Assembly: GCF_036588685.1 (NCBI RefSeq)
Contig: NC_086376.1
Location: 36,146,001 to 36,210,000, forward strand
Length of the DNA stretch: 64,000 bases
Reading direction: 5' to 3'
Source of the DNA: Mytilus trossulus
Taxonomy: Eukaryota
In this document: in pieces, positions 1 to 64,000 of the stretch
Numbering within the stretch: the first letter of the stretch is position 1
Layout: each line of letters opens with the position of its first letter
The notes under the pieces: generated by a model
The model's database searches: none
What the model was told of the DNA's origin: nothing
What the model saw: the letters and a program-made list of their open reading frames with translations, nothing else
Translations under genes and position numbers: made by a program

Positions 1-171
1 TATGGTAATTAAATCCCATACACTTATATTCTTTATCACATGCCCTAGCACAGTCATCCATATCTGCAGTATTGGATGCAGTGATCCTGTCACCAGGTAA
101 AACACTTGCACTGGTATTAAAATTTGGTCTAAACTGTTTGGTACATATTTCATGTATTTCCTCTTCAGATT
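1..171 (-). CDS. A2M-like exon 21 (partial), PAN/apple domain: ...ICTKQF...DMDDCARACDKEYKCMGFNYH
   Basis: C-x3-C-x5-C-x-G-F-N-Y core typical of PAN/apple domains; ttttctttag acceptor, phase 1; open to the window edge. Confidence 0.85.
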
Positions 172-3100
172 CTAAAGAAAACACAACAAAAATAATATTT
201 AGCTATTAGTAAGGCTTAAACAAACATCTATAATTAGTTGTGAAGACATGTCTGTCAAACTATAATGAAAAAAGTTTTTTTATTCTATGAAAACTTATAC
301 TGTGGATTCATTTATTTTCGTGGGTATCCATTTTCGTGGATGGTTGAAAACTTGCGTATTCGTGGATATTTGATTTCGTGGTTTTGACCTTCTCTGTCAA
401 AAATATATACCTTATCATATATTAAATGAAAAAAAACCAGACCTATAGGTATATTTGGATATTTTTATCTTCTGATACATTAGAGTTTACAGAAATTTTG
501 AGGTCCTGCTCATTTTACGTTTTGGTTTAGAAGCAACGCAGTCGCAATAATCACACATTGCTTTTTCAATAAATTCTTCACTCTTCATTTTGCCAGTGCT
601 ATTTGCCCCTTTTATAACTCTAATTATGAAGAAATTTCAATTTGAAAAGACAATAGATAATGTTTTATCAGATAATTGTAGTAACACTTCAGATAGTATC
701 ACTTTTACTGAGTTTACATTAATTAAAAACTGATTTGTCACGCTGACACTATGCTATGGAATTTCTTCTAATGTTTCATGCATGCAACCTTTCAATGTTA
801 ATGAGGTGGAAATGTCAAAATGATTGGATTTATTGCTCTTATATCTAACCTCAGTAGAAATACCACATTGAATAAATAGAGTTTAATTGGTTTGACAAAT
901 AGCTGATGCATTTACGACTGTGGTTTAACCGCATTAAAAATAAACAGGAACATTTGATTAGTTTCAGATACTTATAATATATATCCAGCAAGTAATAATA
1001 TCAACCTATTGATATATTTAATCTGAATTTCTCACCCTTTTCATATATCATGAAGCATGAAATAGTGACCTATTCCAGCGGCTCATCCCTACCAGTCATT
1101 ACATAGGAAGTGGCCCCCCCGAGTTCTCTGTATACAAAGCCTATTAGAAATATGTATTTCGTTGAACATTTGATTTCGTGGTTCACCTGTACCCACGAAA
1201 CCCACGAAAATTGGTATCCAACGAATAATAATGAATCCACAGTTATACAATACATCAAGTTTGTAGTTACACGTGGGACTAGATAAAGTGTGTCAAGTGT
1301 CTATATGTAACAAAATGTACAGTGTGTATGTGCTTGTACATGTAATATAATAGTGTGTTTGTAATTGTAATGTAACAGTGTGTGTGTGCTTGTACATGTA
1401 ATATAACAGTGTGTATGTGCTAGTACATGTAATATAACAGTGTGTTTGTGCTTGTACATGTAATATAACAGTGTGTATGTGCTAGTACATGTAATATAAC
1501 AGTGTGTATGTGCTAGTACATGTAATATAACAGTGTGTTTGTGCTTGTACATTTAATATAACAGTGTGTATGTGCTAGTACATGTAATATAACAGTGTGT
1601 ATGTGCTTGTACATGTAATATAACAGTGTGTATGTGCTAGTACATGTAATATAACAGTGTGTATGTGCTAGTACATGTAATATAACAGTGTGTTTGTGCT
1701 TGTACATTTAATATAACAGTGTGTATGTGCTAGTACATGTAATATAACAGTGTGTATGTGCTTGTACATGTAATATAACAGTGTGTATGTGCTAGTACAT
1801 GTAATATAACAGTGAATATGTGCTTGTACATGTAATATAACAGTGTGTATGTGCTTGTACATGGAATATAACAGTGTCTATGTGCTAGTATGTTTACTAT
1901 AACAGTGTGTATGTGTTTGCTTTTGTTGTTTGTATACCCAAGTATGTGCAAGGATCTGCAAAAAATAGAATATTTCCTTCAAATGAAGAGAATTTATTGA
2001 GTCATTTTCTAAAGAATGTACAGACCTTTGTTCTCCGGACATAGAGTGTCATATGAGTCTAGCATCATGGATACACTTTGTATTTCTGTAGATTCTTTAC
2101 AGTCATTCCAATAGGGCTCAATACAGGTCTTCAGGTCAGTAAATTTCCTTTAAAAAAAAAAAAAAAAATTTTTTTTTTTTTAAAGTCATATGAAACTTGA
2201 AATTAAAAAAAAAGTTTAATATGTTTCATATGCAAGGATCCGGAAATTTTTTCACCTAATTTCGGTCATTTTCATACAACTTAAAAGTTGATACCCCTTT
2301 TTAAAAGATGATTGCCAAAATCACATTACTGCATGAGACTCATTATGAGTATGCTCATACTCGATCGTCATGTTCGTAGCATCAACAAACTTGTTTCACA
2401 GTTGCATCGCATTTACTTCATGATTTGTCCTACCATTTTCCAAAAATTGATCAAGGGCAATTAAGGGAAGGCAGCAGTCTAAAAATAAATGATTTTAATG
2501 ACTCAAAACGATAATATTCCCAGTTATCGCTTACGTTTCTTTCGATTCTGAAGTCAAAATTCAAACCAGATATTCTGCGACAATACTAAAACGAACAATT
2601 CCGGACTCATTTCTGGGATTAGTTTTGTTTATCCAAATCGCAGGAAATCATCGGCTTTTTAATATTTTATCTTTAATAGGGTAAGAATATTAATTAAAAT
2701 AGTTGCACTGGCTTTATTTAGGATGAAATTATTTAAAATTTACGATTAATTGTCTAAATCTGTGGAAGAGAATTTCAAGCATGCGTATTACATAGTAAAC
2801 AAAGCACGTGTGTTAGAAGTAATAAAATATTTTTTTCTACAAAATTAAACCAAGTTTTAATTTGATTTTAAATCATAATTGACAATTGTCTGACTTGTTG
2901 AGTAATTAAATATTGAAGCCAGTTGGTATGGAATTTTTATTTCTTTATAATAATAGTTTGGAGCTTGTGATTAATTGCCAGGTGGGAATTACAATGAATT
3001 AAAAACACAGGTAAAGAGATTAACAATCATTAGCCAATAGCTCCCGGAGGCATTAATATAGTTATTAGGAGGGCCCTCAGGATTATAACACTTTATTGGA

Positions 3101-6100
3101 GTGGCAGTTTAATTACAGGAAATCGATAACTAAACAAAAATATGTTCAAAATGGTGATTTTGAAAGTCGATGTCAACGAAATGACCGAAATGATTAATGT
3201 AGAAAAATAAAATTTGACCTAAATCCCAATTAAAAGTTTAGGACATTATAGTTTCAGTTTAGGACATGACTGGCAAATATGACCGTTTCCGGGCCCTTGT
3301 TCATATGCTAGAATGGCTAAGTTTTACAATTAAGCAAGTAAATCAAGATCATGTTCTTGGATTAATTTGCACTTCTCATGAGTGTAAATTGGAACCACAC
3401 ATTTTTAATATCCTATGGGATAAAATTAAAATCCTACAGGATTTATAATCCTGTGCGATTTTCAAAAAAAGTGTTAAATCCAATATGATTTTTTTTATCC
3501 TATAGGATTATCATTAAGGACTTTCTCTCTCAAGTAGGATATTTTTTCTGCTACCAGATTTTTTTTCTCTCCCTAAGGATTAATCTTGTCCTGTTCTCAG
3601 TTAGGATAAACTTTTTCCTATAGGATTATTTTTTTCCCTCATAGGAATAAATTTGGATACATGTCATCTTAGATGATTTTGTCCGTTTTGTTGGTATTTT
3701 ACAAACGCTTACAATACGATTGTCAATGCAAATAATTGTGTAGTCCAGAATAAGGAACATCACAAAACAATAGGAAAGATATTCCTTTAATAGCAAATGA
3801 GTTCATAAGGAATTTATTTAGTCCTTAAGGGAAGTATATTTTTAATCTCATAAGGGATTTATATCCTGTAGAATATAATAATATCCTATGGAATTGTGAC
3901 TTTATCTTTTAGGATTTCTCATAATCCTGCAGGATTTTTAAAAATCCTATGGGAGAAAATATATTCTACAGGATTTTGTCACTGTTTTCACTCCAGTTGT
4001 CGAACCAGGCCAGCAACACCAAAAAAAATCAAAACTGTCAAGCATCATAAAAAAGAAAAGTTTATTTTGAAAACAAATGTCCTTTCTTTAAGAAACTTAC
4101 TTGCAAATTTGTAGCATAGAATTCCCTTCTAATTTAATCATTGGTGCCATACATTTAGACAATTCAACCATGTCACATTTACTTTCTGTAAATAGAAAAC
4201 AACATATGATTGATTTATATCAAGTTGGACATACTTATCTCTGGTGTAGAGTATTCTAAAGTAGGGGTCAAATAAAAAATGTGAATAAAAGGAGAACTAA
4301 GATTAATATGGCTTACATAAAAACCAAACGAAAGGTTTTAAAGTGCTTTAGATTAATTTTTACAAATAAAGAATTTGAGAAAAGACAAATAAAAAATGTG
4401 AATAAAAGGAGAACTAAGATTAATATGGCTTACATAAAAACCAAACGAAAGGTTTTAAAGTGCTTTAGATTAATTTTTACAAATAAAGAATTTGAGAAAA
4501 GACTAAGTTTTATTTAAAACAAAGGGAAAAGCTAGTTAATATTGCATTCAGTATAATATAATCTACAATTTGAACATTTTTCCTTTGATCTTAATGCATA
4601 TATTCTTAGTGTGAAACTGTTGACAAAAATGAAGTCATTATTTCTGTTCAAAATAGCATTGGAGAATTTTATGACAAAACATTTTAAGTTTATCTAACAT
4701 ATTGAAAGATTCAAAGTATCAGCCCTCAGGAAGCAGGTATCTGCCAGAGCAAATATTCTGGACATGTTAAAACACATCGCTAGCCTCAATCCTAGAGTTG
4801 AGGTATAATAATATTCTCCAAAAAATAGGACTTCATGAATAACTTATATTTTCCAGAGTACTTATTTTGACAAAACTGTGTAATAAATATTAAATACATT
4901 GATGATACAAAAATATATACACAACCTAAAACAAACTCAACTTACTACACATAGAATTGTATGTCAACTTACTACACATAGAATTGTATGTCAACTTACT
5001 ACACATAGAATTGTATGTCAACTTACTACACATAGAATTGTATGTCAACTTAGTACACATAGAATTGTATGTCAACAATTGTATGTCAACTTACTACACA
5101 TAGAATTGAATGTCAACTTAGTACACATAGAATTGTATGTCAACATAGAATTGTATGTTAACTTACTACACATAGAATTGTACATATCTTCTAAAGATGA
5201 TACACTGATGAGTTGTTCCTTACAGCTGGTACGATAAGGCTTGATACATTCGTCAAAGGTTTCATATGTCCTACACAAATAAAAAAGATACATTTAATCA
5301 TCTATAAAATACTTCTATCACCTAATGTGTGTCTCTTGATTCTGTATAAGCTGCTCCTAGATATTTCAACCTCAAAAAACAAGGCTGGGATTTGGAAGTT
5401 GCAAAAGTTGACAATTGAATGGAAACCATTAAGTGGTAGACCTTCGAAGGGACAGAACTCTTATAAACATTTGTATTTTAGTGTCAGATGTTTAATCGAA
5501 GATTCTGATTAATAGAAGTTATTTAAATTTTGTATAAAACTAAATATAACAAATGTATCACTAATAAATAAGAGTTATCTCCCATAGCCCAGGTCTAACA
5601 TACAATTACAATTTGGAAAGTTCATTTTTTTCCATCAGTTTCTCAACAATATAAAATCTACGGAAAAACAAGTTCATCTAAGCACTTTTCTTCCTAGTCC
5701 TTTCTAGAAGATATTCTGCTTTATAAAAGAAGCACAAAAAGATTGTAAAATAAAGTTTTTTTCTTCATTTTGTCACTGCAAAAAATGACATCTTATTTGT
5801 TCTCACATGTATTAGGTAGTATGGTCCTTTGATTTCATTGTATACACATCTTGTGTGAAAAGTGTCATTCTAGCAAATAGTTTTCATACATCTATATCAA
5901 CTGTTTTAAGGTGGATAGTTGTATCGTAGCAATCATACCACATTTTATCTTTATACTTATAACAATTAACCTCCAAAACTGAAATCTCTAACTAAAATCT
6001 TGGTAAAATTATAATCTGATTTCAGTGTGTTGCTGTGCAGTGCAGTTTTGCTCATTTGTAAAAGCGGAATGGTAACCTAGAGTTGATAACTTCTCCTTCT

Positions 6101-9100
6101 TTTGGTCTCCCATGGAGAGTTGTAACATTAACAATCAAACCTCATATTTTTACTTTAATATTTCACTCACTGGCACATCTCTTTAACATTTCCTGGGTTG
6201 ATTCGGGAGACTGGCATCATACAAGCCTGTAAAGCCATCATATCACATGGACTATTTAGGGCTATAAAAAAGAGGAAAAGAAACAGGTGAAATACTTAGG
6301 AAAAATATGTTTATTAGCCTTGTACATCTATGGCTGGACACGGCTAAAAAGAATGAAATAATCTTGTAAATTACAAAAGTTTATTTAAACATAGGACAAT
6401 TTTTAAATGGAGAGGGAAGATGGCGGGTGGGGGTACACTTAATATCAACTATCTAAAATTCAAACTGATAGATCATGTGCTAGGTACATAATGGATCTTT
6501 GGAACCCATATTAGGTATCCCTAATTCAATACACAGTAAATATCTGTGTAATATATACAAAGGATGCCTTCTTTATAGATGTTTGCAGCAGAACACATTT
6601 CTTGAATGAGCAAATTTGATTGTCCAGTGCAGATATCACATACAATGTTTTCTGAAAACTAAAAAAAACACTATATTTTGAATAACCAGGAAGCATAATT
6701 ATTTGGAATTGCTGTAATAAAGCATTCCAATACTACCTCTTCTCCCACATATTGACCAACCCTTTTATAGAGCATTACAATTTCTGGCACATCTATAAAT
6801 ATACAATTTTCAAAACAGTGGTCAAAAGTGTCAAATACGTTCAAAGTAGTCATAGTACATGTTTTTGTCAGTGTATTTTGAAGACTCATGGTTTATATAT
6901 GTTACAAGCATTTTTTTTAATTCAGGCATTATGTAAAATGACTAAAAATACCTAGTTATTTTGAGAAATGACTGAAATTTTGATACATAGTTCAGCAAAT
7001 TGCCTGTTCTGTCTCAGGTAACCTGTTAATAAATTACTTGTCATTGAGATGCATCTGACCAAAAACACTATATATTGCAAAGAAAATTACTTATCATTTG
7101 TATTAACTTGTTATCAAGTATTATCTTTTCGAAAACAAGCTTAACAAACTACTTACATTTTTCAGGCATTTTACAAAATACCTTAATTTAGAAAATGCCA
7201 GGAACTTATACATTAAAAGGTTATAAGCAATGAATTCCACACAAAAATAAAATACAATATTTTTTTCTTCATTCAAAAATCAATTAAGGCAGAATAAAAT
7301 AAATGGAGAATGTGTCCCAATGGACACAGATGATGAACCTGCTTGCATAAAACATTATAAAGGGACATAATTAAAAAACAATAAAAGTTACGCTATCCAA
7401 ATTTGTACTTCATCTGAGTTTTATGGAAATAAGTATTGTGGTACAGGTTTCATAATGTTTGGATGGGGCAAACTTAAGTTACAGAACTGAAACTAAAAAT
7501 TTGGCAAATTTTCCATTTGTAAAGGGGCATAACTTGATAAAAGTTTAAGTGACTCCACCAAGATTCAAATTATCTGCGTTTTGTGATAATGAGCATTGTG
7601 TATAATTTTCATAACTTTTAGTTGAGGCAAACTTAAGATAGAAAACAGAAACTAAAAATTATGTAATTTTTCCATTTATGAAGGAGCATAACTCAAGAAT
7701 GGTTAAAGTGACCCCACCAAAATTCATGTTGGATCTGTATTATGAGGTATAAGTATTGTGTATAAGTTTCATAACTTTTGGTAGAGAACCTCAAGGTAGA
7801 GAACAGAAACAAAAAATTATGCATTTTTTCTATTAATAAAGGGGCATAACTCTAGAACAGTTAAAGTGATGCCACCAACATTCAAACTTGTGCAATGTTT
7901 TGTGGTAATAAGCATTGTGTATAAGTTTCATGTCATTTAGTTGAGGCAAACTCAAGTTAGAGAATGGAAATAAATTTTAGGATGTCAGACGAGGGTAAAA
8001 CTTAATGCCCCATCCGCTTTGAAATAATTATGTTTTTATATTTACTGTTTATAACTAGTCTGGCAACAGCCTCCACTTCTCCAACTAGATTTTCAGCAGC
8101 ACAAACATAAATGCCAGCATCCTGTCTAGTAACATTTTCTAAGCGTAAGGTATGATTTTCTACTGTAGTTTTAGGACCGACAGTCTTTGTCGTAAAAGTT
8201 GAAGAAAAAACACTGATTTCCCCTCCCTCTTTCTTCCAAATTACTAGCAACCCTGCGTCTCCAGCAACTCCACATACAAACTCTACAGTCTGTCCTTCTG
8301 TGGTCGTAATATCATTAGGAAATCTCTGAATAGTAGGCTTTCTCATTACTAAAACAAAAAGAGAATCATTTTACTGGAATTTATTTTTATCAAATATAGT
8401 TCACAAGAGATCTTTTATCAATTTTGGTAGATTTATCCATAACTATAAAACAAAAAAGTTTTGAATTTGAAATCTTGACGATTTTGGATGTCAATTTCCC
8501 TGTCAGACATTTATAACTTTTAACACACAATTGATTAAAATTTTGGTTATATAAATTTAGAAACAGACCCAGGGTTTTTAAATTAGTACTTTTTTCTTGT
8601 GTCTTTTCACTGCACAGCACACATGAAATCCAACGAATGAGGTATTAATTTAGCATGGCCTAACCTATACCTTCCATTGGTATAAATTTTATTCCAAAAT
8701 ATTCAATAAATTAGGATCATGTGAATGCAATAAAGTCTCTATTCCTATAAAGGGGTATATTAACCTATATCTCTTTTTTTTCTTCTTAACATAGATTCCT
8801 CATTTTCCTCTTTAATAGATCGCTTCTCCTTTTGGGTCAAACCTGAAAAAAATCCACCAATTAAAAAAACTACTCCACTAGAAAAGGAATTGCAAGCTAT
8901 AAACTTTCATCAACCTTACCATAAAGTTATTTGATCTTTTTTTACAACTGCATTTAAAAAGAAAAGATTTTATGAGATCCAATTTTGGCCCCTTTTATAT
9001 ATTTCTGGCCAAATTTCATTTGGACTTTACTGTCAATTATCACATCGAATCATGTTTTAAACAAGTCTCTATTGTGAACATTTTCAAATCAGCATTCCTT

Positions 9101-12100
9101 TTTAGGAGTTATGACATAACAGCTATTAATATAAATGTCAGATTTTCATCAATTTCAATATACAAGTGGCTCTTGGTTTATTCATGGCAATTACATGTAA
9201 AGAAAATACAAGTATTTGCTAATTAGCAGCAAGTGCATTAGAGATTGAAGCTGAAAAGGTATCCTTCAGTATAGTATATGGGACAATACCCCTAATGCGC
9301 CTTGAAATGAGGAACACAAAAGTCACGTGTAAACAAAAATCTCTGTGTAGTGATATTTGACACATTTTTATGATAAACAAATGACTGAGCTGAACCATTA
9401 GTGTTAATTTAGAAAGTAAGGGAACACAGAATAAATGTGTAAAAACCATGGAGCTACTAAATGTGTTCAAAGTATAAAAATTTCAAAGAACTTATTGTGT
9501 TAAAAATGGGATTTTTTACCATGAGGAGCCACATCGCAAAAGGATACTCGGGGTTTGCTAAATTACGGAAAAAATGAATCACACTTCGTACCCTGAAAAT
9601 TTAACCACATATGTAAAAATGTCTCAGCTTCGAACCAAGCCATCATACATATACAAGTTTAAGATATGGGCTGAGCAACAGAAAAAAACGTTACCATTAC
9701 GGCCTATGGAGAAACAATTGCGCATATTGCCCCATATGCTTACATGAGTCTTAAAACCATATTTTAGAAAGCTCTGTTTGTAGTTTGATTTGACTGTAGA
9801 TAATGAGAAAAACGTGACAAAAATTTTATAGGTCTGCCTGGTAATCACAAGGTCAAAAAGAGGTAATTAACCTGTATATTTACCTCCCCCTCCTTTTAGG
9901 GTTTTATAAGAAAATTATAATTGATAGTATTTACCTTTCTAATTATTCCATACTGTGTTCTTCATTCTTTATTCATTCTTCATGCATTCATCATTCCTGT
10001 TAGACTCTAGGGTACCAGTTAGTTCTAATGCACTGCATATTCTGATATTTACCATATACTTTTTTGCACATGAATCATGCATCAGTTTGAATTTTAGATA
10101 AGTGTGAATACTAATGAGTTAACATAATAGGGTATTCATACATTTACATAATAATAATGTAATAGATAAGGATGCATGACGATAAAAGGGATATTTTCAA
10201 CAAAACTCATGACACTGCAAATTCAGATATTATTGCAAGGTTTTATTAACATAAATAATGACACTGGGTGAGTACTGCAATAATAAAACCTCACATCATG
10301 ATATCTATTGCATATTCTGTGTACAATTTTCCTAATTGCAAAAATATTGCATCTTTGTATATATTTCAAAAAAAGGTATCAATAAATACAAGCAAAAATT
10401 TCTGAATTTACAGTATTCAATTATATACCATTTTTTATACCCTCATTTAAGGAGCATAAAAATTTTGATAAAATCTTGAAACACATATTTAAAAGAATTT
10501 CAAGAACTGAAAGTTAGAAAGACCATGCCTTTATTGAATGGAACTACCATAAATCACACTTAAAAAAAAAAGTTTGTCGAAAGGTATCAAGCTTATTTCG
10601 TTTGTTGATTAAATATGAAATATGTATTACTATAATTTTTTGAAAATCAATTGCAGAACAGTTTTTAATATTTATAGTATGTAACTAACATAATTGTAAA
10701 TCTTAGTATACAGTAAGAATCAAATGTGTTATTTTTGTTGGGGAGTTCCTGTCAATATAGTACTTGTATGGTAAGACAGTACATGATTATTATATCAGTA
10801 TAAACAAAGATAAATATACATATAGAAATGAGTTATTAAACATTAACTATACCCTAATTCATCATAATTGAATAGGTACACAAAAAACATACCCATAGTT
10901 TTGTCTTCTCTTGGTTCTGGCTCCTGTTAAGATTAACATATTATTATTTCAAATATAATTTACTGTAATTTCGAGAATATATATGTATGCTCTTTAAAGC
11001 ACTGGAAAGAACTACATGTATTCACTTGAATGGCATTCGATCTATGTAATGTGTTATGGAGTGAAAAATTTGTGGGTATTTACAAAACAAAACCTTTTAA
11101 AATCAAGCAAAATGGAAGGGATTTTTTTTCTGTACGCTAAAATTAAAGCGGATCTGACCTCATTTACAATCATCAAAGGGATTAGTTTAAAAAAATACCA
11201 ACTTTGGTAAAGACTGATTTCATTGGAAGGAAATGATATATATGTTAGGGAAATAAAACTATTTATATGTTTTTAAAACCTGTTACTTTGAAATTGTGTT
11301 ACCTAAATAGATTAAACAAAATACCTTTATTCTGATGTAAGCGTAAGAAATGCAATTGGGAACAGATGATGACCCCGCTAGCATATAATGTTGTTAAGGG
11401 ACATAACTAAAGAACTGTAAAAGTGATACTACCAAAATTTGAAATTAAACAGGAGTTTTGTGGTAAAAAGCATTATATATACATTTCATAACATTTAGTT
11501 GAGACAAACTTAAGTTAGAGAAAGGAAATGAAAAGTTGCTGAATTTTTCCCATTTGTAAAGGGGCACAACTCTAGAATGGTAAGAGTGACCTCACCAAAT
11601 TTCAAAATGACATGTGTTTTGTGATAATTAGTAATGTGTATAAGTTTCATAACATTTGGTTGAGGCAAACAAAAGTTAGAGAACGGAAATCAATTTGGGA
11701 CATACGTACATACAGACAGACAGACATACTTGCGTACAGACGGACAAGGGTAAAACTTACTGCCCCTTCCACTACATTAGCATAAAATTGTAAACTTATT
11801 TGAAATACAACTGAAAAGGTTATACACACTGTCGAAGGCAATATTGACCTATAGATGGTCACATATACATCATTTGGTTACTGGTGGATAGTTGGTCTCA
11901 TTGGCAATCGTATCACATCTCCCCAGTTTATGTCTTTATTTTGAATGTTACATAACTTACTGGTTTTACTGTCGCATCATCTCCATCTACAATAAAATAA
12001 GATACTTAAGAACACAGATTAAAGCATGGCAAAATATATCCCATCCAATACTGTATAATTTCAAACTGATACTATTTTTTATTGAACTGTAAATAATGTA

Positions 12101-15100
12101 ACTATAGAAATTTTTAGAATATTGTGTAAATCATCAACTCTCGATTGTAACAAACGCTTTAATTATTTGAATTTATCATAACATTTGTATTTCTATGTGT
12201 TCTCTAATGGACATTCCTTGATATTTGATGTCCTGGCTTTGCCTATCTTTGTATACAAAGCCTATTGAAAATATTTTATTTGTTGAGCATTTGAATTCTT
12301 GATTCATCGGTTTCCGCGAATATTGGTATTCTACGAATAATATTGAATCCACAGTATCTCTTTTAATTTAGTGAAGGTTATCAATGGCTGGGTTGAATCA
12401 TCCAATAATCTACTAATTCTTTTTAGTTTTTCATCGTTTTTGTTGTTGCTGATTCAGATGAGTTTTAAGATTAAAATTCTTAAACAGTTCAGGAAAGTAA
12501 GAGATAAATAAAATAATATATATATACAGCATACCTAAACTAATGGTAATGTTCTCTGCTTCTGGTTTAAAGCCAAGTTCAGGATCATCTATACAAATAT
12601 ACAAGTTATTTTATTAATATAATGAAATATTTTCTTAGGATAAAAGAATTCAAAATATGTTCCTTTCCACAGTAATTTATTTAAGATATAAATTAATATT
12701 TAAACAATGAAATCAGAAAAAGGAACCAGTGTTATTTTTAAGTTGATGATAATGATGAAAGGTTGTTTATTATCGAATGAAATGCATTATCAGGTGATGA
12801 AAATAACTAGAGGCTCTAAAGAGCCTGTGTCGCTCACCTTCAGTCAGAGATATAACTCTATAGGGTTATTACAGAAAATAACTTGCGTGTGTTATTACAG
12901 ATACTTTTCCTTAAATTTTCTAAATCTGTAATAACATATGTTTGTTATTTGTAAAATTCTTTAATCTATAGTGGACTCTAGGGAACTCTTGAGACTTTGC
13001 GCAGAAACTAAATGCATAGCCTTGCTAATTAATTTTTAAATGGAATTAATACATTTTTGATTAACCATGGTTAATCAATGAGACAAGGATATTTAGGAAT
13101 TAACTTAGCTGTGATAACAAGGCTTAGTTATTATAGGAATGTAACTTATTATATAAGACACTTGGGAATTACTGAGAAACTTGCGCAGAACCTCATTACA
13201 TGCTCTGGTCATTATTTCTTACAATAAATTAAAATACATTGTAATTAAGCATGATTTATGTCTGAGCAAATGCTTTGAAGTGATATAGAGAAGCTGTGAT
13301 AACACCCTTTAGTTATTACAGGCATATTTTTTCTGTAATAACATATAGGTGTACTATTCAAAATTGGAATACTATGAACTGTTACATCTTTCAATAGTTA
13401 AGTATACATAAAGAAAATAGTAATATCAATAGAACTTGTATACATTTTAACTAAACTTATGAAGTATATTGTCCCTTTGAAACATGTAACATACATATGT
13501 TATCACATTTCTTTGATTTTTTAATCCACAATAACAAATGTATGTTATTTTCCTGTAATAACCCTATAGAGTTATATCCCTGACTGACCTTGGTCTATGT
13601 GAATATTAAACAAAGGAAGCAGATGGATTCATGACAAAATTATGTTTTGGTGATGGTGATGTGTTTGTACATCTTACTTTACTAAGGGCTGTTCCAAAAA
13701 ATACTATGTCCCCCCCAAGGAAGGCATTTTTTTTTAAATATTATGTGGGTGGTTGTATTTGAAATACCAAAATGCAAAGGGAGTGCTGTTCTAATTAAAT
13801 TTTATTTCTGTGGGTGGTGGGGGTTAAAAAAAAAAGTGCCGTCCCTGGGGGGGACATAGTATTTTCTGGAACAGCCCTAAACAGTCTTGCTGCTTACAAT
13901 TATCTCTATCAATAATGAACTTGGCCAAGTAGTTTCAGTGGAAAATGATGATAAAAATTTACAAATTTTATGAAAATTGTTAAAAATTGACTATAAAGGA
14001 TAATAACTCCTTAGGGGGTCAATTGACCATTTCAGTCGTTTTACTTATTTGTAAATCTTACTTTGCTGAACATTATTCCTGTATTCAGTTTATCTCTATC
14101 TATAATAATATTCAAGATAATAACCAAAAACAGAAAAAATTCCTTAAAATTACCAATTCAGGGGCAGCAACCCAACAACAAAATGTCCAATTCATCTGAA
14201 AATTTCAGGGCAGATGGATCTTGACCTGATAAACAATTTTATTCCTGTCAGATTTGCTCTAAATGCTTTGGTTTTTTGAGTTATTAGCCAAATCCTGCAT
14301 TTTACCCCTATGTTCTATTTTTAGCCAAGGCGGCCATCTTGGTTGGTTAGCCAGGTCACCGGACACATTTTTTAAACTAGATACCCCAATGATGATTGTG
14401 GCCAAGTTTGGTTTAATTTGGCCCAGTAGTTTCAGAGGAGAAGATTTTTGTAAAAGTTAACAACGACGACGGATGATGGACGCAAAGTGATGGGAAAAGC
14501 TCACTTGGCCCTTTGGGCCAGGTGAGCTAATAATATGATGGGATTAGAGCTAGGGTTTGTACAAAATCATAGTACGTCACATCAAGTTGCATATGAAAAA
14601 GAGTCCAAAAAATATTCCCTTGAATAAGACAGTTGTATAGGAAATTAATCCTATGTTTCATTGCAGTAAAATAATTTCTGTGTCATAAATATACATCTTT
14701 AGCGTTTCAAAGCACCATTCTTTTTTATTTGTTTTTTCTATAGAATATTTTGGAAACTTGATGTTAAATGCATGAGTTTACTAAAGCTTGAACACAGGGA
14801 AAAAGGGATGGCAATTTAATCGGTTAGTTTCCAGTGACTGGGAAATAAATGGGTCATCAAAATACACATCTTACCATAATAGGGTATAGGATCAATGGGG
14901 TATAACCATGTTGGTCTAGGAGGTGGTGTGTATGGATCAAGTAACATGTCCTCTGGTAAACTGTCAAAGTTTACAGCATCATGACTTTTGAAATGATGTG
15001 TAACATGTGTATGATGCACCATATGTGACTTGGATAAAACCTGAAATATAAAATTACAATAATTATTAAAACTGATCATTAATAGGTCATTTCCTCTTCT

Positions 15101-18100
15101 TGATATTCCTTCGTAAAAGTTAAATAAGACTGAATTTAAGTCCTCATTGTAATGTTCTGTCAAAATAAGTTAAATAAGACTGAATTATGATATTAAGAAA
15201 GTCAAAAGACTAAAGGAAATTATTGTGTTCCTCCATTTATAAAGGGCATAACTCTTTAATGGTGACTTTCTGTTAAAATTTGAACTTTGTCTGCAAGGAG
15301 CAGCAGGGCATACAAATCTGAACTAAAATGTAAAATAACTGTACAAAAAAGAATGTGTAATGAGTATAAGATAAGCAACTTACCTGTACAAAAAACTTGT
15401 ACCGAGTGTCCAGTGGTGTGGAATATAAGACCTCTAAATCAAAAGTGGATCCACATTTAACTTTGTTTTCCACTGATGGTATGTGGATATAACTATTAGA
15501 TGGAGAGAACCATTTCTTAGCATTGTGGTAAGAACTTGGCTCGTACATCTTAATAATATGATGATATCTGCCATATGGTTGGAAGTACTTGGGTGCCCTT
15601 GCCTACAATAATTTTACATGTGAAAAAAGTAGTCATACAAAATTTTATTATTGTATAAAGTAGATTTATGTACCAAACATAAGTTTTTTCTTAAAAAAAA
15701 AATATATGTTGTTGATACAGAAATTTTCATATCAGTGATATGAAATAAGCAGACGGTCACTTACTTTGGTATTATTAAACTGATCTGTTACCTAGTTGGT
15801 AGTGAAAGACATTTAAAATTGATGACATACAAGCTTAAAGCATTAGTTTTACTTGTATTGATATTTTGTGATATTTTTCTACCAAGGACCATACTGTCAC
15901 ATGCATACAGACTTCATTACAAATTTTAGAATGCTTTTCACCGATTTTATGTGTTGTTTTTTTTAAATTATCACCTCCTTTGAAATAATTTAATCAGTAA
16001 TGTTTCAGAAAATAAAAGAGATAAATGCAGTATTTTTTTTCTTTATGTTACATGTCAAAGAGCCAAAGTTGTATGCCAAATTTTACCACAATCTGTTACA
16101 CACCCCATTTACTGTGTTCCATTACAATATAGTAAGTACAGCTGTTGTTTATAGTTGGATAAAATCCTTTGCAGACAAAAAAATGACAAAAAACTTACAT
16201 TAAAACTTAGTCTATTAACATCTTTTGGTAAAGTTTTTATAGCAAACTTCACAAGTCCATCATCATCACTGGTAAAATTTCTCTTCAGATAAAACTCTGG
16301 ATCATAATTATCGGCTTTTATCTCAATAAGTTCTCCGGGGGCAGGACTTCCATCAGGCTTAGTTACTTTTACCTAAATAAATAAAACACATAAAACTATT
16401 ATATTACGTCAATAAATTTCTGGAAGTGTTCATGGATAGTATGTTTAGAATGTTATGATCAAAGTACTATATTTTGTGTATCAAAAAAGGTAGTGATCAG
16501 CCTTGGAACATTTAGATATCAAGTCAGTCCCATAAGGTTTTGATTGCATTTTATGCAATCTTTACCTAAAAACTGAGTAACTCAAAGAATATCACATCCC
16601 TTTATGGAGAATTTGTATTTAGTAGGACCAAAAACTTAACGAGAAATGAGTTCATGGATGCCTGTCACCTAAACCCCTGGAACAAAAAAAGAAAATACAA
16701 AAAAAAACAACATCCAAGTTTTTTAAACCATGCTATTTGCAAAATGAAAACTAAGTTCTAAGAAACATGGAATATCTTAGGCACATTATGTTAAAGGAAT
16801 TAGACTGTTCTCATTAGGCCATTTGTCTTTCCTTACAAATTGTTTCAGACTCTGTTCAATAATTACTAGAACACACCCGCTAAATCGCGAGCAAATAAAG
16901 CTTGTAAACTGTTGTAGGATGATTTTTTGTAAAAGATATTTTGACTGGAGAATTTCATATAAGGTATCAAAAAGCCGTCCGTTATGTGTTTCCTTTCTGT
17001 TAAATTCGATTATTTTTTTGTGTTTCTGGCCTTATGCCACAATTATTCTTTCTCTTTGGTACAATGCATTTTTTGGTAAAAGTCAAATTAAATTAAAAAT
17101 TTGCACCGCTTCAAACATGAAACAAATGAAACTGCTCAAGTTATATACCATTATTATTAGATAATAAAATGTGCTTGTAGAACAATACATCAGTGCTTAC
17201 CTTTTGAAAGCCCTATTAACATGCCAATGGTAGGATTTGAATCTCGTATAAATGACTAACGCTCATTTGAGGGATGCTCTGAGGGGGCCTGATTCTGAAA
17301 TCCCGGGCTTAAAAACATGAAATCTCGAGGTGCGTATTGTAACGAAATTCATATCCCGTCATCCCGAAAGAATAAAAAATATTCCCGCATCCCGTAAAAA
17401 TCAGTTCCGAAATCCCGAGCTTAAAAGCACCAGATCCCGACGTTCCAAATAAGTCTTGTCTCCCGCTTATCTCTACCCTACTTTCATTTTGGCCAAATCA
17501 CTACTTTCACTTTCAACAATAAATTTGTATGCCCCATCTATGGGCATTATGTTTTCTAGTCTGTTCCTCCGTTCGTTTGTTAGTCCGTCCTTCTGTCCGG
17601 CTTCAGGTTAAAGTTTTTACTCTCAACAATAAATTTTCATGCCCCATTTATGGGAATTATTTTTTCTAGTTTGTTCTTCCGTCCGTCTGTCCCGCTTCAG
17701 GTTAAAGTTTTTGTCGAGGTAGTTTTTGATGAATTTGAAGTTCAACCAACTCGAAACTTAGTAAATATGTTCCTTATGATAATATGATCTTTCTAATGTT
17801 AATGCCAAATTAGAGATTTTACCCCATTTCACGGTCAAAACATAGCAAATGATAGTGCCGATCGGATGTGGCATCTGTATACTATGGACACATTCTTGTT
17901 TTTCATAGGGCCTGTGTCGTTATTTAAGAGACGATAAGTGAATGACAAAATTATTGTGTTTATTTTCACACGGCCTGGGTCGTTGCTTACAGTTGGGATT
18001 ACGAAAGTGGCTTGCATGAATCTTAAATAAACATGATAATATAGGCTATGCCTTTGTCGTTATTTACGTGACGATAAGTGTATGACAAAAATGATTGTGT

Positions 18101-21100
18101 TTATTTTCACACGGCCTGGGTCGTTGCTTACACTCGGGACAACATATAACGATTCAGGCAATGTGAAAATGGCTTGCATGAATCTTAAATAAAACATGAT
18201 AATATAGGCTATGCTTGTGTCGTTATTTACGTGACAAAAAAAAACATGATAATTTAGGCTATGCCTGTGTCGTTATTTACGTGACGATAAGTGAATGACA
18301 AAAATGATTGTGTTTATTTTCACACAGCCTGGGTCGCTGCTTACACTTGGGACAACATATAACGATTTAGTCAATGTGAAAATGGCTTGCATGAATCTTA
18401 AATAAAACAGGATAATATAAGCTATGCGTTTATTACGTGACGATAAGTGAATTACAAAAAATGTTTTTTTTATTTTCACACGGCCTGGGTTGATGTTTAC
18501 ACTTGGGACAACATTCTTATATAACGATTCAGGCAATGATAATATAGGGTTTGTAGTAATGTAAATTTACAAAAATAAACGGAAGAGGAAGTTATCTATG
18601 AATAAAAGCCGGGGTGATGACGGACACATATCCGGACTTCTTTTTTTTCCGTTTTTCTCCCAAAATAACCGAAACTGAATAATCATAAGAATGGATGACA
18701 AATGCGACTATGCATGGTACCTATAGGACATACAGTCACAATGATCAATCTATTGAGAAAGGAGGAGAAGCGACACCAAAAATGAGGTCTTCTCGTTTAA
18801 TAGTATAGATACAGAATGTAAGTTGAGCATAACACAATTACTAATGCACCTAACAAATGTTAACATGACTTACTCTAGCATAATAAGGGAATGCATCCTT
18901 AAAATATCCATGTGTGTCATCTTCAAATTTCAGTTTGAGAGCTTCAAATGTCATTTCTGGTCCCTTCACTGTCCCATTCAGTGATATACCTATAAATAAG
19001 AATAAAGAATACTTTACAGTATCTCATCACAAGGAAGTTAATTCTGTCAACTCATAGCTGTGGATTGTTATCCATTTCCAGTAAGGAAAGATATTTCTTT
19101 AATTACACTATACAGATTGATATAAATATTTTATATGAAGAATTTCTAGCTTGCAGATCCAGGTGAAATAAAATTAAGGGGAAATAGCCATTTATAATTC
19201 TGGGTTGAAATGATATTTAGTCTGCCACACACGGATGATAAGTTTCACTCAGATCTGAGCTTTTTTGTGAGTAATGTGTTCACTGTATATACATCTAGAC
19301 TATAATAAGATTCATCTATCAAGTCAATAAGAAGAAAATAATATTGTATTAGATAACCAGTCTTATAATATCTGTCTACCTGAAGTTTGTCTGACAGCAG
19401 CACATAAATAACCTTCTATCCTTTTTATACATACCTAGAGTCTCATCCGAGTTATACATACCTGTAGCCTGCTCTGTGACTGTAGCATTGATCATCAAGT
19501 TTCCATATCTACTGAAGTTGGAGGAATCTAACATAAGTTCTGAACCTTCTACCATATATGTCTCACAGCCATCAATCTGTAAAACAGGATTTAGAACAAC
19601 TTGACAAATTTGTATTTTTTTGGTATAGGTGCAAAAATTGTGGACAGAAAGAAGGAAGAAGCTTCCTGGTGTCAATATAGTCATTATGCATCTCACATTA
19701 TACTTAAAGTCATAAGAAACGAGTGACCGGAGAAAATTAATGTTCTTCCAATTCTTAAACCAATGCATACAAACATCATAAACTTAGTCTTCTGTGCTCG
19801 AATTTATCATTTTTTTCGTGTAAATTTCGTATAATCGTCAATTTTTTTTTCAATCGGTCAGTGTTGTTGTGAAAATATGGCAGGTAATTAAAGTTCGTGT
19901 TTTGAAGCCGAAGTTTAACGATTGTCACCTGTTTGTCAACAATTGACGAAAAATAAACAAAAAAGCATGGAATTTGAGCACGTGTTTAACATGTAAATTC
20001 AGAAAATAGTTTATTTTAAGGACATCCATGCGTATTGTGGTCACCAGATTTTTACGAGATGGGTCACACTGAGGTCACCTTGAATACGGAAAATATATCG
20101 GGGGAATTGTTTGCTGGAAGGAAGCAATTCAAATAAAGTAAACTTCTTCTAAATATGAATAAATTAAAGACTTTTCTTAAGAAAAAAGTATATGAACATA
20201 AGTTTTACAATGAAAACTATCCATTGAGTTATAAAAAACATATGCATTATTTTTTTTGATTTGAGGTTTCTAATGACTTTAATCAAATATTGAAATAATC
20301 ATGAGAGTTTTTTTTCTAATCAGTATGGGTAATTGCTGTTTTTCTTGTATTTTACAGTTTTTTTTATCTGTTTGGTCATACAATCAGGCATGGTTACCTT
20401 TTCGGGCATCTCATATTATTTACCTTTTTCAAGAAAATATTCTAAATGGTGTAAAACCATTGTCAAAATAGAAAAAAATACTTTTATTGTCTAAAGTTGT
20501 CAAGATAAATAGGAGATAGTGTGTTTCTTTTTATTAATTTTTTTTCAAAGGTCTCTCATGTTTCATAATAATTTACTATAATCATGAAACTGTTTTTTGT
20601 AAAAATTTGCACTAAAATCAAAACCAAAACTTGTGCACATGTACAAATATTCTACCCACATGAAATTGATAACATTAAAACTGGAAAATTGTAAAGCAGG
20701 TAATACATACTATACAATATAATACAATATTTTTATTGTCAATCAATGATGCTGTAAGAGGGCAGTATAATTACAAACAATTTATTACAATGATTAACAC
20801 AAAAGAAAAATTAAAACCCCAGATAATGTATCTTATGATTGGCTGACATTGTTTTGTTTATCATCTCATAGTAGTGTTGGATAATCGGTTGAAATTACCA
20901 ACCCATTATCTATTACAATCAGTTGACAGCAACCAACCGACTATCGGTTATAATCGGATCATAATACCTTGCCCTTTTTTCTTAAAGGAAATCATGCATT
21001 TAGTCTCATTGTACTTGTCAAATGTGTATATTCCATATCATTGCAGAGTTTATATTTTCATATTTGATTTTTTGTTTCCTTTCAATATTCTGGCATACGG

Positions 21101-24100
21101 TCTACTAAATTATAATTCTGGTACCTTTGATAATTATCTATTCAGCAGTTAAAACAATGAATTAATAAGAATCAAGATTCATATTGAACCTATTTTATCT
21201 CATAATTACAACATTAAATACCAACAGTGACACTAACATTTCTAAATTTCAATGGTGTAACTCAGAAAAAAATTTCAATAACATAGCTGTATGAACATTT
21301 GAAGAACTTTTAGAAATTTAAAATTAACAGAAAAAAATAAAACAATGCATTTGTATTATAACATGTAACAAACATGGGTATTAAGCCAATGTCTGTTAAT
21401 TCGTGTAGAACACTTTTATTACTTTTGTAATCATTATTTTCTTTCAATTGTGTCATTCGTGCGTCTGAACTTATTATTGCAAGAATGCGTAATTTTTACA
21501 TAGTTGCACCGTATCCGATTCGTGATTCTTATATTCATAAATGGCGGACAAATTTCAGAAAATTTACAAAAGTAAACGATGTTTGGCAAGCAATTTGGAA
21601 AGGAATATGACGTTTTTGATGCTACAAATGGATAACACATTAATAAAAGGCAACTTGCAACACGTTCTAATGAAGCAACGAAATTATTTTGTCTAAAATC
21701 AGAACTATTCGTACGCTCTCAAGTAACAAGTACAGGTTTTGAAAGAAAGTATTTCATACAAAGTTATAAATCTTAGATAACATTCCATCAATCTGCAAAT
21801 GCTTTTGTCACGTTCATAAAGAAGGAAATTGGTTATTTCTTTAATTATTGGATGTTTGACATTGTTACTGTCATCAACTGATATTTTTTGTTAATATTGT
21901 TTGACTGCGCATATAAAATGCAAACAGTAAACGGACTGGAAGTTGATAAGCTCAAAGTCCGAAAACTTTAACGACAATGGATTGAACAAAATCCCAATCG
22001 ATTATCGACATCACCAGCCCCAACCAACTGATTTCCAACTTATTCCGATCATCGGAACAACACTATCTCATAGACATAATTTAGTCATGTGACCGTGATG
22101 TCATCAATGTTTTTTCATGGTTTACTCCGGTTTAAGTTGGTATTTAGAATTAAATTATAGAAAACAAGTAACTGCGAGCTACTGCTCACTGATGATACCC
22201 CCGCCGCAAGTGGATAATATTAATAGTGTAAAAATATGCAAGTGTTCTGTAAACAGGAAGTTGTCAAGTGATCAATCTGAAAACGCATTACATGGTATAG
22301 CTGACTTAAATAAACCCTGAAACCAAATTTCAGAAATCCTTGTATTGTAGTTCCTGAGAAAAATGCGACGAAAAATATTCATGGGACGGACGGACGGACG
22401 GACAGACAGGTAAAACAGTATACCCCTCTTTTTTAAAGCGGGGGTATAATAATAACTGTATTATTTTTTTGTCTATTTGAAATAACATAATGTTATTTCG
22501 AATAGACAAAAAAGTTACATAAAAAAATATGGTACACACTTGAAAGTAACCCGCTACATGTGTTATTCAGTGTGCATCATATTTTTAATGTTATTTCTTC
22601 ATAGACAGAAAAAAAATTACAGTTATTCCTTAAATTATTTTCAGCTGTCTTTGAATACCATTAATTGTGCCATAAAATTCAAACTTGGCTATGAATGATT
22701 GACTGGGTCAGTAAATTGGCATTATTTATCCCTCTCAGCCCAGTGGCTGATCCTCTCAGCCCAGTGGCTGATTGTTAAATAACATAGATGTTTTAGAACT
22801 TCAAGATTCTCATAACCCATAAGCCTATAATGTAAAAGCTTGTCAATATATTCTTGTCTAGATTTTAAAGAAACTCACATCCATTATTCTTGTGGCACAT
22901 GGTCTCTCTGAATTATCACTGCTGCGGTAATAATAAAAGGATGGACCGCTATCTTGGAAACAAACAGATAATTCTACTTTCCCTTTCACTGGTTTGCCAT
23001 ATGTGTACCTAAATATAAAGTAACATACATAAGTTTTGTTTTAACATCTTTAAAACAACATGTTCAATGTAATAAAATGGTTGAAACTCAGTAATGAAAT
23101 TTCCGTTTTAGTATTACAGAAACATATTTTTCAATGAAAAAACTAAAATAGAATGGTGAAAATGTCCATGGGCTACCGATGATGCCCATGCTTGCATTTA
23201 ACCTTATAAAGGGACATAACTCAAGAACAATAATAGTAACACTATCCAAATTCATACCTGATCTGAGTTTTGCACTTGTAAAGGGACATAACAATAGATA
23301 GTTAAAATAACACCACTCAAATTCAAGCTTGATCTGTGTTTTGAACTAAAGCATTGTGAATAAGTTTCATAACATTTAGTTGAGCAAATCAAATAAGAGA
23401 GTTCACAGAAATAAAAAAAAAGTCTACCATCTTTCTATTTGTAAAGGAGCATAACTCTTGAAAGATAAAAATGACACCACCCAAAATTCAAACTTGATCT
23501 GCGATTTGTGGTGATAAGAATTGTGTGTAAGTTTCATAACATTTGGTAGTGGCAAACTAAAGTTATGGACTTACAGTAAACAGACTGATGGACGGACAGA
23601 CAGACGAGGGTTAAACTTAAAGCCCCCTCAGCTATGACAAGGGCATACATATCAATGAAAACCCTATTAATTTTTCAATGAAAGTCTGAAAAGGTTACTT
23701 AATGAAGTCAATACTCACTTGGCACAAACTGTTCCTTGAATAGTTTCAGTTGTAGGTAATAGAAATGTTGGAGCTGTGATTGTGACTTCATATTTGGGCA
23801 ACACTAAAATAAAAATATACAAAATCAATTGTGATTTAAAAAATTACTCATGAGTTTCCGACTGCCCATTCTAAAGATTGAAATTAAAGCATTTCTTTAA
23901 TGTCAATTTTATATCATAAGTATAGCAAAACCACATAAAAATTATACCAAATCCACAACTTATAACTATAGGAAGCAGATGCAGAAGATTATGATTTAAA
24001 TACCAAATTTCAACAGCATATTATTATCTTCTGCATCTGATGGAATGATTTAAGATAATAAGTCAACACCCTCAAGTGTGTAATTTGGCAATCATACATT

Positions 24101-27100
24101 CTCTTATTTTATATGTAATGTCAATTATTTAGAATCAAAAAGTGTTGTACCATGCACATACCTCCTCCCTCATTAATACAGTATCTTTAATTCTTACCAT
24201 ATTCCTGAACTGTGAATGGTTGAACATGTTCCTTTCCTTCAACTAACAAAGTAATCTTCCATTCTCCTAAAGGTGGATCTTCTGACAAAGGCATCTCAAA
24301 ACTTAATAATCCTTCAGAAAAATAAAACATGATGATTTAAAACATGAGACAGCAATCTTGTGTGTGATATGTGAAACCAATCTCTTATCATGCTCACGAG
24401 ATATGCTTTATACATATGTGACCACTAACAATTTATTGTGTGGTTTGTTAGCCATTAACCATTTTTATACATATGCAACCAATCTCTAATGAGATTTATT
24501 TATACATATGCTAGCAATCTCTAATGAGATTTTTTATATACATATGCTACCAATCTCTAATGAGATTTTTTTTTATACATATGCTACAATATGTTGTGTA
24601 ATAAGTATAACCAATTTCTATTGATGTTCAATGCATGTGACAACTATCTCTTGTATATGTGTCACCAATCTCTAATGAGATCTGTTAGACATATGTGAGA
24701 ATAATTTCTTTGTTGTTTCATATATGTATACATGCACGACGCATTTTATTTTTGATATAGGTAAAATGTATATGTAATATCATTAAATGTTAAAAGCAAC
24801 CTGTTTGGTGCCATCCCTGCATTAGATGTTGGATATTTATAGATTATCATTGATCTCTCAATAAGACTGGTTTTCTTGCTTGAGCCAGTACAGTGAAAGC
24901 GAGAAAAGCAATCGAGTTGAGATGACCAATGTGAATCATAATCTGTATATCACTATTTTATCATGCCGCCTTAGTTTCTAGCGATAATTCCATCTCAAGA
25001 GAGGAGCATGATATGAAAAATTATCACAAAATAAGATCAAATAGAAAATTGCACAAAATAGCAATAATAAGTCTAAAACAAGTATTTTCAAAGTTTACAG
25101 CATAACTATCAACTCTTGTAGTTGAAATTTTATTTCCCGATTTTATCAACCAGTGTATATGAGAACAATAAACATAAAAGAGAACCTAACTAAAAGAAAA
25201 TAATTATACATAATCAAACTGTCTTTATTTTTCCTACAATTGTAACTATATATATACACTAGGCTATATCTTAATATACTACTTAAAGGAAAAAAGCTGT
25301 TTATATTCTATATCAGTTTTTAATGTTTTCAAAATTAAAAGTATATGTACATGTACCCTTTATACAAGGTTTAAGCATGTGACTTATCACAAAATTGTAT
25401 AACATTAACTTTTTTTTCTCAAATAAATGCCTTTTTTCAAAATATTTCATACCTTTATTATTTTCTACATTTAACCACTGCATTACACGGACATCACCAG
25501 GATTCTTCACTGTAACTAAAGGCAGCTAAAAATATGTCAAAGGAAATAATTAGCATAAAAGCTTTCAAAGTGTAATCTTCCAAAACCATTAGAATGGGCA
25601 AGGCAATCTAGATTTTCAGTCCTGGATAGTGTAAAATTTGATATAAAAAAACTAGAGGCTCTATGAGCCTGTGTCACTCACCCTGGTCTATGAGCATATT
25701 AAACAAAGGACACAGATGGATTCATGACAAAATTGTGTTTTGCTGATGGTGATGTGTTTGTAGATCTTACTTTGCTGAACATTCTTGGTGCTTACAATTT
25801 TCTCTATCTATAATAAACTTGGCCCTTTAGATGTAAAATTTACAAAAAATTACCAAATTAGTGAAAATTGTTAAAAAATTACTATAATCATGATAACTCC
25901 TTAAGGTCATTTTGGTCATATTGGCTTATTTGTAGATCTAAATTTGCGGAACATTAGTGCTGTTTACAGTTTATCTCTATCTATAATAGTATTCAAGATA
26001 ATAACCAAAAACGGCAAAATTTCTTTAAAAATTACCAATTTGGGGGCAGTAACCCTACAACCAGTTGTCCAATTCATCTGAAAATTTCAGGGCAGATATG
26101 TATTGACTTGAATGACAATCGAAACCCTTTGTCAGATTTGCTCTAAATGCTTTGGTTTCAGAGATATAAGCCAAAATCTACATTTTACCCCTATGTTCTA
26201 GTTTTAGCCATGACGGCCATCTTGATTGGTTGGCCGGGTAACCAGACATATTTTTCAAACTAGATACCCTAATGATGATTGTTGCCAAGTTTGGTTAAAT
26301 TTGGCCCAGTAGTTTCAGGAAAAGATTTTTGTAAAAGTTAACGACGACGGATGACGGACGCCAAATGATGGGAAAAGCTCACTTGAGCTAATAAAAAGAA
26401 GACATTTTAATGATCAGTATTTAAATATATTTCTTTATTCTGCAATATAATTATAATTTGCCATAAAAAGTGTAGACAACCCCCCAATCTTGAAATTTAT
26501 CACATTAAAGGAATTGAAGAAAAGACATGAAAGACATGAAAGATGGATAAACTGTATGAAAGATATCAAGTAATAACATTTGATAAGAATATTGGATTAT
26601 TACATTCATTTACTATGAAAAAACTATAAAACTACTGTTGCATGTTCTTTTTTTCAACAAACAATTACTATAAAGCACCCCCACCACATTCTGTATGTAA
26701 GTGCCATTGTCCCAAGTCAGGAGCCTGTTATTTGGATTGTAGTTGGTTGCTATGTTACAAATTTATTTTCCATTTATCATTTTGCACATAAAGTAGACCT
26801 TTAGTTTTCTGGTTTTCTTTTTTTCTTTCATAAATTTGCCTTTTCCGGACATTTAAAAGATGACTATGTGGTATGGTCATTGCTCAATCATTGTTGAAGG
26901 TCTTACTGTGACCTTAAGTTGTAAATTTCTGTGTCATTAGATCTATTGTGAAGAGTTGTCTCATTGGCAATCATACCACATCTTCTTTTTTATATTTACA
27001 TGTATGCTATATCATGTATATCCTCATCACCCAACTGTACACGCTTGAGAAAACATAATTTAAATTATTCCAGCTGTCATCAGTGACCAACTGACCAAAG

Positions 27101-30100
27101 TACTACATCCATTTCAAATGTACCAGATTAATATGTAAAATACATCAACTTACCATGCCTGTCCATGGCTTCAAGTCTTTGTTTATTGTCATTGCTCGGA
27201 ACTTTACTGTAAACAGAAAATATGTTGCTCATGAAATTGGGGGTACTTTAAAAGTACAAAGCTTTATTGATAACTCTTCAGGAAACTTGAGGGGTTTTGT
27301 ATGAAAGCAGCTTTTGATAAATTAATACCTCATTGTTTATATATTTTTTTTAAGAATATGTCATGTATGTAGAAAGCCAGCTTCCTTGCATGGTTATCTC
27401 TGGGAAATAATTTAGTAGAAGTAAAGATCAGGAAGATTGATTGATTGTTGGTTGCTTTATGCCGCATTAGCACAAAAAGGCTATATCGCGCTGAGAGCTA
27501 ATTCAAATATTTTTATAATTTAAAGAATATTTTTAATATAAGACAAAAAGTCCTGCAATATACTCAAATTCTAGACTAAAGCAAATTAATTATTTACAAA
27601 TAAAAATCAACGGTAAGATAACTTGACGATTTAGTAGAAGTAATGGTCAGGAAGAGGGCTTTTGAACTTAGTAATTTGACTTTATTGATGCTTCAATTGT
27701 AGCCCTCAATGTGTGATTAACTACAAATGTAATGAATATAGACACTTAAAGTCACTACAAGTAAATTTGGATTGCAGGAGACTTGAGAATTTTTACTTAA
27801 ACAAGTGCTGATTTAGGTGTCTCCAACCCTACACTTCTCTCAAAAAAAATGTACAGCCAATGTTGCCTAACAGAATGTAAGGTCCCCCTATTCAATTTCA
27901 ACACCCCCAAACTCCTCCCCCCTTTTTCCATCAAATCCTGGATTCCTGTCTGTTATCGTTATATAAAGCAATTTATATTAAAACTGTTCCTCTGCATTTT
28001 GTACATGTGCAAAAAAACATTATTTTTTTTGTCTACAATTTCATTATTTAACCCTTTCCTCCATAATGACGCCTTTTGACGCCACCCACTTTACTCCATA
28101 ATGACGCCTTTTGACGCCTGTGTAGTACCTCAGTTGAAACACTTTGACTACAAAGTGTCTGCAGTAGACTTAATAAAGTTTGTATCCAATATAAAAAGAA
28201 ATATCATAGGAATATCCGACTTAAATTTATTTGATGAAATAGTTGTTTTTCGCAATGCCTTAATACTTTAAAGCCTATGTTCAGCATTTTATTAAAAAAA
28301 TCCTATGCAAATCAAGTATGCAAAAAAAATATTTCAATGGAGGAAAGGGTTAACAAATGTATAACAGAACTCTCTCATAAACTGCAGAAGACATTACTAA
28401 GTTGTAAAACTTGATTTTCATCTTTTGTGTACGGTAGTTTCTGAACCATAAAATACGGTTAATCTTCACCATAAACTTTTCAATTTATTGTTGATTTTGC
28501 AAATTTATCATGTACTTTGAAACAGTTTCCTTTTATAACATCTAGTCCTTTGTTTTAAATACACTTGAAACTAATTGCTCACTTAAGTCAAGTCTCCAAT
28601 CTGGACAAATCTGGGTTTTACTACTATCACTGTTTTGTATATTTATCAAATGACCTAGCAGTCATTGACAATTTGATATTTAATATTCACAAGATAAAAC
28701 TAGAAACGGTTTTTACAACATTTTAGTCTGATTTTGCCCTCCAATACACGTTGCTGTCAAATGTCAAATTAATTTGCTATAATGTTCAAAGTTTGCCGGT
28801 TTTTTTTAAAGGTGACAAATAGATTATCTAATCAAAATACTGTGGATTCATTATCATTAGGGTTTCCTGAGATAGCTAGGGGAACCACAAATTCAAGGGA
28901 ATAATCAGGAAAATCTGCATTTACAGACATACATGTATATAATGTATTAAATATCAAAATGCTAGTTCTTATTTTTGCAATGTTCACCAAGTCACATTAT
29001 TTGCATTTATAAAAACTTTGAAAAAATTTATAAATTTACAAGTTCATTAAATAATTTTAAAAGTTCATTAGTTTGCATGAAGAGTTATATTGACAATTCT
29101 TGAGTGGTTAAATTAATATGAAGTGGAGTACTAGTACATGTAGGTTGTACCTATAACATAAATATCTTCCATTGGTCTGTAAATAGGATAAGAATTTTAC
29201 TGATGTCAGGGGCAGATTCAGCCACTTTAAAAAAAAAAAAAGGGGGGGGGGGGGGGGTCCCAACCCAGAGTAAAGGGGGGTTCCAGCTATATGCTTTTAT
29301 TCAAATGCATTGATCATCCAAAAAAAGGGGGGGCTTCAAACCTCCAGAACCCCCCTGGATCTCAAATGGATGTGACAGAAAGAAAAGAATGTGTAAATGT
29401 TACAAAAACATACCTGTCTCCCCTGGCTTATAAATAGGTTTATCAGTTTGTATAAAAGTCTCTAGTGCTGATTCGTGAATCTCCACTTCAGTAGTATCTA
29501 CTCTGGTGACTGTAGTAGAGACACCGGTCTCTAGAACTCTGGTTGTTTCTGTCTGTAGAGTGAGCTTATATTTACCACTAAGGTCAGGAACTGTAAAATG
29601 GTGGCAAACTCTGCCGTCCTCTATTTAAATAAAAAATTGTTCCTTGAAATCATTGCACACAATACAGGACAGGAAAAATGGTTTGTTTTGCTACATTTAG
29701 ACTAAATATAATTCATATAATCATTGATGATTTCATCTCTTTTAAACAAGGAATTACAAATGAATTATTTGAATCTGGAATAATATTTTAAGTTCTAAAA
29801 AAAATACTTCAAAATTTATTAAAAACACTAACCCAAATAAATAGGGTAACCAGTAGCAATGCCCACAAGGTTAAGGTTGTGGGCATTTACTTTCACATAT
29901 TTTTCAGTATGAACTAACTAGCCTTCATGTCTAACCTTCCTAAACTCTTTCTTTTCTGGATTCACCAAGCTATTCTTATCAATTTTTGTAGAATTCAAAA
30001 TGATTCCAGATTCAAAAAAATCCTTGTTTTAATCTCTTTTAATTATTTTTTTTGTCAATATGTAGCATTCATATATACATTTACCATGTTTACCTTTCTA

Positions 30101-33100
30101 TTAAAACTCTGAACATGATCAAGTTGTTTTTAACCCAATGTTATGTTTTATATGTTTATATGACTGCAGTAAGAGAGTATTTAATGAAGAAAAAATTGCC
30201 ACCATGAAAATTTAAGCTCAAAATATTTTAAGATAGTTTTTATAGTTCAGATCTTGTCTTCATGGTCATTATAAAAACCAACCATTAGTAGTGCCATTTC
30301 CCAAGACGACATCACTTTCGTCAACCAAAGACAGCGTTACTATGTAATTAGCTTGTATGTCTTTTTCATCATGGAACGATATACAAAATTCTTCTCTTGA
30401 TCCCTGCCATAAATTACGAGGTGCTGTGAACAAGTACTTACTGAAATATAAAGATGATAAAATATATATATTACATAGAAAGTTGTAATATAATTATAAA
30501 GCTTAAATAATAAGCCAGATATTTCCAGCTTTTAAATAACGATGGATTCCCGAGGGAATGCACAACACTCAGTCATGTACAAATAATATTTATTTACTTG
30601 GACTCACAAACTTGACTTTAACAGTCACAATTCGAACAGAACATTGACTTTAACAGTCAGTTTTTACACAAGTGTACTTGTAGTACTATGTAGTACTAAT
30701 CTGGATACTCTAGGGATCATGAAATACCAAAGAAAATCTGTTTATCAATACTGATAGTGGGATAATTGTCTTCAAGATAAAACCCTAGTCAATTTCTGGC
30801 CCACTTGATTACTCATTAACATAATTATTTTCTATTCTAAAGGAGATAAGAGACTAACATTGTCAAGCATGTCAAGAGGTCCTCAACATTTCTTTTAAAT
30901 ATTGTAATATCTTGATACATGTACTTCAACCTGCTGTCATTATTTTATCGTCAATATGTCAGAGAGGCAAAAGATACCAAAGGGATATATGGTCCTTAAC
31001 AATACTAATCAAATATAAAGTAATGTTTATATACCGGAAATCATGGAAATATTTCAAAGTAATATTCAAACTGGAAGTCCAGGAACAAACAAACTTAAAA
31101 GGATTAAATGTACATTGTATTAAAGTCTCTCTCAAGATATTGGAAATATTGCATTATAGTTGTATCAATTGGCATATAGACCTTGACCTCAATTATAATG
31201 ATACTACCTGAGAATCAAACTCATTTGTGTGTTCTTTCAACTTCATTAATACATTAATTTGATAAATTTCAGATTTCCGCCAACTGATAGAGATAAAAAA
31301 GAAACTTGTATGTAAAAACATGAACAAAACACAAACAATTGTTTAAAAAACATCATTTACACAGTATGGTCATGATGGTCACTATGAGATTTTGTCACTA
31401 TTTAATTACCTCTATGTACATGTATACAAGTACTGTAAATTCAGAAATTATTGGGAATAATGCAACTGGATGAGTATTGCAATAGTAAGAACTCACCTTT
31501 AGATAACTAAAACAGATCTGAATGCAGTCTTTTTTTTTATTCGCAATATAAATTAAACTTGTAGTTTTCCCCATTCTTGCAAAAGCGTAATAACATGAAT
31601 AATAAATGCACGCAATTAATAATAATTTCTGAACTTACAGTATGTGAATAATGTGAGGTAGAGTTTGATTTAAGAATGTTTGTCTGATATACTAGATGTA
31701 TGCAGGGACGTATATAGAAGTTTAAGTACTTGATGTATGTCAAAAAAAACTATATTTTCGTCATTTCTTGAATTTCTCTTGCCCCCAGTAACAATGCTGA
31801 AATATTTAAAGGGAACCCCACACTTTTACTGAAAATAGATTGGACTTGTTTCATTTTTATAAAATTTTGACAAAATATTTGCTTAAATAGATCTTATAAT
31901 ATAAATTTCATGAAATTTAAACACTAAAATTTACTGCAATAATTTCTTTCGTTATTAAGTAATTTAACATACACTAATGCTATTCATTGAGAAGCCTGTT
32001 TTCTCCTTTAGTTTTGGTGTCAAACCACAGATTTCTGACTCCCTTGCTTTCTATTTTTAAGTTTACCAATTTCAGGTTTTTATAGACATATATTTGTTGT
32101 CTACTGCTCTTAAATTTAAATTAAGTGACTGAAATGCAGTTCCTGAGTGTTTAAAGTACCCTAGTAGCCTTTTTATATGTTCTGGAAAATTCAACATCCA
32201 TTTGTACAATGTACATCCATCTTTAATTTCTATAATGCATACTAAGGGTTAAAAGTTTTGTGTAAGTCAAGAATTATAAGACAGGAACTTCCAGCTCTGG
32301 ACCACATGCCCAAGATTATTCCATTTTACATGTATATTAATTTCATGCAAATTCTAATTTTAAATTTTTTGAAAGTAACAGCTACAACAGATGCACGACA
32401 TACATGTATAAATATGCAAAACAAATACTGTGTAAAATTAAATAAGAGCAATGAGTAGGCCACTAATTTAATAGCACTCAATTATATTTTTCAAGTAATT
32501 AAGGGATAACTTTTCAAACCTTTAATACCCAGAAATCTTGTGAATTTACTTATAACTTATAACTACAATACACCTTATTGCTATTCCCACTTAACCTGAG
32601 AATCTGTCCCGCTTGAACTTTTAATGTCATACAACAATCACTTTTCCATTGTGGCATCAGATATTTTTTATTAAGACATCAAAAAAATTATGGGATCTTT
32701 TGTAACGTTCAGTAATGGCGGACAAATTGCAATGAATAAGGTATATAAATTTGTACCATATCAGTTGGTTTTTTAGGTCAAGTCAAGGCTATGAATCAGT
32801 AATGAGCTGATCCAGGAAAATTAGAAATTCAATATTTTAAAAACATGATAGATTATGGAGAGGCAGTAGGAGATGGTGACATCCTGAATCCCCGACCCCA
32901 ACCACAAGTTAATTATAAAGAAATTTAGGGGTGCAAGTGCTTATTCAAATCTAGAATATAAAAATTAAAATCTTTTAAGTTATAGTTTATATATATTGAT
33001 AAACTACATAAAATGCACCCCATTAAAGTGTACATTTGTATATGTATCCTGCTCAAATAACAATGGGGAGGCCCAGAGCTAACTTCAAGATGGGGTTTTC

Positions 33101-33969
33101 AGTGGCAGATCCAAAACTTTTGATAAGGGGGGGGGGGGGGGGGGCTCTGAGACTGAGAGACCTAAGGAGGCTTCTCCAGTCATGCTTCAGTGATACCAAT
33201 ATAATCAACCATTGTCACATTTGTTTCCCACAAAAAGGGGTCCCAGGGCCTATCCCTGGAACTGCCTATGGTAATGGATGGTTTTATTTCAAGTCTGAAT
33301 TTTTTTCACAAACAATTTACATTTATAATTTTAGTTTTTCAAAATTGTCAATTTCAGTATACATGTATTTGTTCAAAATTGTCAATTTCAGTATATTTGT
33401 TCAAAATTGTGACACTATGAGGTATGGGGGAAATCTGGATTCAGAATAACTTTTTTCAAAGTCTGCTTGAACAATATTTCTTCTGATCAATTTGAGAATC
33501 ATAAGAACAAAAATCCCCCCCCCCCCCTTTTTTTTTTGGAAGTTATAAATGGTCTTTCCTTTAGGTCAAATATTTGAAACGCAAAGTAGTCATTCAAATG
33601 CTAAAACTAGTGTTTTTTGGTTGTGTAAACATGACTCTTAAAAAGTTTTATGCACTATATATGATATAGTTTTACCAGGGTCCACAATGCCCGCAAGGCG
33701 CAACATCAAGATCGCCTTATCTGACGTCATGAAAAAGTAATGTAATTCCAGAACTTATCCGGATTGGGATAAGGTGATGCTCTGCATGGGGTGCACATAC
33801 TAAAAAACAAAGAGGCTCTAAGGTGTATTTCATAGTTTATCATTATTTGCTTTCAATTGCACTATAAATAATCAAAATTAAAATACTGCTTAACTTACGT
33901 CGGAGCACCTGTTACTCCACATGTCCATAACGTTAGAAAAGTTATCCACAGCATCAGCGCACCATTCAT
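1..33969 (-). CDS. Alpha-2-macroglobulin/TEP-family gene, 5' part (21 exons, ~896 aa, continues beyond left edge), with Ig, Cys-module and PAN insert
   Basis: Exons in transcription order: 33899-33969, 30283-30440, 29414-29620, 27154-27206, 25453-25525, 24198-24311, 23719-23803, 22879-23008, 19462-19576, 18874-18989, 16199-16372, 15384-15602, 14875-15040, 12535-12588, 8765-8842, 8046-8348, 6171-6261, 5167-5270, 4101-4185, 2026-2147, 1-171. All introns are GT-AG and phases chain without a stop. A2M hallmarks: FIQTDKPIYKPGETVKFR, LSEDPPLGEWKI, FTVQEYVLPKYEV, CAKYTYGKPVKG, WFSPSNSYIHI. Confidence 0.9.
299..1243. mobile_element. Tc1/mariner-like MITE split by an insert at 398-1123
   Basis: Ends CTGTGGATTCATT / AATGAATCCACAG; 8-bp direct repeat ttctctgt at 390-397 and 1124-1131; related half-copy at ~12210-12356. 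Confidence 0.65.
1310..1915. repeat. 31-bp minisatellite, ~19 copies
   Basis: Unit tacatgtaatataacagtgtgtatgtgct(a/t)g. Confidence 0.95.
2026..2147 (-). CDS. A2M-like exon 20, Cys module 2b: KFTDLKTCIEPYWNDCKESTEIQSVSMMLDSYDTLCPENK
   Basis: Same CI.PY...CKE...SVS....Y...C pattern and phases (2-1) as 5167-5270. Confidence 0.85.
2233..3299. mobile_element. Non-autonomous DNA transposon with 8-bp TSD (hAT- or P-like)
   Basis: TIRs CAAGGATCCGGAAA / TTTCCGGGCCCTTG; perfect TSD ttcatatg at 2225-2232 and 3300-3307. Confidence 0.85.
4101..4185 (-). CDS. A2M-like exon 19, Cys module 2a: SKCDMVELSKCMAPMIKLEGNSMLQIC
   Basis: Same CDM.....CM.P...C pattern and same phases (1-2) as 6171-6261. Confidence 0.85.
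4269..4503. repeat. 117-bp tandem duplication, apparently identical copies
   Basis: Two copies offset by 117 nt (4281 vs 4398). Confidence 0.95.
4937..5184. repeat. 27-bp minisatellite derived from the exon 18 3' end plus its splice donor
   Basis: Unit caacttactacacatagaattgtatgt, ~8-9 full or partial copies. Confidence 0.92.
5167..5270 (-). CDS. A2M-like exon 18, Cys module 1b: TYETFDECIKPYRTSCKEQLISVSSLEDMYNSMC
   Basis: Phase 2-1; paralogous to 2026-2147. Confidence 0.85.
6171..6261 (-). CDS. A2M-like exon 17, Cys module 1a: LNSPCDMMALQACMMPVSRINPGNVKEMC
   Basis: Strong polypyrimidine acceptor, GTGAG donor; paralogous to 4101-4185. Confidence 0.85.
6550..6792 (-). pseudogene. Disrupted second Ig-domain exon (pseudo-exon or alternative terminal exon)
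   Basis: Phase-1 acceptor at 6793-6794, then VPEIVMLYKRVGQYVGEEVVLECFITAIPNNYASWLFKI and TAG at 6671-6673. Another frame further on gives TLYVISALD...MCSAANIY, resembling Ig E/F strands. Confidence 0.55.
7300..8015 (+). mobile_element. Helentron-associated (HINE-like) repeat with internal ~160-bp tandem units; related copies ~11350-11780 and ~23150-23645
   Basis: Recurrent gggcataactc...ccaccaaaattcaaacttg...gtttcataacatttggttgaggcaaact units; GACA/GACG microsatellite in the other copies; gggtaaaacttaa..ccc end. Confidence 0.7.
8046..8348 (-). CDS. A2M-like exon 16: complete I-set immunoglobulin domain
   Basis: P.I...P.D....EGQTVEFVC...W.K...TLRLENVTRQDAGIYVCAAENLVG; 303 nt, phase 1-1. Confidence 0.9.
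8765..8842 (-). CDS. A2M-like exon 15: GLTQKEKRSIKEENEESMLRRKKRDI (furin-type site)
   Basis: tttttttcag acceptor, GTTAAT donor; open only in phase 1; joins the Ig exon in frame. Confidence 0.75.
12535..12588 (-). CDS. A2M-like exon 14, 54-nt phase 1-1 exon DDPELGFKPEAENITISL
   Basis: AG acceptor, GTATG donor, open in the phase-1 frame. Confidence 0.7.
   Translation of the reverse strand: MILNLALNQKQRTLPLV
12841..13586. mobile_element. MITE with ~30-bp TIRs and 5-bp TSD
   Basis: CAGTCAGAGATATAACTCTATAGGGTTATT ... AATAACCCTATAGAGTTATATCCCTGACTG; TSD acctt on both sides. Confidence 0.9.
13686..13877. mobile_element. PIF/Harbinger (Tourist-like) MITE
   Basis: TIR GGGCTGTTCCA(A/G)AAAATACTATGTCCCCCC; TAA TSD. 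Confidence 0.9.
14875..15040 (-). CDS. A2M-like exon 13: MG5 strand VLSKSHMVH, then His- and Pro-rich start of the insert
   Basis: VLSKSHMVHHTHVTHHFKSHD...PYTPPPRPTWLYPIDPIPYY; tttcag acceptor, GTAAG donor. Confidence 0.88.
15384..15602 (-). CDS. A2M-like exon 12 (MG4/MG5): ...KKWFSPSNSYIHI...KVKCG...YKFFVQ
   Basis: Conserved FSPS.S(Y/F)I and CG motifs. Confidence 0.93.
16199..16372 (-). CDS. A2M-like exon 11 (MG4): VKVTKPDGSPAPGELI...FTSDDDGLVKF
   Basis: Conserved PDGSP and T.D..G...F motifs. Confidence 0.93.
16866..18809 (-). mobile_element. Non-autonomous Helitron with nested inserts and internal tandem repeats (~17905-18535)
   Basis: Minus-strand 5' a|TCTATACTATTAAA and 3' GC-rich stretch ending gtgttCTAG|t, an A|T target with no TSD. 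Confidence 0.65.
18874..18989 (-). CDS. A2M-like exon 10 (MG3/MG4): ISLNGT...LKF...YFKDAFPYYAR
   Basis: MG4 start motif F...YFK..PY; canonical splice sites. Confidence 0.9.
19462..19576 (-). CDS. A2M-like exon 9 (MG3): IDGCETYMV...LMINATVTEQATG
   Basis: Conserved GC and A.VTE..TG motifs; lies within ORF 19376-19768. Confidence 0.92.
19708..20278. mobile_element. Kolobok-like MITE
   Basis: TTAA on both sides; TIRs AGTCATAAGAAAC / GTTTCTAATGACT. Confidence 0.8.
20872..22065. mobile_element. hAT-like non-autonomous element
   Basis: TAGTGTTG...CAACACTA termini, subterminal aatcgg/ccgat motifs, perfect 8-bp TSD tctcatag (20864-20871, 22066-22073). Confidence 0.85.
22161..22450 (+). mobile_element. 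Short HINE-like element
   Basis: aaacaag start, (GGAC)n microsatellite, tataccc...ggggtata 3' hairpin. Confidence 0.65.
22879..23008 (-). CDS. A2M-like exon 8 (MG3): YTYGKPVKGKVELSVC...RPCATRIMD
   Basis: Conserved YTYGKPV.G motif. Confidence 0.95.
23719..23803 (-). CDS. A2M-like exon 7 (MG3): VLPKYEVTITAPTFL...GTVCAK
   Basis: Conserved YVLPK(F/Y)EV motif. Confidence 0.95.
24198..24311 (-). CDS. A2M-like exon 6 (MG2): GLLSFEMPLSEDPPLGEWKI...FTVQEY
   Basis: Conserved LS.EP.LG.W and F.V.EY motifs. Confidence 0.95.
25453..25525 (-). CDS. A2M-like exon 5 (MG2): LPLVTVKNPGDVRVMQWLNVENNK
   Basis: Conserved xP.xxRxxQW motif; canonical splice sites. Confidence 0.92.
26690..26995 (+). repeat. SINE-like interspersed repeat; copies ~6040-6160, 11870-11945, 41090-41340, 54470-54672, 54975-55120
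   Basis: Shared cattgttgaag...gtgacc...gagagttgtctcattggcaatcataccacatctt 3' block. Confidence 0.7.
27154..27206 (-). CDS. A2M-like exon 4 (MG2): VKFRAMTINKDLKPWTGM
   Basis: Continues the signature (PGET-VKFR); canonical splice sites. Confidence 0.92.
28052..28349. mobile_element. piggyBac-like MITE
   Basis: TTAA|CCCTTTCCTCCAT ... ATGGAGGAAAGGG|TTAA. Confidence 0.9.
29414..29620 (-). CDS. A2M-like exon 3 (MG1/MG2): ...VCHHFTVP...TFIQTDKPIYKPGET
   Basis: Family signature FIQTDKPIYKPG; GTATG donor. Confidence 0.95.
30283..30440 (-). CDS. A2M-like exon 2 (MG1): KYLFTAPRNLWQGSREEFCISFH...
   Basis: tttcag acceptor, GT donor, typical A2M N-terminal YLxTAP...E.FC motif. Confidence 0.9.
31433..31640. 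mobile_element. Tc1/mariner-like MITE (related decayed copy ~10215-10415)
   Basis: TA|CTGTAAATTCAGAAATTATT ... AATAATTTCTGAACTTACAG|TA. Confidence 0.8.
33899..33969 (-). CDS. A2M-like exon 1, signal peptide MNGALMLWITFLTLWTCGVTGAP
   Basis: ATG in aaagATGA context, hydrophobic core, GTAAGT donor; phase 2 matches exon 2. Confidence 0.85.
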
Positions 33970-35614
33970 CTTTGCCGCTGAAGTCATCAAACAATATTAA
34001 TTCGCACTCCTCTGTGTATATATGTTTCACATTCAACCGATTCACTACTTAGAAAAAAATAGTACACAAAAACAAAACAAATCTTTATACAAACACAAAT
34101 TTTAAGCTATGTGACTGAAGTACTTATCGTTATAATCCAACTTATGAAAAATATTTTGAAATACTACTCTCAGTATATCAACAACATGATATCATTAGTC
34201 ACATTAGTCGCGGATCATTTAGATAAAGTCATTACTTGAAAGATAAACAAAATATGTTTACAACTTGAAGATGTTGTTTTCAGCTGTTATCGAGTTATCA
34301 GAAAACTCCTAAATCTTTCCATTAACACGAAGAAAATAAACACTAACTTAACGTTTGCATAATTTGAATTGGGATTTATACAAAGAGTTAGACGTAAGAG
34401 TTAAGTTATGAAAAAACACATATTGATAACCTTGAAAAATAATTAGACATTAGAAACCATGGGGAGGTTTGGAATTAGGGGTAACGTTGATATCTTTGGT
34501 AAGGGTGTGCTATTTTTGCCTAAAAGACGTACCTTTTTCAATATCACATTCATTGAAATTCAGTAACTATAGTTACATAAACCGTATTGAGAGAATAGCA
34601 TTATCATATAATGTACTTAAATCAATGATTTGTAACGGACTTGATGTATACTAGTATACAAATCTTTGCTAATATACAAAATGACCCATGCTTATATAAG
34701 CACTGACTTACTATGTATATCATCACTCATGATAGTATTATACAGCTACCCTTAAGCCTTTTATATATGAATTGACATCGTCAAAACTTTGGTGCCGATG
34801 ATAATTATATACATTGTATAGCCTTATATTTTCGGGTGGACTGAGGCAGTGTAATATTCTCAATATCATGTTCATATGTGTATGATTTTTTTATCATTAT
34901 TATTATTATTTAAATAAAAATGAAAGATACAAATAACTGTGGTTTTGATTGCAAATGGGGCGAAATGATAGAAAATATATTCTGGACTTATCCGTATATA
35001 TCAAGATTGTGCGAAGACATCAGTAACTCCTCGGATATTTGTGAAGATAGAAATATATTTTCTGTTTATATTTTATAATTATTGCACATAAAATGTGGAT
35101 AACTTACGTTTATGTATCGAATGTAAATGTATTTTAATGTATATAAAATGATATATGATGTCATTTGATGAGTTTGGTAGATTTCCTATTTATCTTAACT
35201 ATAATTTTGTCAATGTTTAAACTAATGCCCGTGACTGGAAGGTTTGAAAGACGGATTATTTGTCATTATTATATCATATTTTTTTATGTTAATACAATGT
35301 ACATGATAATCTAGTATAGATTATACTCAGAAAAGGATTAAATTATCTAATTTTTACAGAACTTTATGCAAGTATATTTAAAATAAACTATGAAAGTTGT
35401 TTAACTTCTCAAGTGAAATAAACCAAACAATTAACTCAGAAAAAAGTTCTTATTTTTCGATAAAGATTGTTTTATAAAAACATATTTAGAACTACATGAT
35501 TTAAAAAAAAGACAATTAAATTGTAAATTAAGTCTTTGAAAATTGAAACGAACAGATATTCAAAACAAGTAGTGATCCAAGAGTCTTTGTCTGAGCTTCA
35601 TTTTCTATTTGAAT

Positions 35615-36330
35615 GTTCGAGTTCAGTATCGTACCAGCTACGTAGTGGCTACGTAGCTGCTATCATCAATATCTATGTAACAACTAGTATATAGCTATAC
35701 GTTCAATAGTCTAAATCTACGTAGCACTACGTAGCTGCTACGATACTGAACTCGACCCTAGGTTGCGCTCAACTTGATATCGTAGCGGCTACATAGGGCT
35801 ACGAAGATTTATGACTATGGAACGTGTAGCTATAGACTAGTTGATACATGGATATTGATAGCTGGGCCGCGTTCAATAACATAGCTGCTACGTAGTGCTA
35901 CGTAAATTTTGACTATTGAACGTGTAGCTATAGACTAGCTGCTGCATAGATATTGATAGAAGCTACGACATTGAACTCAACCCAGGTAGCCACTACGTAG
36001 CTGTAACGATATTGAACTCAACCCAGTGTATGATATCAAGAGACAATGATGTGATCAAAATCTACGTAGCACTACGTAGATTTATGACTATTGAACGTGT
36101 AGCTAGCCTTGCTGCTACATAGATATTCAGCGATAGCAGGGCCGCGTTCACTATCGTAGCTGCTACGTAGTGCTACGTAGATTTTGACTATTAGCTATAG
36201 ACTAGTTGCTACATAGATATTAATAGCAGCTACGTAGCTGCTATGATATTGAACTCTGGCAACACTGCTATGCTAGACAAAAAATTACGTAGAATTACGT
36301 AGCCGCTACAATATTGAACGCAACCCTGAT
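35615..36330. repeat. Cluster of nested short palindromic (CTACGTAG-rich) MITE-like repeats
   Basis: Many ctacgtag palindromes; repeated gactattgaacgtgtagctatagactag cores in both orientations; gttcaa/ttgaac ends. Confidence 0.75.
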
Positions 36331-36345
36331 GTTAATACCTTTAAA

Positions 36346-36619
36346 AGCCCCAGTCACACCGTCACGCTTCGTCTATCCCGTTTCGCTACGTGTTCTAAAG
36401 GTAGCGAAACGGCAATATACGTGGTGAATCGTTTCGATCCGTACTTTAAACGGTTCTTTACGTAGTTATGCGTGGTTTAATACGTGATCGGTCTCGTTTT
36501 GAACCGAATTAGAAACGTACTGACCCCATGTAATGCGTACGGAAACATAGTACTACGTAGACTAGTTTATACGTAAAAAAAGCGTATACCTTTCGAAACG
36601 TGACAGTGTAACTGGGGCT
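36346..36619. mobile_element. Harbinger-like MITE
   Basis: AGCCCCAGTCACACCGTCACG ... CGTGACAGTGTAACTGGGGCT in AT-rich (TAA-like) flanks. Confidence 0.75.
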
Positions 36620-37744
36620 TAAAATTCAGTATTAAGTCATTAGGCAGCCATCATAGATTGTTCATCAGAATTTCTCTCTGTATGTTGTTAACGGGAAGAG
36701 TGTATTTTTTAAAGTAAATTCGAAGGGAATCGGTTTATCAAGCAATTGGAGACCACCATTGTTAAATATGTTATCTTCCTAAATGTTGCTGTAATATTTG
36801 GCACTGGACATAAAAAAAAACCCACCTGCAACATACTTCTAGCATTTTACAGAGAGATTGAAGTTTTTATGATTTATTCGTCAGCCATCTCTGACATGTT
36901 TGATTTTAATTATTTCTGTGAAAATTATTTGTTGTTATGGTACACTTTTTAAAGGGTTAACTTGTATAGTATAAAAACGGCTTTTAATAAGTAGCAACAC
37001 CCATAGATTTACATTTTAGAGCAATTTTTTATAGTATATATAACCCTTAAGTAAAAAAAAATGATGTGGTATGAATCTTTCAACTATTTGTTGTTAAACA
37101 ATACTTTATAATGAACGTACCCAGTGATACACTAATGGTTTGTCAATATGGACACTTATTGTACCAGAATGTGGTCGAACGCTAATATCTATAAATGACA
37201 TCCATCTTGAGTGTACTTAGGTTTTCCGATCAGTTGCTCATCCACTTAAAACAACAAGGCATGTGTAAAACTAGAATGGACGTTTTGTATTAATAATACG
37301 TAGTTATATTGGCGTTAATTTTGATAGTATGCATATAGATGTGGTGCGATTGAAATTCTCCAATGTTCAAATGACATTGATATATATTATTGCTATGATG
37401 GGCATACATGTTAACTTTTTGTGCTCACAATCTCCCCCTAACATACATGTAGGACCGCACATTATAGGCACAAACTGTAAAAATCCGTTGCTACAGTATT
37501 TACTGAACTCAAGAAATCGGTACGAATCACAGAAAAACAATCAACACGAATACAATAGACAAATTAACGGTATATGACAACTCGTCGATACGGATAGCTA
37601 GTCAAAATCCAATTTAACTAACAAATAAATCCTGTTTTACCAAACAAAAGTATCAATCAGTACACGTCCAATGGATATAACGTAAATGCGCCATACAAAG
37701 ATGTAGAAACGCATGACCTCAGTGTGCAATGCCAAAATATAGAT

Positions 37745-38270
37745 AATAAGAATGTGTCCATAGTACACGGATGCCCCACTCCCATTATTATTTTCTATGT
37801 TCAGTGGACCGTGAAATTGGGGAAAAAAATCTAATTTGACATTTAAATTAGAAAGATCATAACCTAAGGAACATGTGTATAGTTTCAAGTTGATTGGACT
37901 TCAACTAAATCAAAAACAACCTTGACCAAAAACCTCAACCTGAAACTTGCACTATCATTTTCTATGTTCTATGACCGTGAAATTGGGGTCAAAAGTCTAA
38001 TTTGTCAATTAAAGTAGAAAGATCATATCATAGGGAACATGTGTATTAAGTTTGAAGTTGATTGGACTTCAACTTCATCAAAAACTCCCTTGACCAAAAN
38101 NNNNNNNNNNNNNNNNNNNNNNNNNNNNNNNNNNNNNNNNNNNNNNNNNNNNNNNNNNNNNNNNNNNNNNNNNNNNNNNNNNNNNNNNNNNNNNNNNNNN
38201 NNNNNNNNNNNNNNNNNNNNNNNNNNNNNNNNNNNNATGCCCCTCTTCAATCGTAGGTGGGGCATATAAG
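37745..38270. mobile_element. HINE-like repeat spanning the gap; same family at ~17530-17895 and 51232-51692
   Basis: Shared caacttgaaacttagta.atatgttcc.tatgat...atctttctaat and gtactatggacacattctt blocks. Confidence 0.75.
38100..38236. other. Assembly gap (N run)
   Basis: Run of n characters. Confidence 1.
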
Positions 38271-38429
38271 AAACACTCAAAGACTTTTTTAATTGCTAAA
38301 TTATTATACTTTAAAGATAATTTTATTGGAAGGATTAATGAGTTTACTGGAGTGTATCTAAATTTACAAGCTCTATAAACAATATCATCGTAAGATTAAT
38401 ATGTTGTACCCCATTTTTCTGCTGGAATG

Positions 38430-38993
38430 ATTGTATGATGCGTAGTGTTATTGTTGTGTCTGCATGTGCTTGTCACTTTTGCTTTCAGCCTCACCACTGG
38501 ATAGCAGCTTACTGTGAAAAGGAAGCCAAGTGTGCAAGTCTTCACTGCTAGCTGTTATAGCCTCTCATGCAGTAAGACCAATCTGACCAGATATATGGAA
38601 TCTTTCTCGAGCTGGCAGAACCACAGCGTTTCGAAGGAGACTAGACCCCTAGAAGCACGTCATGCAGGCCCACCGGTGTGTGAACACGTCCTGATGCCTG
38701 CAAACCTAGCCATCAGCTATGGGATAAATAACTTCACTGCCTTGTGGATGACCTAGTAAAAGTCAAAGGCTATGGAGGTAAATCCAGACAGAAAATCTGA
38801 GAAAATAGAGCGCGTAAGCTCAGCAACAGCAATCGTCTAAGGGAAGGAACATCCTGACAGAAAAACCCGACCCTTCAAGTAAGAACTTGAGCTTAGCCCT
38901 AACTTGTTAAAAAGGTACTATGTTACAGAAACAGTAACGAAGAATACTGCCCTACACTTCAATAGCGTACAAGGGCAGAAAGTAAGTAAGTAA
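38430..38993 (+). mobile_element. Probable RTE-type LINE/SINE remnant
   Basis: GC-richer island ending in a (GTAA)n tail at 38981-38993; no intact ORF. Confidence 0.4.
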
Positions 38994-39846
38994 CCCCATT
39001 TTTCTACAGGTGCAGCAAAACTTTATAACCAATGTTTTGTATCTATGAAGAAATTCTGTAAAAGGTTTAGTCAATTTATGTGAAACCTGACTTACTTATT
39101 TACCAGTTATACACAAACCACGTTCATTGAAATCTAAAATACGACTAAAGACGAGACAGAGTGTTTTAATTTTATATTCTTTTAGAAAGAGGGGGACAAG
39201 AGGATTTCGGAAAGACACTCTCAGACTTGGTACTAACGAGAAAATATGTTTGCCCAAAGCAGATAATAAATATTCTGTCCAACGAAAGGCGGGACAATAC
39301 ATGCAGGAAATAGTTGCATACATGAATGAAAATGAATTAAGTTGTACTATTATAACAACAGGTGAAAGGGGTCTTTTATTCACGAAAAATCCCCCTTGTC
39401 CCTTAAATCTAGTCGTCCCCTAATCTTGATATCTTCTGCAGCAACAGCGATCATGGCGATTAGTTTGGACCTTGTTCTACTCGGTATGAAACATATGTTT
39501 TACGAATTGCAATTTTTTCTTTGATTTCACTTCTAGTAGATTTTGAACTGTGTAAAAAATAGTATGTAATGTAATGCACTCTCCCATTCCGCCGTTGACC
39601 GGTTTTCAACGTAAAAGGAAAAATATGAAGGTGCGGACGCATTCAATTCGATCTTGCAGAAGCTGTTGTTAAACTGTGTGGCTTGTTCTTGGACTAGTAA
39701 AATGCAAAATTAAAGCCAAATGAAATACCTTTTAATGTAATATCAATGCCATGTTATACAGAATTTTGGATAAATGCAGACAAAACACTAATTTGGGGGT
39801 TCTGGGGCTTAACCAAATTTACCTCAACCCTAAACCAAGGTCTTAC

Positions 39847-39883
39847 CATGGAAGTATTATATTGACAATATAATACTTCCATG
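39847..39883. mobile_element. 37-bp perfect hairpin with 7-bp TSD, P-superfamily-like footprint or minimal element
   Basis: gtcttac|CATGGAAGTATTATATTG A CAATATAATACTTCCATG|gtcttac. Confidence 0.7.
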
Positions 39884-40254
39884 GTCTTACCAATACATTA
39901 TCCTATACTATTCTAACATCTTACACCTATAACCCTAAATCAAATTAGACTCTAACCTAACCTCGCATTTACAAGATAACCAAATATAAAAAAAAGGCCA
40001 AATAACGTGATCGATCAAATACTTTTAAAATTTTCTTGAAATGAAGTACTTGTAACTACATGCATGATAAAATATGTCGCAGTCACCTTAAACAACTGTT
40101 TTTAAGGATACCAGCATCCTTGTTTTTCTCCAGCATTCTACTGACTCATCCTAGTATCATTTGGTTGGTCTTTTATAACTGCATGTCTAATTGTCAATTA
40201 TACCACATCCTATTTCCATGTATAAGTTGTTCATGGCAAATTTTTGAATCCATT

Positions 40255-40965
40255 TTTTTTGCGTTATTCGTTTGCTCCATTGAAATCTTTAATGGTGTTT
40301 TGTTGGTTTTTTTTGCACTGTTCATTTGCTGTCTCAAGAAGTGCATTGTTTTTGTTTTTATTTGGCATCACCTGTTTGCTGTTTCAAGATGTGTACTTGT
40401 TTTTTTTTATATTTGGCATCATCTGTTTGCTATTTCAAGATGTCTATTGTTTTAGTCATTCATTTGCTCTCAAGATGTTGATGGTTTTGTTCTTTGTGTC
40501 GTTTATTTGCTGTCTCACGATATGTGTGAAGTTGGGTTTTTTCTTTTTGCATCGTTCGTTTGCTATCTCAAGATGTTTATTGTTTGTTTTTAAGCGTCGT
40601 TCGTGTGCTGTCTCGTTGCATTTTTGTTTTGAGTCATTCAGTTGCTGTCTCAAGATGTCTCTTGGGTTTTTTTATTGCGTCGTTTCTTTGCTGTCTCAAG
40701 ATTTCGATTATTCTGTTTTTAGGCGTCATTCATTTGCAATCTCAAGGTGTGTATTGTTTCGGCGTCGATCGTTTGTTGTCCTAATGTGTCTTATTTGTTT
40801 TTGCGTCATTCGTTTGCTATCTCAAGATTTCTTTTGGGTTATCTTGGTGTCGTTATTTTGCTGCCTCAAGATGACTATTATTTTTTTTCTATTTGCTTTC
40901 TCAAGATGTCGGTGTTTTTTTTTTCTCTGGTTGCATTCGTTTGCATTCTGAAGATGCTTATTGTT
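40255..40965. repeat. Degenerate ~40-55-bp tandem repeat
   Basis: Recurring cattcgtttgctgtctcaagatgt core, ~15 copies. Confidence 0.85.
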
Positions 40966-41444
40966 GTGTTTGTACCTCACATATTCATTTTTAAATAACC
41001 GTCGGTTAGGGTACTATACAAAAAGAAAATTGCCCAGCCTGTTTTGTACATCAATGTCAAGAAAGTTAAGACACCGGCAAATATGTGTTATTCCACCACA
41101 TTCTGTGTGTTTGACCAAATTCGGGAGCATGTAATTCAGTTGTCAGTTATTGTCGTTTGTTTCTGTATATCATAGTTATTTTTCGTTTTTTTTTTCTTAC
41201 ATTTTTCAATTCGGGCCTGTTATATCTTGCTTTGCGGTATAGGATTAGCTCATTGTTGAAGACCTAACGGTGACATGTAGATGGTAACGTCAACGTCATT
41301 TGGTCTGTGGTTGGCAAGCATACCGCATCTTACCCATCATATATCTCTATATCATAGAGGTAACAATGCACTTTACAAAACGAAAAAATCCGACAAAATG
41401 CTCACCACAGAAGTAAAAACATATCAAATTAGGTGAAACTGTTT

Positions 41445-41725
41445 TTCATGGACCAAAACTAATGTATCGCCTCTTTGACTAAAACTACTAATATATCACC
41501 TTGCGGACTTAACTATAATGTATTGCCTCGTGGACTAAAATTCATGTATCGCCGTGTGGACTTAAACTAACATGGCTTGTGAATTAAAAATAATGTACAG
41601 CATCTTGAAGTAAAACCAATATAATGCCTTGTTGAAAAACACTAATGTACCGTCTTGTGGACTAAAACTTATATACCGCATCGTTGACTAAAACTAATGT
41701 ATCGCCTTGTGGACTAAAACTAATA
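41445..41725. repeat. Degenerate ~30-bp tandem repeat
   Basis: Recurring gtggactaaaactaatgtatcgcc. Confidence 0.8.
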
Positions 41726-42091
41726 AAGTGATGCACCGCCATACGGTATACCTTAAATCAAAAGCCAGAATCAAAAGGTAAAATATTTTTTCCAGGACAT
41801 GGTTGCATTAGAAGAATCAGAGGAAGAAATACTACTATAAAATAAGGTTGCCCCTCCGTAAGAGGGGAGCCATAATTTAATCCAGTATTCAAGTTGAAAC
41901 TGATATGTCTTATCTTTTTAACTAGTTTCCCCCATAATATACATATCCAAAATAGCAATTTGCAGTTTGTTTACGCCAAATTCGTTTTTAGAATAAAAGG
42001 AAAAGAGTAAATAAATAAATGTTTATCCTAATAAAACAATAGTTAATAAACCCATATATATCTGACTTATATTACCAAAAAGATTAATTTA

Positions 42092-45000
42092 TTATCCAAT
42101 AATGTTTTTGTGTTCCTCCTTTATCTTTTTATCAATTCCTTGCATCTTTTTCATGACTGTGCCAAGTTGTTTATTGAACACGTTCACATCGTTTGAAGTT
42201 GCACTTTTCAATTCTTTTTTCAATTCTTTTGACTGAAACGTGTCGCCCATTTTCACTTGTGAATGCTCCATGTAATCTAAAAGTTTTAGGAGATCAACTT
42301 CCAGATGCATCAGATTTGAGTACATAGGAGAGTTAGCACCATATAAACCGTCCATCGAGACACTGTTCTCCTTATTTTTTTCTGTTACTATTTCGTCTAC
42401 CTGATTCTTTATTGTATCAGCCATTTTTTCTATTTTTAACGCTAATTTTGGTGAAGCACCTTTTTTCATCGTATTTGCGCGATATAGCATCTTTTCAATT
42501 TTCGATTTGATTAAATTGGCTTCTTTCTTGACTTGAAATCCCTTTTCCAGTATTGTTCCGGTCGCTTTTTTAATAATTGCGTTTGCCGTTGTGTTTGCAG
42601 TATTATTGGCTGTTATTTCGGCTGGTTTCTTTGCAATAAGTTTTTTAAGAACACTTAGTGTGTCGTTTTTCCCCCCGCTTTTTACTTTTGGTTTTGTCCC
42701 ATTTTTCTTCAATGCTTTTTGCTTAACCATTTTTTTCACATCCTTCATAATTACTTTATGTAAAGGTCTCTTCTTTTTAGAGTCAAACATTTTAGTAAGT
42801 TTATTTTTTTTCAGTGCTTTTCCTTTCACCATTTTTTTCACATCCTTCACAATTGCTTTATGTATAGGCGTCTTCTTTTTCAAGCCAAGTATTCCTGCAA
42901 TTTTATTTTGTTTCAGTGCTCCACCCTTCACAAATTTTTTCACATCCTTCAAAATTGCTATCTTTAAGGGTGTTTTCTTTTTCGAGCCAAGTATTCCTGC
43001 AAGTTTATTTTGTTTCAGTGCTTTTCCCTTCACAAATTTTTTCACATCATTCAAAATTGCTTTATTTAAAGGTGTTTTCTTTTTTGAGCCAAGTATTCCT
43101 GCAACTTTATTTTGTTTCAGGGCTGATCCCTTAACAAATTTTTTCACATCCTTCAAAATTGCTTTATTTAAAGTTGTCTTCTTTTTCAAACCAGGTTTTT
43201 CTGCAAGTTTATTTTGTTTCAGTGCGTCTCCTTTAACAATCTTTTTCACATCCTTCATAATTTCTTTCTGTAAAGGTGTCTTATTTTTGATAGATTTAAG
43301 TATTTCTGTAGTTGTTTTTTTCTTCAGTGCTTTCCCTTTAACAATCTTTTTTACATCCTTAATTATAGCTTTCATAAGTTGTTTTTTCTCACTAGGCTTT
43401 GTCTTTTTTCCAAACACCTTCTCCTTCTTGACTTCTGCTATTACCAGTTTCTTCAACAATTTTTCCGCTGCTTTCTGTTTAGGTTTTTTCTTGTCAGAAT
43501 TTGATTTTACCCCAAACATATTTTGAAGTGTCTGTTTTTTCGAGACAGGTTTTGCTTGTTTTTTCGAAACAGGTTTTCCTGCAAGTATATTTTGTTTTTG
43601 TGCGTTTCCTTTAACAATCTTTTTTACATCCTTCATGATTTTTTTATGTAAAGGTGTGCTCTTTTTTATCGACTTCAGTATTTCTGTAGTTGTTTTTTTC
43701 TTCAGTGCTTTCCCTTTAACAATCTTTGTCACGTCCTTAAGTATTGCTTTCATAAGTTGTTTTTTCTCGCTAGGCTTTGTATTTTGAAACACCTTCTCCT
43801 TCTTGACTTCTGCTATGACGAGTTTCTTCACCAATTTTTCAGCTGCTTTCTGTTTAGGTTTTTTCTTGTCAGAATTTGATTCCTCCCCAAACAAATTTTT
43901 AAGTGTCGTCTTTTTCGAGATAGGTTTTCCTGCTAGTATATTTTGTTTCTGTGCGTTTCCTGTAACAATCTTTTTTACATCCTTCATAATTTTTTTATGT
44001 AAAGGTGTGTTCTTTTTTATAGACTTTAGTATTTCTGTAGTTGTTTTTTTCTTTAGGTCTTTCCCTTTTACAATCTTTGTCACGTCCTTTAGTATTGCTT
44101 TCATAAGTTGTTTTTTCTCACTAGGCTTTGTCTTTTGAAACACCTTCTCCTTCTTGATTTCTGCTTTTACAAGTTTCTTCACCAATTTTTCCGCTGCTTT
44201 TTGTTTAGGTTTTTTCTTGTCTGAACTTGATTTCCCTCCAAACAAATTTTTAAGTGTCTTCTTTATCGAGATAGGTTTTCCTGCAAGTATATTTTGTTTC
44301 AGTGCGTTTCCTTTAACAATCTTTTTTACATCCTTCATAATTTTTTTATGTAAAGGTGTGTTCTTTTTTATAGACTTTAGTATTTCTGTAGTTGTTTTTT
44401 TCTTTAGGTCTTTCCCTTTTACAATCTTTGTCACGTCCTTTAGTATTGCTTTCATAAGTTGTTTTTTCTCACTTGGCTTTGTCTTTTGAAACACCTTCTC
44501 CTTCTTGATTTCTGCTTTTACAAGTTTCTTCACCAATTTTTCCGCTGCTTTCTGTTTAGGCTTTTTCTTGTCAGAACTTGATTTTCCCCCAAACAAATTT
44601 TGAATCGCCGTCTTTTTCGAGACAGGTTTTCCTGTAAGTACATTTTGTTTCAGTGCGTTTCCTTTTACAATTTTTTTTACATCCTTCATAATTTTTTTAT
44701 GTAAAGGTGTGTTCTTTTTTATCGACTTAAGTATTTCTGTAGTTGTTTTTTTCTTCAGTTCTTTCCCTTTAACAATCTTTGTCACGTCCTTAAGTATTGC
44801 TTTCATAAGTTGTTTTTTCTCACTAGGCGTTGTCTTTTGAAACACCTTCTCCTTCTTGACTTCTGCTATGACGAGTTTCTTCACCAATTTTTCCGCTGCC
44901 TTCTGTTTAGGTTTTTTCTTGTCAGAATTTGATTCCTTCCCAAACAAATTCTTAAGTGTCTTCTTTTTCGAGACAGGTTTTCCTGCAGATTTATTTTGTT

Positions 45001-48000
45001 TCAGTGCGTTTCCTTTAACAATCTTTTTTACATCCTTCATAATTTCTTTCTGTAAAGGTGTCTTATTTTTTATTGAATTAAGTATTTCTGTAGTTGTTTT
45101 TTTCTTCAGTTCTTTCCCTTTAACAATCTTTTTCACGTCCTTAATTATTGCTTTCATAAGTTGTTTTTTAGCACTAGCCTTGGTTTTTTTTCCAAACACC
45201 TTCTCCTTCTTGACTTCTGCTATAACGAGTTTCTTCAACAATTTTTCTGCTGCTTTCTGTTTAGGTTTTTTCTTGTCAGAATTTGATTTGCCCCCAAACA
45301 TATTTAGAAGTGTCTCCTTTTTCGAGGCAGCTTTTCCTGCAATTTTGATTTGTTTCAGTTCGTTCCCTTTAACAATCTTTTTTACATTCTTCATAATTTC
45401 CTTTTGTAAAGGTGTCTTATTTTGTATAGACTTAAGTATTTCTGTTGTCGTTTTTTTCTCCAGTGCTTTCCCTTTAACAATCTTTTTCACGTCCTTAATT
45501 ATTGCTTTCAAAAGTTGTTTTTTCGCACTAGGCTTTATTTTTTTTCCAAGCACATTCTCCTTCTTAACTTCTGCTATCACGAGTTTCTTCAACAATTTTT
45601 CCGCTGCTTTCTGTTTAGGTTTTTTCTTGTCAGAACTTGCTTTTCCTCCAAACATATTTTTAAGTATTGCCTTATTAACACTTTTGGTTGTCTTTGAATT
45701 TGATGTTGGTTCCAATATTTGTCCTATTATAGCATCTTTTTTCAATGCTTTACCTTTCACAATTTTCGTTACAATTTTAACCACTCCTTTCTTCGTAGGT
45801 TTCTTTTTTTCTTTGTTGATTGTCTTCGTAATATTACCTTGTTTTTCTTTAATTTCAGATATTACTTTTGTGCCATTTAGTGGTTGTGCGTCAATTTTCT
45901 TTTGCTCACTTTTCAATGTTTTAATCATTTTCATCATCTTATTTAATGCACTCTTTTCTTGAATGTTGGTCTTATTGTTTATTTGCTCAGTAGCTTGCTT
46001 TCTCTTAAGTTCTGCTTTGAGTGTCTTTTCGTTAGCTTTTTTTATTTTCTCCGCCGCAGCTTTGAGTTTCTTTTCGGTAGCCTTCTCTAATTTCTTTACT
46101 GCAACTTTTAGTTTCTTCATTTTATCCTTTTCCAACTTCTTAAGCTTTGTTTTGAGTTTCTTTGTTTTTTGCTTTTCCATCTTCTCAATCTTAGCTTTGA
46201 GTTTCATTGTTTTTGCCTGTCCCAATTCCTTAATCTTATTTTTGAGTAACTTTGTTTCAGCCTGTTTCATCTTTTTAAGTTCAGTTTTGAGTTTTTTTGT
46301 TTTAACCTGTTTCAACTTCTCAAGTTTGGTCTCGATTTTTTTGCTTTTAACTTCTTGTATTCGATCTAGCTTATTTTTTAGTTCCTTTGTTTTAACTTCT
46401 TGTTTCAATTTATTTAACTCTTCTTTGAGAATTTCTGATTTTGGATGTTTAATTTTCCCAATTTCTGTTGACAGATTCATTGCTTTATCGAGTTTTGATG
46501 TCGTTGGTGAAATGATGTCCGATGTCTTTCCTTTAAGTATTGCCTGGATGTCTGATTTTAGATCCTTTGCTTTCGAATTAAGTTGCACTGATTTAATTGG
46601 CTGAGTTGTCAAGGACTTTATCTTTTCTCCTGTAATAGCTTTACTTATAACGATAGGGGATTTTTTCATTTCCTTCACCATTTTCTTGATTTTCTTTGTT
46701 TCAACCTTTTTTAGTTTATCTAGATTAGCTTTGATTTTCTTTGTTTCAACTTTCTTGATCTCCTTAATCTTTTCTTTCACTTTCTTTGTTTCAACTTTCT
46801 TTAATTCCTTCAGTTTAGCCTTAAGTTCGATTTTTTTGACTGCTTGCACTTTCTTAGGTTTTGTACTGATTTTTTTAATTGCAACCTGTTTTACCTTCTC
46901 AAGTTTTTCCTTGACTTTTTCCATTTTATCCTGTTTTATGTTTTTAAGCTTAGCAGTTAGGTCCTTTGTTTCAACCTTCTTTTCTTTCTTGAGCTCAGTT
47001 TTGAGATTCTCTTTAGCTTGTTTTATTTTCTTAACGAGTTTGACTTTCTGAACTGCCGTAACAGTTGGGGTGGTAATAACAATTGGTTTACTTTCCATTT
47101 TCTTCAATTTCTTCTCGATTTTCTTTGTTCCAACTTCTTTTATCTTCTCTAGCTTAGCTTTGATTTTCTTTGTTTCAGCTTTCTTGATCTTTACAATCTT
47201 ATCCTTGACTTTCTTTGTTTCTGCTTTTTTCAATTTCTTAACTTTAGCCTTCAGTTCTTTTCTTTTAACTGCCTGTACTTTCTTGGGTTCTGATTTTATT
47301 TTTATTTTCGCAACCTGTACTACTTTCTTAAGTTTTTCCTTGACGTCATTCATTTTTTCCTGTTTTATGTGTTTAATCTTAGCAGTTAGTTTCTTTGTTT
47401 CAACCTGTTTTGTTTTCTCAAGCTTGGTGTCGAGTTTCTTTGCAGCCTTCTTTATTTCCTTAAGCTCTACCTTGATTTCACTTTTTTTGGCCTGTTTTAT
47501 TTCATTAAGCTTAGCAACAATTTTCTTTTTTTCCACCTGTTTTATTTCTTTAAGCTTAGTATTGAGTTTGTTTATTTTAGTCTGTTGTTTGTCTTTTGGT
47601 TCCGTCTTGATATTACTTGTCTCCTTCTGTTTTATGTTATTAATCTTTGCATTGAGGGACTTTGTTTTGACTTGTTCAATTTGCTTCAGTTTGTTATCGA
47701 GTTTCTTTGTTTCTTCCTGTTTCATTTCCTGTAGCTTAGCTTTGATAATCTTTGCTTGTGTCTCCTCTATCTTCTTAGGTATAGCTTCGATTTTCTCTAT
47801 TTTAGCCTGTTTAATTTTCTCTACCTTTGCAACGATTTCATTTTTCTTCGCCTGCTTGATTTGTTTAAGTTCTGCATTTATTTTATTTTTCCCAACCTCT
47901 TTCATTTTCTCCAACTTAGTGTTGAGTTTATTTATTTTAGCCTGTTGCTTTTTCTTAGGTTTAGTTTTGATAACTGATATTTTAGCCTCTTTTACCTTCT

Positions 48001-49358
48001 CAAGTTTTGCCTTAAGATTCTCTGTTTTAGCCTGTTTTATGCTTTCAAGTTTGGTATCGAGTTTCTTTATTTCAGCGTTTTTCACTTTCTTTAGCTCTGT
48101 TTTAATATTCTTTGCTTCAATCTTTTGTACCTTCTGACTATCAGCTTTGAGTTCCTTTGTTTTAAGTTGTTTTATTTTTTCGAGCTTAACATTTAGTTTC
48201 TTTGTTTCATCATGTTTTATTGTCTTAAGCTTGTCGGCTAGTTTCACTTTTTCAACTTTTTTCATTTTATCAAGCAGATTGTTAAGTTTCTTAGTTTCAA
48301 CCTTTTGTATCTTCTTCGGCTCATCTTTTATTTTCTTAGATTGAGTTTCCTTTATTTTTCCAATCTTCAAATCGAGTTTACTGGTTTCAGCTACTTTCAC
48401 TTTCTCAAGCTTTTTAAGAAGTTTTTTGGTTTCTATCTTTTTAACTTTTTTTAACTTAGCAATAACATTCTTTATTGCTGGTTGTTTTAATTTTATCTTG
48501 ATTGGTTTAACAATGAGTTTCTTAGCTGCAGTTTTAAGGTTTATCTTTACATTCACTTTCTTTTTCTTTGGATCATTCTTAATTCCTTTTTTTGTATCAT
48601 TCTTTTTCTTTGTTCCATTACTAAGTACGTTTGTTATAGTCTTAGTTTTAATCTTCTCTTTCCCAGACTTATATTTAGTGTCTTCCTTTATCTTCTCTGT
48701 CTTTGTTACTTTACCATTCTTTTTTGACTTAGCTTTAGTCACATTCTTTTTGCTTGACTTCTTTTTACTTCCTTTCTTGGTCTTCTTTGAATTAGCTTTA
48801 GTCACTTTCTTTGTGCCTGACTTAGATGTTGCTTTGGTGGGTTTGTTTATAATTTTTTTCGATTTCTTCACTTCTTTCTTTTTTATCTTGGTTGAAGTTG
48901 CTTTTGACTTTGGATTCTTTGATTTTACTACATTAGTTACCGTTGCCTTTTGAGAAACAGTGGTTGATTTGGGTTTCGGGGTTATTTTCTTTTGTAGTTT
49001 TTTAATCTCCGTTTGTAGGGATGTCAGTGTTTTATTTTTCTTGCTTGTCTGACCATTCTTAGTTATTACTACCTTACTCTTCTTCCCAGTAGAACGTGGT
49101 ATTGTTGGGATTCCTTTCGTGATTGCCCCCTTTTTAAACTCTATAGGTTCGATCGCTTTTATCTCAGATTTTCCATCCGCCTTAGAGTTGAGCAGCTGTA
49201 AAACTTGCGATTTGATTTTTTCAGATGGACCAGTCGTTGGCTGCTTTGGACCTGCCGAAGATGTACCAGTCGTTGGCTTCTTTGGACCTGCCGAAGATAT
49301 ACCATTGGCTGTGCGTGTATGTCGTAGAAGATTTTGCTGTAGTCCGTATCCTGGCCAT
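42092..49358 (-). CDS. 7267-nt terminal exon of the Lys-rich protein
   Basis: Unbroken frame. The ORF-track start at 48871 is a GTG; the frame stays open for 162 more codons up to the splice acceptor. Confidence 0.92.
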
Positions 49359-52300
49359 CTGAAAGAGAGAACATATAATTGCTAAACTGGTATGGTGAAA
49401 TCCCTAGATAAAAAACAGATGTTTCTAGGTTACCATGTCCCAAAAGATGCTATTCTATGCAAAATGAAGGAATACACAGAAGGATTGCTATTAGTGGGTA
49501 GAATTTTTGTATGGACTGAACTTGTGATTCAGATGAATTTAAACTTGATTCTAAAATAGCAACCATATTTTTACAAAGCCATGTTCTAATTAGCACAACA
49601 TATGTTTGACACATGCGCACACGGTTGCTGTTTTTATTGTCGTCATTGTTATTCTAATAAAATATATACATTTTAGCAACTAACATATAATATATTTTTT
49701 ATCATTTAATTGTTTGTCAAACAACATATATATTTAGCCTGCTTTTGGTTTTTAGATATGAAAATGTTATGTACAGACTCCACTGACAGCCGAACATTTT
49801 TTATGTATTTTCGTACGCTTCATCCTTTTAAAATACTGTTTCTAATATGACGTCCTTATAACGCTTTGTAAACAAAGCCGTGTTCTAATGAGCACAAAAT
49901 AAGTTTGACACATGCGCACGAACTTACTGTTTATATTAACTTTATTTCCATCGTTAAGCAGCCAGCATAAACTTTTATTATATATTTTTATGAAACAATA
50001 TATACAGTCATGAGACAAAAGTGAGTTCCCTATCATTTCAACTAAAATCGATATTTTTCAAAAAATTATTACGAAGTATTAAATGTATAAGCGATTTTTA
50101 TAAAATAGATACCAAAAGATGTAAAAATGTCTGAAGTTTTATTGTTTATTTAGTCATAATTTTCTTGAGTTTCATTTTCACCATCTGATGAGTTAAACAC
50201 AAATGCAAATTTTTACAATTTTAATTTGGTTAGAATAATAGCAAACTTTTCAAGAAATATTTTTTATTTTGTTCATCTCATCAGAAAATTAAAATAAGCG
50301 TGAATACTATAATAACCGAATAAACAATAAAACTTCAGACATTTCTACATCTTTCGGTATCTATTTGATGAAAATCCCTCATACAGTTACTTCGTAATAA
50401 TTTTTGGAAAAATATCGATTTTAGTTGAAATGATTGGACTTTTTTTGACTGGGACCTCACTTTTGTCTAATGACTGTATTTAGGGACGACACCAAAAGAT
50501 TGATGTAGGATAAACAACTTAAATCAAATAGTTTGGGGGTGGGGGTCAACATTGCTGCAAGTTTTGTTTATCCAAAATCGATTTTACATATATCCATTAT
50601 GGTCAATCAATTTTTCCCAAATTAAGTTAAGAAGGGGGGTGTTGGGGTCCGTGAAAAAACTATGTGAATTAAGTTTTTTTTTATCCTTCATTGTACTTTT
50701 GATGTCGTCCCTTACCCTGCTTGTAGTTTTTAAACTTATCAAATATGAACTACAATGCACAGACTCCTTGAGGTGGAAACGGGAACAGCCGAACGTTTTT
50801 ACGGTAATTTCATACGCTTCGACCTATAAGAATACTGTATTTGTCTAATTAGAATCAAAATAATTCCTTCATGTCATGCTCTATGCTCATTTTAACATGG
50901 GTAGGCATTATATTTGACCACATTTTACACCTCGCCAAACGCTCAGTGTAAAATATCGACAAATATAATGCATACCCATGTTAAAATGAGCATAGAGCAT
51001 GACATGAAGGAATTATTTCTTAAACATGCCCTAATAGAATCAAAATAATTCCCTCGTGTCATGCTCTAAATGAACACAGAGCATGACATGAAGGAATTGT
51101 TTTTTCATCAATTTGCCGTTTCAGAATCTAAAGGACTATGGGCACATCATTGTGTGTATCCCAATATGAACAGAAACTTTACATCTGATTGGTCTTACAT
51201 TTTTGTAATTTTTAGATCTGATACGTAGTTTTTATGCCCCACCTACGATAGTAGAGGGGCATTATGTTTTTTGGTCTGTGCGTCCATTCGTTCGTCCGTC
51301 CGTTCCGTTCGTCCATCTGTCCCGCTTCAGTTTAAAGTTTTTGGTCCAGGTAGTTTTTGTTGAAATTGCAGTCCAATCAACTTGAAACTTAGTACACATG
51401 TGCCCTATGATATGATCTTTCTAATTTTTATGCCAAATTACAGTTTTTATCCCAATTTCACGGTACACTGAACATTGAAAATGATAGTGCATATTTCAGG
51501 TTTAACATTTAAGTTTTGGTCAAGGTAGTTTTTGATGAAGTTGAAGTCCATTCAACTTGAAACTTAGTATACATGTTCCCTATGATGTGATCTCTCTAAT
51601 CTAATCTATATTTTACTCCAATTTCGCGGTCCACTAAACATAGAAAAATATAGAGCGAGTGGGGCATCCATGTACTATGGACACATTCTTGTTCGTTATG
51701 TTATTTCTGATACGTTTAAAAATATTTCTCCCCATCCGTCCCCACCTGTCAGAAACTGAATTGGCTCAATTATTTACTTCTAATGCATCGAATGCGAATC
51801 GAATTCCCAAATCGCATTCACACATTCTAATTTTTTAATTCCAAAATGATTCGAATTGGCTAATTCGAATTATCTAATTCGCATTAGAACTACGATTGTG
51901 AATACGAATTAAAAATAAACGTCGTTTGGACAATAAAGCGAATTTGACGCGCATTGTATTAATTCAAATTAGAATTGACGTTAGGACGTAAAACGTTTCG
52001 AATGCGAATTAAACTAATTCGAATTAGTTAATGCGAATCGAATTTGAATTATGTGATAACTCTAGACAAACAAATTGTGCGAATGGATTTTGTCAAGTTA
52101 CAATACATAGCAAACTACATAGCATGGGGCCTCCATGACGAATAACGGTAAAAATTCTTGCAAAATGAAGTTAACGGTTGTGCATGAAGATAAAATGTAC
52201 ACTTTTTTAGACGATAAAAAAATAGACTGATTTTGACCCATCACGACGCGATTTTTTTTTCCAAATATATTTTGCTAACGAAAGGTATTTGCGACCGACC

Positions 52301-55300
52301 TCTGACGAATCACCGTGACGATAAGAATATTTTGATGAATCCCGGTAAAATTTTAACCAATTTGACGCTAACGGTAGCAGAAATTGACAGTTTGACTCCT
52401 GACGGCAAAGAGCATTACTATACTCTGCTGTATGCTGATGATACAGTCTTCTTTTGAAAGATATATTATGTTTAATTGAAGGTTTTTTGAGAATAAATCC
52501 AGTCAAGGGACAGTGAAATTTCCCGAGCCGCAAGGCGAGGAAAATTCGGTCCAGAGACTGGTATTTTTCCCAAATACCCCTCCCTGATATAACATAACAT
52601 AACATAATATATCTGTTAGATCAAACCGAATAGATTTGGATTGAAACTTGCTCTCTGTACAGGTACTTGTAAGCTGTAATTCATAAACATTTAATGTATA
52701 ATTTTGATACTAAGTGGATATTATCATAGAACCGCGGGAATAACACATGTACTAATACGCGTAAGCCGGCTTTTGTTAGTTTATATCCGAAATTTTTTGG
52801 CGGGAAGATGCTCGCGAGGGTAAAAAAGAAATATCCAAAATGGCAAATACCATGGTATTTTAGACATATTCACCGGCAGTGGTGAAAAACAGGCAAAATT
52901 AGCACCCAAGATATGTTCAATTACAGCCTTCGCGCTTAATCTTTGATTCCACAAGCCAGAAGACCAAATTTTAGTTGGATGCAAGAAGTTGGCTTGTAGA
53001 GAAGATTTTTTTATGTGTTTTGTTATTTTATTTTGCCATGTGATTATGGACTTTCCGATTAGATTTTCCTCTAATTTCAGTACTTTTGTGATTTTACTTT
53101 TTAGAAGCACGAGAGCAATTTTACTAGCTAATGTCGTAGGACTTGCGGTTAAGCGTGAAGAGTGCAATCAATTGAAATATGTTAAAAATATCCCTCCATC
53201 TCCTTTCAGAGATAAATGGGTAGAACTTTTTTACTAAAATATCAATTTTGGGATTTATTTATTGGGTGAATCAATGCAAATTGTGTCATTTAATTCATTT
53301 ATTGTATGTAAACATGCAACGTAAAACACTTTATTTAGTTGCAAGGAAAGACACAAAGCATGTTGTGGATCAGGATTGGGTCACTTATTTTTTGTATTCT
53401 GGTTTAAGGGCATTTTTCTCTATGTTTAAAAAAACGATCATTTTTCAAAATTCTCATTTTCTCTTTAATATTTTAACAGAGATATTCGTTGAAACTCTAC
53501 TTGGGTAACCGACGCTTTAATAGCATAAATACTAAAAGATTTATTTAAGGTTGTACACCTCTGAGGAGCCAAAAATTTCTAGAATTTGAATGAATGAATG
53601 AACTTTATTCTCACAAAACTACATGTCATAGTTACAGAGAAAATATATATTTACAATTACATATATGTATATATAAGCATGCACATGTGTGAATAAATAA
53701 CGTAACTTAACTTGGAGGACTGACTTTCACCTGTATTATTTTTATAAACTTACATAATTTTTCTAAAACAATAGTATTGTCTGAATTAAATAAACTATTA
53801 AATTTGTATGTACTTGGATTTTTACAGCAATATTCAGGTAAAAAGTTCTTTCTCTCTAAATCTGAAGATTTACAAGTCATTATATAATGATTTAGAACTT
53901 GACATACAGGTACATGTACTGTACACTCGTGTATTAACTTATGTATTAATTAAGAAATAATTCATGGGGGCTGGAATATATCGTGATTTTACCACGGGTT
54001 GGCCCTTTATGACAAATATTTTACCCTGAGCGATAGCGAGGGGTAAAATATCGGCATAAAGGGTCAACCCGTGGTAAAATCTAGATATATTCAAGCCCCC
54101 ATGAATTATTTCGATTCTAATAGGACAAAAACGGCATTTTTGGGGGGTCGAAGAGCTCTATGTGGAGGCAAATATTTGCCGTTCCCATAAATTAACGCAC
54201 TTTTAGATTGGCGTTAACAACGGAGCAAACAGAATAAGTGACATGCTCAAACTATTTACAATAACGTATTTAGATGAATTTTACTGATAATTTACTTATA
54301 TGTGTTTTATGCATAAAAAAATGGACTTATATCACATTTGAGCATCGTTTGTTAACGTTTCCTTGTTGTGATGATTTTCGGTATCAGAAGCGTGTATTTT
54401 CCCGTAAAATGCTTAAATTATGACGTCGGGTACTTCATTCATACAAAAACTTTCTCGTTTCTCGTTTTGTTTATATAGATTAGACCGTTGGTTTTCCCGT
54501 TTGAATGGTTTTACACTAGTAATTTTGGGGCCCTTTATAGCTTGTTGTTCGGTGTGAGCCAAGGCTCCGTGTTGAAGGCCGTACTTTAACCTATAATGGT
54601 TTACTTTTTAAATTGTTACTTGGATGGAGAGTTGTCTCATTGGCACTCACACCACATCTTCCTATATCTATATATGACGTTGGAGTACGATTGGAACAGC
54701 CAATGCAATATATTCATATTTTACCACGGGTGTGTACTCAAAGCGTTTGAAGCACGTCATGTTAGAATTTATACCATACTTGACCTCTAGATGTTTTTTG
54801 TTTTTGTTTGGTGGGCTGCTGTTTCATTACAATACTCCTTTAAATTTCTCTATTCGCGTTGTAATCACTTTTTTTAGAATTTCACATTGACATTAATTAT
54901 GATAGAATTAAACTTTTATTCGGGTCAATGATAATTGAATAAAATTGGGAGGCTCCCAGTTTTAAAATTCACAGTTTTTATAGCTGACTATGCGGTATGG
55001 GCTTTTCTCATTGTTGAAGACCGTACGGTGACCTATAGTAGTAATTTAAATGTCTGTGTCATGTTTGTCTCTTGTGGAGAGTTGTCTCATTGGCGATTAT
55101 ATCACATCTTCTTTTTTGTTGTCAGAAAACAAAACAAATCTTATAAAGGAGAATCTTCAATATGCTTTAAAAGGTGGTACGTGAACACTACAGGGAGATA
55201 ACTCTGTAAAGTCAGCTAAACGTTTTAATTACGTCGTGTTGTAAAGGAAATATTAAGCTTCTCAGTGATCAAAATTGGTGTTTGTTAAACTGCTTTATAA

Positions 55301-58300
55301 CCAGTGTAATTTTCCTGACAAAACGGTTGGTTCAAAATTTATGTAATTTTTATATTTTTGGTTAAAGTTAACCCTTTCCTTAAGGTGGTACCTAACACTA
55401 CAGGGAGATAACTCTGTAAAATCAGCTAAACGTTTTAATGACGTTGTGTTGTTAAGGGAATATTAAGCTTCTCACTGATCAAAATTGGTGTTTGTCAAAC
55501 TGCTATATAACCAGTGTAATTTTTCTGACAAAACGGTTGGTTCAAATTTTTTTAAATATTTATATTTTTGTTAAAGGGTCAAAGTAAATGCATTGTCAAA
55601 ATATTATGAAAATTAAACGAGCCAAATTAATTTTAGTGAAAGTGTTGGGTACCACCTTAATAAATACTTTGTCAAATTTTAATGAAAATTAAACGAGCCA
55701 AATTAATTTTAGTGAAAGTGTTGGGTACCACCTTAATGCGGGGTTCACACATTGCCGATTATTGCTCCCGTTTGAGTTCAGACAGCAATACGACACGAAA
55801 AGTGAAAAAGTCGGATTAGTATCCTCAATTATCTGGAATGTCCTATCATTGTCTGAACACAGTCGTTTTAGTTCGTAACAGATTCTTACGGGTCGGGAAG
55901 GGTCCGAATAGTTCGGCAAAGCACCCCGACAGTTAGGTGCGTCCCGTAACATTCGGGACAACTCAGCCGATTTTGTCTAGTCGGATTCCAATCGTGGCTA
56001 TGTCGTGACAGATTCTGCTGTATCGGATCGAATTCCGAACAATGTCTTGTGTATTCTGGACGGTGTCTTGTGGAACGTGAATGATCTGGAGTAATTTTTC
56101 ATAGTTGTTTTTCTGCCGATTGAGTCCAGATTGCATCCAGATCTTGTCGATTGCGAACCGTTTTTTGCCGAAACCATTCCGAAACAGTCCCGTTATTAAT
56201 ACGAAATTAATCAATGATACCCACGTCAGAGTCCCGATAATTACAGAATACAATACGACTGAGACCAGACAAAGCCGTTTGCAATGCGATAGAGCGGACC
56301 GTGATAGGATTACGTTCCGTCAGTAACTGATCATCCCGAATATGCCGACAGTTTTCTAACGGATATCTTCCGTCAGCGTCGGTTCACTGTCTGGTCACTG
56401 TCTGATCTCTGTCGGATTACGTTCTGTAGAGTCGGGACGAAGTCGTGACATACTCGGTCGAATTTTACCTGGCGAAAAATAGAAATCGGGTTAGAAGCGG
56501 CTTCAGAACGGGATTGTCGGTACTAATTCGCTTAGAAACGGTTGAATATCGTCGCTTCCTGGACACTATCTGATTGTTGTCGTGATCAAATTATTTTTTT
56601 TTTAAAATTTTTATTTAAGTTTGAATTTCCATCCACGATTCACAGGATCTTGATCAGACTTTTGATAAATTTTAATCGGGAATGGTCCTGTCGAGGACGG
56701 TAGTAAAAATCGTGAATGTGTGACCCCAGCTTTAGCTAAATTAAGGATGCCTTTGTCCAGACAGAGAAACTATACCATAATTATTTCAATTTTTGATTTG
56801 GCAAAAACGATTGAATTAATAGCGAGATGACTGGACATATTACCTATGCATAATTTCATAGGAAAATTATAACTATACATTTTTTTCACCACAAAACAAC
56901 ACGGGGTGATACAGGAAAGTCATGGTATATCCCGACTCATTCCTTATTCTTGCTCAAAAGGAAGTTTTTTGTTAGTCTTGTATTATTTTAATTTTAGTTT
57001 CTTGTGTACAATTTGGAAATTAGTATGGCGTTCATTGTCACTGAACTAGTATATATTTGTTTAGGGGCCAGCTGAAGGACGCCTCCGGGTGCGGGAATTT
57101 CTCGCTACATTGAAGGCCTGTTGGTGACCTTCTGCTGTTGTTTTTTTTTTTTTTTTTGTTGGGTTTTTTTATTTGGTCGGGTTGTTGTCTCTTTGACACA
57201 TTCCTAATTTCCATTCTCAATTTTATTGTATATCACATTACACATGTTTTAATGATACCAAATTGTAGGTCAATAAAAATTCACAGATCGTTTGACCATC
57301 ATGAAAAAAATAACAACCATGACATTAGGATAATATGCTGTACCATCTTTACGACGGACGAACCGGACATTTCTATACCATAATACGTGCCGTGAACATT
57401 TTTGCATGAAATATTTGCCACTGGACGTAAGCAACCGACAAGCAATCAATTTATAGGACATAGTCTTGGTATTAAGCTGGCATTTATGGTAGTGCCTTCC
57501 TCTTATCAAAAATGATAATTGACATGCATTAATTATAAAAAAGGGATAGTCAATCATCTTGAGATTGCTACACGTGTAACTATACGATATTTTGTTGGAG
57601 ATCTCACAGAAACAGTAATGTGCTTTATTTCTTATGCCATATATATGGTTTTATTAGACTTTTATCCTGTTAGAATCAAATGCACTAATATTAATGGTGT
57701 AGATGTTAGATGCGGGAGAAACAGAAATTGGAGCATCGAAAATCCACATTACGTTTCTAACTACGGAAAATTACACGCATTACGTCCCAAAAAAAAGTGA
57801 CGTTTAGGGAGAATTCAAACGCTTAACGTCGCGCCAAGAGTTAACTCCCTTGAAACTGTATCAAATGCCCTTAAACTAGATTAACTACGAAACATTCAGA
57901 TAAAGTTTGAGTGCATTTGCGTGCAGTCTTCACACTGAACCACACCCCTGTAAAAATCATATCTACAGGCCAACATAATCTAACTTAAATTTCCTTTTGA
58001 TTAAGCTCTTGGCTTGTAGATTTAAAAGTTCATGGCAAAGACTAAATTTGGTCCAGTAGATTGATTGATTGATTGTTGGTTGCTTAACGTCCTGTGGTAA
58101 ATATTTCATGCATGTTCAGGACGAAAAGGTCCGATATATATATGTTAGAGGACCAGTTCAACTTTTAAGGAGTATTTGTAATTGTCGATTGAACAACTAT
58201 CCTCCGGAGTCCAAATTACGCAAAGCCACAGGCCCAGAAGCCCTGGCTCGTAAATTTGCTCTCGGGCCTGTAAAAATCGTCTGCAGGCCAACAGAATCTA

Positions 58301-61038
58301 ACAAAAAAAAATCCAAAAATTGAGATCAGAGCCTGTAGATTTTAAAGTTCATAATAAAGACTAAATTAACTTGTATGTATTAATAACTATGGGCTTTTAT
58401 CAATCAATGAATTGAAACCACGCCGTACAGTGAGATATTAAGACCCCGAAATAAAAAAATGTGAACAATTCAAACGAGAAAATCAAGGGCCTTATCTATG
58501 ACAGAACAAAAAACAAAAGAATACTATTATTACAGACAGCAACCAACGATAACGACTGAATTACTGGCTTCTTATGATCTTACTTGGGACAGGTATTTAA
58601 AGAAAATGGTGGGATTAAACATGTTTGTGATCGTTCAAGTTGACAACCTTCACCTAATTTAGAACAATGGTGTAACAGTAAAATGTTAGAACAAATTCTA
58701 AAATTTAGAAATTGCTTGACTCATTTGATTACAGTAAACGTCCTTTAACAGCAACCCCTAAAGTAAGGCTCCTTATACTTAAGGGGGATCCTGGGTATAA
58801 ATGATTTTTTTTTCCTAATATAGGATTTCGATATATTTTTTCATAAATGAACTTTATCATATACTTAAAAGAAAAATGAAATAAAAAAATGGATTCACCG
58901 TTCATTTAAGCTAAAATCTGCCTCTGGAAGAAGTATACATTTTTGTTAATGTCCTTTTTTTCTGTTGAACTAATAGGAGAAAAAGAGGAAATATCGAAAT
59001 AAAAAAATAACCTAATATAAGAAATTGCTTAAATTTTACAATTATTTAGTTTATGTACAGCTTATTTGAAAACAATAATAAAAAATATAGGTCACCGATG
59101 AGTTAAAAAAATATTTCAAATTTAAGGCCAAAAAATGGCATTTTTGCACCAAAGGGAGATAATTTGGAGCTTTTTCAATTTTTAAAGTCATCTGGGGCCA
59201 AACCAAATCATTTTTTGGGGTTGTTTTTTGTACCATATCATAAAGTAACAACTAATAGTGTAATAAATAAAATTTGTAATGAAAATATAAAGGTTTAATT
59301 TTTTGCTAAAATTTTTGTACCCACGAGCCACCTTAAGAGTTAGGATCCATAGTCTTATCATCTATTTTATGATAGTATGATAATAAACCCCTACCGGGAG
59401 GGATTGTGTATGATATTCATACGATGAAGACATAATGATCTTTCAATCAGTTTAGTTGAGGTCTGGAGCTGGTATGTCAGTTAACTGCTAGTAGTCTGTT
59501 GTTATATATGTATTATTGTCATTTTATTTATTTTCTTTTGTTACATCTTATGACATCGGACTCGAACTTCTCTTGAACTGAATTTTTATGTGCGTATTGT
59601 TATGCGTTTACTTTTCTAGATTGGCTAGAGGTGTAGGGGGAGGGTTGATATCTCATAAACATGTGAGGTCCAACCCCGACGACATTTTTGCGCCTGTCCC
59701 AAGTCAGTTGCCTCTGACCTTAGTTAGTCTTGTATGATTCCTAATTTTAGTTTCTTGTGTATAATTCGGAGTTCAGTATGACGTCAATTATCACTGTACT
59801 AGTAAACATATTTTTAAAGGGCCAGCTGAAGGATGCTTACGGGTGCGGGAATTGTCTTGCTACATTGTTATTGAAGACCCATTGGTGGCCTACGGCTGTT
59901 GTCTGCTCTATGGTCGGGTTGTTGTCGCTTTGACACATTACCCATTTCCTTTCTCAATTTTATTTTATTGTTATGGTTAGGTAATAGAATGTTCTAGGTT
60001 AGGGTTATGTTTCAGGGTTATAACTATTGTTAGGTTTTGCTGTTGTTTATGTTAAGTTTTTGGGGTTAAGGACAGTATAGTGTAGCTCTATGGGTTGGAA
60101 CTCCTAAACATGACGTTCTATGTTTTTAAATGCCAATTTCTTTGAATATAGAAAGAGTCTGAAAATAATTTAAAAACATGGTGTTTCAAGATGTCACTTT
60201 TATAAAGCCTGTTGTAAAACTTTCCTCTATTTTGTTTGCAAGTCAATCTGCAAACAGTAGAAAACAGTGCTGACCGCTAATGTGAAGGCTCTAACATGCT
60301 AAGGCTATTATTCATTTTTCCGAGCTAAAATAAGTGTTAATATATTATATTATTTTTAATCATACTCTTTTTATAAACTTATATAGGCCTACCAGTTTTT
60401 GTTCAAATATCTTTTGTTCAAATGTACTGAAAGGTGCAATATTTCCCTTTTTATATAAAGATCAATCTGACATCGTTTTTTTATAAAAGGCTTAAAAAAA
60501 TAAAAAGGGTTGAACTTTGGTTTCATTGGCATTGTCTACCCGACCCATTGTTTTTTCCGGTCACAACAGTAAATGGTCATATAATTACTAAAAAAAAATT
60601 ATCGCCAGTATGGCTTCTGTTTTTTTCGACATCAGTTTACTCAGGACAAGGTAAAGGAACCAGAGGCTTCTGGTTTTTGTTCCCGAATTCACTTTGTGCA
60701 ATAATGAATATAACGTTCACTGGTTATAACGTTTACCAAATAAAGTAATTTGTGTAACCAAAAGTTACCGGACTAAAAAATAGAATGCCGGCGGAATCCT
60801 TTAAGTTTGTTAATTCAAAATCATGTATGGAGAATACTTTTGTGTACTCATAGTCTAACGCAGCAGAAGGTTTTTTTTCAAATGTAACACACTATTTCAT
60901 TATCTCAAATATCTACATATACAATATTATCTACATTTTATCTTACTCATTATATAAGTCTTCTCTTGAATTGCGCCTTGCAAAGATGTTAGGCAGTCCA
61001 TAAACCAGGAAAATAACAAAGAAAATCAGTTTTGCCAT
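42092..61038 (-). CDS. Giant secreted lysine-rich repetitive protein, 2452 aa (coding exons 60947-61038 and 42092-49358)
   Basis: Exon A MAKLIFFVIFLVYGLPNIFA-RRNSREDLYN ends GA|GTAAG (phase 2). Exon B has acceptor tctctctttcag at 49359-49360 and is open only in phase 2 (WPGYGLQQNLLRHTRTANG...), running without a stop into the 2259-aa ORF and TAA at 42092-42094. AATAAA overlaps the stop. Confidence 0.82.
50005..50476. mobile_element. Tc1-like foldback MITE with ~150-bp inverted arms
   Basis: TA|CAGTCATGAGACAAAAGTGAG ... CTCACTTTTGTCTAATGACTG|TA. Confidence 0.88.
50483..50711. mobile_element. PIF/Harbinger (Tourist-like) MITE
   Basis: TTA|GGGACGACACCAAAAG ... CTTTTGATGTCGTCCC|TTA. Confidence 0.88.
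50860..51017. repeat. Long near-perfect hairpin element (related hairpins at 52458-52613 and 53956-54110)
   Basis: aataattccttcatgtcatgctctatgctcattttaacatgggta... with its reverse complement; short GC-rich loop. Confidence 0.85.
52370..52455 (+). pseudogene. Small non-LTR reverse-transcriptase fragment
   Basis: YYTLLYADDTVFF (YADD motif), cut off by a hairpin element. Confidence 0.55.
53588..53892 (-). mobile_element. 5'-truncated CR1/L2-group LINE 3' end
   Basis: HYIMTC...R..FLPEY...NPSTYKF..LFN......LEKLCKFI ORF2-like C-terminus, AATAAA plus (CATT)n tail; near-TSD tagaatttga / tagaacttga. Confidence 0.75.
55173..55732. mobile_element. Kolobok-like MITE containing a second intact copy of itself (55384-55656)
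   Basis: Inner copy TTAA|GGTGGTACCTAACACT...AGTGTTGGGTACCACC|TTAA; the outer copy has the same left part before it and the same right end after it. Confidence 0.85.
55737..56731 (+). mobile_element. ~995-bp PIF/Harbinger-like non-autonomous element, copy 1
   Basis: Termini TGCGGGGTTCACACATT / AATGTGTGACCCCAGCT; TAA/TTA flanks; colinear with 62459-63452. Confidence 0.9.
56970..57228 (+). repeat. Interspersed repeat; longer copy at ~59390-59965
   Basis: Shared gttagtcttgta...ggccagctgaagga.gc.t.cgggtgcgggaatt...tttgacacatt block. Confidence 0.75.
58783..59332. mobile_element. Kolobok-like MITE
   Basis: TTAA|GGGGGATCCTGGGTATAA ... TTGTACCCACGAGCCACC|TTAA. Confidence 0.8.
60947..61038 (-). CDS. 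Signal-peptide exon of the Lys-rich protein
   Basis: agtATGG Kozak-like context, basic n-region, hydrophobic core LIFFVIFLVYGL, GTAAGA donor, phase match. Confidence 0.78.
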
Positions 61039-61060
61039 ACTGTTTCTTTTTCCGGTGTCA

Positions 61061-61076
61061 TGACGTCATGACGTCA
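61061..61076. promoter_or_regulatory. Two abutting perfect CRE/ATF palindromes (TGACGTCA x2)
   Basis: TGACGTCATGACGTCA begins 23 nt upstream of the ATG at 61038. Confidence 0.45.
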
Positions 61077-61660
61077 CAATATGCTTCAAGTGCTCAACCG
61101 TTGCAGGAATGAAAATATTCCGGAACACAGGTCCGGAAATAACGCATTAATGCACGAGGGTCTTGATGGAGTTTACAGAAAACTTTAGAGAAAATAAGAG
61201 ACAAATAATAATGTAAAGATTACCCGGGAACGATTGGGACACTACTAGAGCGCTCAAATACGAAAAAAAACCAAGTTACATACCTAAAAAAGCGTGTACA
61301 CTATTATATAGGACGAAATCGCTGCAGTCGTAGATCTCGTAGCCTTCCTTCTTTTGTTTAGCTTATATTTGTTTCCTTCAGGGACAGAAATCAAACCAAT
61401 AAAAACATTTCAATATATCCTGGTTCCTTTTGTCGATTAAATCATTTTTTTTTTGTGTTCGTGAAATATTCTTTATTAGCATCATCACTTATTTTCTATT
61501 TAATGTTTATAATTCAGTCTGATTGCCGGTTTGTTTTCCTTTGGTGTAACAATAAAAAAAAACAATATGTCATAAAATCGAATTAATATAATTTACAAAA
61601 TACGTATAAACATACGCTTCGTTCTAGTCTATTTCAAAGACAATCTTTCAATTTTTGTTA

Positions 61661-63651
61661 AGCCGGGGTCACACATTCACGATTTTTACTACCGTCCTTG
61701 ACAGGACCATTACCGATTAACAAAAATTAAAAGTCTGATCAAGATCCTGTGAATCGTGGATGGAAATTCAAACTTAAAATAAAATTTGTAAAAAAATTAA
61801 TTTGATCACGACAACAATCAGATAGTGTTCAGGAAGCGTCGATATTCAACCGTTTCTAAGGGAATTAGTCCCGATAATCCCGTTCTGAATCAGCATCTAA
61901 TCCGATTTGTATTTTTCGCCAGGTAAAATTCGACCGAGTCTGTCATGACTGCGTCCCGACTCTACCGAATGTAATCCGACAAAGATCAGACAGTGACCAG
62001 ACAGTTAACCGACGCTGACGGAAGTTATCCGTTCGAAAACTGTCGGCATATTCGGGATAATCAGGTACTGTCGGAACGTAATCCTATCATGATCCGCTAT
62101 ATCGTATTGCAAACGGCTTTGTCTGGTCTCAGTCGTATTGTATTCTGTAATTGTCGGGACTCGCACGTGGGTATCATTGACGAATTTCGTCTTAATAACG
62201 GGACTGTTACGGAACGGTTTCGGCAAAAAACGGTTCGCAATCGACAAGATCTGAATGCAATCTGGACTCAATCGGCAGAAAAACAGCTATGAAAAATTTC
62301 TCCAGATCATTCCCGTTCCACAGGACATCGTCCAGAATACACAAGACATTGTTCGGAAATCGATCCGATGCAGCAGAATCTGTCACGACATAGCCACGAT
62401 AGTAATCCGACTAGACAATATCGGCTGAGTTGCCCCGAATGTTACGGGACGCACCTAATGCGGGGTTCACACATTGCCGATTATTGCTCCCGTTTGAGAT
62501 CAGACAGCAATACGATATGAAAAGTGAAAAAGTCGGATTGGTATCCTCAATTATCTGGAATGTCCTATCATTGTCTGAACGCATTCGTTTTAGTTCGTAA
62601 CAGATTCCTACGGATCGGGAAGGGTCCGAATAGTTCGGCAAAGCATCCCGACAGATAGGTGCGTCCCGTAACATTCGGGGCAACTCAGCCGATTTTGTCT
62701 AATCGGATTACAATCGTGGCTATGTCGTGACAGATTCTGCTGTATCGGATCGAATTCCGAACAATGTCTTGTGTATTCTGGACGGTGTCCTGTGAAACGG
62801 GAATGATCCGGAGTAATTTTTCATAGTTGTTTTTCTGCCGATTGAGTCCAGATTGCATCCAGATCTTGTCGATTGCGAACCGTTTTTTGCCGAAACCGTT
62901 CCGAAACAGTCCCGTTATTAATACGAAATTCGTCAACGATACCCACGTCAGAGTCCCGACAACTACAGAATACAATACGACTGAGACCAGACAAAGCCGT
63001 TTGCAATGCGATAGAGCGGACCGTGATAGGATTACGTTCCGACAGTACCTGATCATCCCGAATATGCCGACAGTTTTCGAACAAATAACTTCCGTCAGCG
63101 TCGGTTCACAGTCTGGCCACTGTCTGATCTCAGTCGGATTACATTCGGTAGAGTCGGGACGCAGTCGTGACAGACTCGGTCGAATTTTACCTGGCGAAAA
63201 ATACAAATCGGATTAGAAGCGGATTCAAAACGGGATTATCGGGACTTATTCGCTTAGAAACGGTTGAATATCGGTGCTTCCTGAACACTATCTGATTGTT
63301 GTCGTGATCAAATTATTTTTTTTACAAATTTTAATTTAAGTTTGAATTTCCATCCACGATTCACAGGATCTTGATCAGACTTTTAATAAAATTTAATCGG
63401 GAATGGTCCTATCAAGAACGGTAGTAAAAATCGTGAATGTGTGACCCCAGCTTAACTGTCGGGGTGCTTTGCCGAACTATTCGGAACCTTCCCGACCCGT
63501 AGGAATCTGTTACGAACTAAAACGACTGCGTTCAGACAATGATAGGACATTCCAGATAATTGAGGATACTAATCCGACTTTTTCACTATTCGTGTCGTAA
63601 TGAGGTCTGATCTCAAACGGGAGCAATAATCGGCAATGTGTGAACCCCGCA
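61661..63651 (-). mobile_element. Harbinger-like element, copy 2 (inverted), split by copy 3
   Basis: TTA TSD at 61658-61660 and 63652-63654. Segments 61661-62455 and 63456-63651 together make one reverse-complement copy. Confidence 0.92.
62459..63452 (+). mobile_element. Harbinger-like element, copy 3, nested in copy 2
   Basis: TAA TSD at 62456-62458 and 63453-63455; full-length, 994 bp. Confidence 0.93.
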
Positions 63652-64000
63652 TTAACATGGATCAAAATGAATTACATATTTTTCAAAGTCAATTTCTGAA
63701 CGGATTTATAAGTACACCCACCCTCAACATAAAATTAAATAGATCTTCTTTTTAAAATAAGAAAAAAATTGCATAATATAATAATCTTTTATTCGTAAGC
63801 AATACAACTTATAGAATTATTCTATTTTATATTCAATATAAATATTATAAATTTCAAATTGGACCTTCCTCCGCCAGTGTAAAACGCAGTTCGATTCCAA
63901 AACATAACGGTATCGTCTTTTAATTTTAAAGGTGATAAAACATTCACACCTTGCGATAACTTATTCATACGAAACGCTCGTTCAAAAGCGTTTTGAATGT

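Follow-up and report, generated by a model that had tools for sequence, protein, structure and literature searches.

The window analysed here, 64,000 nucleotides of the Mytilus trossulus genome (NCBI RefSeq GCF_036588685.1, contig NC_086376.1, positions 36,146,001 to 36,210,000), carries on its minus strand a 23-exon gene model running from 33969 down to 1. All junctions inside the window have AG/GT signals, the model gives an open reading frame of 915 aa with no stop, and its exon boundaries match database proteins of M. galloprovincialis, M. edulis and M. californianus. Exons 1–13 (14875..33969), assigned from the exon model and profile hits, are A2M exons encoding a signal peptide, MG1–MG4 and the first strands of MG5. 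Exons of the window match Pfam MG2 and MG4, and exons 11–13 are 92–100% identical to the Mytilus A2M-like proteins P0002, P0005 and P0006. The first 12 introns are in phases 2, 1, 1, 0, 1, 1, 2, 0, 1, 0, 0 and 0. The next, in phase 1, follows exon 13 (14875..15040, phase 0 to 1), which encodes an MG5 strand and the Pro-rich start of a loop, and this is the host intron of the cassette described below; the RNA joint 14875>12588 out of exon 13 is listed in runs X1, X3 and X7.

Near-identical full-length homologs, drawn from a homolog set of 150 cluster representatives, contain MG2, MG3, MG4, MG5-6, A2M, TED and receptor-binding domains, with MG1–MG8 in order, and the best PDB match is human A2M (E 1.7e-233). 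The GCGEQ thioester motif is found in P0002, P0004, P0005, P0006 and P0007, the window itself stopping before the thioester, and a variable bait segment is present in five of the five homologs tested (the homologs, rather than the window, being the subject of this comparison). Neither ANATO nor NTR domains were matched in P0002, P0004 and P0005 at E values up to 10. Judged from sequence by its domain order and, in its homologs, by the bait and the absence of anaphylatoxin and C345C domains, the gene is an alpha-2-macroglobulin-group thioester protein, with protease trapping as its predicted function. The MG1–MG8/TED layout and GCGEQ are common to the full-length mussel homologs, human A2M and the invertebrate A2Ms of a snail (BgA2M), Hyriopsis cumingii and Limulus.

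The module cassette

Reading along the minus strand from exon 13, the cassette opens with a 54-nt linker exon (12535..12588, 1-1), of which 13–17 of 17 aa are conserved in the five homologs that have it and which none of the listed RNA joints skips. Two micro-exons follow, one of 26 nt (11961..11986, 1-0) flanked by RNA joints in X1, X2 and X7, and one of 31 nt (10893..10923, 0-1) defined by RNA joints and homologs; together they make a 57-nt 1-1 unit (1-0-1) that is reduced or absent in P0004. The next exon is optional, a 78-nt acidic linker (8765..8842, 1-1) with a weak donor and a polybasic RRKKR motif predicted to be a furin site; it is found in P0006 and P0003 and is missing from P0002, P0005 and P0004. 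The 303-nt exon (8046..8348, 1-1), also optional, encodes an Ig I-set domain, Ig1 (Pfam I-set, E 6e-18, with profile positions 1–90 falling within the exon), of which 76 of 100 aa are identical to P0006, and record 2 of contig X1 fits 8046–8348 exactly, defining both exon ends. A broken second Ig exon, Ig2 (6677..6792), retains its phase-1 acceptor and first 37 codons before a stop and unrelated sequence; the remnant is identical to the intact Ig2 of P0006 at 29 of 37 aa and to that of P0007 at 26 of 37, and contig 23 of X7 departs from the window sequence at 6677. The bin with this remnant has low-depth cover in X2 and X7 that is indistinguishable from repeats and was left out of the evidence. 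Both the 26- and 31-nt exon pair and the broken Ig2 exon were overlooked in the original prediction.

Two Cys modules and a PAN domain complete the cassette inside the window. The first exon of Cys1 (6171..6261, phase 1 to 2) is placed by homologs, phases and the RNA joint 10893>6261, and its second (5167..5270, phase 2 to 1) by phases and sequence comparison. The donor of this second exon is repeated in a 27-nt array, and a second in-frame donor lies after 5095. Homologs and phases likewise place the first exon of Cys2 (4101..4185, phase 1 to 2), and its second (2026..2147, phase 2 to 1) is identical to P0002 and P0005 at 40 of 40 aa. Cys1 and Cys2 are diverged tandem copies, each a 1-2-1 exon pair. 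The PAN/apple domain starts inside the last exon of the window (1..171), which opens in phase 1 and has its 3' end outside; Pfam PAN_1 and PAN_4 match it at or above cut-off level, and its structure model matches the N-domains of plasminogen and HGF (Z 10.5 and 9.8).

Three further candidates were set aside. The segment 10034–9972 matches the M. coruscus model P0003 at 18 of 21 aa, but it is interrupted by stops in the window and has no counterpart in P0002, P0005 or P0006, and we regard it as intron caught by the predictor. P0003 also contains V-set Ig and LDL-receptor sequence, and P0001 kringle/sushi sequence; each is joined at a phase-1 point of the cassette and has no match in the window, and both were taken to be chimeric gene models.

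Insertion into MG5

The cassette splits MG5 rather than the bait region. The sequence break falls at human A2M 480/521, and the two flanks together rebuild MG5 when their model is compared with human A2M 451–563 (Z 10.5, rmsd 2.7, 106 residues aligned); the first structure model had low overall confidence (mean pLDDT 54) and was used for MG5 and PAN only. Foldseek gave no match at E 0.001 for either structure model. In mytilids the loop measures 305–544 aa. Among other invertebrate A2Ms the loop is variable and long, exceeding the human loop in all four aligned invertebrates, the longest being that of the freshwater mussel, which is Pro/Glu-rich with a basic cluster. Whereas in the snail, H. 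cumingii and Limulus A2Ms the loop is an unstructured linker, in mytilids separate exons supply it with folded Cys, PAN and Ig modules.

An RxK/RR motif occurs in the loop of 14 of 119 non-mytilid relatives, compared with 1.7 expected from shuffles. Three of these 119, which do not group with mytilids, have an Ig, FN3 or TIL domain in the loop; P0047, P0061 and P0093 are predicted proteins, and chimeric models may be among them. Loop filling in non-mytilid invertebrate A2Ms thus appears, from these sequences, to have been independent of that in mytilids. According to PMC7016707, a macroglobulin complement-related protein (MCR) is a member of the A2M family that has likewise taken in a foreign extracellular module (LDLa), but there the module replaces the bait, the thioester is mutated and the protein has a transmembrane end, whereas the mussel homologs keep both bait and thioester. 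A literature search that covered few subscription journals, so that absence from it is weak evidence, returned nothing on the mussel cassette, on domain insertion in the MG5 loop or on furin cleavage there.

Exon phases and the origin of the modules

The proposal that every inserted module is bounded by phase-1 introns agrees with the exon model and the database proteins: the 54-, 78- and 303-nt exons are 1-1, the Cys pairs are 1-2-1, the PAN exon starts in phase 1, and the upstream phases are mixed. The 54-nt, 78-nt, Ig, Cys1, Cys2 and PAN units each open in phase 1, and phase-1 introns flank Ig1, Cys1 and Cys2 on both sides and PAN on its 5' side, the 3' side being outside the window. Phase-1 introns make up 7 of 10 in the cassette and 5 of 12 upstream, a difference that falls short of significance (Fisher p 0.18). 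Set against the phase-1 rate of the gene itself, the boundaries of independently defined domains give a stronger result (4/4 in phase 1, p about 0.03), as do module boundaries taken together (7/7, p about 0.002), the modules here being partly defined post hoc. Exon limits coincide with domain limits for Ig (one exon), for Cys (three helices per two-exon unit) and for the start of PAN.

Part of this regularity has a simpler source. In the exon lengths of snail A2M given in Table S3 of PMC7016707, a phase-1 intron lies at the same place without modules, the counterpart of exon 13 being 175 nt long and ending in phase 1; the BgA2M exon-length pattern is that of the mussel gene. The outer phases of the cassette are therefore forced, and the phase-1 rule partly so, because the host is an old phase-1 intron that is module-free in the snail. 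It also follows from the phase of the host intron that addition, duplication, breakage or skipping leaves the frame intact for 1-1 units alone. Taken to its limit, this argument would make the phase pattern uninformative, with the host intron forcing the outer limits and the insert growing by local duplication and exonisation without imported modules. The abundance of phase-1 introns upstream and the non-significant enrichment fit such an account, as do the low-complexity linker exons, which resemble the long loops of relatives, and the status of Cys2 and the extra Cys1 found in some homologs as local duplicates. We consider it very improbable for the cassette as a whole: exonisation cannot yield Ig and PAN, both of them mobile folds of wide occurrence, the Ig, PAN and Cys units each open at a phase-1 intron of their own, and the loop of the closest non-mytilid relatives is without a folded domain. 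It may apply to the 54-, 57- and 78-nt linkers.

A shuffled, modular origin is supported by the coincidence of exon and domain limits, by the diverged tandem copies Cys1 and Cys2, and by whole modules gained, duplicated or broken between Mytilus genomes. A comparison of module number across species, which had been suggested alongside the phase proposal, found two Ig modules in M. californianus, the broken Ig2 in the window and three Cys modules in M. edulis. Class 1-1 exon shuffling (Patthy; PMC8001218, PMC7502776) provides the closest parallel, with phase-1-flanked Ig and PAN modules in a secreted protein and tandem module duplication, and differs in that the mussel modules interrupt another domain instead of standing between domains. 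Counting against shuffling, no donor gene for Ig, Cys or PAN was identified, though the Ig and PAN folds are widespread: the search for a donor of Ig1 returned vertebrate sialoadhesins only (25–39% identity), and no protein with a Cys module outside A2M was present among the stored matches.

For the Cys module a three-helix bundle is predicted, and all-alpha modules are a rare class among mobile 1-1 modules (PMC8001218, PMC7502776). The best fold matches of its model are RGMB (Z 8.2, rmsd 2.2, 64 aligned) and RGMC (Z 7.7), values of Z that common helical bundles can reach. Its top sequence match is Pfam RGM_N (PF06535), in register, with E 0.011 and 16.4 bits against a cut-off of 24.2; identity to RGM-N is 9–12%. 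Whole-protein scans gave no RGM_N match, P0004 giving a weak neuritin match instead; the ESM Atlas points the module to DUF19 at 0.82, a second Atlas search gave no usable match, and phmmer with the Cys pair against the PDB returned one chance hit only. The likeness to the N-terminal domain of RGMB and RGMC/hemojuvelin, consisting of a fold match and a sub-cut-off profile match, is best treated as a lead rather than as family membership, with BMP binding a putative function.

Splicing of the cassette

The RNA evidence comes from contigs of four runs (X1, X2, X3 and X7) chosen for containing the Ig exon, whose RNA status is a guess. Joints seen directly are 14875>12588, 12535>11986, 11961>10923 and 10893>6261. 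The last skips the 78-nt exon and Ig, joining the linker to Cys1, and is present in all four runs; an Ig-including contig with exact Ig exon ends is also seen. The depth of the Ig-including contig covers about 79 bases in the 78-nt exon bin in X1 and 76 in X2. In X7 the Ig exon is covered and the 78-nt bin has no depth, so the two exons may not always travel together. Among database isoforms, P0006 has the 78-nt and Ig block, and P0002 and P0005 are without it.

The original prediction had also held that each module can be skipped in frame, and this stood for one block only, the 78-nt exon with Ig being alternative; no joint among the 15 listed of 419 leaves out the 54-nt exon, the 57-nt unit or Cys1, and the stretch concerned did not reach Cys2 and PAN. 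Its extension, in which all 1-1 units are skipped independently within one animal to give an immune repertoire that shifts with infection, is in our view unlikely. All units are indeed frame-neutral, one block is alternative, and the number of Cys modules differs between P0002 (two) and P0005 (three), with a joint in X7 (6255>5187) that matches the junction of the duplicated Cys1 in P0005 and has a depth figure below half that of the entry joint, as optional splicing could produce. Against this, besides the joints just described, one X2 contig is unbranched from the 54-nt exon to Cys1, Cys1, Cys2 and PAN are kept in all five homologs that reach the region, and the Cys difference is at least partly genomic because the window contains a single Cys1. 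Nor does the cassette have an array of paralogous alternative exons: the mutually exclusive arrays of Dscam-like splicing are absent, and in their place are an intact and a broken Ig that are 24% alike, and two Cys units in series.

A clearer source of isoform diversity in the mussel gene appears, from sequence comparison, to be a tandem set of alternative bait exons that lies downstream of the window, P0007 having three tandem bait segments of which two match the single baits of P0006 and P0002. This mechanism is known: the literature (PMC7016707, PMC10183022) describes bait-region alternative splicing in BgTEP2, BgA2M, BgCD109, Chlamys farreri TEP, Drosophila TEP2, shrimp A2M-2 and mite DgA2M. 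The mussel gene shares with these the use of alternative exons for isoform diversity in an A2M-family gene; its cassette differs in its position within MG5, which puts it about 200 residues before the bait, and in consisting of unrelated folded domains in series rather than mutually exclusive paralogous exons.

With a broken Ig2 in this haplotype and no 3' partner of Ig1 seen in the including contigs, Ig inclusion may be unproductive here. It is a real, if not the favoured, possibility that the furin-Ig1-Ig2 block, functional in M. californianus and M. coruscus, is a decaying relic being lost in the window's lineage. Included transcripts would then reflect leaky splicing and be destroyed in part at the Ig2 stop, the functional protein would carry a fixed Cys-Cys-PAN insert, and the 1-1 phases would merely make loss harmless. 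The truncation at 6677, the weak donor of the 78-nt exon and the absence of the block from P0002 and P0005 are as decay would have them, and depth figures, which are not expression levels, are 2–14 for Ig-bearing contigs and 48 (X1), 298 (X2) and 1532 (X7) for the skip joint; in X3, by contrast, they are similar (2.3 and 3.85). Ig1 is 76% identical to P0006 where exons 11–13 reach 95–96%, but Cys1 and PAN, which are clearly used, diverge equally from that protein (74–79%). Ig1 moreover remains open across 303 nt with an I-set signature, the polybasic motif is retained, and both Ig ends are spliced exactly. Decay is compatible with a shuffled origin and differs from the reading we prefer on regulation only.

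Discussion

The reading we favour, with a probability of roughly two in three, is that the MG5 loop is filled by exon-encoded modules, likely shuffled into an old phase-1 intron, and that a block consisting of Ig and a predicted furin site is spliced in or out. In this model, modules would have entered the host intron by exon shuffling, after which 1-1 units would have been gained, duplicated, broken and skipped, which fits the differences seen within Mytilus. One mRNA form runs from the linker to Cys1 and onward, leaving out the 78-nt exon and Ig, and another includes Ig. It is plausible that inclusion yields a two-chain protein, cut at the predicted RRKKR furin site, whose chains would stay together because MG5 strands come from both sides of the insert; the cut may free Ig-Cys-Cys-PAN as an N-terminal arm. 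Because module number differs and a block is spliced in and out, the loop is likely a slot for add-on binding modules. The modules likely serve as binding appendages, with glycans, cells or growth factors as targets, on a protease trap of the thioester type; the range of proteases it takes would be set separately by the alternative bait exons downstream.

A broader version of this model is speculative and, on balance, doubtful. The MG5 loop of invertebrate A2Ms would be a general furin-gated plug-in port, filled independently with Ig, FN3 or TIL domains and, in mussels, with Ig, RGM-like and PAN modules. Mussel splicing would toggle between one-chain and two-chain forms, the latter with a free Ig arm, independently of bait choice, giving a two-way isoform matrix of what is bound and what cuts, and the RGM-like modules may carry BMP-family signals.

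A2M is usually regarded as structurally conserved, with variation limited to the bait region. The gene described here shows a second variable A2M site: within MG5, close mussel species differ by the gain, duplication and loss of entire domains, and the same loop has seemingly been filled separately in other invertebrates. It thereby offers a recent, datable example of exons, among them those of a module predicted to be all-alpha, being shuffled into the interior of a domain, and it suggests, in a form open to test, how a broad protease trap could be targeted. If the Ig block is merely decaying, the case reduces to a domain architecture that is unusual and specific to the lineage; if the furin switch is true, the chain structure of this thioester protein would be under the control of splicing.

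Results

Gene model and insertion site

The window holds the 5′ part of a Mytilus alpha-2-macroglobulin (A2M)-like gene on the minus strand. Per-exon matches to Mytilus A2M-like proteins yielded a model of 23 exons, from 33969 to the window edge, with AG/GT at all junctions and 915 aa free of stops; exon 12 is 93–95% identical to the Mytilus proteins. Full-length homologs share the domain order of A2M and also carry a bait segment and the GCGEQ motif, parts that fall past the window end. The model bears out the phases of the original prediction: each of the 54-, 78- and 303-nt exons is 1-1, each Cys module is 1-2-1 and PAN opens in phase 1, after a mixture of phases upstream (2,1,1,0,1,1,2,0,1,0,0,0). 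It also adds exons absent from that prediction. Between the 54- and 78-nt exons are one of 26 nt (1-0) and one of 31 nt (0-1), which RNA contigs show spliced together and which make up a further 1-1 unit of 57 nt. A second Ig exon (Ig2) has a phase-1 acceptor at 6792. This Ig2 is a remnant, agreeing at 29/37 aa with the intact Ig2 of the M. californianus protein P0006, breaking at 6677 and running into a stop. A contig of sequencing run X7 diverges from the window at this same position: within 6338–6677, directly after the break, it matches 6455–6677 and then continues in other letters, which suggests a deletion or rearrangement in the window's haplotype.

The cassette lies outside the bait region. 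The match to human A2M is interrupted from residue 480 to residue 521 of the human protein. In a predicted model, whose mean pLDDT is only 54, the cassette flanks fold jointly into MG5 (human 451–563, Z 10.5, rmsd 2.7, 106 aligned). Human A2M has an intron of phase 1 at the equivalent place. By the exon lengths in Table S3 of PMC7016707, snail BgA2M likewise has a phase-1 intron there, without module exons; the correspondence, for which the 53- and 85-nt exons common to both genes served as anchors, is one of length pattern and not of sequence. With a host intron of phase 1, an insert that keeps the reading frame must begin and end in phase 1, so that information can come only from its inner limits. 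Phase 1 accounts for 7/10 cassette introns versus 5/12 upstream (Fisher p 0.18), and for 4/4 limits of independently defined domains (p about 0.03).

The MG5 loop in other proteins

An MG5-region search covered 50%-cluster representatives, and the best 150 of 585 matches were used. Both flanks are present in 123 of 157 proteins analyzed (119 non-mytilid). Among these, the median loop is 38 aa in non-mytilids (n = 119) versus 305–544 in mytilids. The RxK/RR motif occurs in 14/119 non-mytilid loops, where shuffled loops predict 1.7 and other regions of these proteins 2.9. It is present in 8/12 loops of 100 aa or more; the counts are not independent because the proteins are related. In Figure S3 of PMC7016707, the aligned loops of horseshoe crab, spider, snail and freshwater mussel exceed the human one in length. 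Pfam, run on 14 proteins picked for long loops or odd size, placed a folded domain in the loop of three (Ig after RKKR in P0047, FN3 in P0061, TIL after RRRR in P0093); all three are predictions and could include chimeras. P0033 carries three Ig domains at its C-terminus. Flank trees (50 of 72 eligible rows, and 24 rows; quick searches) placed mytilids among relatives whose loops are unstructured. Topologies that joined mytilids to P0047/P0061 (AU p 3e-4) or to P0093 (AU p 7e-5) were rejected, these groups having been named after the first tree had been seen.

Folds of the modules

Ig1 belongs to the I-set type, and PAN resembles the N-domains of plasminogen and HGF. Modelled alone, the Cys pair forms three helices per unit (mean pLDDT 80). 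Compared with 48,161 chains, this model scored highest against two N-domains, that of RGMB (Z 8.2, rmsd 2.2, 64 aligned) and that of RGMC (Z 7.7); the next rows, at Z 6.8, are unrelated. RGM_N is also the top Pfam match for the pair, in register and below the cut-off (E 0.011). Whole-protein scans did not find RGM_N and gave a weak neuritin match in the more distant homolog P0004, and the Atlas points to DUF19 (0.82). An RGM-N-like identity is a lead. RGMA binds BMP2 (PMC13234300). Patthy points out that few mobile modules of class 1-1 have an all-alpha fold (PMC7502776; also PMC8001218).

Alternative splicing and module number

We compared 5185–16400 with contigs of 4 of 24 listed runs, whose RNA status is the tool's guess; they were located via the Ig exon, so Ig is present in them by choice. 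In 4/4 runs the joint 10893>6261, from the 31-nt exon into Cys1, bypasses the 78-nt exon, Ig1 and the Ig2 remnant. Ig-bearing contigs coexist with it, record 2 of run X1 agreeing exactly with 8046–8348 and having other letters on either side. Depth, which the tool states is not an expression level, was 48, 298, 3.85 and 1532 for the skip joint and 2–14 for Ig; across the bin that includes the 78-nt exon it amounted, as bases at the Ig contig's depth, to about 79 (X1), 76 (X2), 58 (X3) and none (X7). Database isoforms agree that the 78-nt/Ig block is optional: M. californianus isoform X3 holds it with two Ig, and M. edulis isoform X4 and M. galloprovincialis isoform X5 are without it. The proposal that each module can be skipped is borne out for this block alone. 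No skipping of the 54-nt exon, 57-nt pair or Cys1 appeared among 15 of 419 joints in this stretch, which ends before Cys2 and PAN; the full combinatorial immune repertoire that the proposal envisaged seems to us improbable. The main rival is that the furin–Ig block is decaying in the window's lineage and its inclusion is a leak. It shares its origin account with our preferred reading, and we consider it possible, if doubtful.

Several features lie in or beside the cassette introns. Where the second exon of Cys1 ends, it has expanded into a 27-nt tandem array (4937–5182) that repeats the donor site six times; a predicted extra donor after 5095, in frame and open, would add 24 residues. At 9972–10034 (minus) an intron piece is conserved with M. 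coruscus (18/21 aa in model P0003) and has stops in the window. The intron preceding PAN contains about 20 copies of a 31-nt satellite (1319–1919), and high-copy transcribed repeats lie at 13587–14520 and 7418–7964.

Module number, a comparison also put forward originally, does differ between Mytilus genomes, in both Cys and Ig counts. A single Cys1 and a single Cys2 are present in the window, against three Cys modules in M. edulis P0005, of which two are 54/64 alike. Run X7 contains a joint from a Cys1 second exon into a further Cys1-like first exon, and its new letters agree with the P0005 junction. P0004, with a shorter linker, combines two Cys modules with PAN and lacks both Ig and a polybasic site. 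Cys1, Cys2 and PAN are kept in 5/5 homologs reaching the region. In models P0001 (kringle/sushi) and P0003 (V-set/LDL-receptor) the A2M N-terminal half is fused at phase-1 points of the cassette; these are likely prediction chimeras.

The bait region and neighboring frames

Downstream of the window, the homologs have at least four unrelated bait segments. Those of P0002 (M. galloprovincialis), P0004, P0005, P0006 and P0007 (M. coruscus) are alike at 11–21 of 44–56 residues, beside P0002 and P0005 flanks alike at 79/80 and 117/120, and P0007 has three bait segments in tandem, the second like P0006 and the third like P0002. This points to mutually exclusive alternative bait exons, a pattern like that known from TEPs of snail, scallop, shrimp, fly and mite (PMC7016707 and PMC10183022).

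Elsewhere in the window, a stop-free frame of 2429 codons (42092–49381, minus), very lysine-rich with repeats of 15, 34 and 117 residues and no Pfam match, is probably one giant exon of a neighboring gene. A 175-codon open frame (62685–63212, minus), in a GC-richer stretch, also has no Pfam match.

Discussion

The cassette has the phases described, sits in MG5, contains one alternative block, and has undergone module gain, duplication and breakage across Mytilus. We propose that exon shuffling brought its modules into an ancient intron of phase 1. In this model, furin would cut the block-including form, at the RRKKR encoded by the 78-nt exon, into two chains still joined through MG5, freeing an Ig-Cys-Cys-PAN arm, and the modules may serve targeting or cargo-binding on a protease trap. 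We give this account as a whole about two chances in three.

The Mytilus proteins themselves are already in public databases under automatic names. The literature covered, with subscription journals and preprint supplements outside its scope, described neither this cassette nor insertions at the MG5 loop, and the accessible parts of PMC12939704, PMC8960428 and PMC13069473 did not do so either. The phase-1 pattern alone is textbook, but the repeated filling of the loop, the optional exon with a predicted cleavage site and the resemblance of the Cys module to RGM are specific points that can be tested.

What the first reader, a model, noticed from the sequence alone, without database searches (positions are those of the whole stretch)
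1..15040. Mosaic alpha-2-macroglobulin: MG5 is interrupted by a cassette of at least 370 aa (furin site, Ig, two Cys modules, PAN/apple)
Seen: after A2M MG1-MG4 and the first MG5 strands (WFSPSNSYI...CG...FVQVLSKSHMVH), the spliced frame continues through exons for a His/Pro-rich linker, RRKKR, an I-set Ig domain, two 6-Cys modules and a PAN/apple domain. Established: vertebrate A2M has only a short loop here, and Ig and PAN domains are not part of the canonical A2M/C3/CD109 architecture. Inference: either a thioester protease trap with a large recognition arm, or a chimera that keeps only the N-terminal MG domains. Either would be an unusual secreted immune-type protein.
Basis: partly seen in the sequence, partly recalled or inferred. 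Interest (0 to 1): 0.9.

Follow-up and report, generated by a model that had tools for sequence, protein, structure and literature searches.

The report
Macroglobulin gene with inserted domain cassette
A thioester immune protein gene of the alpha-2-macroglobulin type carries about 410 extra residues (an antibody-like domain, two cysteine modules and a PAN/apple domain) inside one of its core domains, and RNA contigs show that the end of this insert is spliced into the macroglobulin message.

Summary
On the minus strand, the MG1-MG5a exons are followed by GT-AG exons for a linker, an RRKKR motif, an I-set Ig domain (Pfam 1.2e-17), two duplicated two-exon 6-Cys modules (34% identical) and a PAN domain (PAN_1 2.4e-8).

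It lies just left of the window on the same strand: the second half of MG5, MG6, four bait-like exons, the A2M domain, a TED with GCGEQ, and the receptor-binding domain. The "N-terminal chimera" option is therefore refuted.

I first suspected a gene nested in an intron. The PAN reading frame, read straight on, ends in a GPI-like tail and a stop. Transcript-like contigs from four public runs refuted this. One 1360-nt contig carries PAN, MG5b and MG6a, plus 520 nt upstream of PAN.

The 5' junctions (14875/12588, 8765/8348, 8046/6261) remain inferred. The frame is open through all 11 exons.

Three paralogues encode this MG5 hairpin in one exon with a short loop. No description of this architecture was found in the papers searched.

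Verdict: a real, new variant of a thioester protein. Its function is untested.

The parts
29403..29624 (-). A2M exon, end of MG1 and start of MG2 (approximate, bounded by the open frame)
   Evidence: Open frame; Pfam MG2 1e-4 on the start of the domain
24190..24336 (-). A2M exon, end of MG2 (approximate)
   Evidence: Pfam MG2 positions 58-96
23718..23843 (-). A2M exon, start of MG3 (approximate)
   Evidence: Pfam MG3 1.3e-6, over the cut-off
22861..23040 (-). A2M exon, MG3 continued (approximate)
   Evidence: Pfam MG3 1.5e-6
16112..16372 (-). A2M exon, MG4 (approximate)
   Evidence: Pfam MG4 6.2e-8
15384..15602 (-). MG5a-1 exon: first strands of MG5, phase-0 donor
   Evidence: Splice sites TTGTAG| and |GTAAGT; single copy in the genome
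14875..15040 (-). MG5a-2 exon: one more MG5 strand, then about 47 His/Pro-rich residues not seen in paralogues; phase-1 donor
   Evidence: Splice sites; alignment with three paralogues. No RNA test
12535..12588 (-). Predicted 18-aa linker exon, phase 1 to 1
   Evidence: Splice sites and open frame only; no RNA or homology support
8765..8842 (-). Predicted 26-aa exon with RRKKR (fits the furin motif R-X-K/R-R), phase 1 to 1; weak donor GTTAAT
   Evidence: Splice sites and open frame only; no RNA or homology support (blank)
8046..8348 (-). I-set immunoglobulin domain exon, phase 1 to 1
   Evidence: Pfam I-set 1.2e-17, Ig_3 2.9e-14; splice sites
6171..6261 (-). 6-Cys module 1, first half (phase 1 in, phase 2 out)
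5167..5270 (-). 6-Cys module 1, second half (phase 2 in, phase 1 out)
   Evidence: no paralogue elsewhere in the genome
4101..4185 (-). 6-Cys module 2, first half
2026..2147 (-). 6-Cys module 2, second half; donor at 2026 joined to the PAN acceptor at 171 in RNA-like contigs
   Evidence: Joint L009 3371->5226 in all four runs
1..171 (-). PAN/apple exon. It continues 89 nt left of the window (261 nt in all). Its phase-1 donor there is spliced to the MG5b exon at C4:36143753-36143922, which is spliced to MG6a
   Evidence: PAN_1 2.4e-8 on the whole exon. Joints L009 1122->3111 and 248->951 in runs X1, X8 and X6; one 1360-nt contig spans PAN, MG5b and MG6a. Single copy in the genome

Best explanation
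This is one gene for a thioester-containing protein of the alpha-2-macroglobulin class. A multi-exon cassette sits in a beta-hairpin of macroglobulin domain 5. It runs: His/Pro-rich linker, RRKKR, I-set Ig, two helical-looking 6-Cys modules, PAN/apple, about 410 residues in all. The cassette is spliced into the mature message, at least from the second Cys module through PAN (shown) and most likely from MG5a onwards (inferred). The protein would be a normal MG1-MG8/TED thioester machine with an intact GCGEQ and variable bait exons, from whose MG5 a disulfide-rich arm projects. Inferred mechanism: a furin-type convertase cuts at RRKKR and makes two chains. The two halves of MG5 hold them together, as the beta and alpha chains of C3 share MG6. 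The Ig-Cys-PAN arm, now at the new N-terminus of the second chain, binds a target surface, a carbohydrate or a host partner. That would give the covalent trap or tag a built-in recognition or docking module.
For: The full gene is present. The A2M domain lies at C4:36130003 and the TED at C4:36109938-36112743, on the same strand. The MG5b, MG6a and bait-like exons were read. GCGEQ and the receptor-binding domain were read and confirmed by Pfam. The TED is closest to human A2M and A2ML1 (1e-23), against CD109 at 2e-16 and C3 at 1e-12. Spliced contigs with GT..AG ends join Cys2b to PAN (4 runs), PAN to MG5b (3 runs) and MG5b to MG6a (4 runs). One 1360-nt contig carries PAN, MG5b and MG6a, with 520 nt more upstream of PAN. 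The runs come from three studies and carry two organism labels. The PAN exon is single copy, so a retrocopy cannot explain the joints. The frame is open through 11 exons with canonical sites. The cassette has 20 Cys, an even number within each domain. MG5b alone is half a beta-sandwich (A2M_BRD positions 42-99), and no cassette exon supplies a start codon followed by a signal peptide.
Against: No read or contig was laid on 8000-15100, so the junctions 14875/12588, 12535/8842, 8765/8348 and 8046/6261 are predictions. The linker and RRKKR exons have no homology support, and the RRKKR exon has a weak donor. The runs are only guessed to be RNA, although the spliced joints argue that they are. Contigs cannot exclude a cassette-skipping isoform, which would also be in frame because both sites are phase 1. 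No orthologue was recovered. Four of six variants in the PAN exon change the residue. Cleavage, secretion and binding are untested.
Confidence: 0.72

Rival explanations
1. The cassette is optional. Because every module border is phase 1, the gene makes both a canonical A2M (14875 spliced straight to MG5b) and cassette-bearing forms, perhaps with subsets of modules. This does not exclude the best explanation.
For: The phase-1 donor at 14875 and the phase-1 acceptor of MG5b would give an in-frame codon. All module borders are phase 1. The same gene has four tandem bait-like exons that suggest alternative splicing.
Against: In the contigs laid, the MG5b acceptor was seen joined only to the PAN donor, in three runs. 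No well-supported loose end at that acceptor was among those listed, but 258 loose ends were not shown and contigs drop rare forms.
Confidence: 0.3
2. An internal promoter drives a shorter transcript: cassette exons plus MG5b to the C-terminus. MG1-MG5a would then be made separately or end early.
For: The 5' junctions are untested. The RNA evidence covers only Cys2b and what follows it.
Against: No cassette exon offers a start codon followed by a signal peptide. The only early in-frame ATG, at the start of the Ig exon, is followed by a polar sequence. Half an MG5 sandwich at the start of a secreted, disulfide-rich protein is unlikely to fold. MG5a-2 ends in a strong phase-1 donor that needs a partner.
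Confidence: 0.08
3. An independent gene (Ig, Cys modules, PAN, GPI anchor) sits nested in an A2M intron. This was my own first reading.
For: Read without splicing, the PAN open frame runs on into a hydrophobic tail and a stop just left of the window.
Against: Spliced contigs use the GT donor 89 nt left of the window and join PAN to MG5b in three runs. The 'tail' is intron sequence. Paralogues have no intron at this site in which a gene could nest.
Confidence: 0.03
4. The structure is an assembly artefact, or a transcribed but non-functional exonisation that gives no stable protein.
For: There is no orthologue or protein evidence. Most PAN variants change the residue.
Against: Independent runs from three studies reproduce the joints. 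Four recognisable domains have intact, even cysteine sets and an unbroken 551-aa frame.
Confidence: 0.05

Closest known systems
Canonical alpha-2-macroglobulin / A2ML1 (for example human A2M, PDB 6TAV and 7O7L; A2ML1, 7Q1Y)
   Same: It has MG1-MG8, a bait region before the FPETWLW motif, a TED with GCGEQ and a receptor-binding domain. The TED and MG5b exons hit these chains best.
   Different: In human A2M, and in three paralogues of this genome, the MG5 hairpin at this point is a short loop encoded within one exon. Here it holds about 410 residues in ten exons.
Complement C3/C4/C5
   Same: They share the thioester scaffold. In them a small cysteine-rich domain (anaphylatoxin) is nested in an MG domain directly after a basic processing site, so the mature protein has two chains that share one MG domain (established knowledge of C3). 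The order here, RRKKR then inserted domains then the rest of the MG domain, is the same logic.
   Different: The host domain is MG5, not MG6. The inserted domains are Ig, two 6-Cys modules and PAN, not ANA. The TED is nearer to A2M than to C3. A C345C domain was not looked for, and cleavage is not shown.
Macroglobulin complement-related protein (MCR) of insects and molluscs
   Same: It is a thioester-family protein with an extra cysteine-rich module (LDLa) inserted in the middle region (PMC7016707).
   Different: MCR has a mutated thioester, a C-terminal transmembrane helix and an LDLa module in place of the bait or ANA region (PMC7016707). Here GCGEQ is intact, the bait-like exons are present and the insert is elsewhere.
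CPAMD8
   Same: It is an A2M-family protein with an added small disulfide-rich domain (Kazal). This rests on my own knowledge and was not tested here.
   Different: Its added domain is C-terminal, not nested in MG5, and is of a different type.

Membership tests
Alpha-2-macroglobulin / thioester-containing protein superfamily | Series of macroglobulin (MG) domains | tested here: met
   Pfam MG2, MG3, MG4, A2M_BRD (4e-10, 5e-8) and A2M (1.4e-19) on successive minus-strand exons
Alpha-2-macroglobulin / thioester-containing protein superfamily | Thioester domain with the GCGEQ motif | tested here: met
   GCGEQ read in the open frame L005:6749-6522; Pfam TED_complement 4.7e-19 and whole-genome hits at C4:36109938-36112743
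Alpha-2-macroglobulin / thioester-containing protein superfamily | C-terminal receptor-binding (MG8) domain | tested here: met
   Pfam A2M_recep 1.2e-5, over the cut-off, on L005:1644-1808
A2M subclass (as against C3, CD109 or iTEP) | TED nearest to A2M; bait region; no anaphylatoxin domain | tested here: inconclusive
   The TED exon scores 1e-23 to A2M/A2ML1, 2e-16 to CD109 and 1e-12 to C3. The bait-like exons have no Pfam domain. No phylogeny was made, and the C-terminal extras were not examined
Immunoglobulin I-set domain | Match to the family profile over its full length, with the Cys pair and core Trp | tested here: met
   PF07679 1.2e-17, profile positions 1-90 of 90; the two Cys and the Trp are visible in the translation
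PAN/apple domain | Match to PAN_1 over the gathering score; conserved cysteines | tested here: met
   PF00024 2.4e-8, 34.1 bits against 21.4. Six Cys in the exon. The nearest Atlas clusters are all PAN
Furin/proprotein-convertase substrates | R-X-K/R-R motif in an exposed linker, and actual cleavage | not testable with these tools
   The RRKKR motif is present in a predicted 26-aa exon. Neither inclusion of that exon nor cleavage was tested
DUF19 / T20D4.11-like domain (PF01579), as a home for the two 6-Cys modules | Match to the family profile | tested here: inconclusive
   There was no Pfam hit on any half-module, even at E<=10. The DUF19 model finds nothing at this locus. The only hints are an Atlas score of 0.75 and my recollection that DUF19 has 12 Cys in about 130 aa. 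A whole module could not be searched, because each is split by an intron and joined sequences were not to be sent

The most novel reading that the evidence does not exclude
This would be an independent reinvention of the C3 design. It is a two-chain thioester protein with domains nested in a split MG domain just after the convertase site. Here the nested domains would form a recognition arm (Ig, helical Cys modules, PAN), so that pattern recognition and covalent tagging or trapping sit in one polypeptide. The four alternative bait exons, and possibly skippable phase-1 modules, would diversify it further.
Probability: 0.2. Interest if true: 0.8.

Novelty: new variant of a known kind. Interest (0 to 1): 0.62.

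Why it matters
The architecture of thioester proteins is among the most conserved in animal immunity. The accepted additions are few: ANA and C345C in complement, LDLa in MCR, Kazal in CPAMD8, and MG0/NIE in bacteria. A transcript-supported A2M-class gene with an Ig-Cys-PAN arm nested in MG5, behind a convertase motif, adds a new one. It gives a natural test of whether domain nesting after a processing site, the C3 solution, arose more than once. It also shows a rare route of exon shuffling: paralogues encode this hairpin in a single exon, so the two flanking introns are not shared with them. If the arm binds microbes or host cells, it would be an opsonin or protease trap with built-in targeting.

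Tried and rejected
- Nested GPI-anchored gene. This was my first reading (odds 65%). It rested on the stop and hydrophobic tail after PAN. The PAN to MG5b joints rejected it.
- Chimera or truncated A2M. Rejected, because the rest of the gene lies downstream.
- Search for transcript-derived or annotated proteins spanning the 5' junctions. The search for homologous proteins with the MG5a-2, Ig and RRKKR open frames gave nothing. These blanks say little, given the tool's length window.
- The search of protein representatives with the Ig exon. It was swamped by giant multi-Ig proteins whose many domains add up, so it gave no information on orthologues. The PAN exon would have been the better query.
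- Family of the 6-Cys modules. Pfam at E<=10 on each exon gave nothing, and DUF19 in the genome gave nothing at the locus. The Atlas gave only a weak DUF19 lead.
- A donor gene for the cassette. The PAN and Cys1b exons have no paralogue in this genome.
- Signal-peptide exon of the A2M. One candidate at about 31356 does not fit the phase of the MG1 exon. I did not pursue it.
- Steps left out. The joined spliced model was built only inside scripts, from the files. No junction-spanning DNA pattern was searched.
Full report
**Where and what.** The window is G000:C4:36146001-36210000 of a 1.3-Gb, AT-rich animal genome. I did not establish the taxon. The gene runs on the minus strand. Stop-to-stop open frames and Pfam show exons for MG2, MG3 and MG4 between about 29600 and 16100. 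Two more exons begin MG5 (15602-15384 and 15040-14875).

**The observation.**
- a linker exon, 12588-12535
- an exon with RRKKR, 8842-8765
- an Ig exon, 8348-8046 (Pfam I-set 1.2e-17)
- four exons that make two 6-Cys modules: 6261-6171, 5270-5167, 4185-4101 and 2147-2026
- a PAN exon starting at 171

The PAN exon runs 89 nt beyond the left edge of the window. As a whole it scores PAN_1 2.4e-8, above the gathering score, and its nearest Atlas clusters are all PAN. The two Cys modules are 34% identical with identical cysteine spacing, so they are a tandem duplication. I joined the exons only inside a script, from the session's files. The 11 exons from MG5a-1 to MG5b give an unbroken 551-aa frame. 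The cassette takes 366 aa of it and holds 20 cysteines.

Whole-genome scans with Pfam models place an A2M domain at C4:36130003 and a TED at C4:36109938-36112743. Both are on the same strand, 16 to 36 kb left of the window. Reading those loci shows, in order:
- the missing half of MG5 (L007:7922-7753; A2M_BRD positions 42-99)
- the first MG6 exon
- four tandem exons that each end in FPETWLW
- the A2M domain exon
- a TED exon with GCGEQ
- receptor-binding-domain exons

The gene is therefore a complete thioester protein. Its TED is nearest to human A2M and A2ML1 (1e-23), ahead of CD109 and C3. The option of a chimera that keeps only the N-terminal MG domains is refuted.

**Nested gene or true cassette.** Read without splicing, the PAN open frame continues into a hydrophobic tail and a stop. 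That looks like a GPI signal, so I first favoured an independent gene nested in an A2M intron. The same place also holds a phase-1 GT donor. The donor at 14875, all module borders and the MG5b acceptor are phase 1 as well, so phase cannot decide the question.

I therefore laid contigs of four public runs on a 6-kb stretch that covers Cys2b, PAN, MG5b and MG6a (L009). The runs come from three studies and carry two organism labels. They are flagged "RNA?", which is a guess. Joints with GT..AG ends connect:
- the PAN donor to the MG5b acceptor, skipping 1988 nt, in three runs
- MG5b to MG6a, in all four runs

One 1360-nt contig contains PAN, MG5b and MG6a. It has a further 520 nt upstream of PAN. 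If all four Cys exons (402 nt) are included, that length reaches into the Ig exon, but this last point is arithmetic, not an alignment. Intron bins without repeats have no depth. The PAN exon is single copy in the assembly, so the joints come from spliced RNA and not from a retrocopy. The nested-gene reading is refuted, and the end of the cassette is part of the A2M message.

**What is still inferred.** The reads tool allowed one call of 6 kb, so nothing was laid on 8000-15100. The link from MG5a-2 to the cassette and the inclusion of the linker and RRKKR exons rest on four points:
- the splice sites and the open frame
- the lack of any start codon with a signal peptide in the cassette
- the fact that MG5b alone is half a domain
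- the strong, otherwise partnerless phase-1 donor at 14875

A cassette-skipping isoform would be in frame and cannot be excluded from contigs. Three searches for protein fragments spanning these junctions were blank. The one exhaustive search was wasted on multi-Ig giants.

**The insertion site.** Three paralogous thioester genes of the same genome encode this part of MG5 in one exon. In them, a short strand of eight residues is followed directly by the next strand. Human A2M aligns the same way. In this gene the first strand is followed by about 47 His/Pro-rich residues, then the cassette, then the next strand. The insert thus sits in a beta-hairpin, and the two introns that flank it are not shared with the paralogues.

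**Mechanism.** This part is inference. The protein is probably secreted. It may be cut at RRKKR by a furin-type convertase. The two chains would then stay together through the split MG5, as C3 chains do through MG6. The protein would carry an Ig-Cys-PAN arm for binding a surface, a glycan or a partner, beside an ordinary thioester and a bait region diversified by four alternative exons. None of this was tested.

**Comparison and novelty.** Reviews and family surveys list ANA, C345C, LDLa (MCR), Kazal and bacterial MG0/NIE as extra domains of the family (PMC7016707; PMC12939704). Four full-text searches found no A2M or TEP with Ig or PAN domains. An unremarked database prediction may still exist. 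I rate this a new variant of a known kind.

The family of the 6-Cys modules stays open. DUF19 is only a weak lead. Each module is split by a phase-2 intron, so a whole module could not be searched by reference. I left out every step that needed the joined sequence in an outside tool.

Noticed in passing
L004:4930-9445 (= C4:36130930-36135445), minus strand, left of the window: Four tandem exons each end in FPETWLW followed by a short hydrophobic run and G, but their upstream (bait-like) parts are unrelated and differ in length. They look like mutually exclusive bait-region exons of this same gene, a kind of diversification reported for some invertebrate TEPs (my recollection, not checked in a paper).
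   Followed up: partly
window 6674-6800, minus strand: Between the Ig and Cys1a exons lies an open frame with a phase-1 acceptor. It reads like the first half of a second Ig domain but ends in an in-frame stop, and it has no Pfam hit. It may be a decayed exon of an ancestral two-Ig cassette or an alternative terminating exon.
   Followed up: partly
L010:8281-8478 (+), L011:7853-8053 (+), L012:1233-1487 (-): Paralogous thioester genes on C14 and C2 encode the whole MG5 hairpin in one exon. The cassette's flanking introns are therefore specific to this gene, which is unusual for exon shuffling, since shuffled exons normally enter existing introns.
   Followed up: yes
window 14890-15015, minus strand (second part of exon MG5a-2): A run rich in His (seven His among the first twelve residues after the MG5 strand) is followed by a Pro/Tyr-rich stretch. 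It has no counterpart in the paralogues. It could be a metal-binding or pH-sensitive linker.
   Followed up: no
window 397-1000 and 1300-1950: A dispersed repeat has more than 40 copies at 81-94% identity across the genome. A tandem repeat whose translation reads as a His/Thr/Tyr-rich periodic frame lies in the intron between Cys2b and PAN. Both attract heavy contig depth that is unrelated to the gene.
   Followed up: no
L009:3149-3293 (PAN exon): Of six variant positions seen in the contigs, four change the residue and none touches a cysteine. The single variants seen in MG5b and in MG6a are both silent. The sample is too small for a test, but it is compatible with a fast-evolving arm.
   Followed up: partly

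What the first reader, a model, noticed from the sequence alone, without database searches (positions are those of the whole stretch)
42092..61038. Orphan-looking 2452-aa secreted polycationic protein with a distant signal exon and propeptide
Seen: signal peptide, then RRNSR and LLRHTR|T (R-X-X-R convertase-type sites), then >2300 aa with roughly one residue in three Lys by eye. No Cys was seen, and Arg, Trp and Tyr are nearly absent from the repeats. All of this is encoded by one 7.27-kb exon. Established: DOPA-type mussel foot proteins are Tyr-rich, and histone-H1/protamine-like basic proteins have no signal peptide, so it fits neither. Inference: an undescribed extracellular material (mucus, byssus, periostracum, shell or gamete coat; a coacervate partner for polyanions) or a defence polyprotein.
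Basis: partly seen in the sequence, partly recalled or inferred. Interest (0 to 1): 0.88.

Follow-up and report, generated by a model that had tools for sequence, protein, structure and literature searches.

The report
Giant lysine-rich orphan protein of mussels
A mussel genome carries a real single-copy gene for a 2,452-residue protein that is almost one-third lysine, has no cysteine and probably starts with a secretion signal; its only known relative is an unnamed Mytilus californianus protein, so it may be an undescribed, highly positively charged secreted material, but expression and function remain untested.

Summary
A minus-strand frame is open from 49381 to the stop at 42092-42094, with 30.8% Lys, 0 Cys, 9 Arg, 1 Trp and 7 Tyr. 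A strong acceptor at 49358 matches in phase the donor at 60947 of a 92-nt exon, which encodes a textbook-looking signal peptide.

The ORF is coding:
- The seven 117-aa repeats differ with dN/dS of 0.14-0.65.
- The C-terminal 190 aa are 78% identical to one uncharacterised Mytilus californianus protein. That was the only hit among 1.84 billion representatives.
- All parts are single-copy in the genome.
- Pfam, PDB, ESM Atlas and Foldseek gave nothing.

The signal exon is the only signal-like ATG exon with a GTRAG donor on either strand of the window at the strict threshold.

The model protein is about 274 kDa after signal removal, pI 10.4, net charge +532. It is predicted helical, at low confidence.

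Best reading (0.45): a Mytilus-lineage secreted helical polycation that binds or condenses polyanions, as a matrix, adhesive, mucus or granule scaffold. Rivals are a gamete secretory protein, an intracellular cylicin-like basic protein with a wrong first exon, or an antimicrobial polyprotein.

The composition is unusual and the gene is an orphan. Function and tissue are unknown.

The parts
61061..61076 (-). Two abutting palindromic TGACGTCA (CRE-type) sites, 23-38 nt upstream of the ATG; candidate core promoter element
   Evidence: Read directly; function inferred only.
60947..61038 (-). Exon 1 coding part (92 nt): Met1-Asn30 plus 2 nt of Glu31. Signal peptide residues 1-20 (61038-60979), then RRNSREDLYN. 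Donor GA|gtaaga.
   Evidence: One search gives the sequence, with A at -3 and G at +4 around the ATG; the only signal-like ATG ORF with a GTRAG donor in the window at KD>=2.6, and it is in phase 2; single copy in the genome.
49359..60946 (-). Putative 11.6-kb intron; no Lys-rich or long open frame, and it contains a young high-copy interspersed repeat at about 55.7-56.5 kb
   Evidence: That this stretch is an intron is inferred, not shown by RNA.
42092..49358 (-). Exon 2 (7,267 nt including the stop TAA at 42094-42092): 2,421 codons, 30.8% Lys, no Cys
49223..49358 (-). Lys-free N-terminal segment (WPGYGLQQNLLRHTR...) followed by 2.3 copies of a 12-aa Ser/Thr/Pro/Gly unit (SSAGPKxPTTGx), mucin-like
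   Evidence: 36-nt unit, 93% matches; the first 25 residues of the exon lack Lys.
48503..49060 (-). Lys/Ser/Thr-rich, non-periodic basic region (36% Lys, net +58)
47063..48502 (-). Main block of 15-residue repeats (consensus K-L-K-K-I-K-Q-A-E-T-K-K-L-K-A), with hydrophobic period 3.75 and Pro roughly every 60 residues
46658..47002 (-). Second block of 15-residue repeats (41% Lys)
45998..46402 (-). Third block of 15-residue repeats (39% Lys)
43181..45667 (-). Seven tandem units of about 117 aa (74-96% identical). Each is predicted as four helices. The central units are the most alike.
   Evidence: (dN/dS 0.14-0.65).
42692..43180 (-). About six 34-aa units (KKKTPLNKAILKDVKKFVKGKALKQNKLAGILGS), related to the sub-repeats inside the 117-aa unit; also present in the M. 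californianus protein
42095..42664 (-). Unique, less basic C-terminal domain (190 aa, 17% Lys); the best-conserved part, 78% identical to XP_052100589.1
   Evidence: helical in a low-confidence model.
42088..42093 (-). AATAAA overlapping the stop codon: candidate polyadenylation signal
   Evidence: Read; use not shown.

Best explanation
This is a genuine, single-copy, two-coding-exon gene restricted (as far as the databases show) to Mytilus-type mussels.

Exon 1 supplies a cleavable signal peptide and a short Arg/aromatic, Lys-free leader. The 7.3-kb exon 2 supplies a protein of about 274 kDa with pI about 10.4, built from three nested families of Lys-rich helical repeats (15, 117 and 34 residues) and a conserved, less basic C-terminal domain.

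The most likely mode of action is non-enzymatic. The protein enters the secretory pathway and acts as a very long multivalent polycation. It binds, condenses or cross-links polyanions such as sulfated or acidic glycans and mucins, phospho- or acidic proteins, or negatively charged surfaces. The helices probably form or stabilise on charge neutralisation. Its many primary amines could also serve as cross-linking sites. It would therefore work as a matrix, adhesive, mucus or granule-packing scaffold.

Shown: the ORF, its composition, the repeats, the selective constraint, the orthologue, single-copy status and the absence of known domains. Inferred: use of exon 1, secretion, helix formation, the partner and the tissue.
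For: The gene is real:
- A 2,429-codon open frame.
- dN/dS of 0.14-0.65 between the seven 117-aa units.
- The C-terminal 190 aa are 78% identical (E 1.4e-79) to XP_052100589.1 of M. californianus, which also keeps the 34-aa repeats.

An upstream coding exon is required:
- The frame is open and repeat-like for 364 codons before the first in-frame ATG.
- It begins 8 codons upstream of a strong acceptor.

The signal exon fits:
- It has a +1 n-region, a 12-residue uncharged hydrophobic core, I-F-A at -3..-1, and a Kozak A(-3)/G(+4).
- Its phase matches exon 2.
- It is the only hit of a signal-exon scan in both strands of the window at KD>=2.6. At looser thresholds the scan picks up only a few more, including what looks like the true first exon of the neighbouring A2M-like gene.
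- It is single-copy and not part of a mobile element.
- The 11.6 kb between the two exons holds no Lys-rich frame and does hold a transposon-like repeat.
- The gene upstream appears to end before a retroelement.
- Residues 4-56 are Lys-free across the proposed junction and hold 5 of the 11 Arg, so composition is continuous over the splice.
- A Ser/Thr/Pro unit follows the leader.

Physical character:
- Net charge +532 and pI 10.37.
- Helix predicted throughout the two modelled parts.
- Hydrophobic period 3.75 in the 15-mers.

Precedent for giant secreted Lys-rich repeat proteins acting through charge:
- Flatworm Tmed-ap2 (22.5% Lys) and ap3 (PMC9229212).
- Sandcastle-worm polycations (PMC9999432).
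Against:
- The exon side of the donor (TGA|GT) is non-consensus. My crude matrix scores the site at about -1, although the intron side, GTAAGA, is good.
- Undetected small exons in the 11.6-kb gap cannot be excluded.
- The M. californianus RefSeq model is only 284 aa, starts at an internal Met and has no signal.
- N-glycosylation sequons are not enriched: 16 found, about 13 expected from composition.
- The protein has no Cys, which is uncommon for large extracellular proteins.
- Very Lys-rich helical proteins are usually intracellular (chromatin, nucleolus, sperm head, microtubules).
- Both structure models have low confidence (pLDDT 47 and 59.5), and no fold match was found.
- No polyanionic partner is known.
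Confidence: 0.45

Rival explanations
1. It is a secretory-pathway gamete protein, for example an acrosomal-vesicle or egg-coat component. The polycationic helices would act on the partner gamete's coat or membrane. This is still 'secreted', but with a reproductive rather than a material role.
For: - The signal peptide model is as above.
- Two CRE palindromes lie right at the putative start site, and almost the whole protein sits in one giant exon. From general knowledge, both features are common in male germ-cell genes.
- The gene is restricted to one lineage, and the best-conserved domain is only 78% identical to M. californianus, as expected of fast-evolving reproductive proteins.
Against: - CRE sites are common in many promoters.
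- No baseline divergence between the two species could be measured here, so 'fast' is unproven.
- There is no similarity to known bivalve or gastropod lysins or bindins.
- No expression data are available.
Confidence: 0.12
2. It is an intracellular, very basic helical structural protein. Candidates are a sperm-head or perinuclear-theca protein like the cylicins, a microtubule- or cilium-associated protein, or a nucleolar or chromatin-associated protein. The true 5' exon would lie elsewhere, and the signal-like exon at 61038 would be unrelated.
For: - The composition is Lys-rich and helical, with no Cys and no sequon enrichment.
- The donor at 60947 is weak on the exon side.
- Other ATG exons with phase-2 donors exist in the gap, for example 51316-51243 and 60532-60393.
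- Basic Lys-rich cytoskeletal proteins of the sperm head are a known class (PMC2114806, listed).
Against: - Those alternative exons are short, featureless, and lie in repeat-rich DNA.
- The signal exon is unique in the window, single-copy, in phase, has a good Kozak context, and continues the Lys-free Arg/aromatic composition of the start of exon 2.
- No linker-histone, microtubule-binding or other intracellular domain was detected.
Confidence: 0.2
3. It is a defence polyprotein. The 34-aa and related units would be released by proteolysis as cationic alpha-helical antimicrobial peptides.
For:
- The model has a signal peptide plus a short leader with R-X-X-R motifs.
- A thioester-protein (A2M-like) gene is the neighbour.
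Against: - Only 8 Arg occur in 2,421 residues, and none sits at unit borders, so there are no canonical convertase sites between units.
- There are no acidic spacers.
- The mean helical hydrophobic moment of the 34-aa block is not above shuffled sequence (0.26 against 0.24, z = 1.0), and mean hydrophobicity is very low.
- More than half of the protein is 15-mer and 117-aa architecture, with a conserved non-repeat C-terminal domain. That suggests function as a whole chain.
Confidence: 0.08
4. It is a recently expanded repeat ORF with little or no function, or an assembly artefact of a tandem array.
For: - There are no homologues outside Mytilus.
- The tandem units are very similar, up to 96% identical.
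- The orthologue is annotated only as a 284-aa fragment.
Against: - dN/dS is well below 1 in all 21 unit pairs.
- The frame is intact over 7.3 kb.
- The non-repeat C-terminal domain and the 34-aa repeats are conserved in another species.
- The units are diverged enough (74-96% identical) to be assembled unambiguously.
Confidence: 0.05

Closest known systems
XP_052100589.1, uncharacterized protein LOC127734642 of Mytilus californianus (P0001)
   Same: It is a true orthologue of the 3' end. It is 78% identical over the C-terminal 190 aa (E 1.4e-79) and has the same 34-aa KDVKKxVKGKALK repeats upstream.
   Different: It is annotated as only 284 aa starting at an internal Met, with no signal, no name and no function.
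Flatworm temporary-adhesion proteins ap2/ap3 (e.g. Theama mediterranea Tmed-ap2, Tmed-ap3; PMC9229212)
   Same: They are giant (3,700 to over 7,000 aa) secreted proteins with signal peptides and long tandem repeats. They are very Lys-rich (ap2 is 22.5% Lys) and are proposed to work through positive charge, with release by a polyanion. The resemblance is in how they work.
   Different: No sequence relationship is shown. ap2 carries thrombospondin and trypsin-inhibitor-like Cys domains and heavy predicted O-glycosylation, and ap3 is a Gly/Arg/Lys/His/Ser low-complexity protein. The mussel protein has no Cys or Gly-rich parts, almost no Arg, and is predicted helical.
Mussel foot proteins (MFP-1, -3, -5) and sandcastle-worm polycations Pc-1/2/4/5 (PMC9999432)
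   Same: They are secreted, basic (pI above 8), repetitive, lineage-specific proteins of marine invertebrate adhesives. The worm polycations form complex coacervates with polyanions.
   Different: Those proteins are Gly/Tyr(DOPA)-rich and largely disordered, and they are much smaller. Here Tyr is 0.3%, Gly 3.6% and Lys 31%, with amphipathic-helix periodicity and a mass of 274 kDa.
Lysine-rich matrix proteins (KRMPs) of pearl-oyster shell (PMC3896809, PMC4498902)
   Same: They are secreted, basic, mollusc-specific and named for Lys richness.
   Different: KRMPs are about 10 kDa, with a Lys-Trp lead domain, a Gly-Tyr domain and an RKYKY-type C-terminus. None of these features is present here.
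Cylicins / basic perinuclear-theca proteins of mammalian sperm (PMC2114806); histone H1 and protamine-like proteins
   Same: They have very high Lys content, repetitive basic units, and are encoded largely by one exon (general knowledge).
   Different: They are intracellular and have no signal peptide. H1 and PL proteins have a winged-helix linker-histone domain, which Pfam did not find here. No sequence similarity was detected.

Membership tests
DOPA-type mussel foot proteins (MFP-1/3/5) | High Tyr (DOPA precursor) and Gly content in short tandem peptide repeats | tested here: not met
   There are 6 Tyr in the 2,421 residues of exon 2, and Gly is 3.6%. The repeats are 15, 34 and 117 aa Lys/Leu/Ile/Val/Glu units. 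Family features are taken from PMC9999432.
DOPA-type mussel foot proteins (MFP-1/3/5) | Expression in foot glands and presence in byssus | not testable with these tools
Histone H1 / protamine-like sperm nuclear basic proteins | Linker-histone winged-helix globular domain; no signal peptide | tested here: not met
   Pfam scan of the whole exon-2 protein at E<=1 found no Linker_histone or any other domain. The model has a signal-type N-terminus.
KRMP shell matrix proteins | About 10 kDa; Lys-Trp lead domain after the signal; Gly-Tyr domain; RKYKY-type C-terminus | tested here: not met
   The protein is 274 kDa with 1 Trp, has no Gly/Tyr block, and its C-terminus reads ...EEHKNIIG. The definition is from PMC3896809.
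Secreted protein with a cleavable N-terminal signal peptide | Basic n-region, 8-15 residue uncharged hydrophobic core, small or neutral residues at -3/-1, too short for a membrane anchor | tested here: met
   The sequence is M-A-K, then LIFFVIFLVYGL (12 residues, Kyte-Doolittle 3.2), then P-N-I-F-A|R. This was checked by rule only. No SignalP was available, and use of the exon is not shown.
Proprotein-convertase-processed precursor | Canonical R-X-K/R-R site at the propeptide border | tested here: inconclusive
   Only minimal R-X-X-R motifs are present: RNSR at 22-25 and RHTR at 43-46. Cleavage is not testable here.
Cationic alpha-helical antimicrobial-peptide polyprecursor | Repeated mature units flanked by processing sites; strongly amphipathic helices | tested here: not met
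   There is no Arg or dibasic-Arg at unit borders. The hydrophobic moment of the 34-aa block is 0.26 against 0.24 for shuffled sequence, z = 1.0.
Single alpha-helix (ER/K) domains | Roughly balanced Glu and Lys/Arg in an i, i+4 pattern | tested here: not met
   The 15-mer blocks have 34-41% Lys but only 13-15% Glu+Asp, and they carry conserved Leu/Ile positions.
Pentadecad (15/4) right-handed coiled coils | 15-residue repeat with hydrophobic period 3.75 | tested here: inconclusive
   Periodicity peaks occur at 3.75, 3.0 and 2.5, with consensus hydrophobic positions 2, 5, 8 and 13. The net charge of about +100 per 480 aa argues against self-association without counter-ions. Oligomer state was not tested for this block.

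The most novel reading that the evidence does not exclude
Mussels make a DOPA-free, Cys-free, alpha-helical 'natural polylysine' of about 274 kDa. They would use it as a secreted polyelectrolyte, for example as the cationic partner of a still-unknown polyanion in a coacervate, mucus, byssal, periostracal or gamete-coat material. That would be a class of extracellular material protein with no described counterpart in molluscs.
Probability: 0.3. Interest if true: 0.75.

Novelty: new variant of a known kind. Interest (0 to 1): 0.55.

Why it matters
If the protein is secreted, it would add a chemically very different component to the mussel's well-studied set of extracellular materials. It has only lysine charge and helices, with no DOPA, no disulfides and no glycine-rich disorder.

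It would give materials scientists a natural high-molecular-weight helical polycation to test for coacervation, surface priming or amine-based cross-linking. It is also a clean example of a large lineage-restricted gene built by nested tandem duplication under purifying selection.

If the protein is intracellular instead, it would be an invertebrate counterpart of the cylicin-type basic cytoskeletal proteins. Either way it is currently unannotated or truncated in public annotation.

Tried and rejected
**Homology and fold searches (all negative)**
- Pfam on the whole exon-2 protein: only a sub-threshold DASH_Dad1 stretch.
- Word-indexed protein search with the C-terminal region, the whole length, and the N-terminal 180 aa: all blank. 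These see only proteins of 0.55-1.75 times the query length, so fragments may be missed.
- ESM Atlas on the C-terminal domain and on the 15-mer block: no usable hit.
- PDB sequence searches with the C-terminal domain, the 15-mer block and the 117-aa profile: nothing significant.
- AlphaFold2 of the C-terminal domain (pLDDT 47) and of two 117-aa units (pLDDT 59.5): helices only, too weak for fold assignment. Foldseek against PDB gave no match at E<=0.001, only generic helical repeats.
- Complex prediction on two copies of the C-terminal domain: no verdict, neither for nor against (after two busy answers).

**RNA evidence and orthologous locus (not obtainable)**
I made no further tries and did not use read laying.
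Each exon was searched by reference only.

**Literature**
- Searches for a described Lys-rich giant mussel protein, for the RefSeq identifiers, and for Lys-rich acrosomal proteins of bivalves found nothing relevant.

**Ideas rejected**
- The long + strand ORFs across 42.6-49 kb are antisense by-products of the A-rich coding strand.
- The T-rich stretch at 40-41 kb is not a further exon, because its minus-strand frames are full of stops.
Full report
**1. What is in the sequence**

On the minus strand a single frame is open for 2,429 codons, from 49381 to the stop TAA at 42094-42092. The coding strand is strongly A-rich, with + strand AT skew down to -0.53 across 42-48 kb.

Eight codons into the open frame lies a strong acceptor, ttctctctttcag|A, which puts the exon start at 49358. 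The first in-frame ATG of this exon is 364 codons further on, while the repeat architecture starts long before it. Translation must therefore begin in an upstream exon.

At 61038-60947 there is a 92-nt ATG-initiated exon. It has a good Kozak context (A at -3, G at +4) and encodes MAKLIFFVIFLVYGLPNIFARRNSREDLYN. It ends GA|gtaaga, and the two extra bases plus the A at 49358 make Glu31 and continue exactly into the long frame.

Its composition is K 750, R 11, D 66, E 163, C 0, net charge +532. Without the signal it is 274 kDa with pI 10.37.

**2. Is it a gene?**

Yes, on four grounds.
- The seven tandem units of about 117 aa (43181-45667) differ from one another with dS 0.12-0.32 and dN 0.025-0.14. 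That gives dN/dS of 0.14-0.65 in all 21 pairs, so the protein sequence of the repeats is under purifying selection.
- The non-repetitive C-terminal 190 aa were scored against 1.84 billion representative proteins. They found exactly one relative: XP_052100589.1, 'uncharacterized protein LOC127734642' of Mytilus californianus, at E 1.4e-79 and 78% identity. Its N-terminal part also carries the 34-aa repeats.
- The N-terminal 120 aa, a 117-aa unit, the C-terminal domain and the exon-1/promoter DNA are each found only at this locus in the 1.30-Gb assembly. It is neither a gene family nor a mobile element.
- An AATAAA overlaps the stop codon.

**3. Is exon 1 the right first exon?**

The indirect evidence is reasonably good.
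- I scanned both strands of the window (128 kb) for an ATG ORF with an uncharged 10-residue hydrophobic core (Kyte-Doolittle >=2.6) near its start, followed by a GTRAG donor. The scan returned one hit, this exon, in phase 2. The thresholds were chosen after seeing the candidate.
- Loosened to 1.8, the scan still gives only six ATGs in 128 kb, of which three are in phase 2. Two of those three belong to one signal-like exon at 33987/33969-33899, which is probably the true first exon of the neighbouring minus-strand A2M-like gene. The scan therefore seems to find real signal exons and little else.
- The 11.6 kb between the exons holds no Lys-rich or long frame. It contains a young interspersed repeat with more than a thousand first-look candidates, many of the scored copies 95-99% identical.
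- Upstream of exon 1 lie another copy of that repeat and a retroelement.
- Residues 4-56 of the model contain no Lys at all, in a protein that is 31% Lys, and hold 5 of the 11 Arg plus the only Trp. This odd composition runs straight across the proposed junction.

Against it:
- The exon side of the donor (TGA|GT) is non-consensus, and a crude matrix scores the site at about -1.
- A few other short ATG exons with phase-2 donors exist in the gap.
- Small intervening exons cannot be excluded.

I put the junction at about 0.7.

**4. Anatomy of the protein**

Residue numbers below refer to exon 2; add 31 for the full model.

| Residues | Feature |
|---|---|
| Exon 1, 1-20 | Signal peptide |
| Full model 21-46 | Arg/aromatic leader with two minimal R-X-X-R motifs (RNSR, RHTR); neither is canonical R-X-K/R-R |
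| Start of exon 2 | 2.3 copies of a 12-aa Ser/Thr/Pro/Gly unit |
| 100-285 | Lys/Ser/Thr-rich, non-periodic stretch, 36% Lys |
| 286-765, 786-900, 986-1120 | Three blocks of 15-residue repeats |
| 1231-2059 | Seven 117-aa units |
| about 2060-2222 | About six 34-aa units related to sub-repeats of the 117-aa unit |
| Last 190 | Unique C-terminal domain, 17% Lys, net +11; the best-conserved part |

Details on the repeats:
- The 15-mer consensus is K-L-K-K-I-K-Q-A-E-T-K-K-L-K-A. Conserved hydrophobic residues sit at positions 2, 5, 8 and 13, the Fourier peak is at 3.75 residues, and a Pro occurs roughly every 60 residues.
- Each 117-aa unit is predicted as four helices of about 23, 20, 10 and 24 residues. 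Central units 3-6 are the most alike, as expected of recent unequal crossing-over.
- AlphaFold2 gives helices everywhere it was tried, but at low confidence (pLDDT 47 and 59.5). Foldseek finds no fold match.
- Helical amphipathicity is only modest: mean moment 0.26-0.34 against 0.20-0.24 for shuffled sequence. It is significant for the 15-mers and the 117-aa units but not for the 34-aa units.

**5. What it most likely does**

No enzymatic or binding domain is detectable. What the sequence does specify is an extremely long, multivalent, helix-prone polycation with a distinct conserved C-terminal module and a secretory N-terminus.

With about +0.22 net charges per residue, the helices should be unstable alone and should form on neutralisation by a polyanion. 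Hydrophobic stripes with a 15/4 period could then pack side by side.

The best-supported mechanism is therefore electrostatic. The protein would bind, condense or cross-link polyanionic partners such as sulfated or acidic glycans and mucins, phospho- or acidic proteins, or negatively charged surfaces. This would happen in a secretory granule or outside the cell. Its 750 primary amines would be available for covalent curing.

All of this is inference. The precedent is the charge-based action proposed for the giant Lys-rich flatworm adhesion proteins (PMC9229212) and for the polycation/polyanion coacervates of the sandcastle worm (PMC9999432). The same review notes that no polyanionic protein has yet been identified in mussel plaques.

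I give this reading 0.45. The rivals are:
- A gamete secretory protein, 0.12. The CRE pair at the start site, the single giant exon and the lineage restriction point that way, but all weakly.
- An intracellular cylicin-like basic protein with a wrong first exon, 0.20.
- An antimicrobial polyprotein, 0.08. It is disfavoured by the lack of Arg or any processing motif at unit borders and by the weak amphipathicity of the 34-aa units.
- A functionless or artefactual repeat ORF, 0.05. It is disfavoured by the dN/dS values and the orthologue.

**6. Comparison with known families**

It is not a DOPA-type foot protein: Tyr is 0.3% and Gly 3.6%. It is not an H1 or protamine-like protein: it has no linker-histone domain and does have a signal-type N-terminus. 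It is not a KRMP, which is about 10 kDa with Lys-Trp and Gly-Tyr domains (PMC3896809). It is not an ER/K single alpha-helix, because Glu+Asp is only 13-15% against 34-41% Lys. It resembles the flatworm ap2/ap3 proteins and the worm polycations only in how it would work, not in sequence or domain content.

**7. Novelty and score**

The composition is unusual for a protein of this length. The gene is restricted to Mytilus as far as the databases show. In the only annotated relative it is present merely as a truncated 'uncharacterized' model.

Lineage-specific, repetitive, basic secreted proteins are nevertheless a familiar kind in marine invertebrates, and here both secretion and function remain unproven. 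I therefore class it as a new variant of a known kind, with interest 0.55.

No note on other DNA describes this gene.

Noticed in passing
window 33899-33987 (minus strand): There is a second signal-peptide-like first exon, MTSAAKMNGALMLWITFLTLWTCGVTGAPT, with a GTRAG donor in phase 2. It is probably exon 1 of the minus-strand A2M-like gene whose later exons lie at 1-15 kb. That gene would then span about 34 kb and start 8 kb downstream of the Lys-rich gene's stop.
   Followed up: partly
window 55689-56520 and a diverged copy at about 62000-63200: An interspersed repeat of about 790 bp has at least 1,299 first-look candidates in the genome, and many of the scored copies are 95-99% identical. 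It is a young, high-copy mobile element. One copy sits in the putative intron and one upstream of exon 1. It was not classified.
   Followed up: partly
L010 1199-4891 (+ strand; 65.2-68.9 kb in window numbering): A retroelement carries a gag-like ORF, a CCHC zinc knuckle, RT/RNase H and downstream ORFs that look like a tyrosine recombinase (DIRS-like by eye). It lies between this gene's promoter and the next gene upstream. It was not run against Pfam.
   Followed up: no
window 40060-41000 and 41449-41724: A T-rich, minisatellite-like stretch is open in several + strand frames (51-nt unit at 40325-40453). A 26-nt tandem array of 10.6 copies lies 370 bp downstream of the stop codon. The minus-strand frames are full of stops, so these are not further exons. 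They may be 3'-flank or UTR repeats.
   Followed up: partly
window 61100-61135 (minus strand): Two TTCCGG (ETS-type) cores in 'atttccggacctgtgttccggaat' lie about 60-90 nt upstream of the ATG, next to the double CRE. This is a TATA-less, ETS+CRE type of promoter by eye. It was not tested.
   Followed up: no
window about 38080-38220: There is a run of 137 N (a gap or masked stretch) in the intergenic region.
   Followed up: no

Follow-up and report, generated by a model that had tools for sequence, protein, structure and literature searches.

A lysine-rich, probably secreted Mytilus protein with a 15-residue repeat array: a possible charge-gated helical rod

The analysed window, a stretch of 64,000 nucleotides of Mytilus trossulus DNA, contains on its minus strand a two-exon gene, the product of which (2,452 residues, by frame arithmetic across the splice) carries about 50 units of 15 residues. 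In the preferred reading, to which a probability of roughly 0.4 is assigned, the protein is a secreted polycation whose 15-residue units would form long alpha-helices; these would bundle into a segmented rod of right-handed average twist, but likely only under charge screening. A more detailed version is tentative, and rather doubtful as a whole: the protein would be a natural secreted right-handed coiled coil of animal origin, with charged residues in every fourth layer of its core, extending over ~70 nm for blocks 1 and 2 and ~110 nm for all four blocks of units, with assembly gated by polyanions or seawater and prolines acting as hinge points every 60 residues, and would serve as a polycationic structural partner of mussel extracellular material. 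The protein is undescribed, and databases returned short uncharacterised pieces only.

Gene structure and encoded protein

The initial annotation missed that an animal gene is spliced here: the 15-residue repeat region sits within its second exon (7.3 kb), and its first exon, located 11.6 kb upstream, encodes a signal-peptide-like start. The parts of the gene are the following.

60947..61038, minus strand: coding part of exon 1 (92 nt), translated as Met, a hydrophobic, signal-peptide-like stretch of ~20 residues and a short polar tail
49359..60946, minus strand: GT-AG intron of 11,588 nt; one contig of run X14 joins 49358 to 60947
42092..49358, minus strand: coding part of exon 2 (7,267 nt), an uninterrupted open frame

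The splice-spanning contig, present in one of the four runs examined, has 39 letters on its shorter side; the intron ends are CT..AC, and the join is in frame. Exon 1 ends with a GT donor, and an in-frame stop is located ten codons upstream of its Met. The start consists of Met-Ala-Lys, a hydrophobic run (9-residue hydropathy up to 3.7) and a small residue near position 20; judged from these sequence features, it is a putative signal peptide, and the protein is likely secreted. In exon 2 no transmembrane-like stretch was found, the highest 19-residue hydropathy being 0.76. The protein, of ~276 kDa and with a pI of ~10.4, contains 750 Lys (31%), 8 Tyr, 1 Trp and no Cys, while 13 His were counted over 2,451 residues. 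Irrespective of how the chain folds, the gene model obtained for this giant polycationic Mytilus protein is complete and includes the signal exon. Trypsin would cut a chain with 31% Lys into very small fragments, which may be why the protein has been overlooked.

A sperm basic protein or histone-like nuclear role was rejected on the signal-like start, itself a reading of the sequence, and that of a DOPA adhesive on the content of 8 Tyr only. Within the 64-kb window no paralogues of the gene were found. The long antisense open reading frames are mirrors of the Lys-rich frame.

Outside the 15-residue array, exon 2 encodes the following regions.

48473..49357, minus strand: N-terminal basic region rich in Lys, Ser, Thr and Pro, likely disordered on the basis of its composition and with no periodic peak
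43205..45622, minus strand: seven repeats of 117-125 aa, made up of short Lys-rich amphipathic helices with Gly/Pro between them
42695..43204, minus strand: five 34-aa repeats (102-nt period), a shortened form of the 117-125-aa helical module
42095..42580, minus strand: conserved, non-repetitive C-terminal domain, predicted to be all-helical, with a Mytilus californianus match

The 117-125-aa repeats are matched by the Mytilus edulis record CAG2206211.1, and the C-terminal domain is 83% identical to Mytilus californianus XP_052100589.1; the structure model obtained for this domain is helical, with low confidence (pLDDT 52).

Organization of the 15-residue array

The units are distributed between 45983 and 48472, on the minus strand, in four blocks with slips and linkers. 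A profile parse detected 46 units within ORF residues 304 to 1133, and four more in-register units fell below its threshold.

47441..48472, minus strand: block 1, 23 units, with Pro/Ser at position 7 every 60 aa and a 120-aa super-repeat
47081..47440, minus strand: block 2, 8 units, one of them with Pro, following block 1 after a one-residue slip
46652..47011, minus strand: block 3, 8 units, one of them with Pro, a duplicate of block 2 (59% identity including linkers)
45983..46480, minus strand: block 4, about 11 units, with no Pro at position 7

The eight 15-mers quoted in the initial annotation were all found in the minus-strand frame at the place indicated there. The repeats are real, but not as strictly periodic as described: the unit at residue 634 has 14 residues, the register slips by one residue at 998, and linkers outside the repeat take up about 23 and 57 residues. 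The array starts at 48472, one unit earlier than had been proposed. The Pro, once Ser, reported at position 7 of every fourth unit is found at residues 355, 415 (Ser), 475, 535 and 595 only; the pattern does not continue beyond, as the next position-7 prolines are at residues 699 and 842 and none occurs in block 4. Sequence similarity at a lag of four units is marginal (p=0.051). The 120-aa super-repeat was confirmed in block 1, where identity at a lag of eight units is 0.49, vs 0.336 upon permutation (p=0.0002).

The units share only about 34% identity. DNA identity at a lag of 45 nt is 0.59, with a third-position identity of 0.50 vs 0.27-0.29 off-register, which indicates that the units share ancestry. 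The 814 residues of the repeat region include 34% Lys and bear a net charge of +173 (+0.21 per residue); within the units, Gly and Pro account for 0.6% and 1.1% of the residues. The lysine content and net charge, together with the traces of duplication and a low ESM recognition score (644), is consistent with a mostly disordered extracellular polycation, condensing or coacervating polyanions by analogy with the basic tail of linker histone, whose repeats would mainly be a by-product of 45-nt DNA duplications. This is considered quite unlikely, as all 47 units have an aliphatic residue at position 3 in spite of their limited identity, which argues for selection on a hydrophobic seam, and prolines are found only at a seam position or in linkers.

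Among the 40 best-supported polymorphic differences listed, 11 fall in exon 2 (5 synonymous, 6 not); the four non-synonymous ones located in 15-mers avoid positions 3, 7 and 10, an uninformative result with a probability of ~40% by chance.

Hydrophobic seam and periodicity

Hydrophobic residues had been assigned to positions 3, 7, 10 and often 13. The first three hold, large hydrophobics being present in 47/47, 39/47 and 42/47 units, respectively. Position 13 does not: it is occupied by LIVMF in only 20 of the 47 units, with Ala in 14 more, and on a 15/4 wheel it is rotated by ~120 degrees relative to position 3, off the seam. A pentadecad supplies four core residues (PMC11651203). In the units, four core residues at 4-4-4-3 spacing per 15 are not found: in the best allowed register (3, 7, 10, 14) the fractions of hydrophobic residues are 1.00, 0.85, 0.89 and 0.02, and position 14, the fourth pentadecad core position, is Lys or Glu in 37/47 units and a large hydrophobic in 0/47. 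A textbook pentadecad rope does not fit, because charge occupies one of the four positions expected in the core. The canonical four-layer structure originally suggested, similar to the VASP tetramer or the YadA stalk and using position 13 as the fourth core residue, draws on the 15-residue phase and on the 3.75 peak described below, as well as on the presence of Val/Ala/Ile at position 13 in 34/47 units and of 12 opposite-charge vs 2 like pairs around it; it is nonetheless highly improbable, since the resulting 4-3-3-5 spacing is not a 15/4 seam and the best allowed register has a hydrophobic fraction of 0.02 in its fourth layer.

The hydrophobic periodicity of the array is 3.75, a value nearly forced by the repeat length, and not 3.5. 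In the Fourier test proposed by the initial annotation, power at 3.75 was 33.7, 13.1, 13.1 and 12.5 for blocks 1-4, against 0.1-0.3 at 3.5; the outcome is the one predicted, and exceeds the maxima at 3.75 of 300 shuffles per block (11.1, 8.3, 12.0 and 11.5), in blocks 3 and 4 by a narrow margin only. As a discriminator the test fails, because ordinary short-helix arrays give 3.75 too: in a simulation, 100-degree short helices repeated every 15 residues produced 3.75 as the top harmonic in 87% of cases. A 3.75 peak in a 15-residue tandem repeat is therefore not evidence for right-handed supercoiling. The harmonic profile (k4 0.33, k5 0.26, k6 0.23) is also far apart from that of an ideal pentadecad (0.58, 0.05, 0.05).

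The peak may be no more than the fourth harmonic of the repeat length, in a chain where each 15-mer is a separate amphipathic helix of about 11-12 residues that has its cap near Thr15 and ends in a break at positions 13-15. The units would lie on an anionic surface (polysaccharide, membrane or mineral) or pack locally, with no supercoil. The within-unit hydrophobic moment, which peaks near 105 degrees (0.458) rather than at 96 degrees (0.359), is as expected of short separate helices and would count against the rod. Helix propensity is lowest at position 15, where an N-cap-type residue (D/N/T/S) is present in 49% of the units, and the rest of the protein is made up of short amphipathic helices with Gly/Pro between. 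Against this, the unit junctions contain no Gly/Asn/Pro turn, a capping residue is missing from half of the units, the 15-mers have a weak hydrophobic moment (values above 0.6 in 4% of 11-mers vs 3% in shuffled sequences), the AlphaFold2 helix passes through the junctions, and an exact 15-residue phase over 23 units is more easily explained if register matters. An array of independent short helices is accordingly rated unlikely, though by no means negligible.

Predicted structure and charge pattern

For a monomer of 120 residues AlphaFold2 predicted helices at residues 2-34 and 38-119 (pLDDT 91.8, pTM 0.61), unbroken over unit junctions and interrupted at the first Pro, from an alignment composed of six internal copies only and with a method that readily draws such sequences as helix. 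Single alpha-helix (SAH) domains are characterized by dense i,i+4 Glu-Lys/Arg pairing, near-neutral charge and no hydrophobic seam; the repeats differ on all three points, as opposite-charge i,i+4 pairs are depleted (38 vs 48.5), the net charge is +0.21 per residue and a seam is present. Since like charges also dominate at i,i+15 (153 same-charge vs 85 opposite pairs), the stability of a free helix is doubtful. If a helix with a 15-residue seam is continuous, its supercoil has to be right-handed (PMC8016460). The long segmented helical rod initially suggested for the 15-residue units is plausible, given the predominance of helix formers, the low Gly and Pro content of the units and the model, but the textbook four-residue core is absent.

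Opposite charges are enriched at i,i+2, both overall (76 vs 57.8+/-5.1, p=0.0002) and around positions 3, 7 and 10 (43 vs 33.0, p=0.003), with p-values that overstate independence, the repeats being duplicates. These pairs cannot meet within one helix; they resemble the g-b bridge between chains that brackets a core position in trimeric adhesin stalks (PMC13580157).

The same i,i+2 complementarity would also suit beta strands, and a beta-structure reading of the units gains from the top harmonic, which becomes 2.5 when Ala is counted (positions 3, 5, 7, 10, 13, 15), and from the alpha-to-beta conversion described for MSP-1 and Dreissena thread proteins. It is very unlikely, with almost no Gly/Asn/Asp for arcs and with the like-charged ladders at i,i+15. 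In alpha/beta coiled coils with beta-layers, the rule is that an N-cap residue (D/N/T/S) is followed by D/E/Q three positions on and by a hydrophobic residue four positions on (PMC4786415). No register of 15 satisfies all three: with position 15 as N-cap (0.49), the following fractions are 0.00 for g and 0.06 for a, and position 14 as N-cap reaches 0.04.

Proposed assembly

In the segmented rod favored here, the protein would enter the secretory pathway with its helices held apart, or loosely folded, by their net charge. Neutralisation by salt or by an acidic partner (sulfated mucin, glycosaminoglycan, acidic matrix protein) would then let parallel chains pack: every 15 residues would contribute three aliphatic layers, plus a fourth made of Lys/Glu stems with head groups outward and aided by Val/Ala 13, while opposite charges flanking core positions would bridge the chains; in dimers, long polar side chains of the core can snorkel outward (PMC13580157). 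Stiff segments of ~8-9 nm (60 residues, 0.15 nm each) would be joined by hinges at Pro units and Pro/Thr linkers, chain register may be set by the conserved C-terminal helical domain, and the lysine-covered surface might cross-link polyanions, providing a cationic scaffold of mussel extracellular material. Giant helical coiled-coil precursors are known from bivalve materials (PMC10691215, PMC13022425, PMC12568988).

Long coiled coils of the 15/4 type are uncommon; those described in the sources used here are microbial, viral or intracellular. If the proposal is true, a secreted mussel 15/4 coiled coil whose core includes a charged layer would widen the design rules for coiled coils, and a synthesisable module of 60-120 residues would become available for polyanion-triggered fibres.

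Comparison with known proteins

A representative search with the last 502 residues retrieved homologues from Mytilus only: of its five matches two are from Mytilus, and three, weak (E 5e-5 to 5e-4), are far longer proteins carrying HEAT-like repeats (named as such in one case), dismissed as repeat artefacts. The query of that search was C-terminal, and no homologue of the 15-mer region was retrieved. Pfam gave nothing above the curated cut-off for the whole frame and six pieces, word-index searches found no homologues, ESM Atlas had no usable match for the 15-mers or the C-terminal domain, and none of 592 pattern matches in metagenome contigs was confirmed. In sequence searches of PDB the best E was 0.12 for the repeats, with no match for the C-terminus, and Foldseek gave no match at E<=0.001, the C-terminal query being a low-confidence model.

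The two Mytilus matches, M. californianus LOC127734642 (XP_052100589.1) and M. edulis CAG2206211.1, are likely orthologous pieces; the match amounts to 73% across the final 286 residues and likewise to 73% within the 117-aa repeats. They are uncharacterised predictions of 284 and 151 aa, short and without signal peptide or 15-residue region.

The pentadecad coiled coils of the VASP tetramerization domain and the YadA/SadA stalk, as described in PMC4721544, PMC8016460 and PMC11651203, share with the mussel protein a 15-residue aliphatic seam, a helix-forming sequence and the 3.75 periodicity, although no PDB entry matched in sequence or fold. The mussel protein differs in that large hydrophobics fill three positions only, the fourth being Lys/Glu, and in being strongly net-positive, with ~50 units and Pro hinges, a likely secreted animal origin and a putative oligomeric state.

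Lysine-containing, secreted bivalve proteins, which the likely secreted mussel protein resembles in this respect, are also found in the shell; these KRMPs are described as proteins of about 10 kDa with a Lys-Trp lead domain and a Gly-Tyr domain (PMC3896809), whereas the 2,452 residues of the mussel protein include 1 Trp, 8 Tyr and no such domains. The Mytilus byssal proteins mefp-12 and MSP-1 resemble what is proposed for it in being extracellular, with predicted coiled coils and conditional assembly; according to their descriptions, mefp-12 is His-rich and Zn-dependent, in contrast to the low His content found here, and MSP-1 is a 67-kDa protein with no signal peptide, in contrast to the signal-peptide-like start (PMC13022425, PMC12568988). 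The Dreissena tpf1 family (PMC10691215) is similarly giant, repetitive, predicted helical and mostly encoded by one long exon; it is set apart, as described, by a size of 354-467 kDa, 19-20% Asn and intronless genes, compared with ~276 kDa, 31% Lys, two exons and 15-residue units in the mussel protein.

Gene and protein

The 15-residue repeats (15-mers, or units) are part of a real Mytilus protein, giant and polycationic, whose 15-residue seam is non-canonical; it is encoded by two exons in a window of 32% GC containing few ORFs and many repeats. The main features are listed below; residue numbers count from the minus-strand frame starting at 49381, and 23 must be added to obtain those of the spliced protein.

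49381 to 42092, minus strand: one uninterrupted open frame, containing the 15-mers
61038, minus strand: ATG of exon 1, with an in-frame stop ten codons upstream; a short basic start and a hydrophobic run are encoded
42695-45622, minus strand: seven 117-125-residue and five 34-residue repeats in the same exon, with short Lys-rich amphipathic helices between Gly/Pro
42095-42580, minus strand: C-terminal domain, non-repetitive, helical in a low-confidence model, 83% identical in M. californianus

Of the 24 sequencing runs listed, 20, from 8 studies, contain all or some of this DNA. In one of the four runs compared, a contig with 39 letters on its shorter side connects 49358 directly with 60947, omitting an 11,588-nt GT-AG intron; the stretch used for contig comparison ended just short of the ATG at 61038. 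The coding parts (92 and 7,267 nt) are in frame and give 2,452 residues, including 750 Lys, 228 Asp/Glu, 8 Tyr, 1 Trp and no Cys. The part encoded by exon 2 (273 kDa, pI about 10.4) has no membrane-spanning stretch and, since exon 1 provides a signal-like start, the protein is probably secreted. The putative signal is followed by a basic, probably disordered region, then the 15-mers in four blocks, the seven longer and five shorter repeats, and the conserved C-terminal domain. Contigs from run X2 (45606-48441, 12 differences) and from the RNA-labelled run X15 (45612-47763, 100 differences) cover the repeats gap-free, so the array is no artefact of assembly.

The array of 15-residue repeats

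About 50 units were recognized, 46 by a profile parse and four more in register; blocks 2 and 3 are duplicates. The initial annotation had reported a strict 15-residue periodicity, with proline every 60 residues and a 120-residue super-repeat. The units and the super-repeat, which is statistically significant, were recovered, while strictness was not borne out, as two one-residue slips and two linkers interrupt the array; the 60-residue Pro/Ser rhythm holds for five units of block 1 and lapses afterwards.

Fourier power at 3.75, the value expected of a pentadecad coiled coil, exceeded all 300 shuffles in each block, by a narrow margin in blocks 3 and 4, and no 3.5 (heptad) periodicity was found in the blocks. 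The peak is weak proof of a right-handed supercoil, since a tandem 15-mer allows power only at 15/k. In simulations of ordinary short helices with a 15-residue repeat, k=4 was the top harmonic in 87% (100 degrees) or 80% (103 degrees) of cases, as would suit an array of short separate helices, a possible but rather improbable arrangement.

Core composition, not the 3.75 peak, discriminates a pentadecad, which has four core residues per repeat (PMC11651203). Among 47 units from contiguous runs, large aliphatics occupy position 3 in all, position 7 in 39 and position 10 in 42, as initially annotated; the Val/Ala often found at position 13 lies outside the legal register, produces a 4-3-3-5 spacing and is accompanied by strong 3.0 and 2.5 harmonics. 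Only one legal register, 3, 7, 10, 14, has three good positions; its position 14 carries a charge in 37/47 units and is never a large hydrophobic. A canonical pentadecad, failing on this defining feature, is thus highly improbable, although the region may work like one.

Structural interpretation

The preferred reading (probability about 0.4) is a secreted cationic scaffold, whose 15-mer helices would form parallel bundles upon charge screening, each repeat contributing three layers of aliphatics and a fourth of Lys/Glu. Proline units would act as hinges of the rod, and the lysine surface would bind acidic polymers. If helical, blocks 1-4 would measure 51, 18, 18 and 25 nm at 0.15 nm per residue. 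A continuous helix with a 15-residue seam must twist right-handed on average (PMC8016460), so the 15-mer helix, if continuous, would do the same; the long right-handed coiled coil of the initial annotation is partly supported, without its canonical four-residue core.

AlphaFold2 was given residues 439-558 and five other internal copies. The monomer model (pLDDT 91.8, pTM 0.61) is helical at 2-34 and 38-119, interrupted at the first proline and continuous across the second, with no hairpin as judged by secondary structure. As such models favour helix, it weakly suggests a long one; a disordered chain is considered unlikely.

Pairs of opposite charge are more frequent than expected at i,i+2 (76 vs 57.8, p=0.0002) and i,i+3 (80 vs 63.6, p=0.001), and less frequent at i,i+4, the repeats not being independent; individual pairs, subject to the same dependence, reached no better than p 0.009-0.05 among 60 tested. 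The i,i+2 pairs bracket core positions, like the g-b bridges flanking the core of trimeric adhesin stalks (PMC13580157), and are also compatible with beta strands. Beta-containing forms are nevertheless very unlikely, as no register of the 15-mers shows the pattern of the beta-layer rule (PMC4786415), and the 15-mers also lack solenoid turn residues. Against a continuous seam count the hydrophobic moment inside the unit, peaking near 105 degrees, and the frequent Thr at position 15.

C-terminal regions and relatives

In the 117-125- and 34-residue repeats, 14-15% of 11-mers have a moment >0.6, vs 3-4% after shuffling. Their helices resemble cationic antimicrobial ones, and the region may be a polyanion- or membrane-binding part. 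The C-terminal domain matched no family or structure; by analogy with silk-type architectures, it is possibly an assembly domain. Further comparisons are with the single alpha-helix (SAH) domain, from which the 15-mers differ in their hydrophobic seam, net positive charge and depleted i,i+4 pairs, and, for a disordered chain, with the basic tail of a linker histone.

A search with the last 502 residues gave two clear relatives among five matches, Mytilus californianus XP_052100589.1 (E 4e-105) and Mytilus edulis CAG2206211.1 (E 4e-32), which marks the DNA as that of a mussel. No description was found in the literature on Mytilus lysine-rich, coiled-coil, byssus, crystalline-style or polycationic proteins, nor any paper by four accession strings, and the protein is apparently undescribed so far; supplementary transcript or proteome tables, or non-open papers, could list the gene under another identifier. 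Among the matches listed, pentadecad literature included no mollusc case, and those of a further search were mostly on VASP.

Additional sequence elements

Near the start of exon 2, a 36-nt tandem duplication (49223-49304, 2.3 copies) codes for a 12-residue Ser/Thr/Pro/Gly unit. One-base insertions occur at 42934 and 44691, inside tandem repeats, in some contigs of runs X5 and X14, and the middle of the M. edulis record is out of frame; misplaced copies of the repeats, errors in assembly or broken alleles could each account for this. A degenerate 26-nt tandem array (41449-41724, about 10 copies) lies directly past the stop. One X5 contig extends to 41627 and those of X2 and X14 stop near 41930, perhaps reflecting alternative 3' ends. 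Directly upstream of exon 1, an 801-nt inverted repeat (61657-63456; arms 94% complementary, 198-nt spacer) resembles a foldback or MITE-type element, and a further copy of its arm lies inside the intron (55728-56742).
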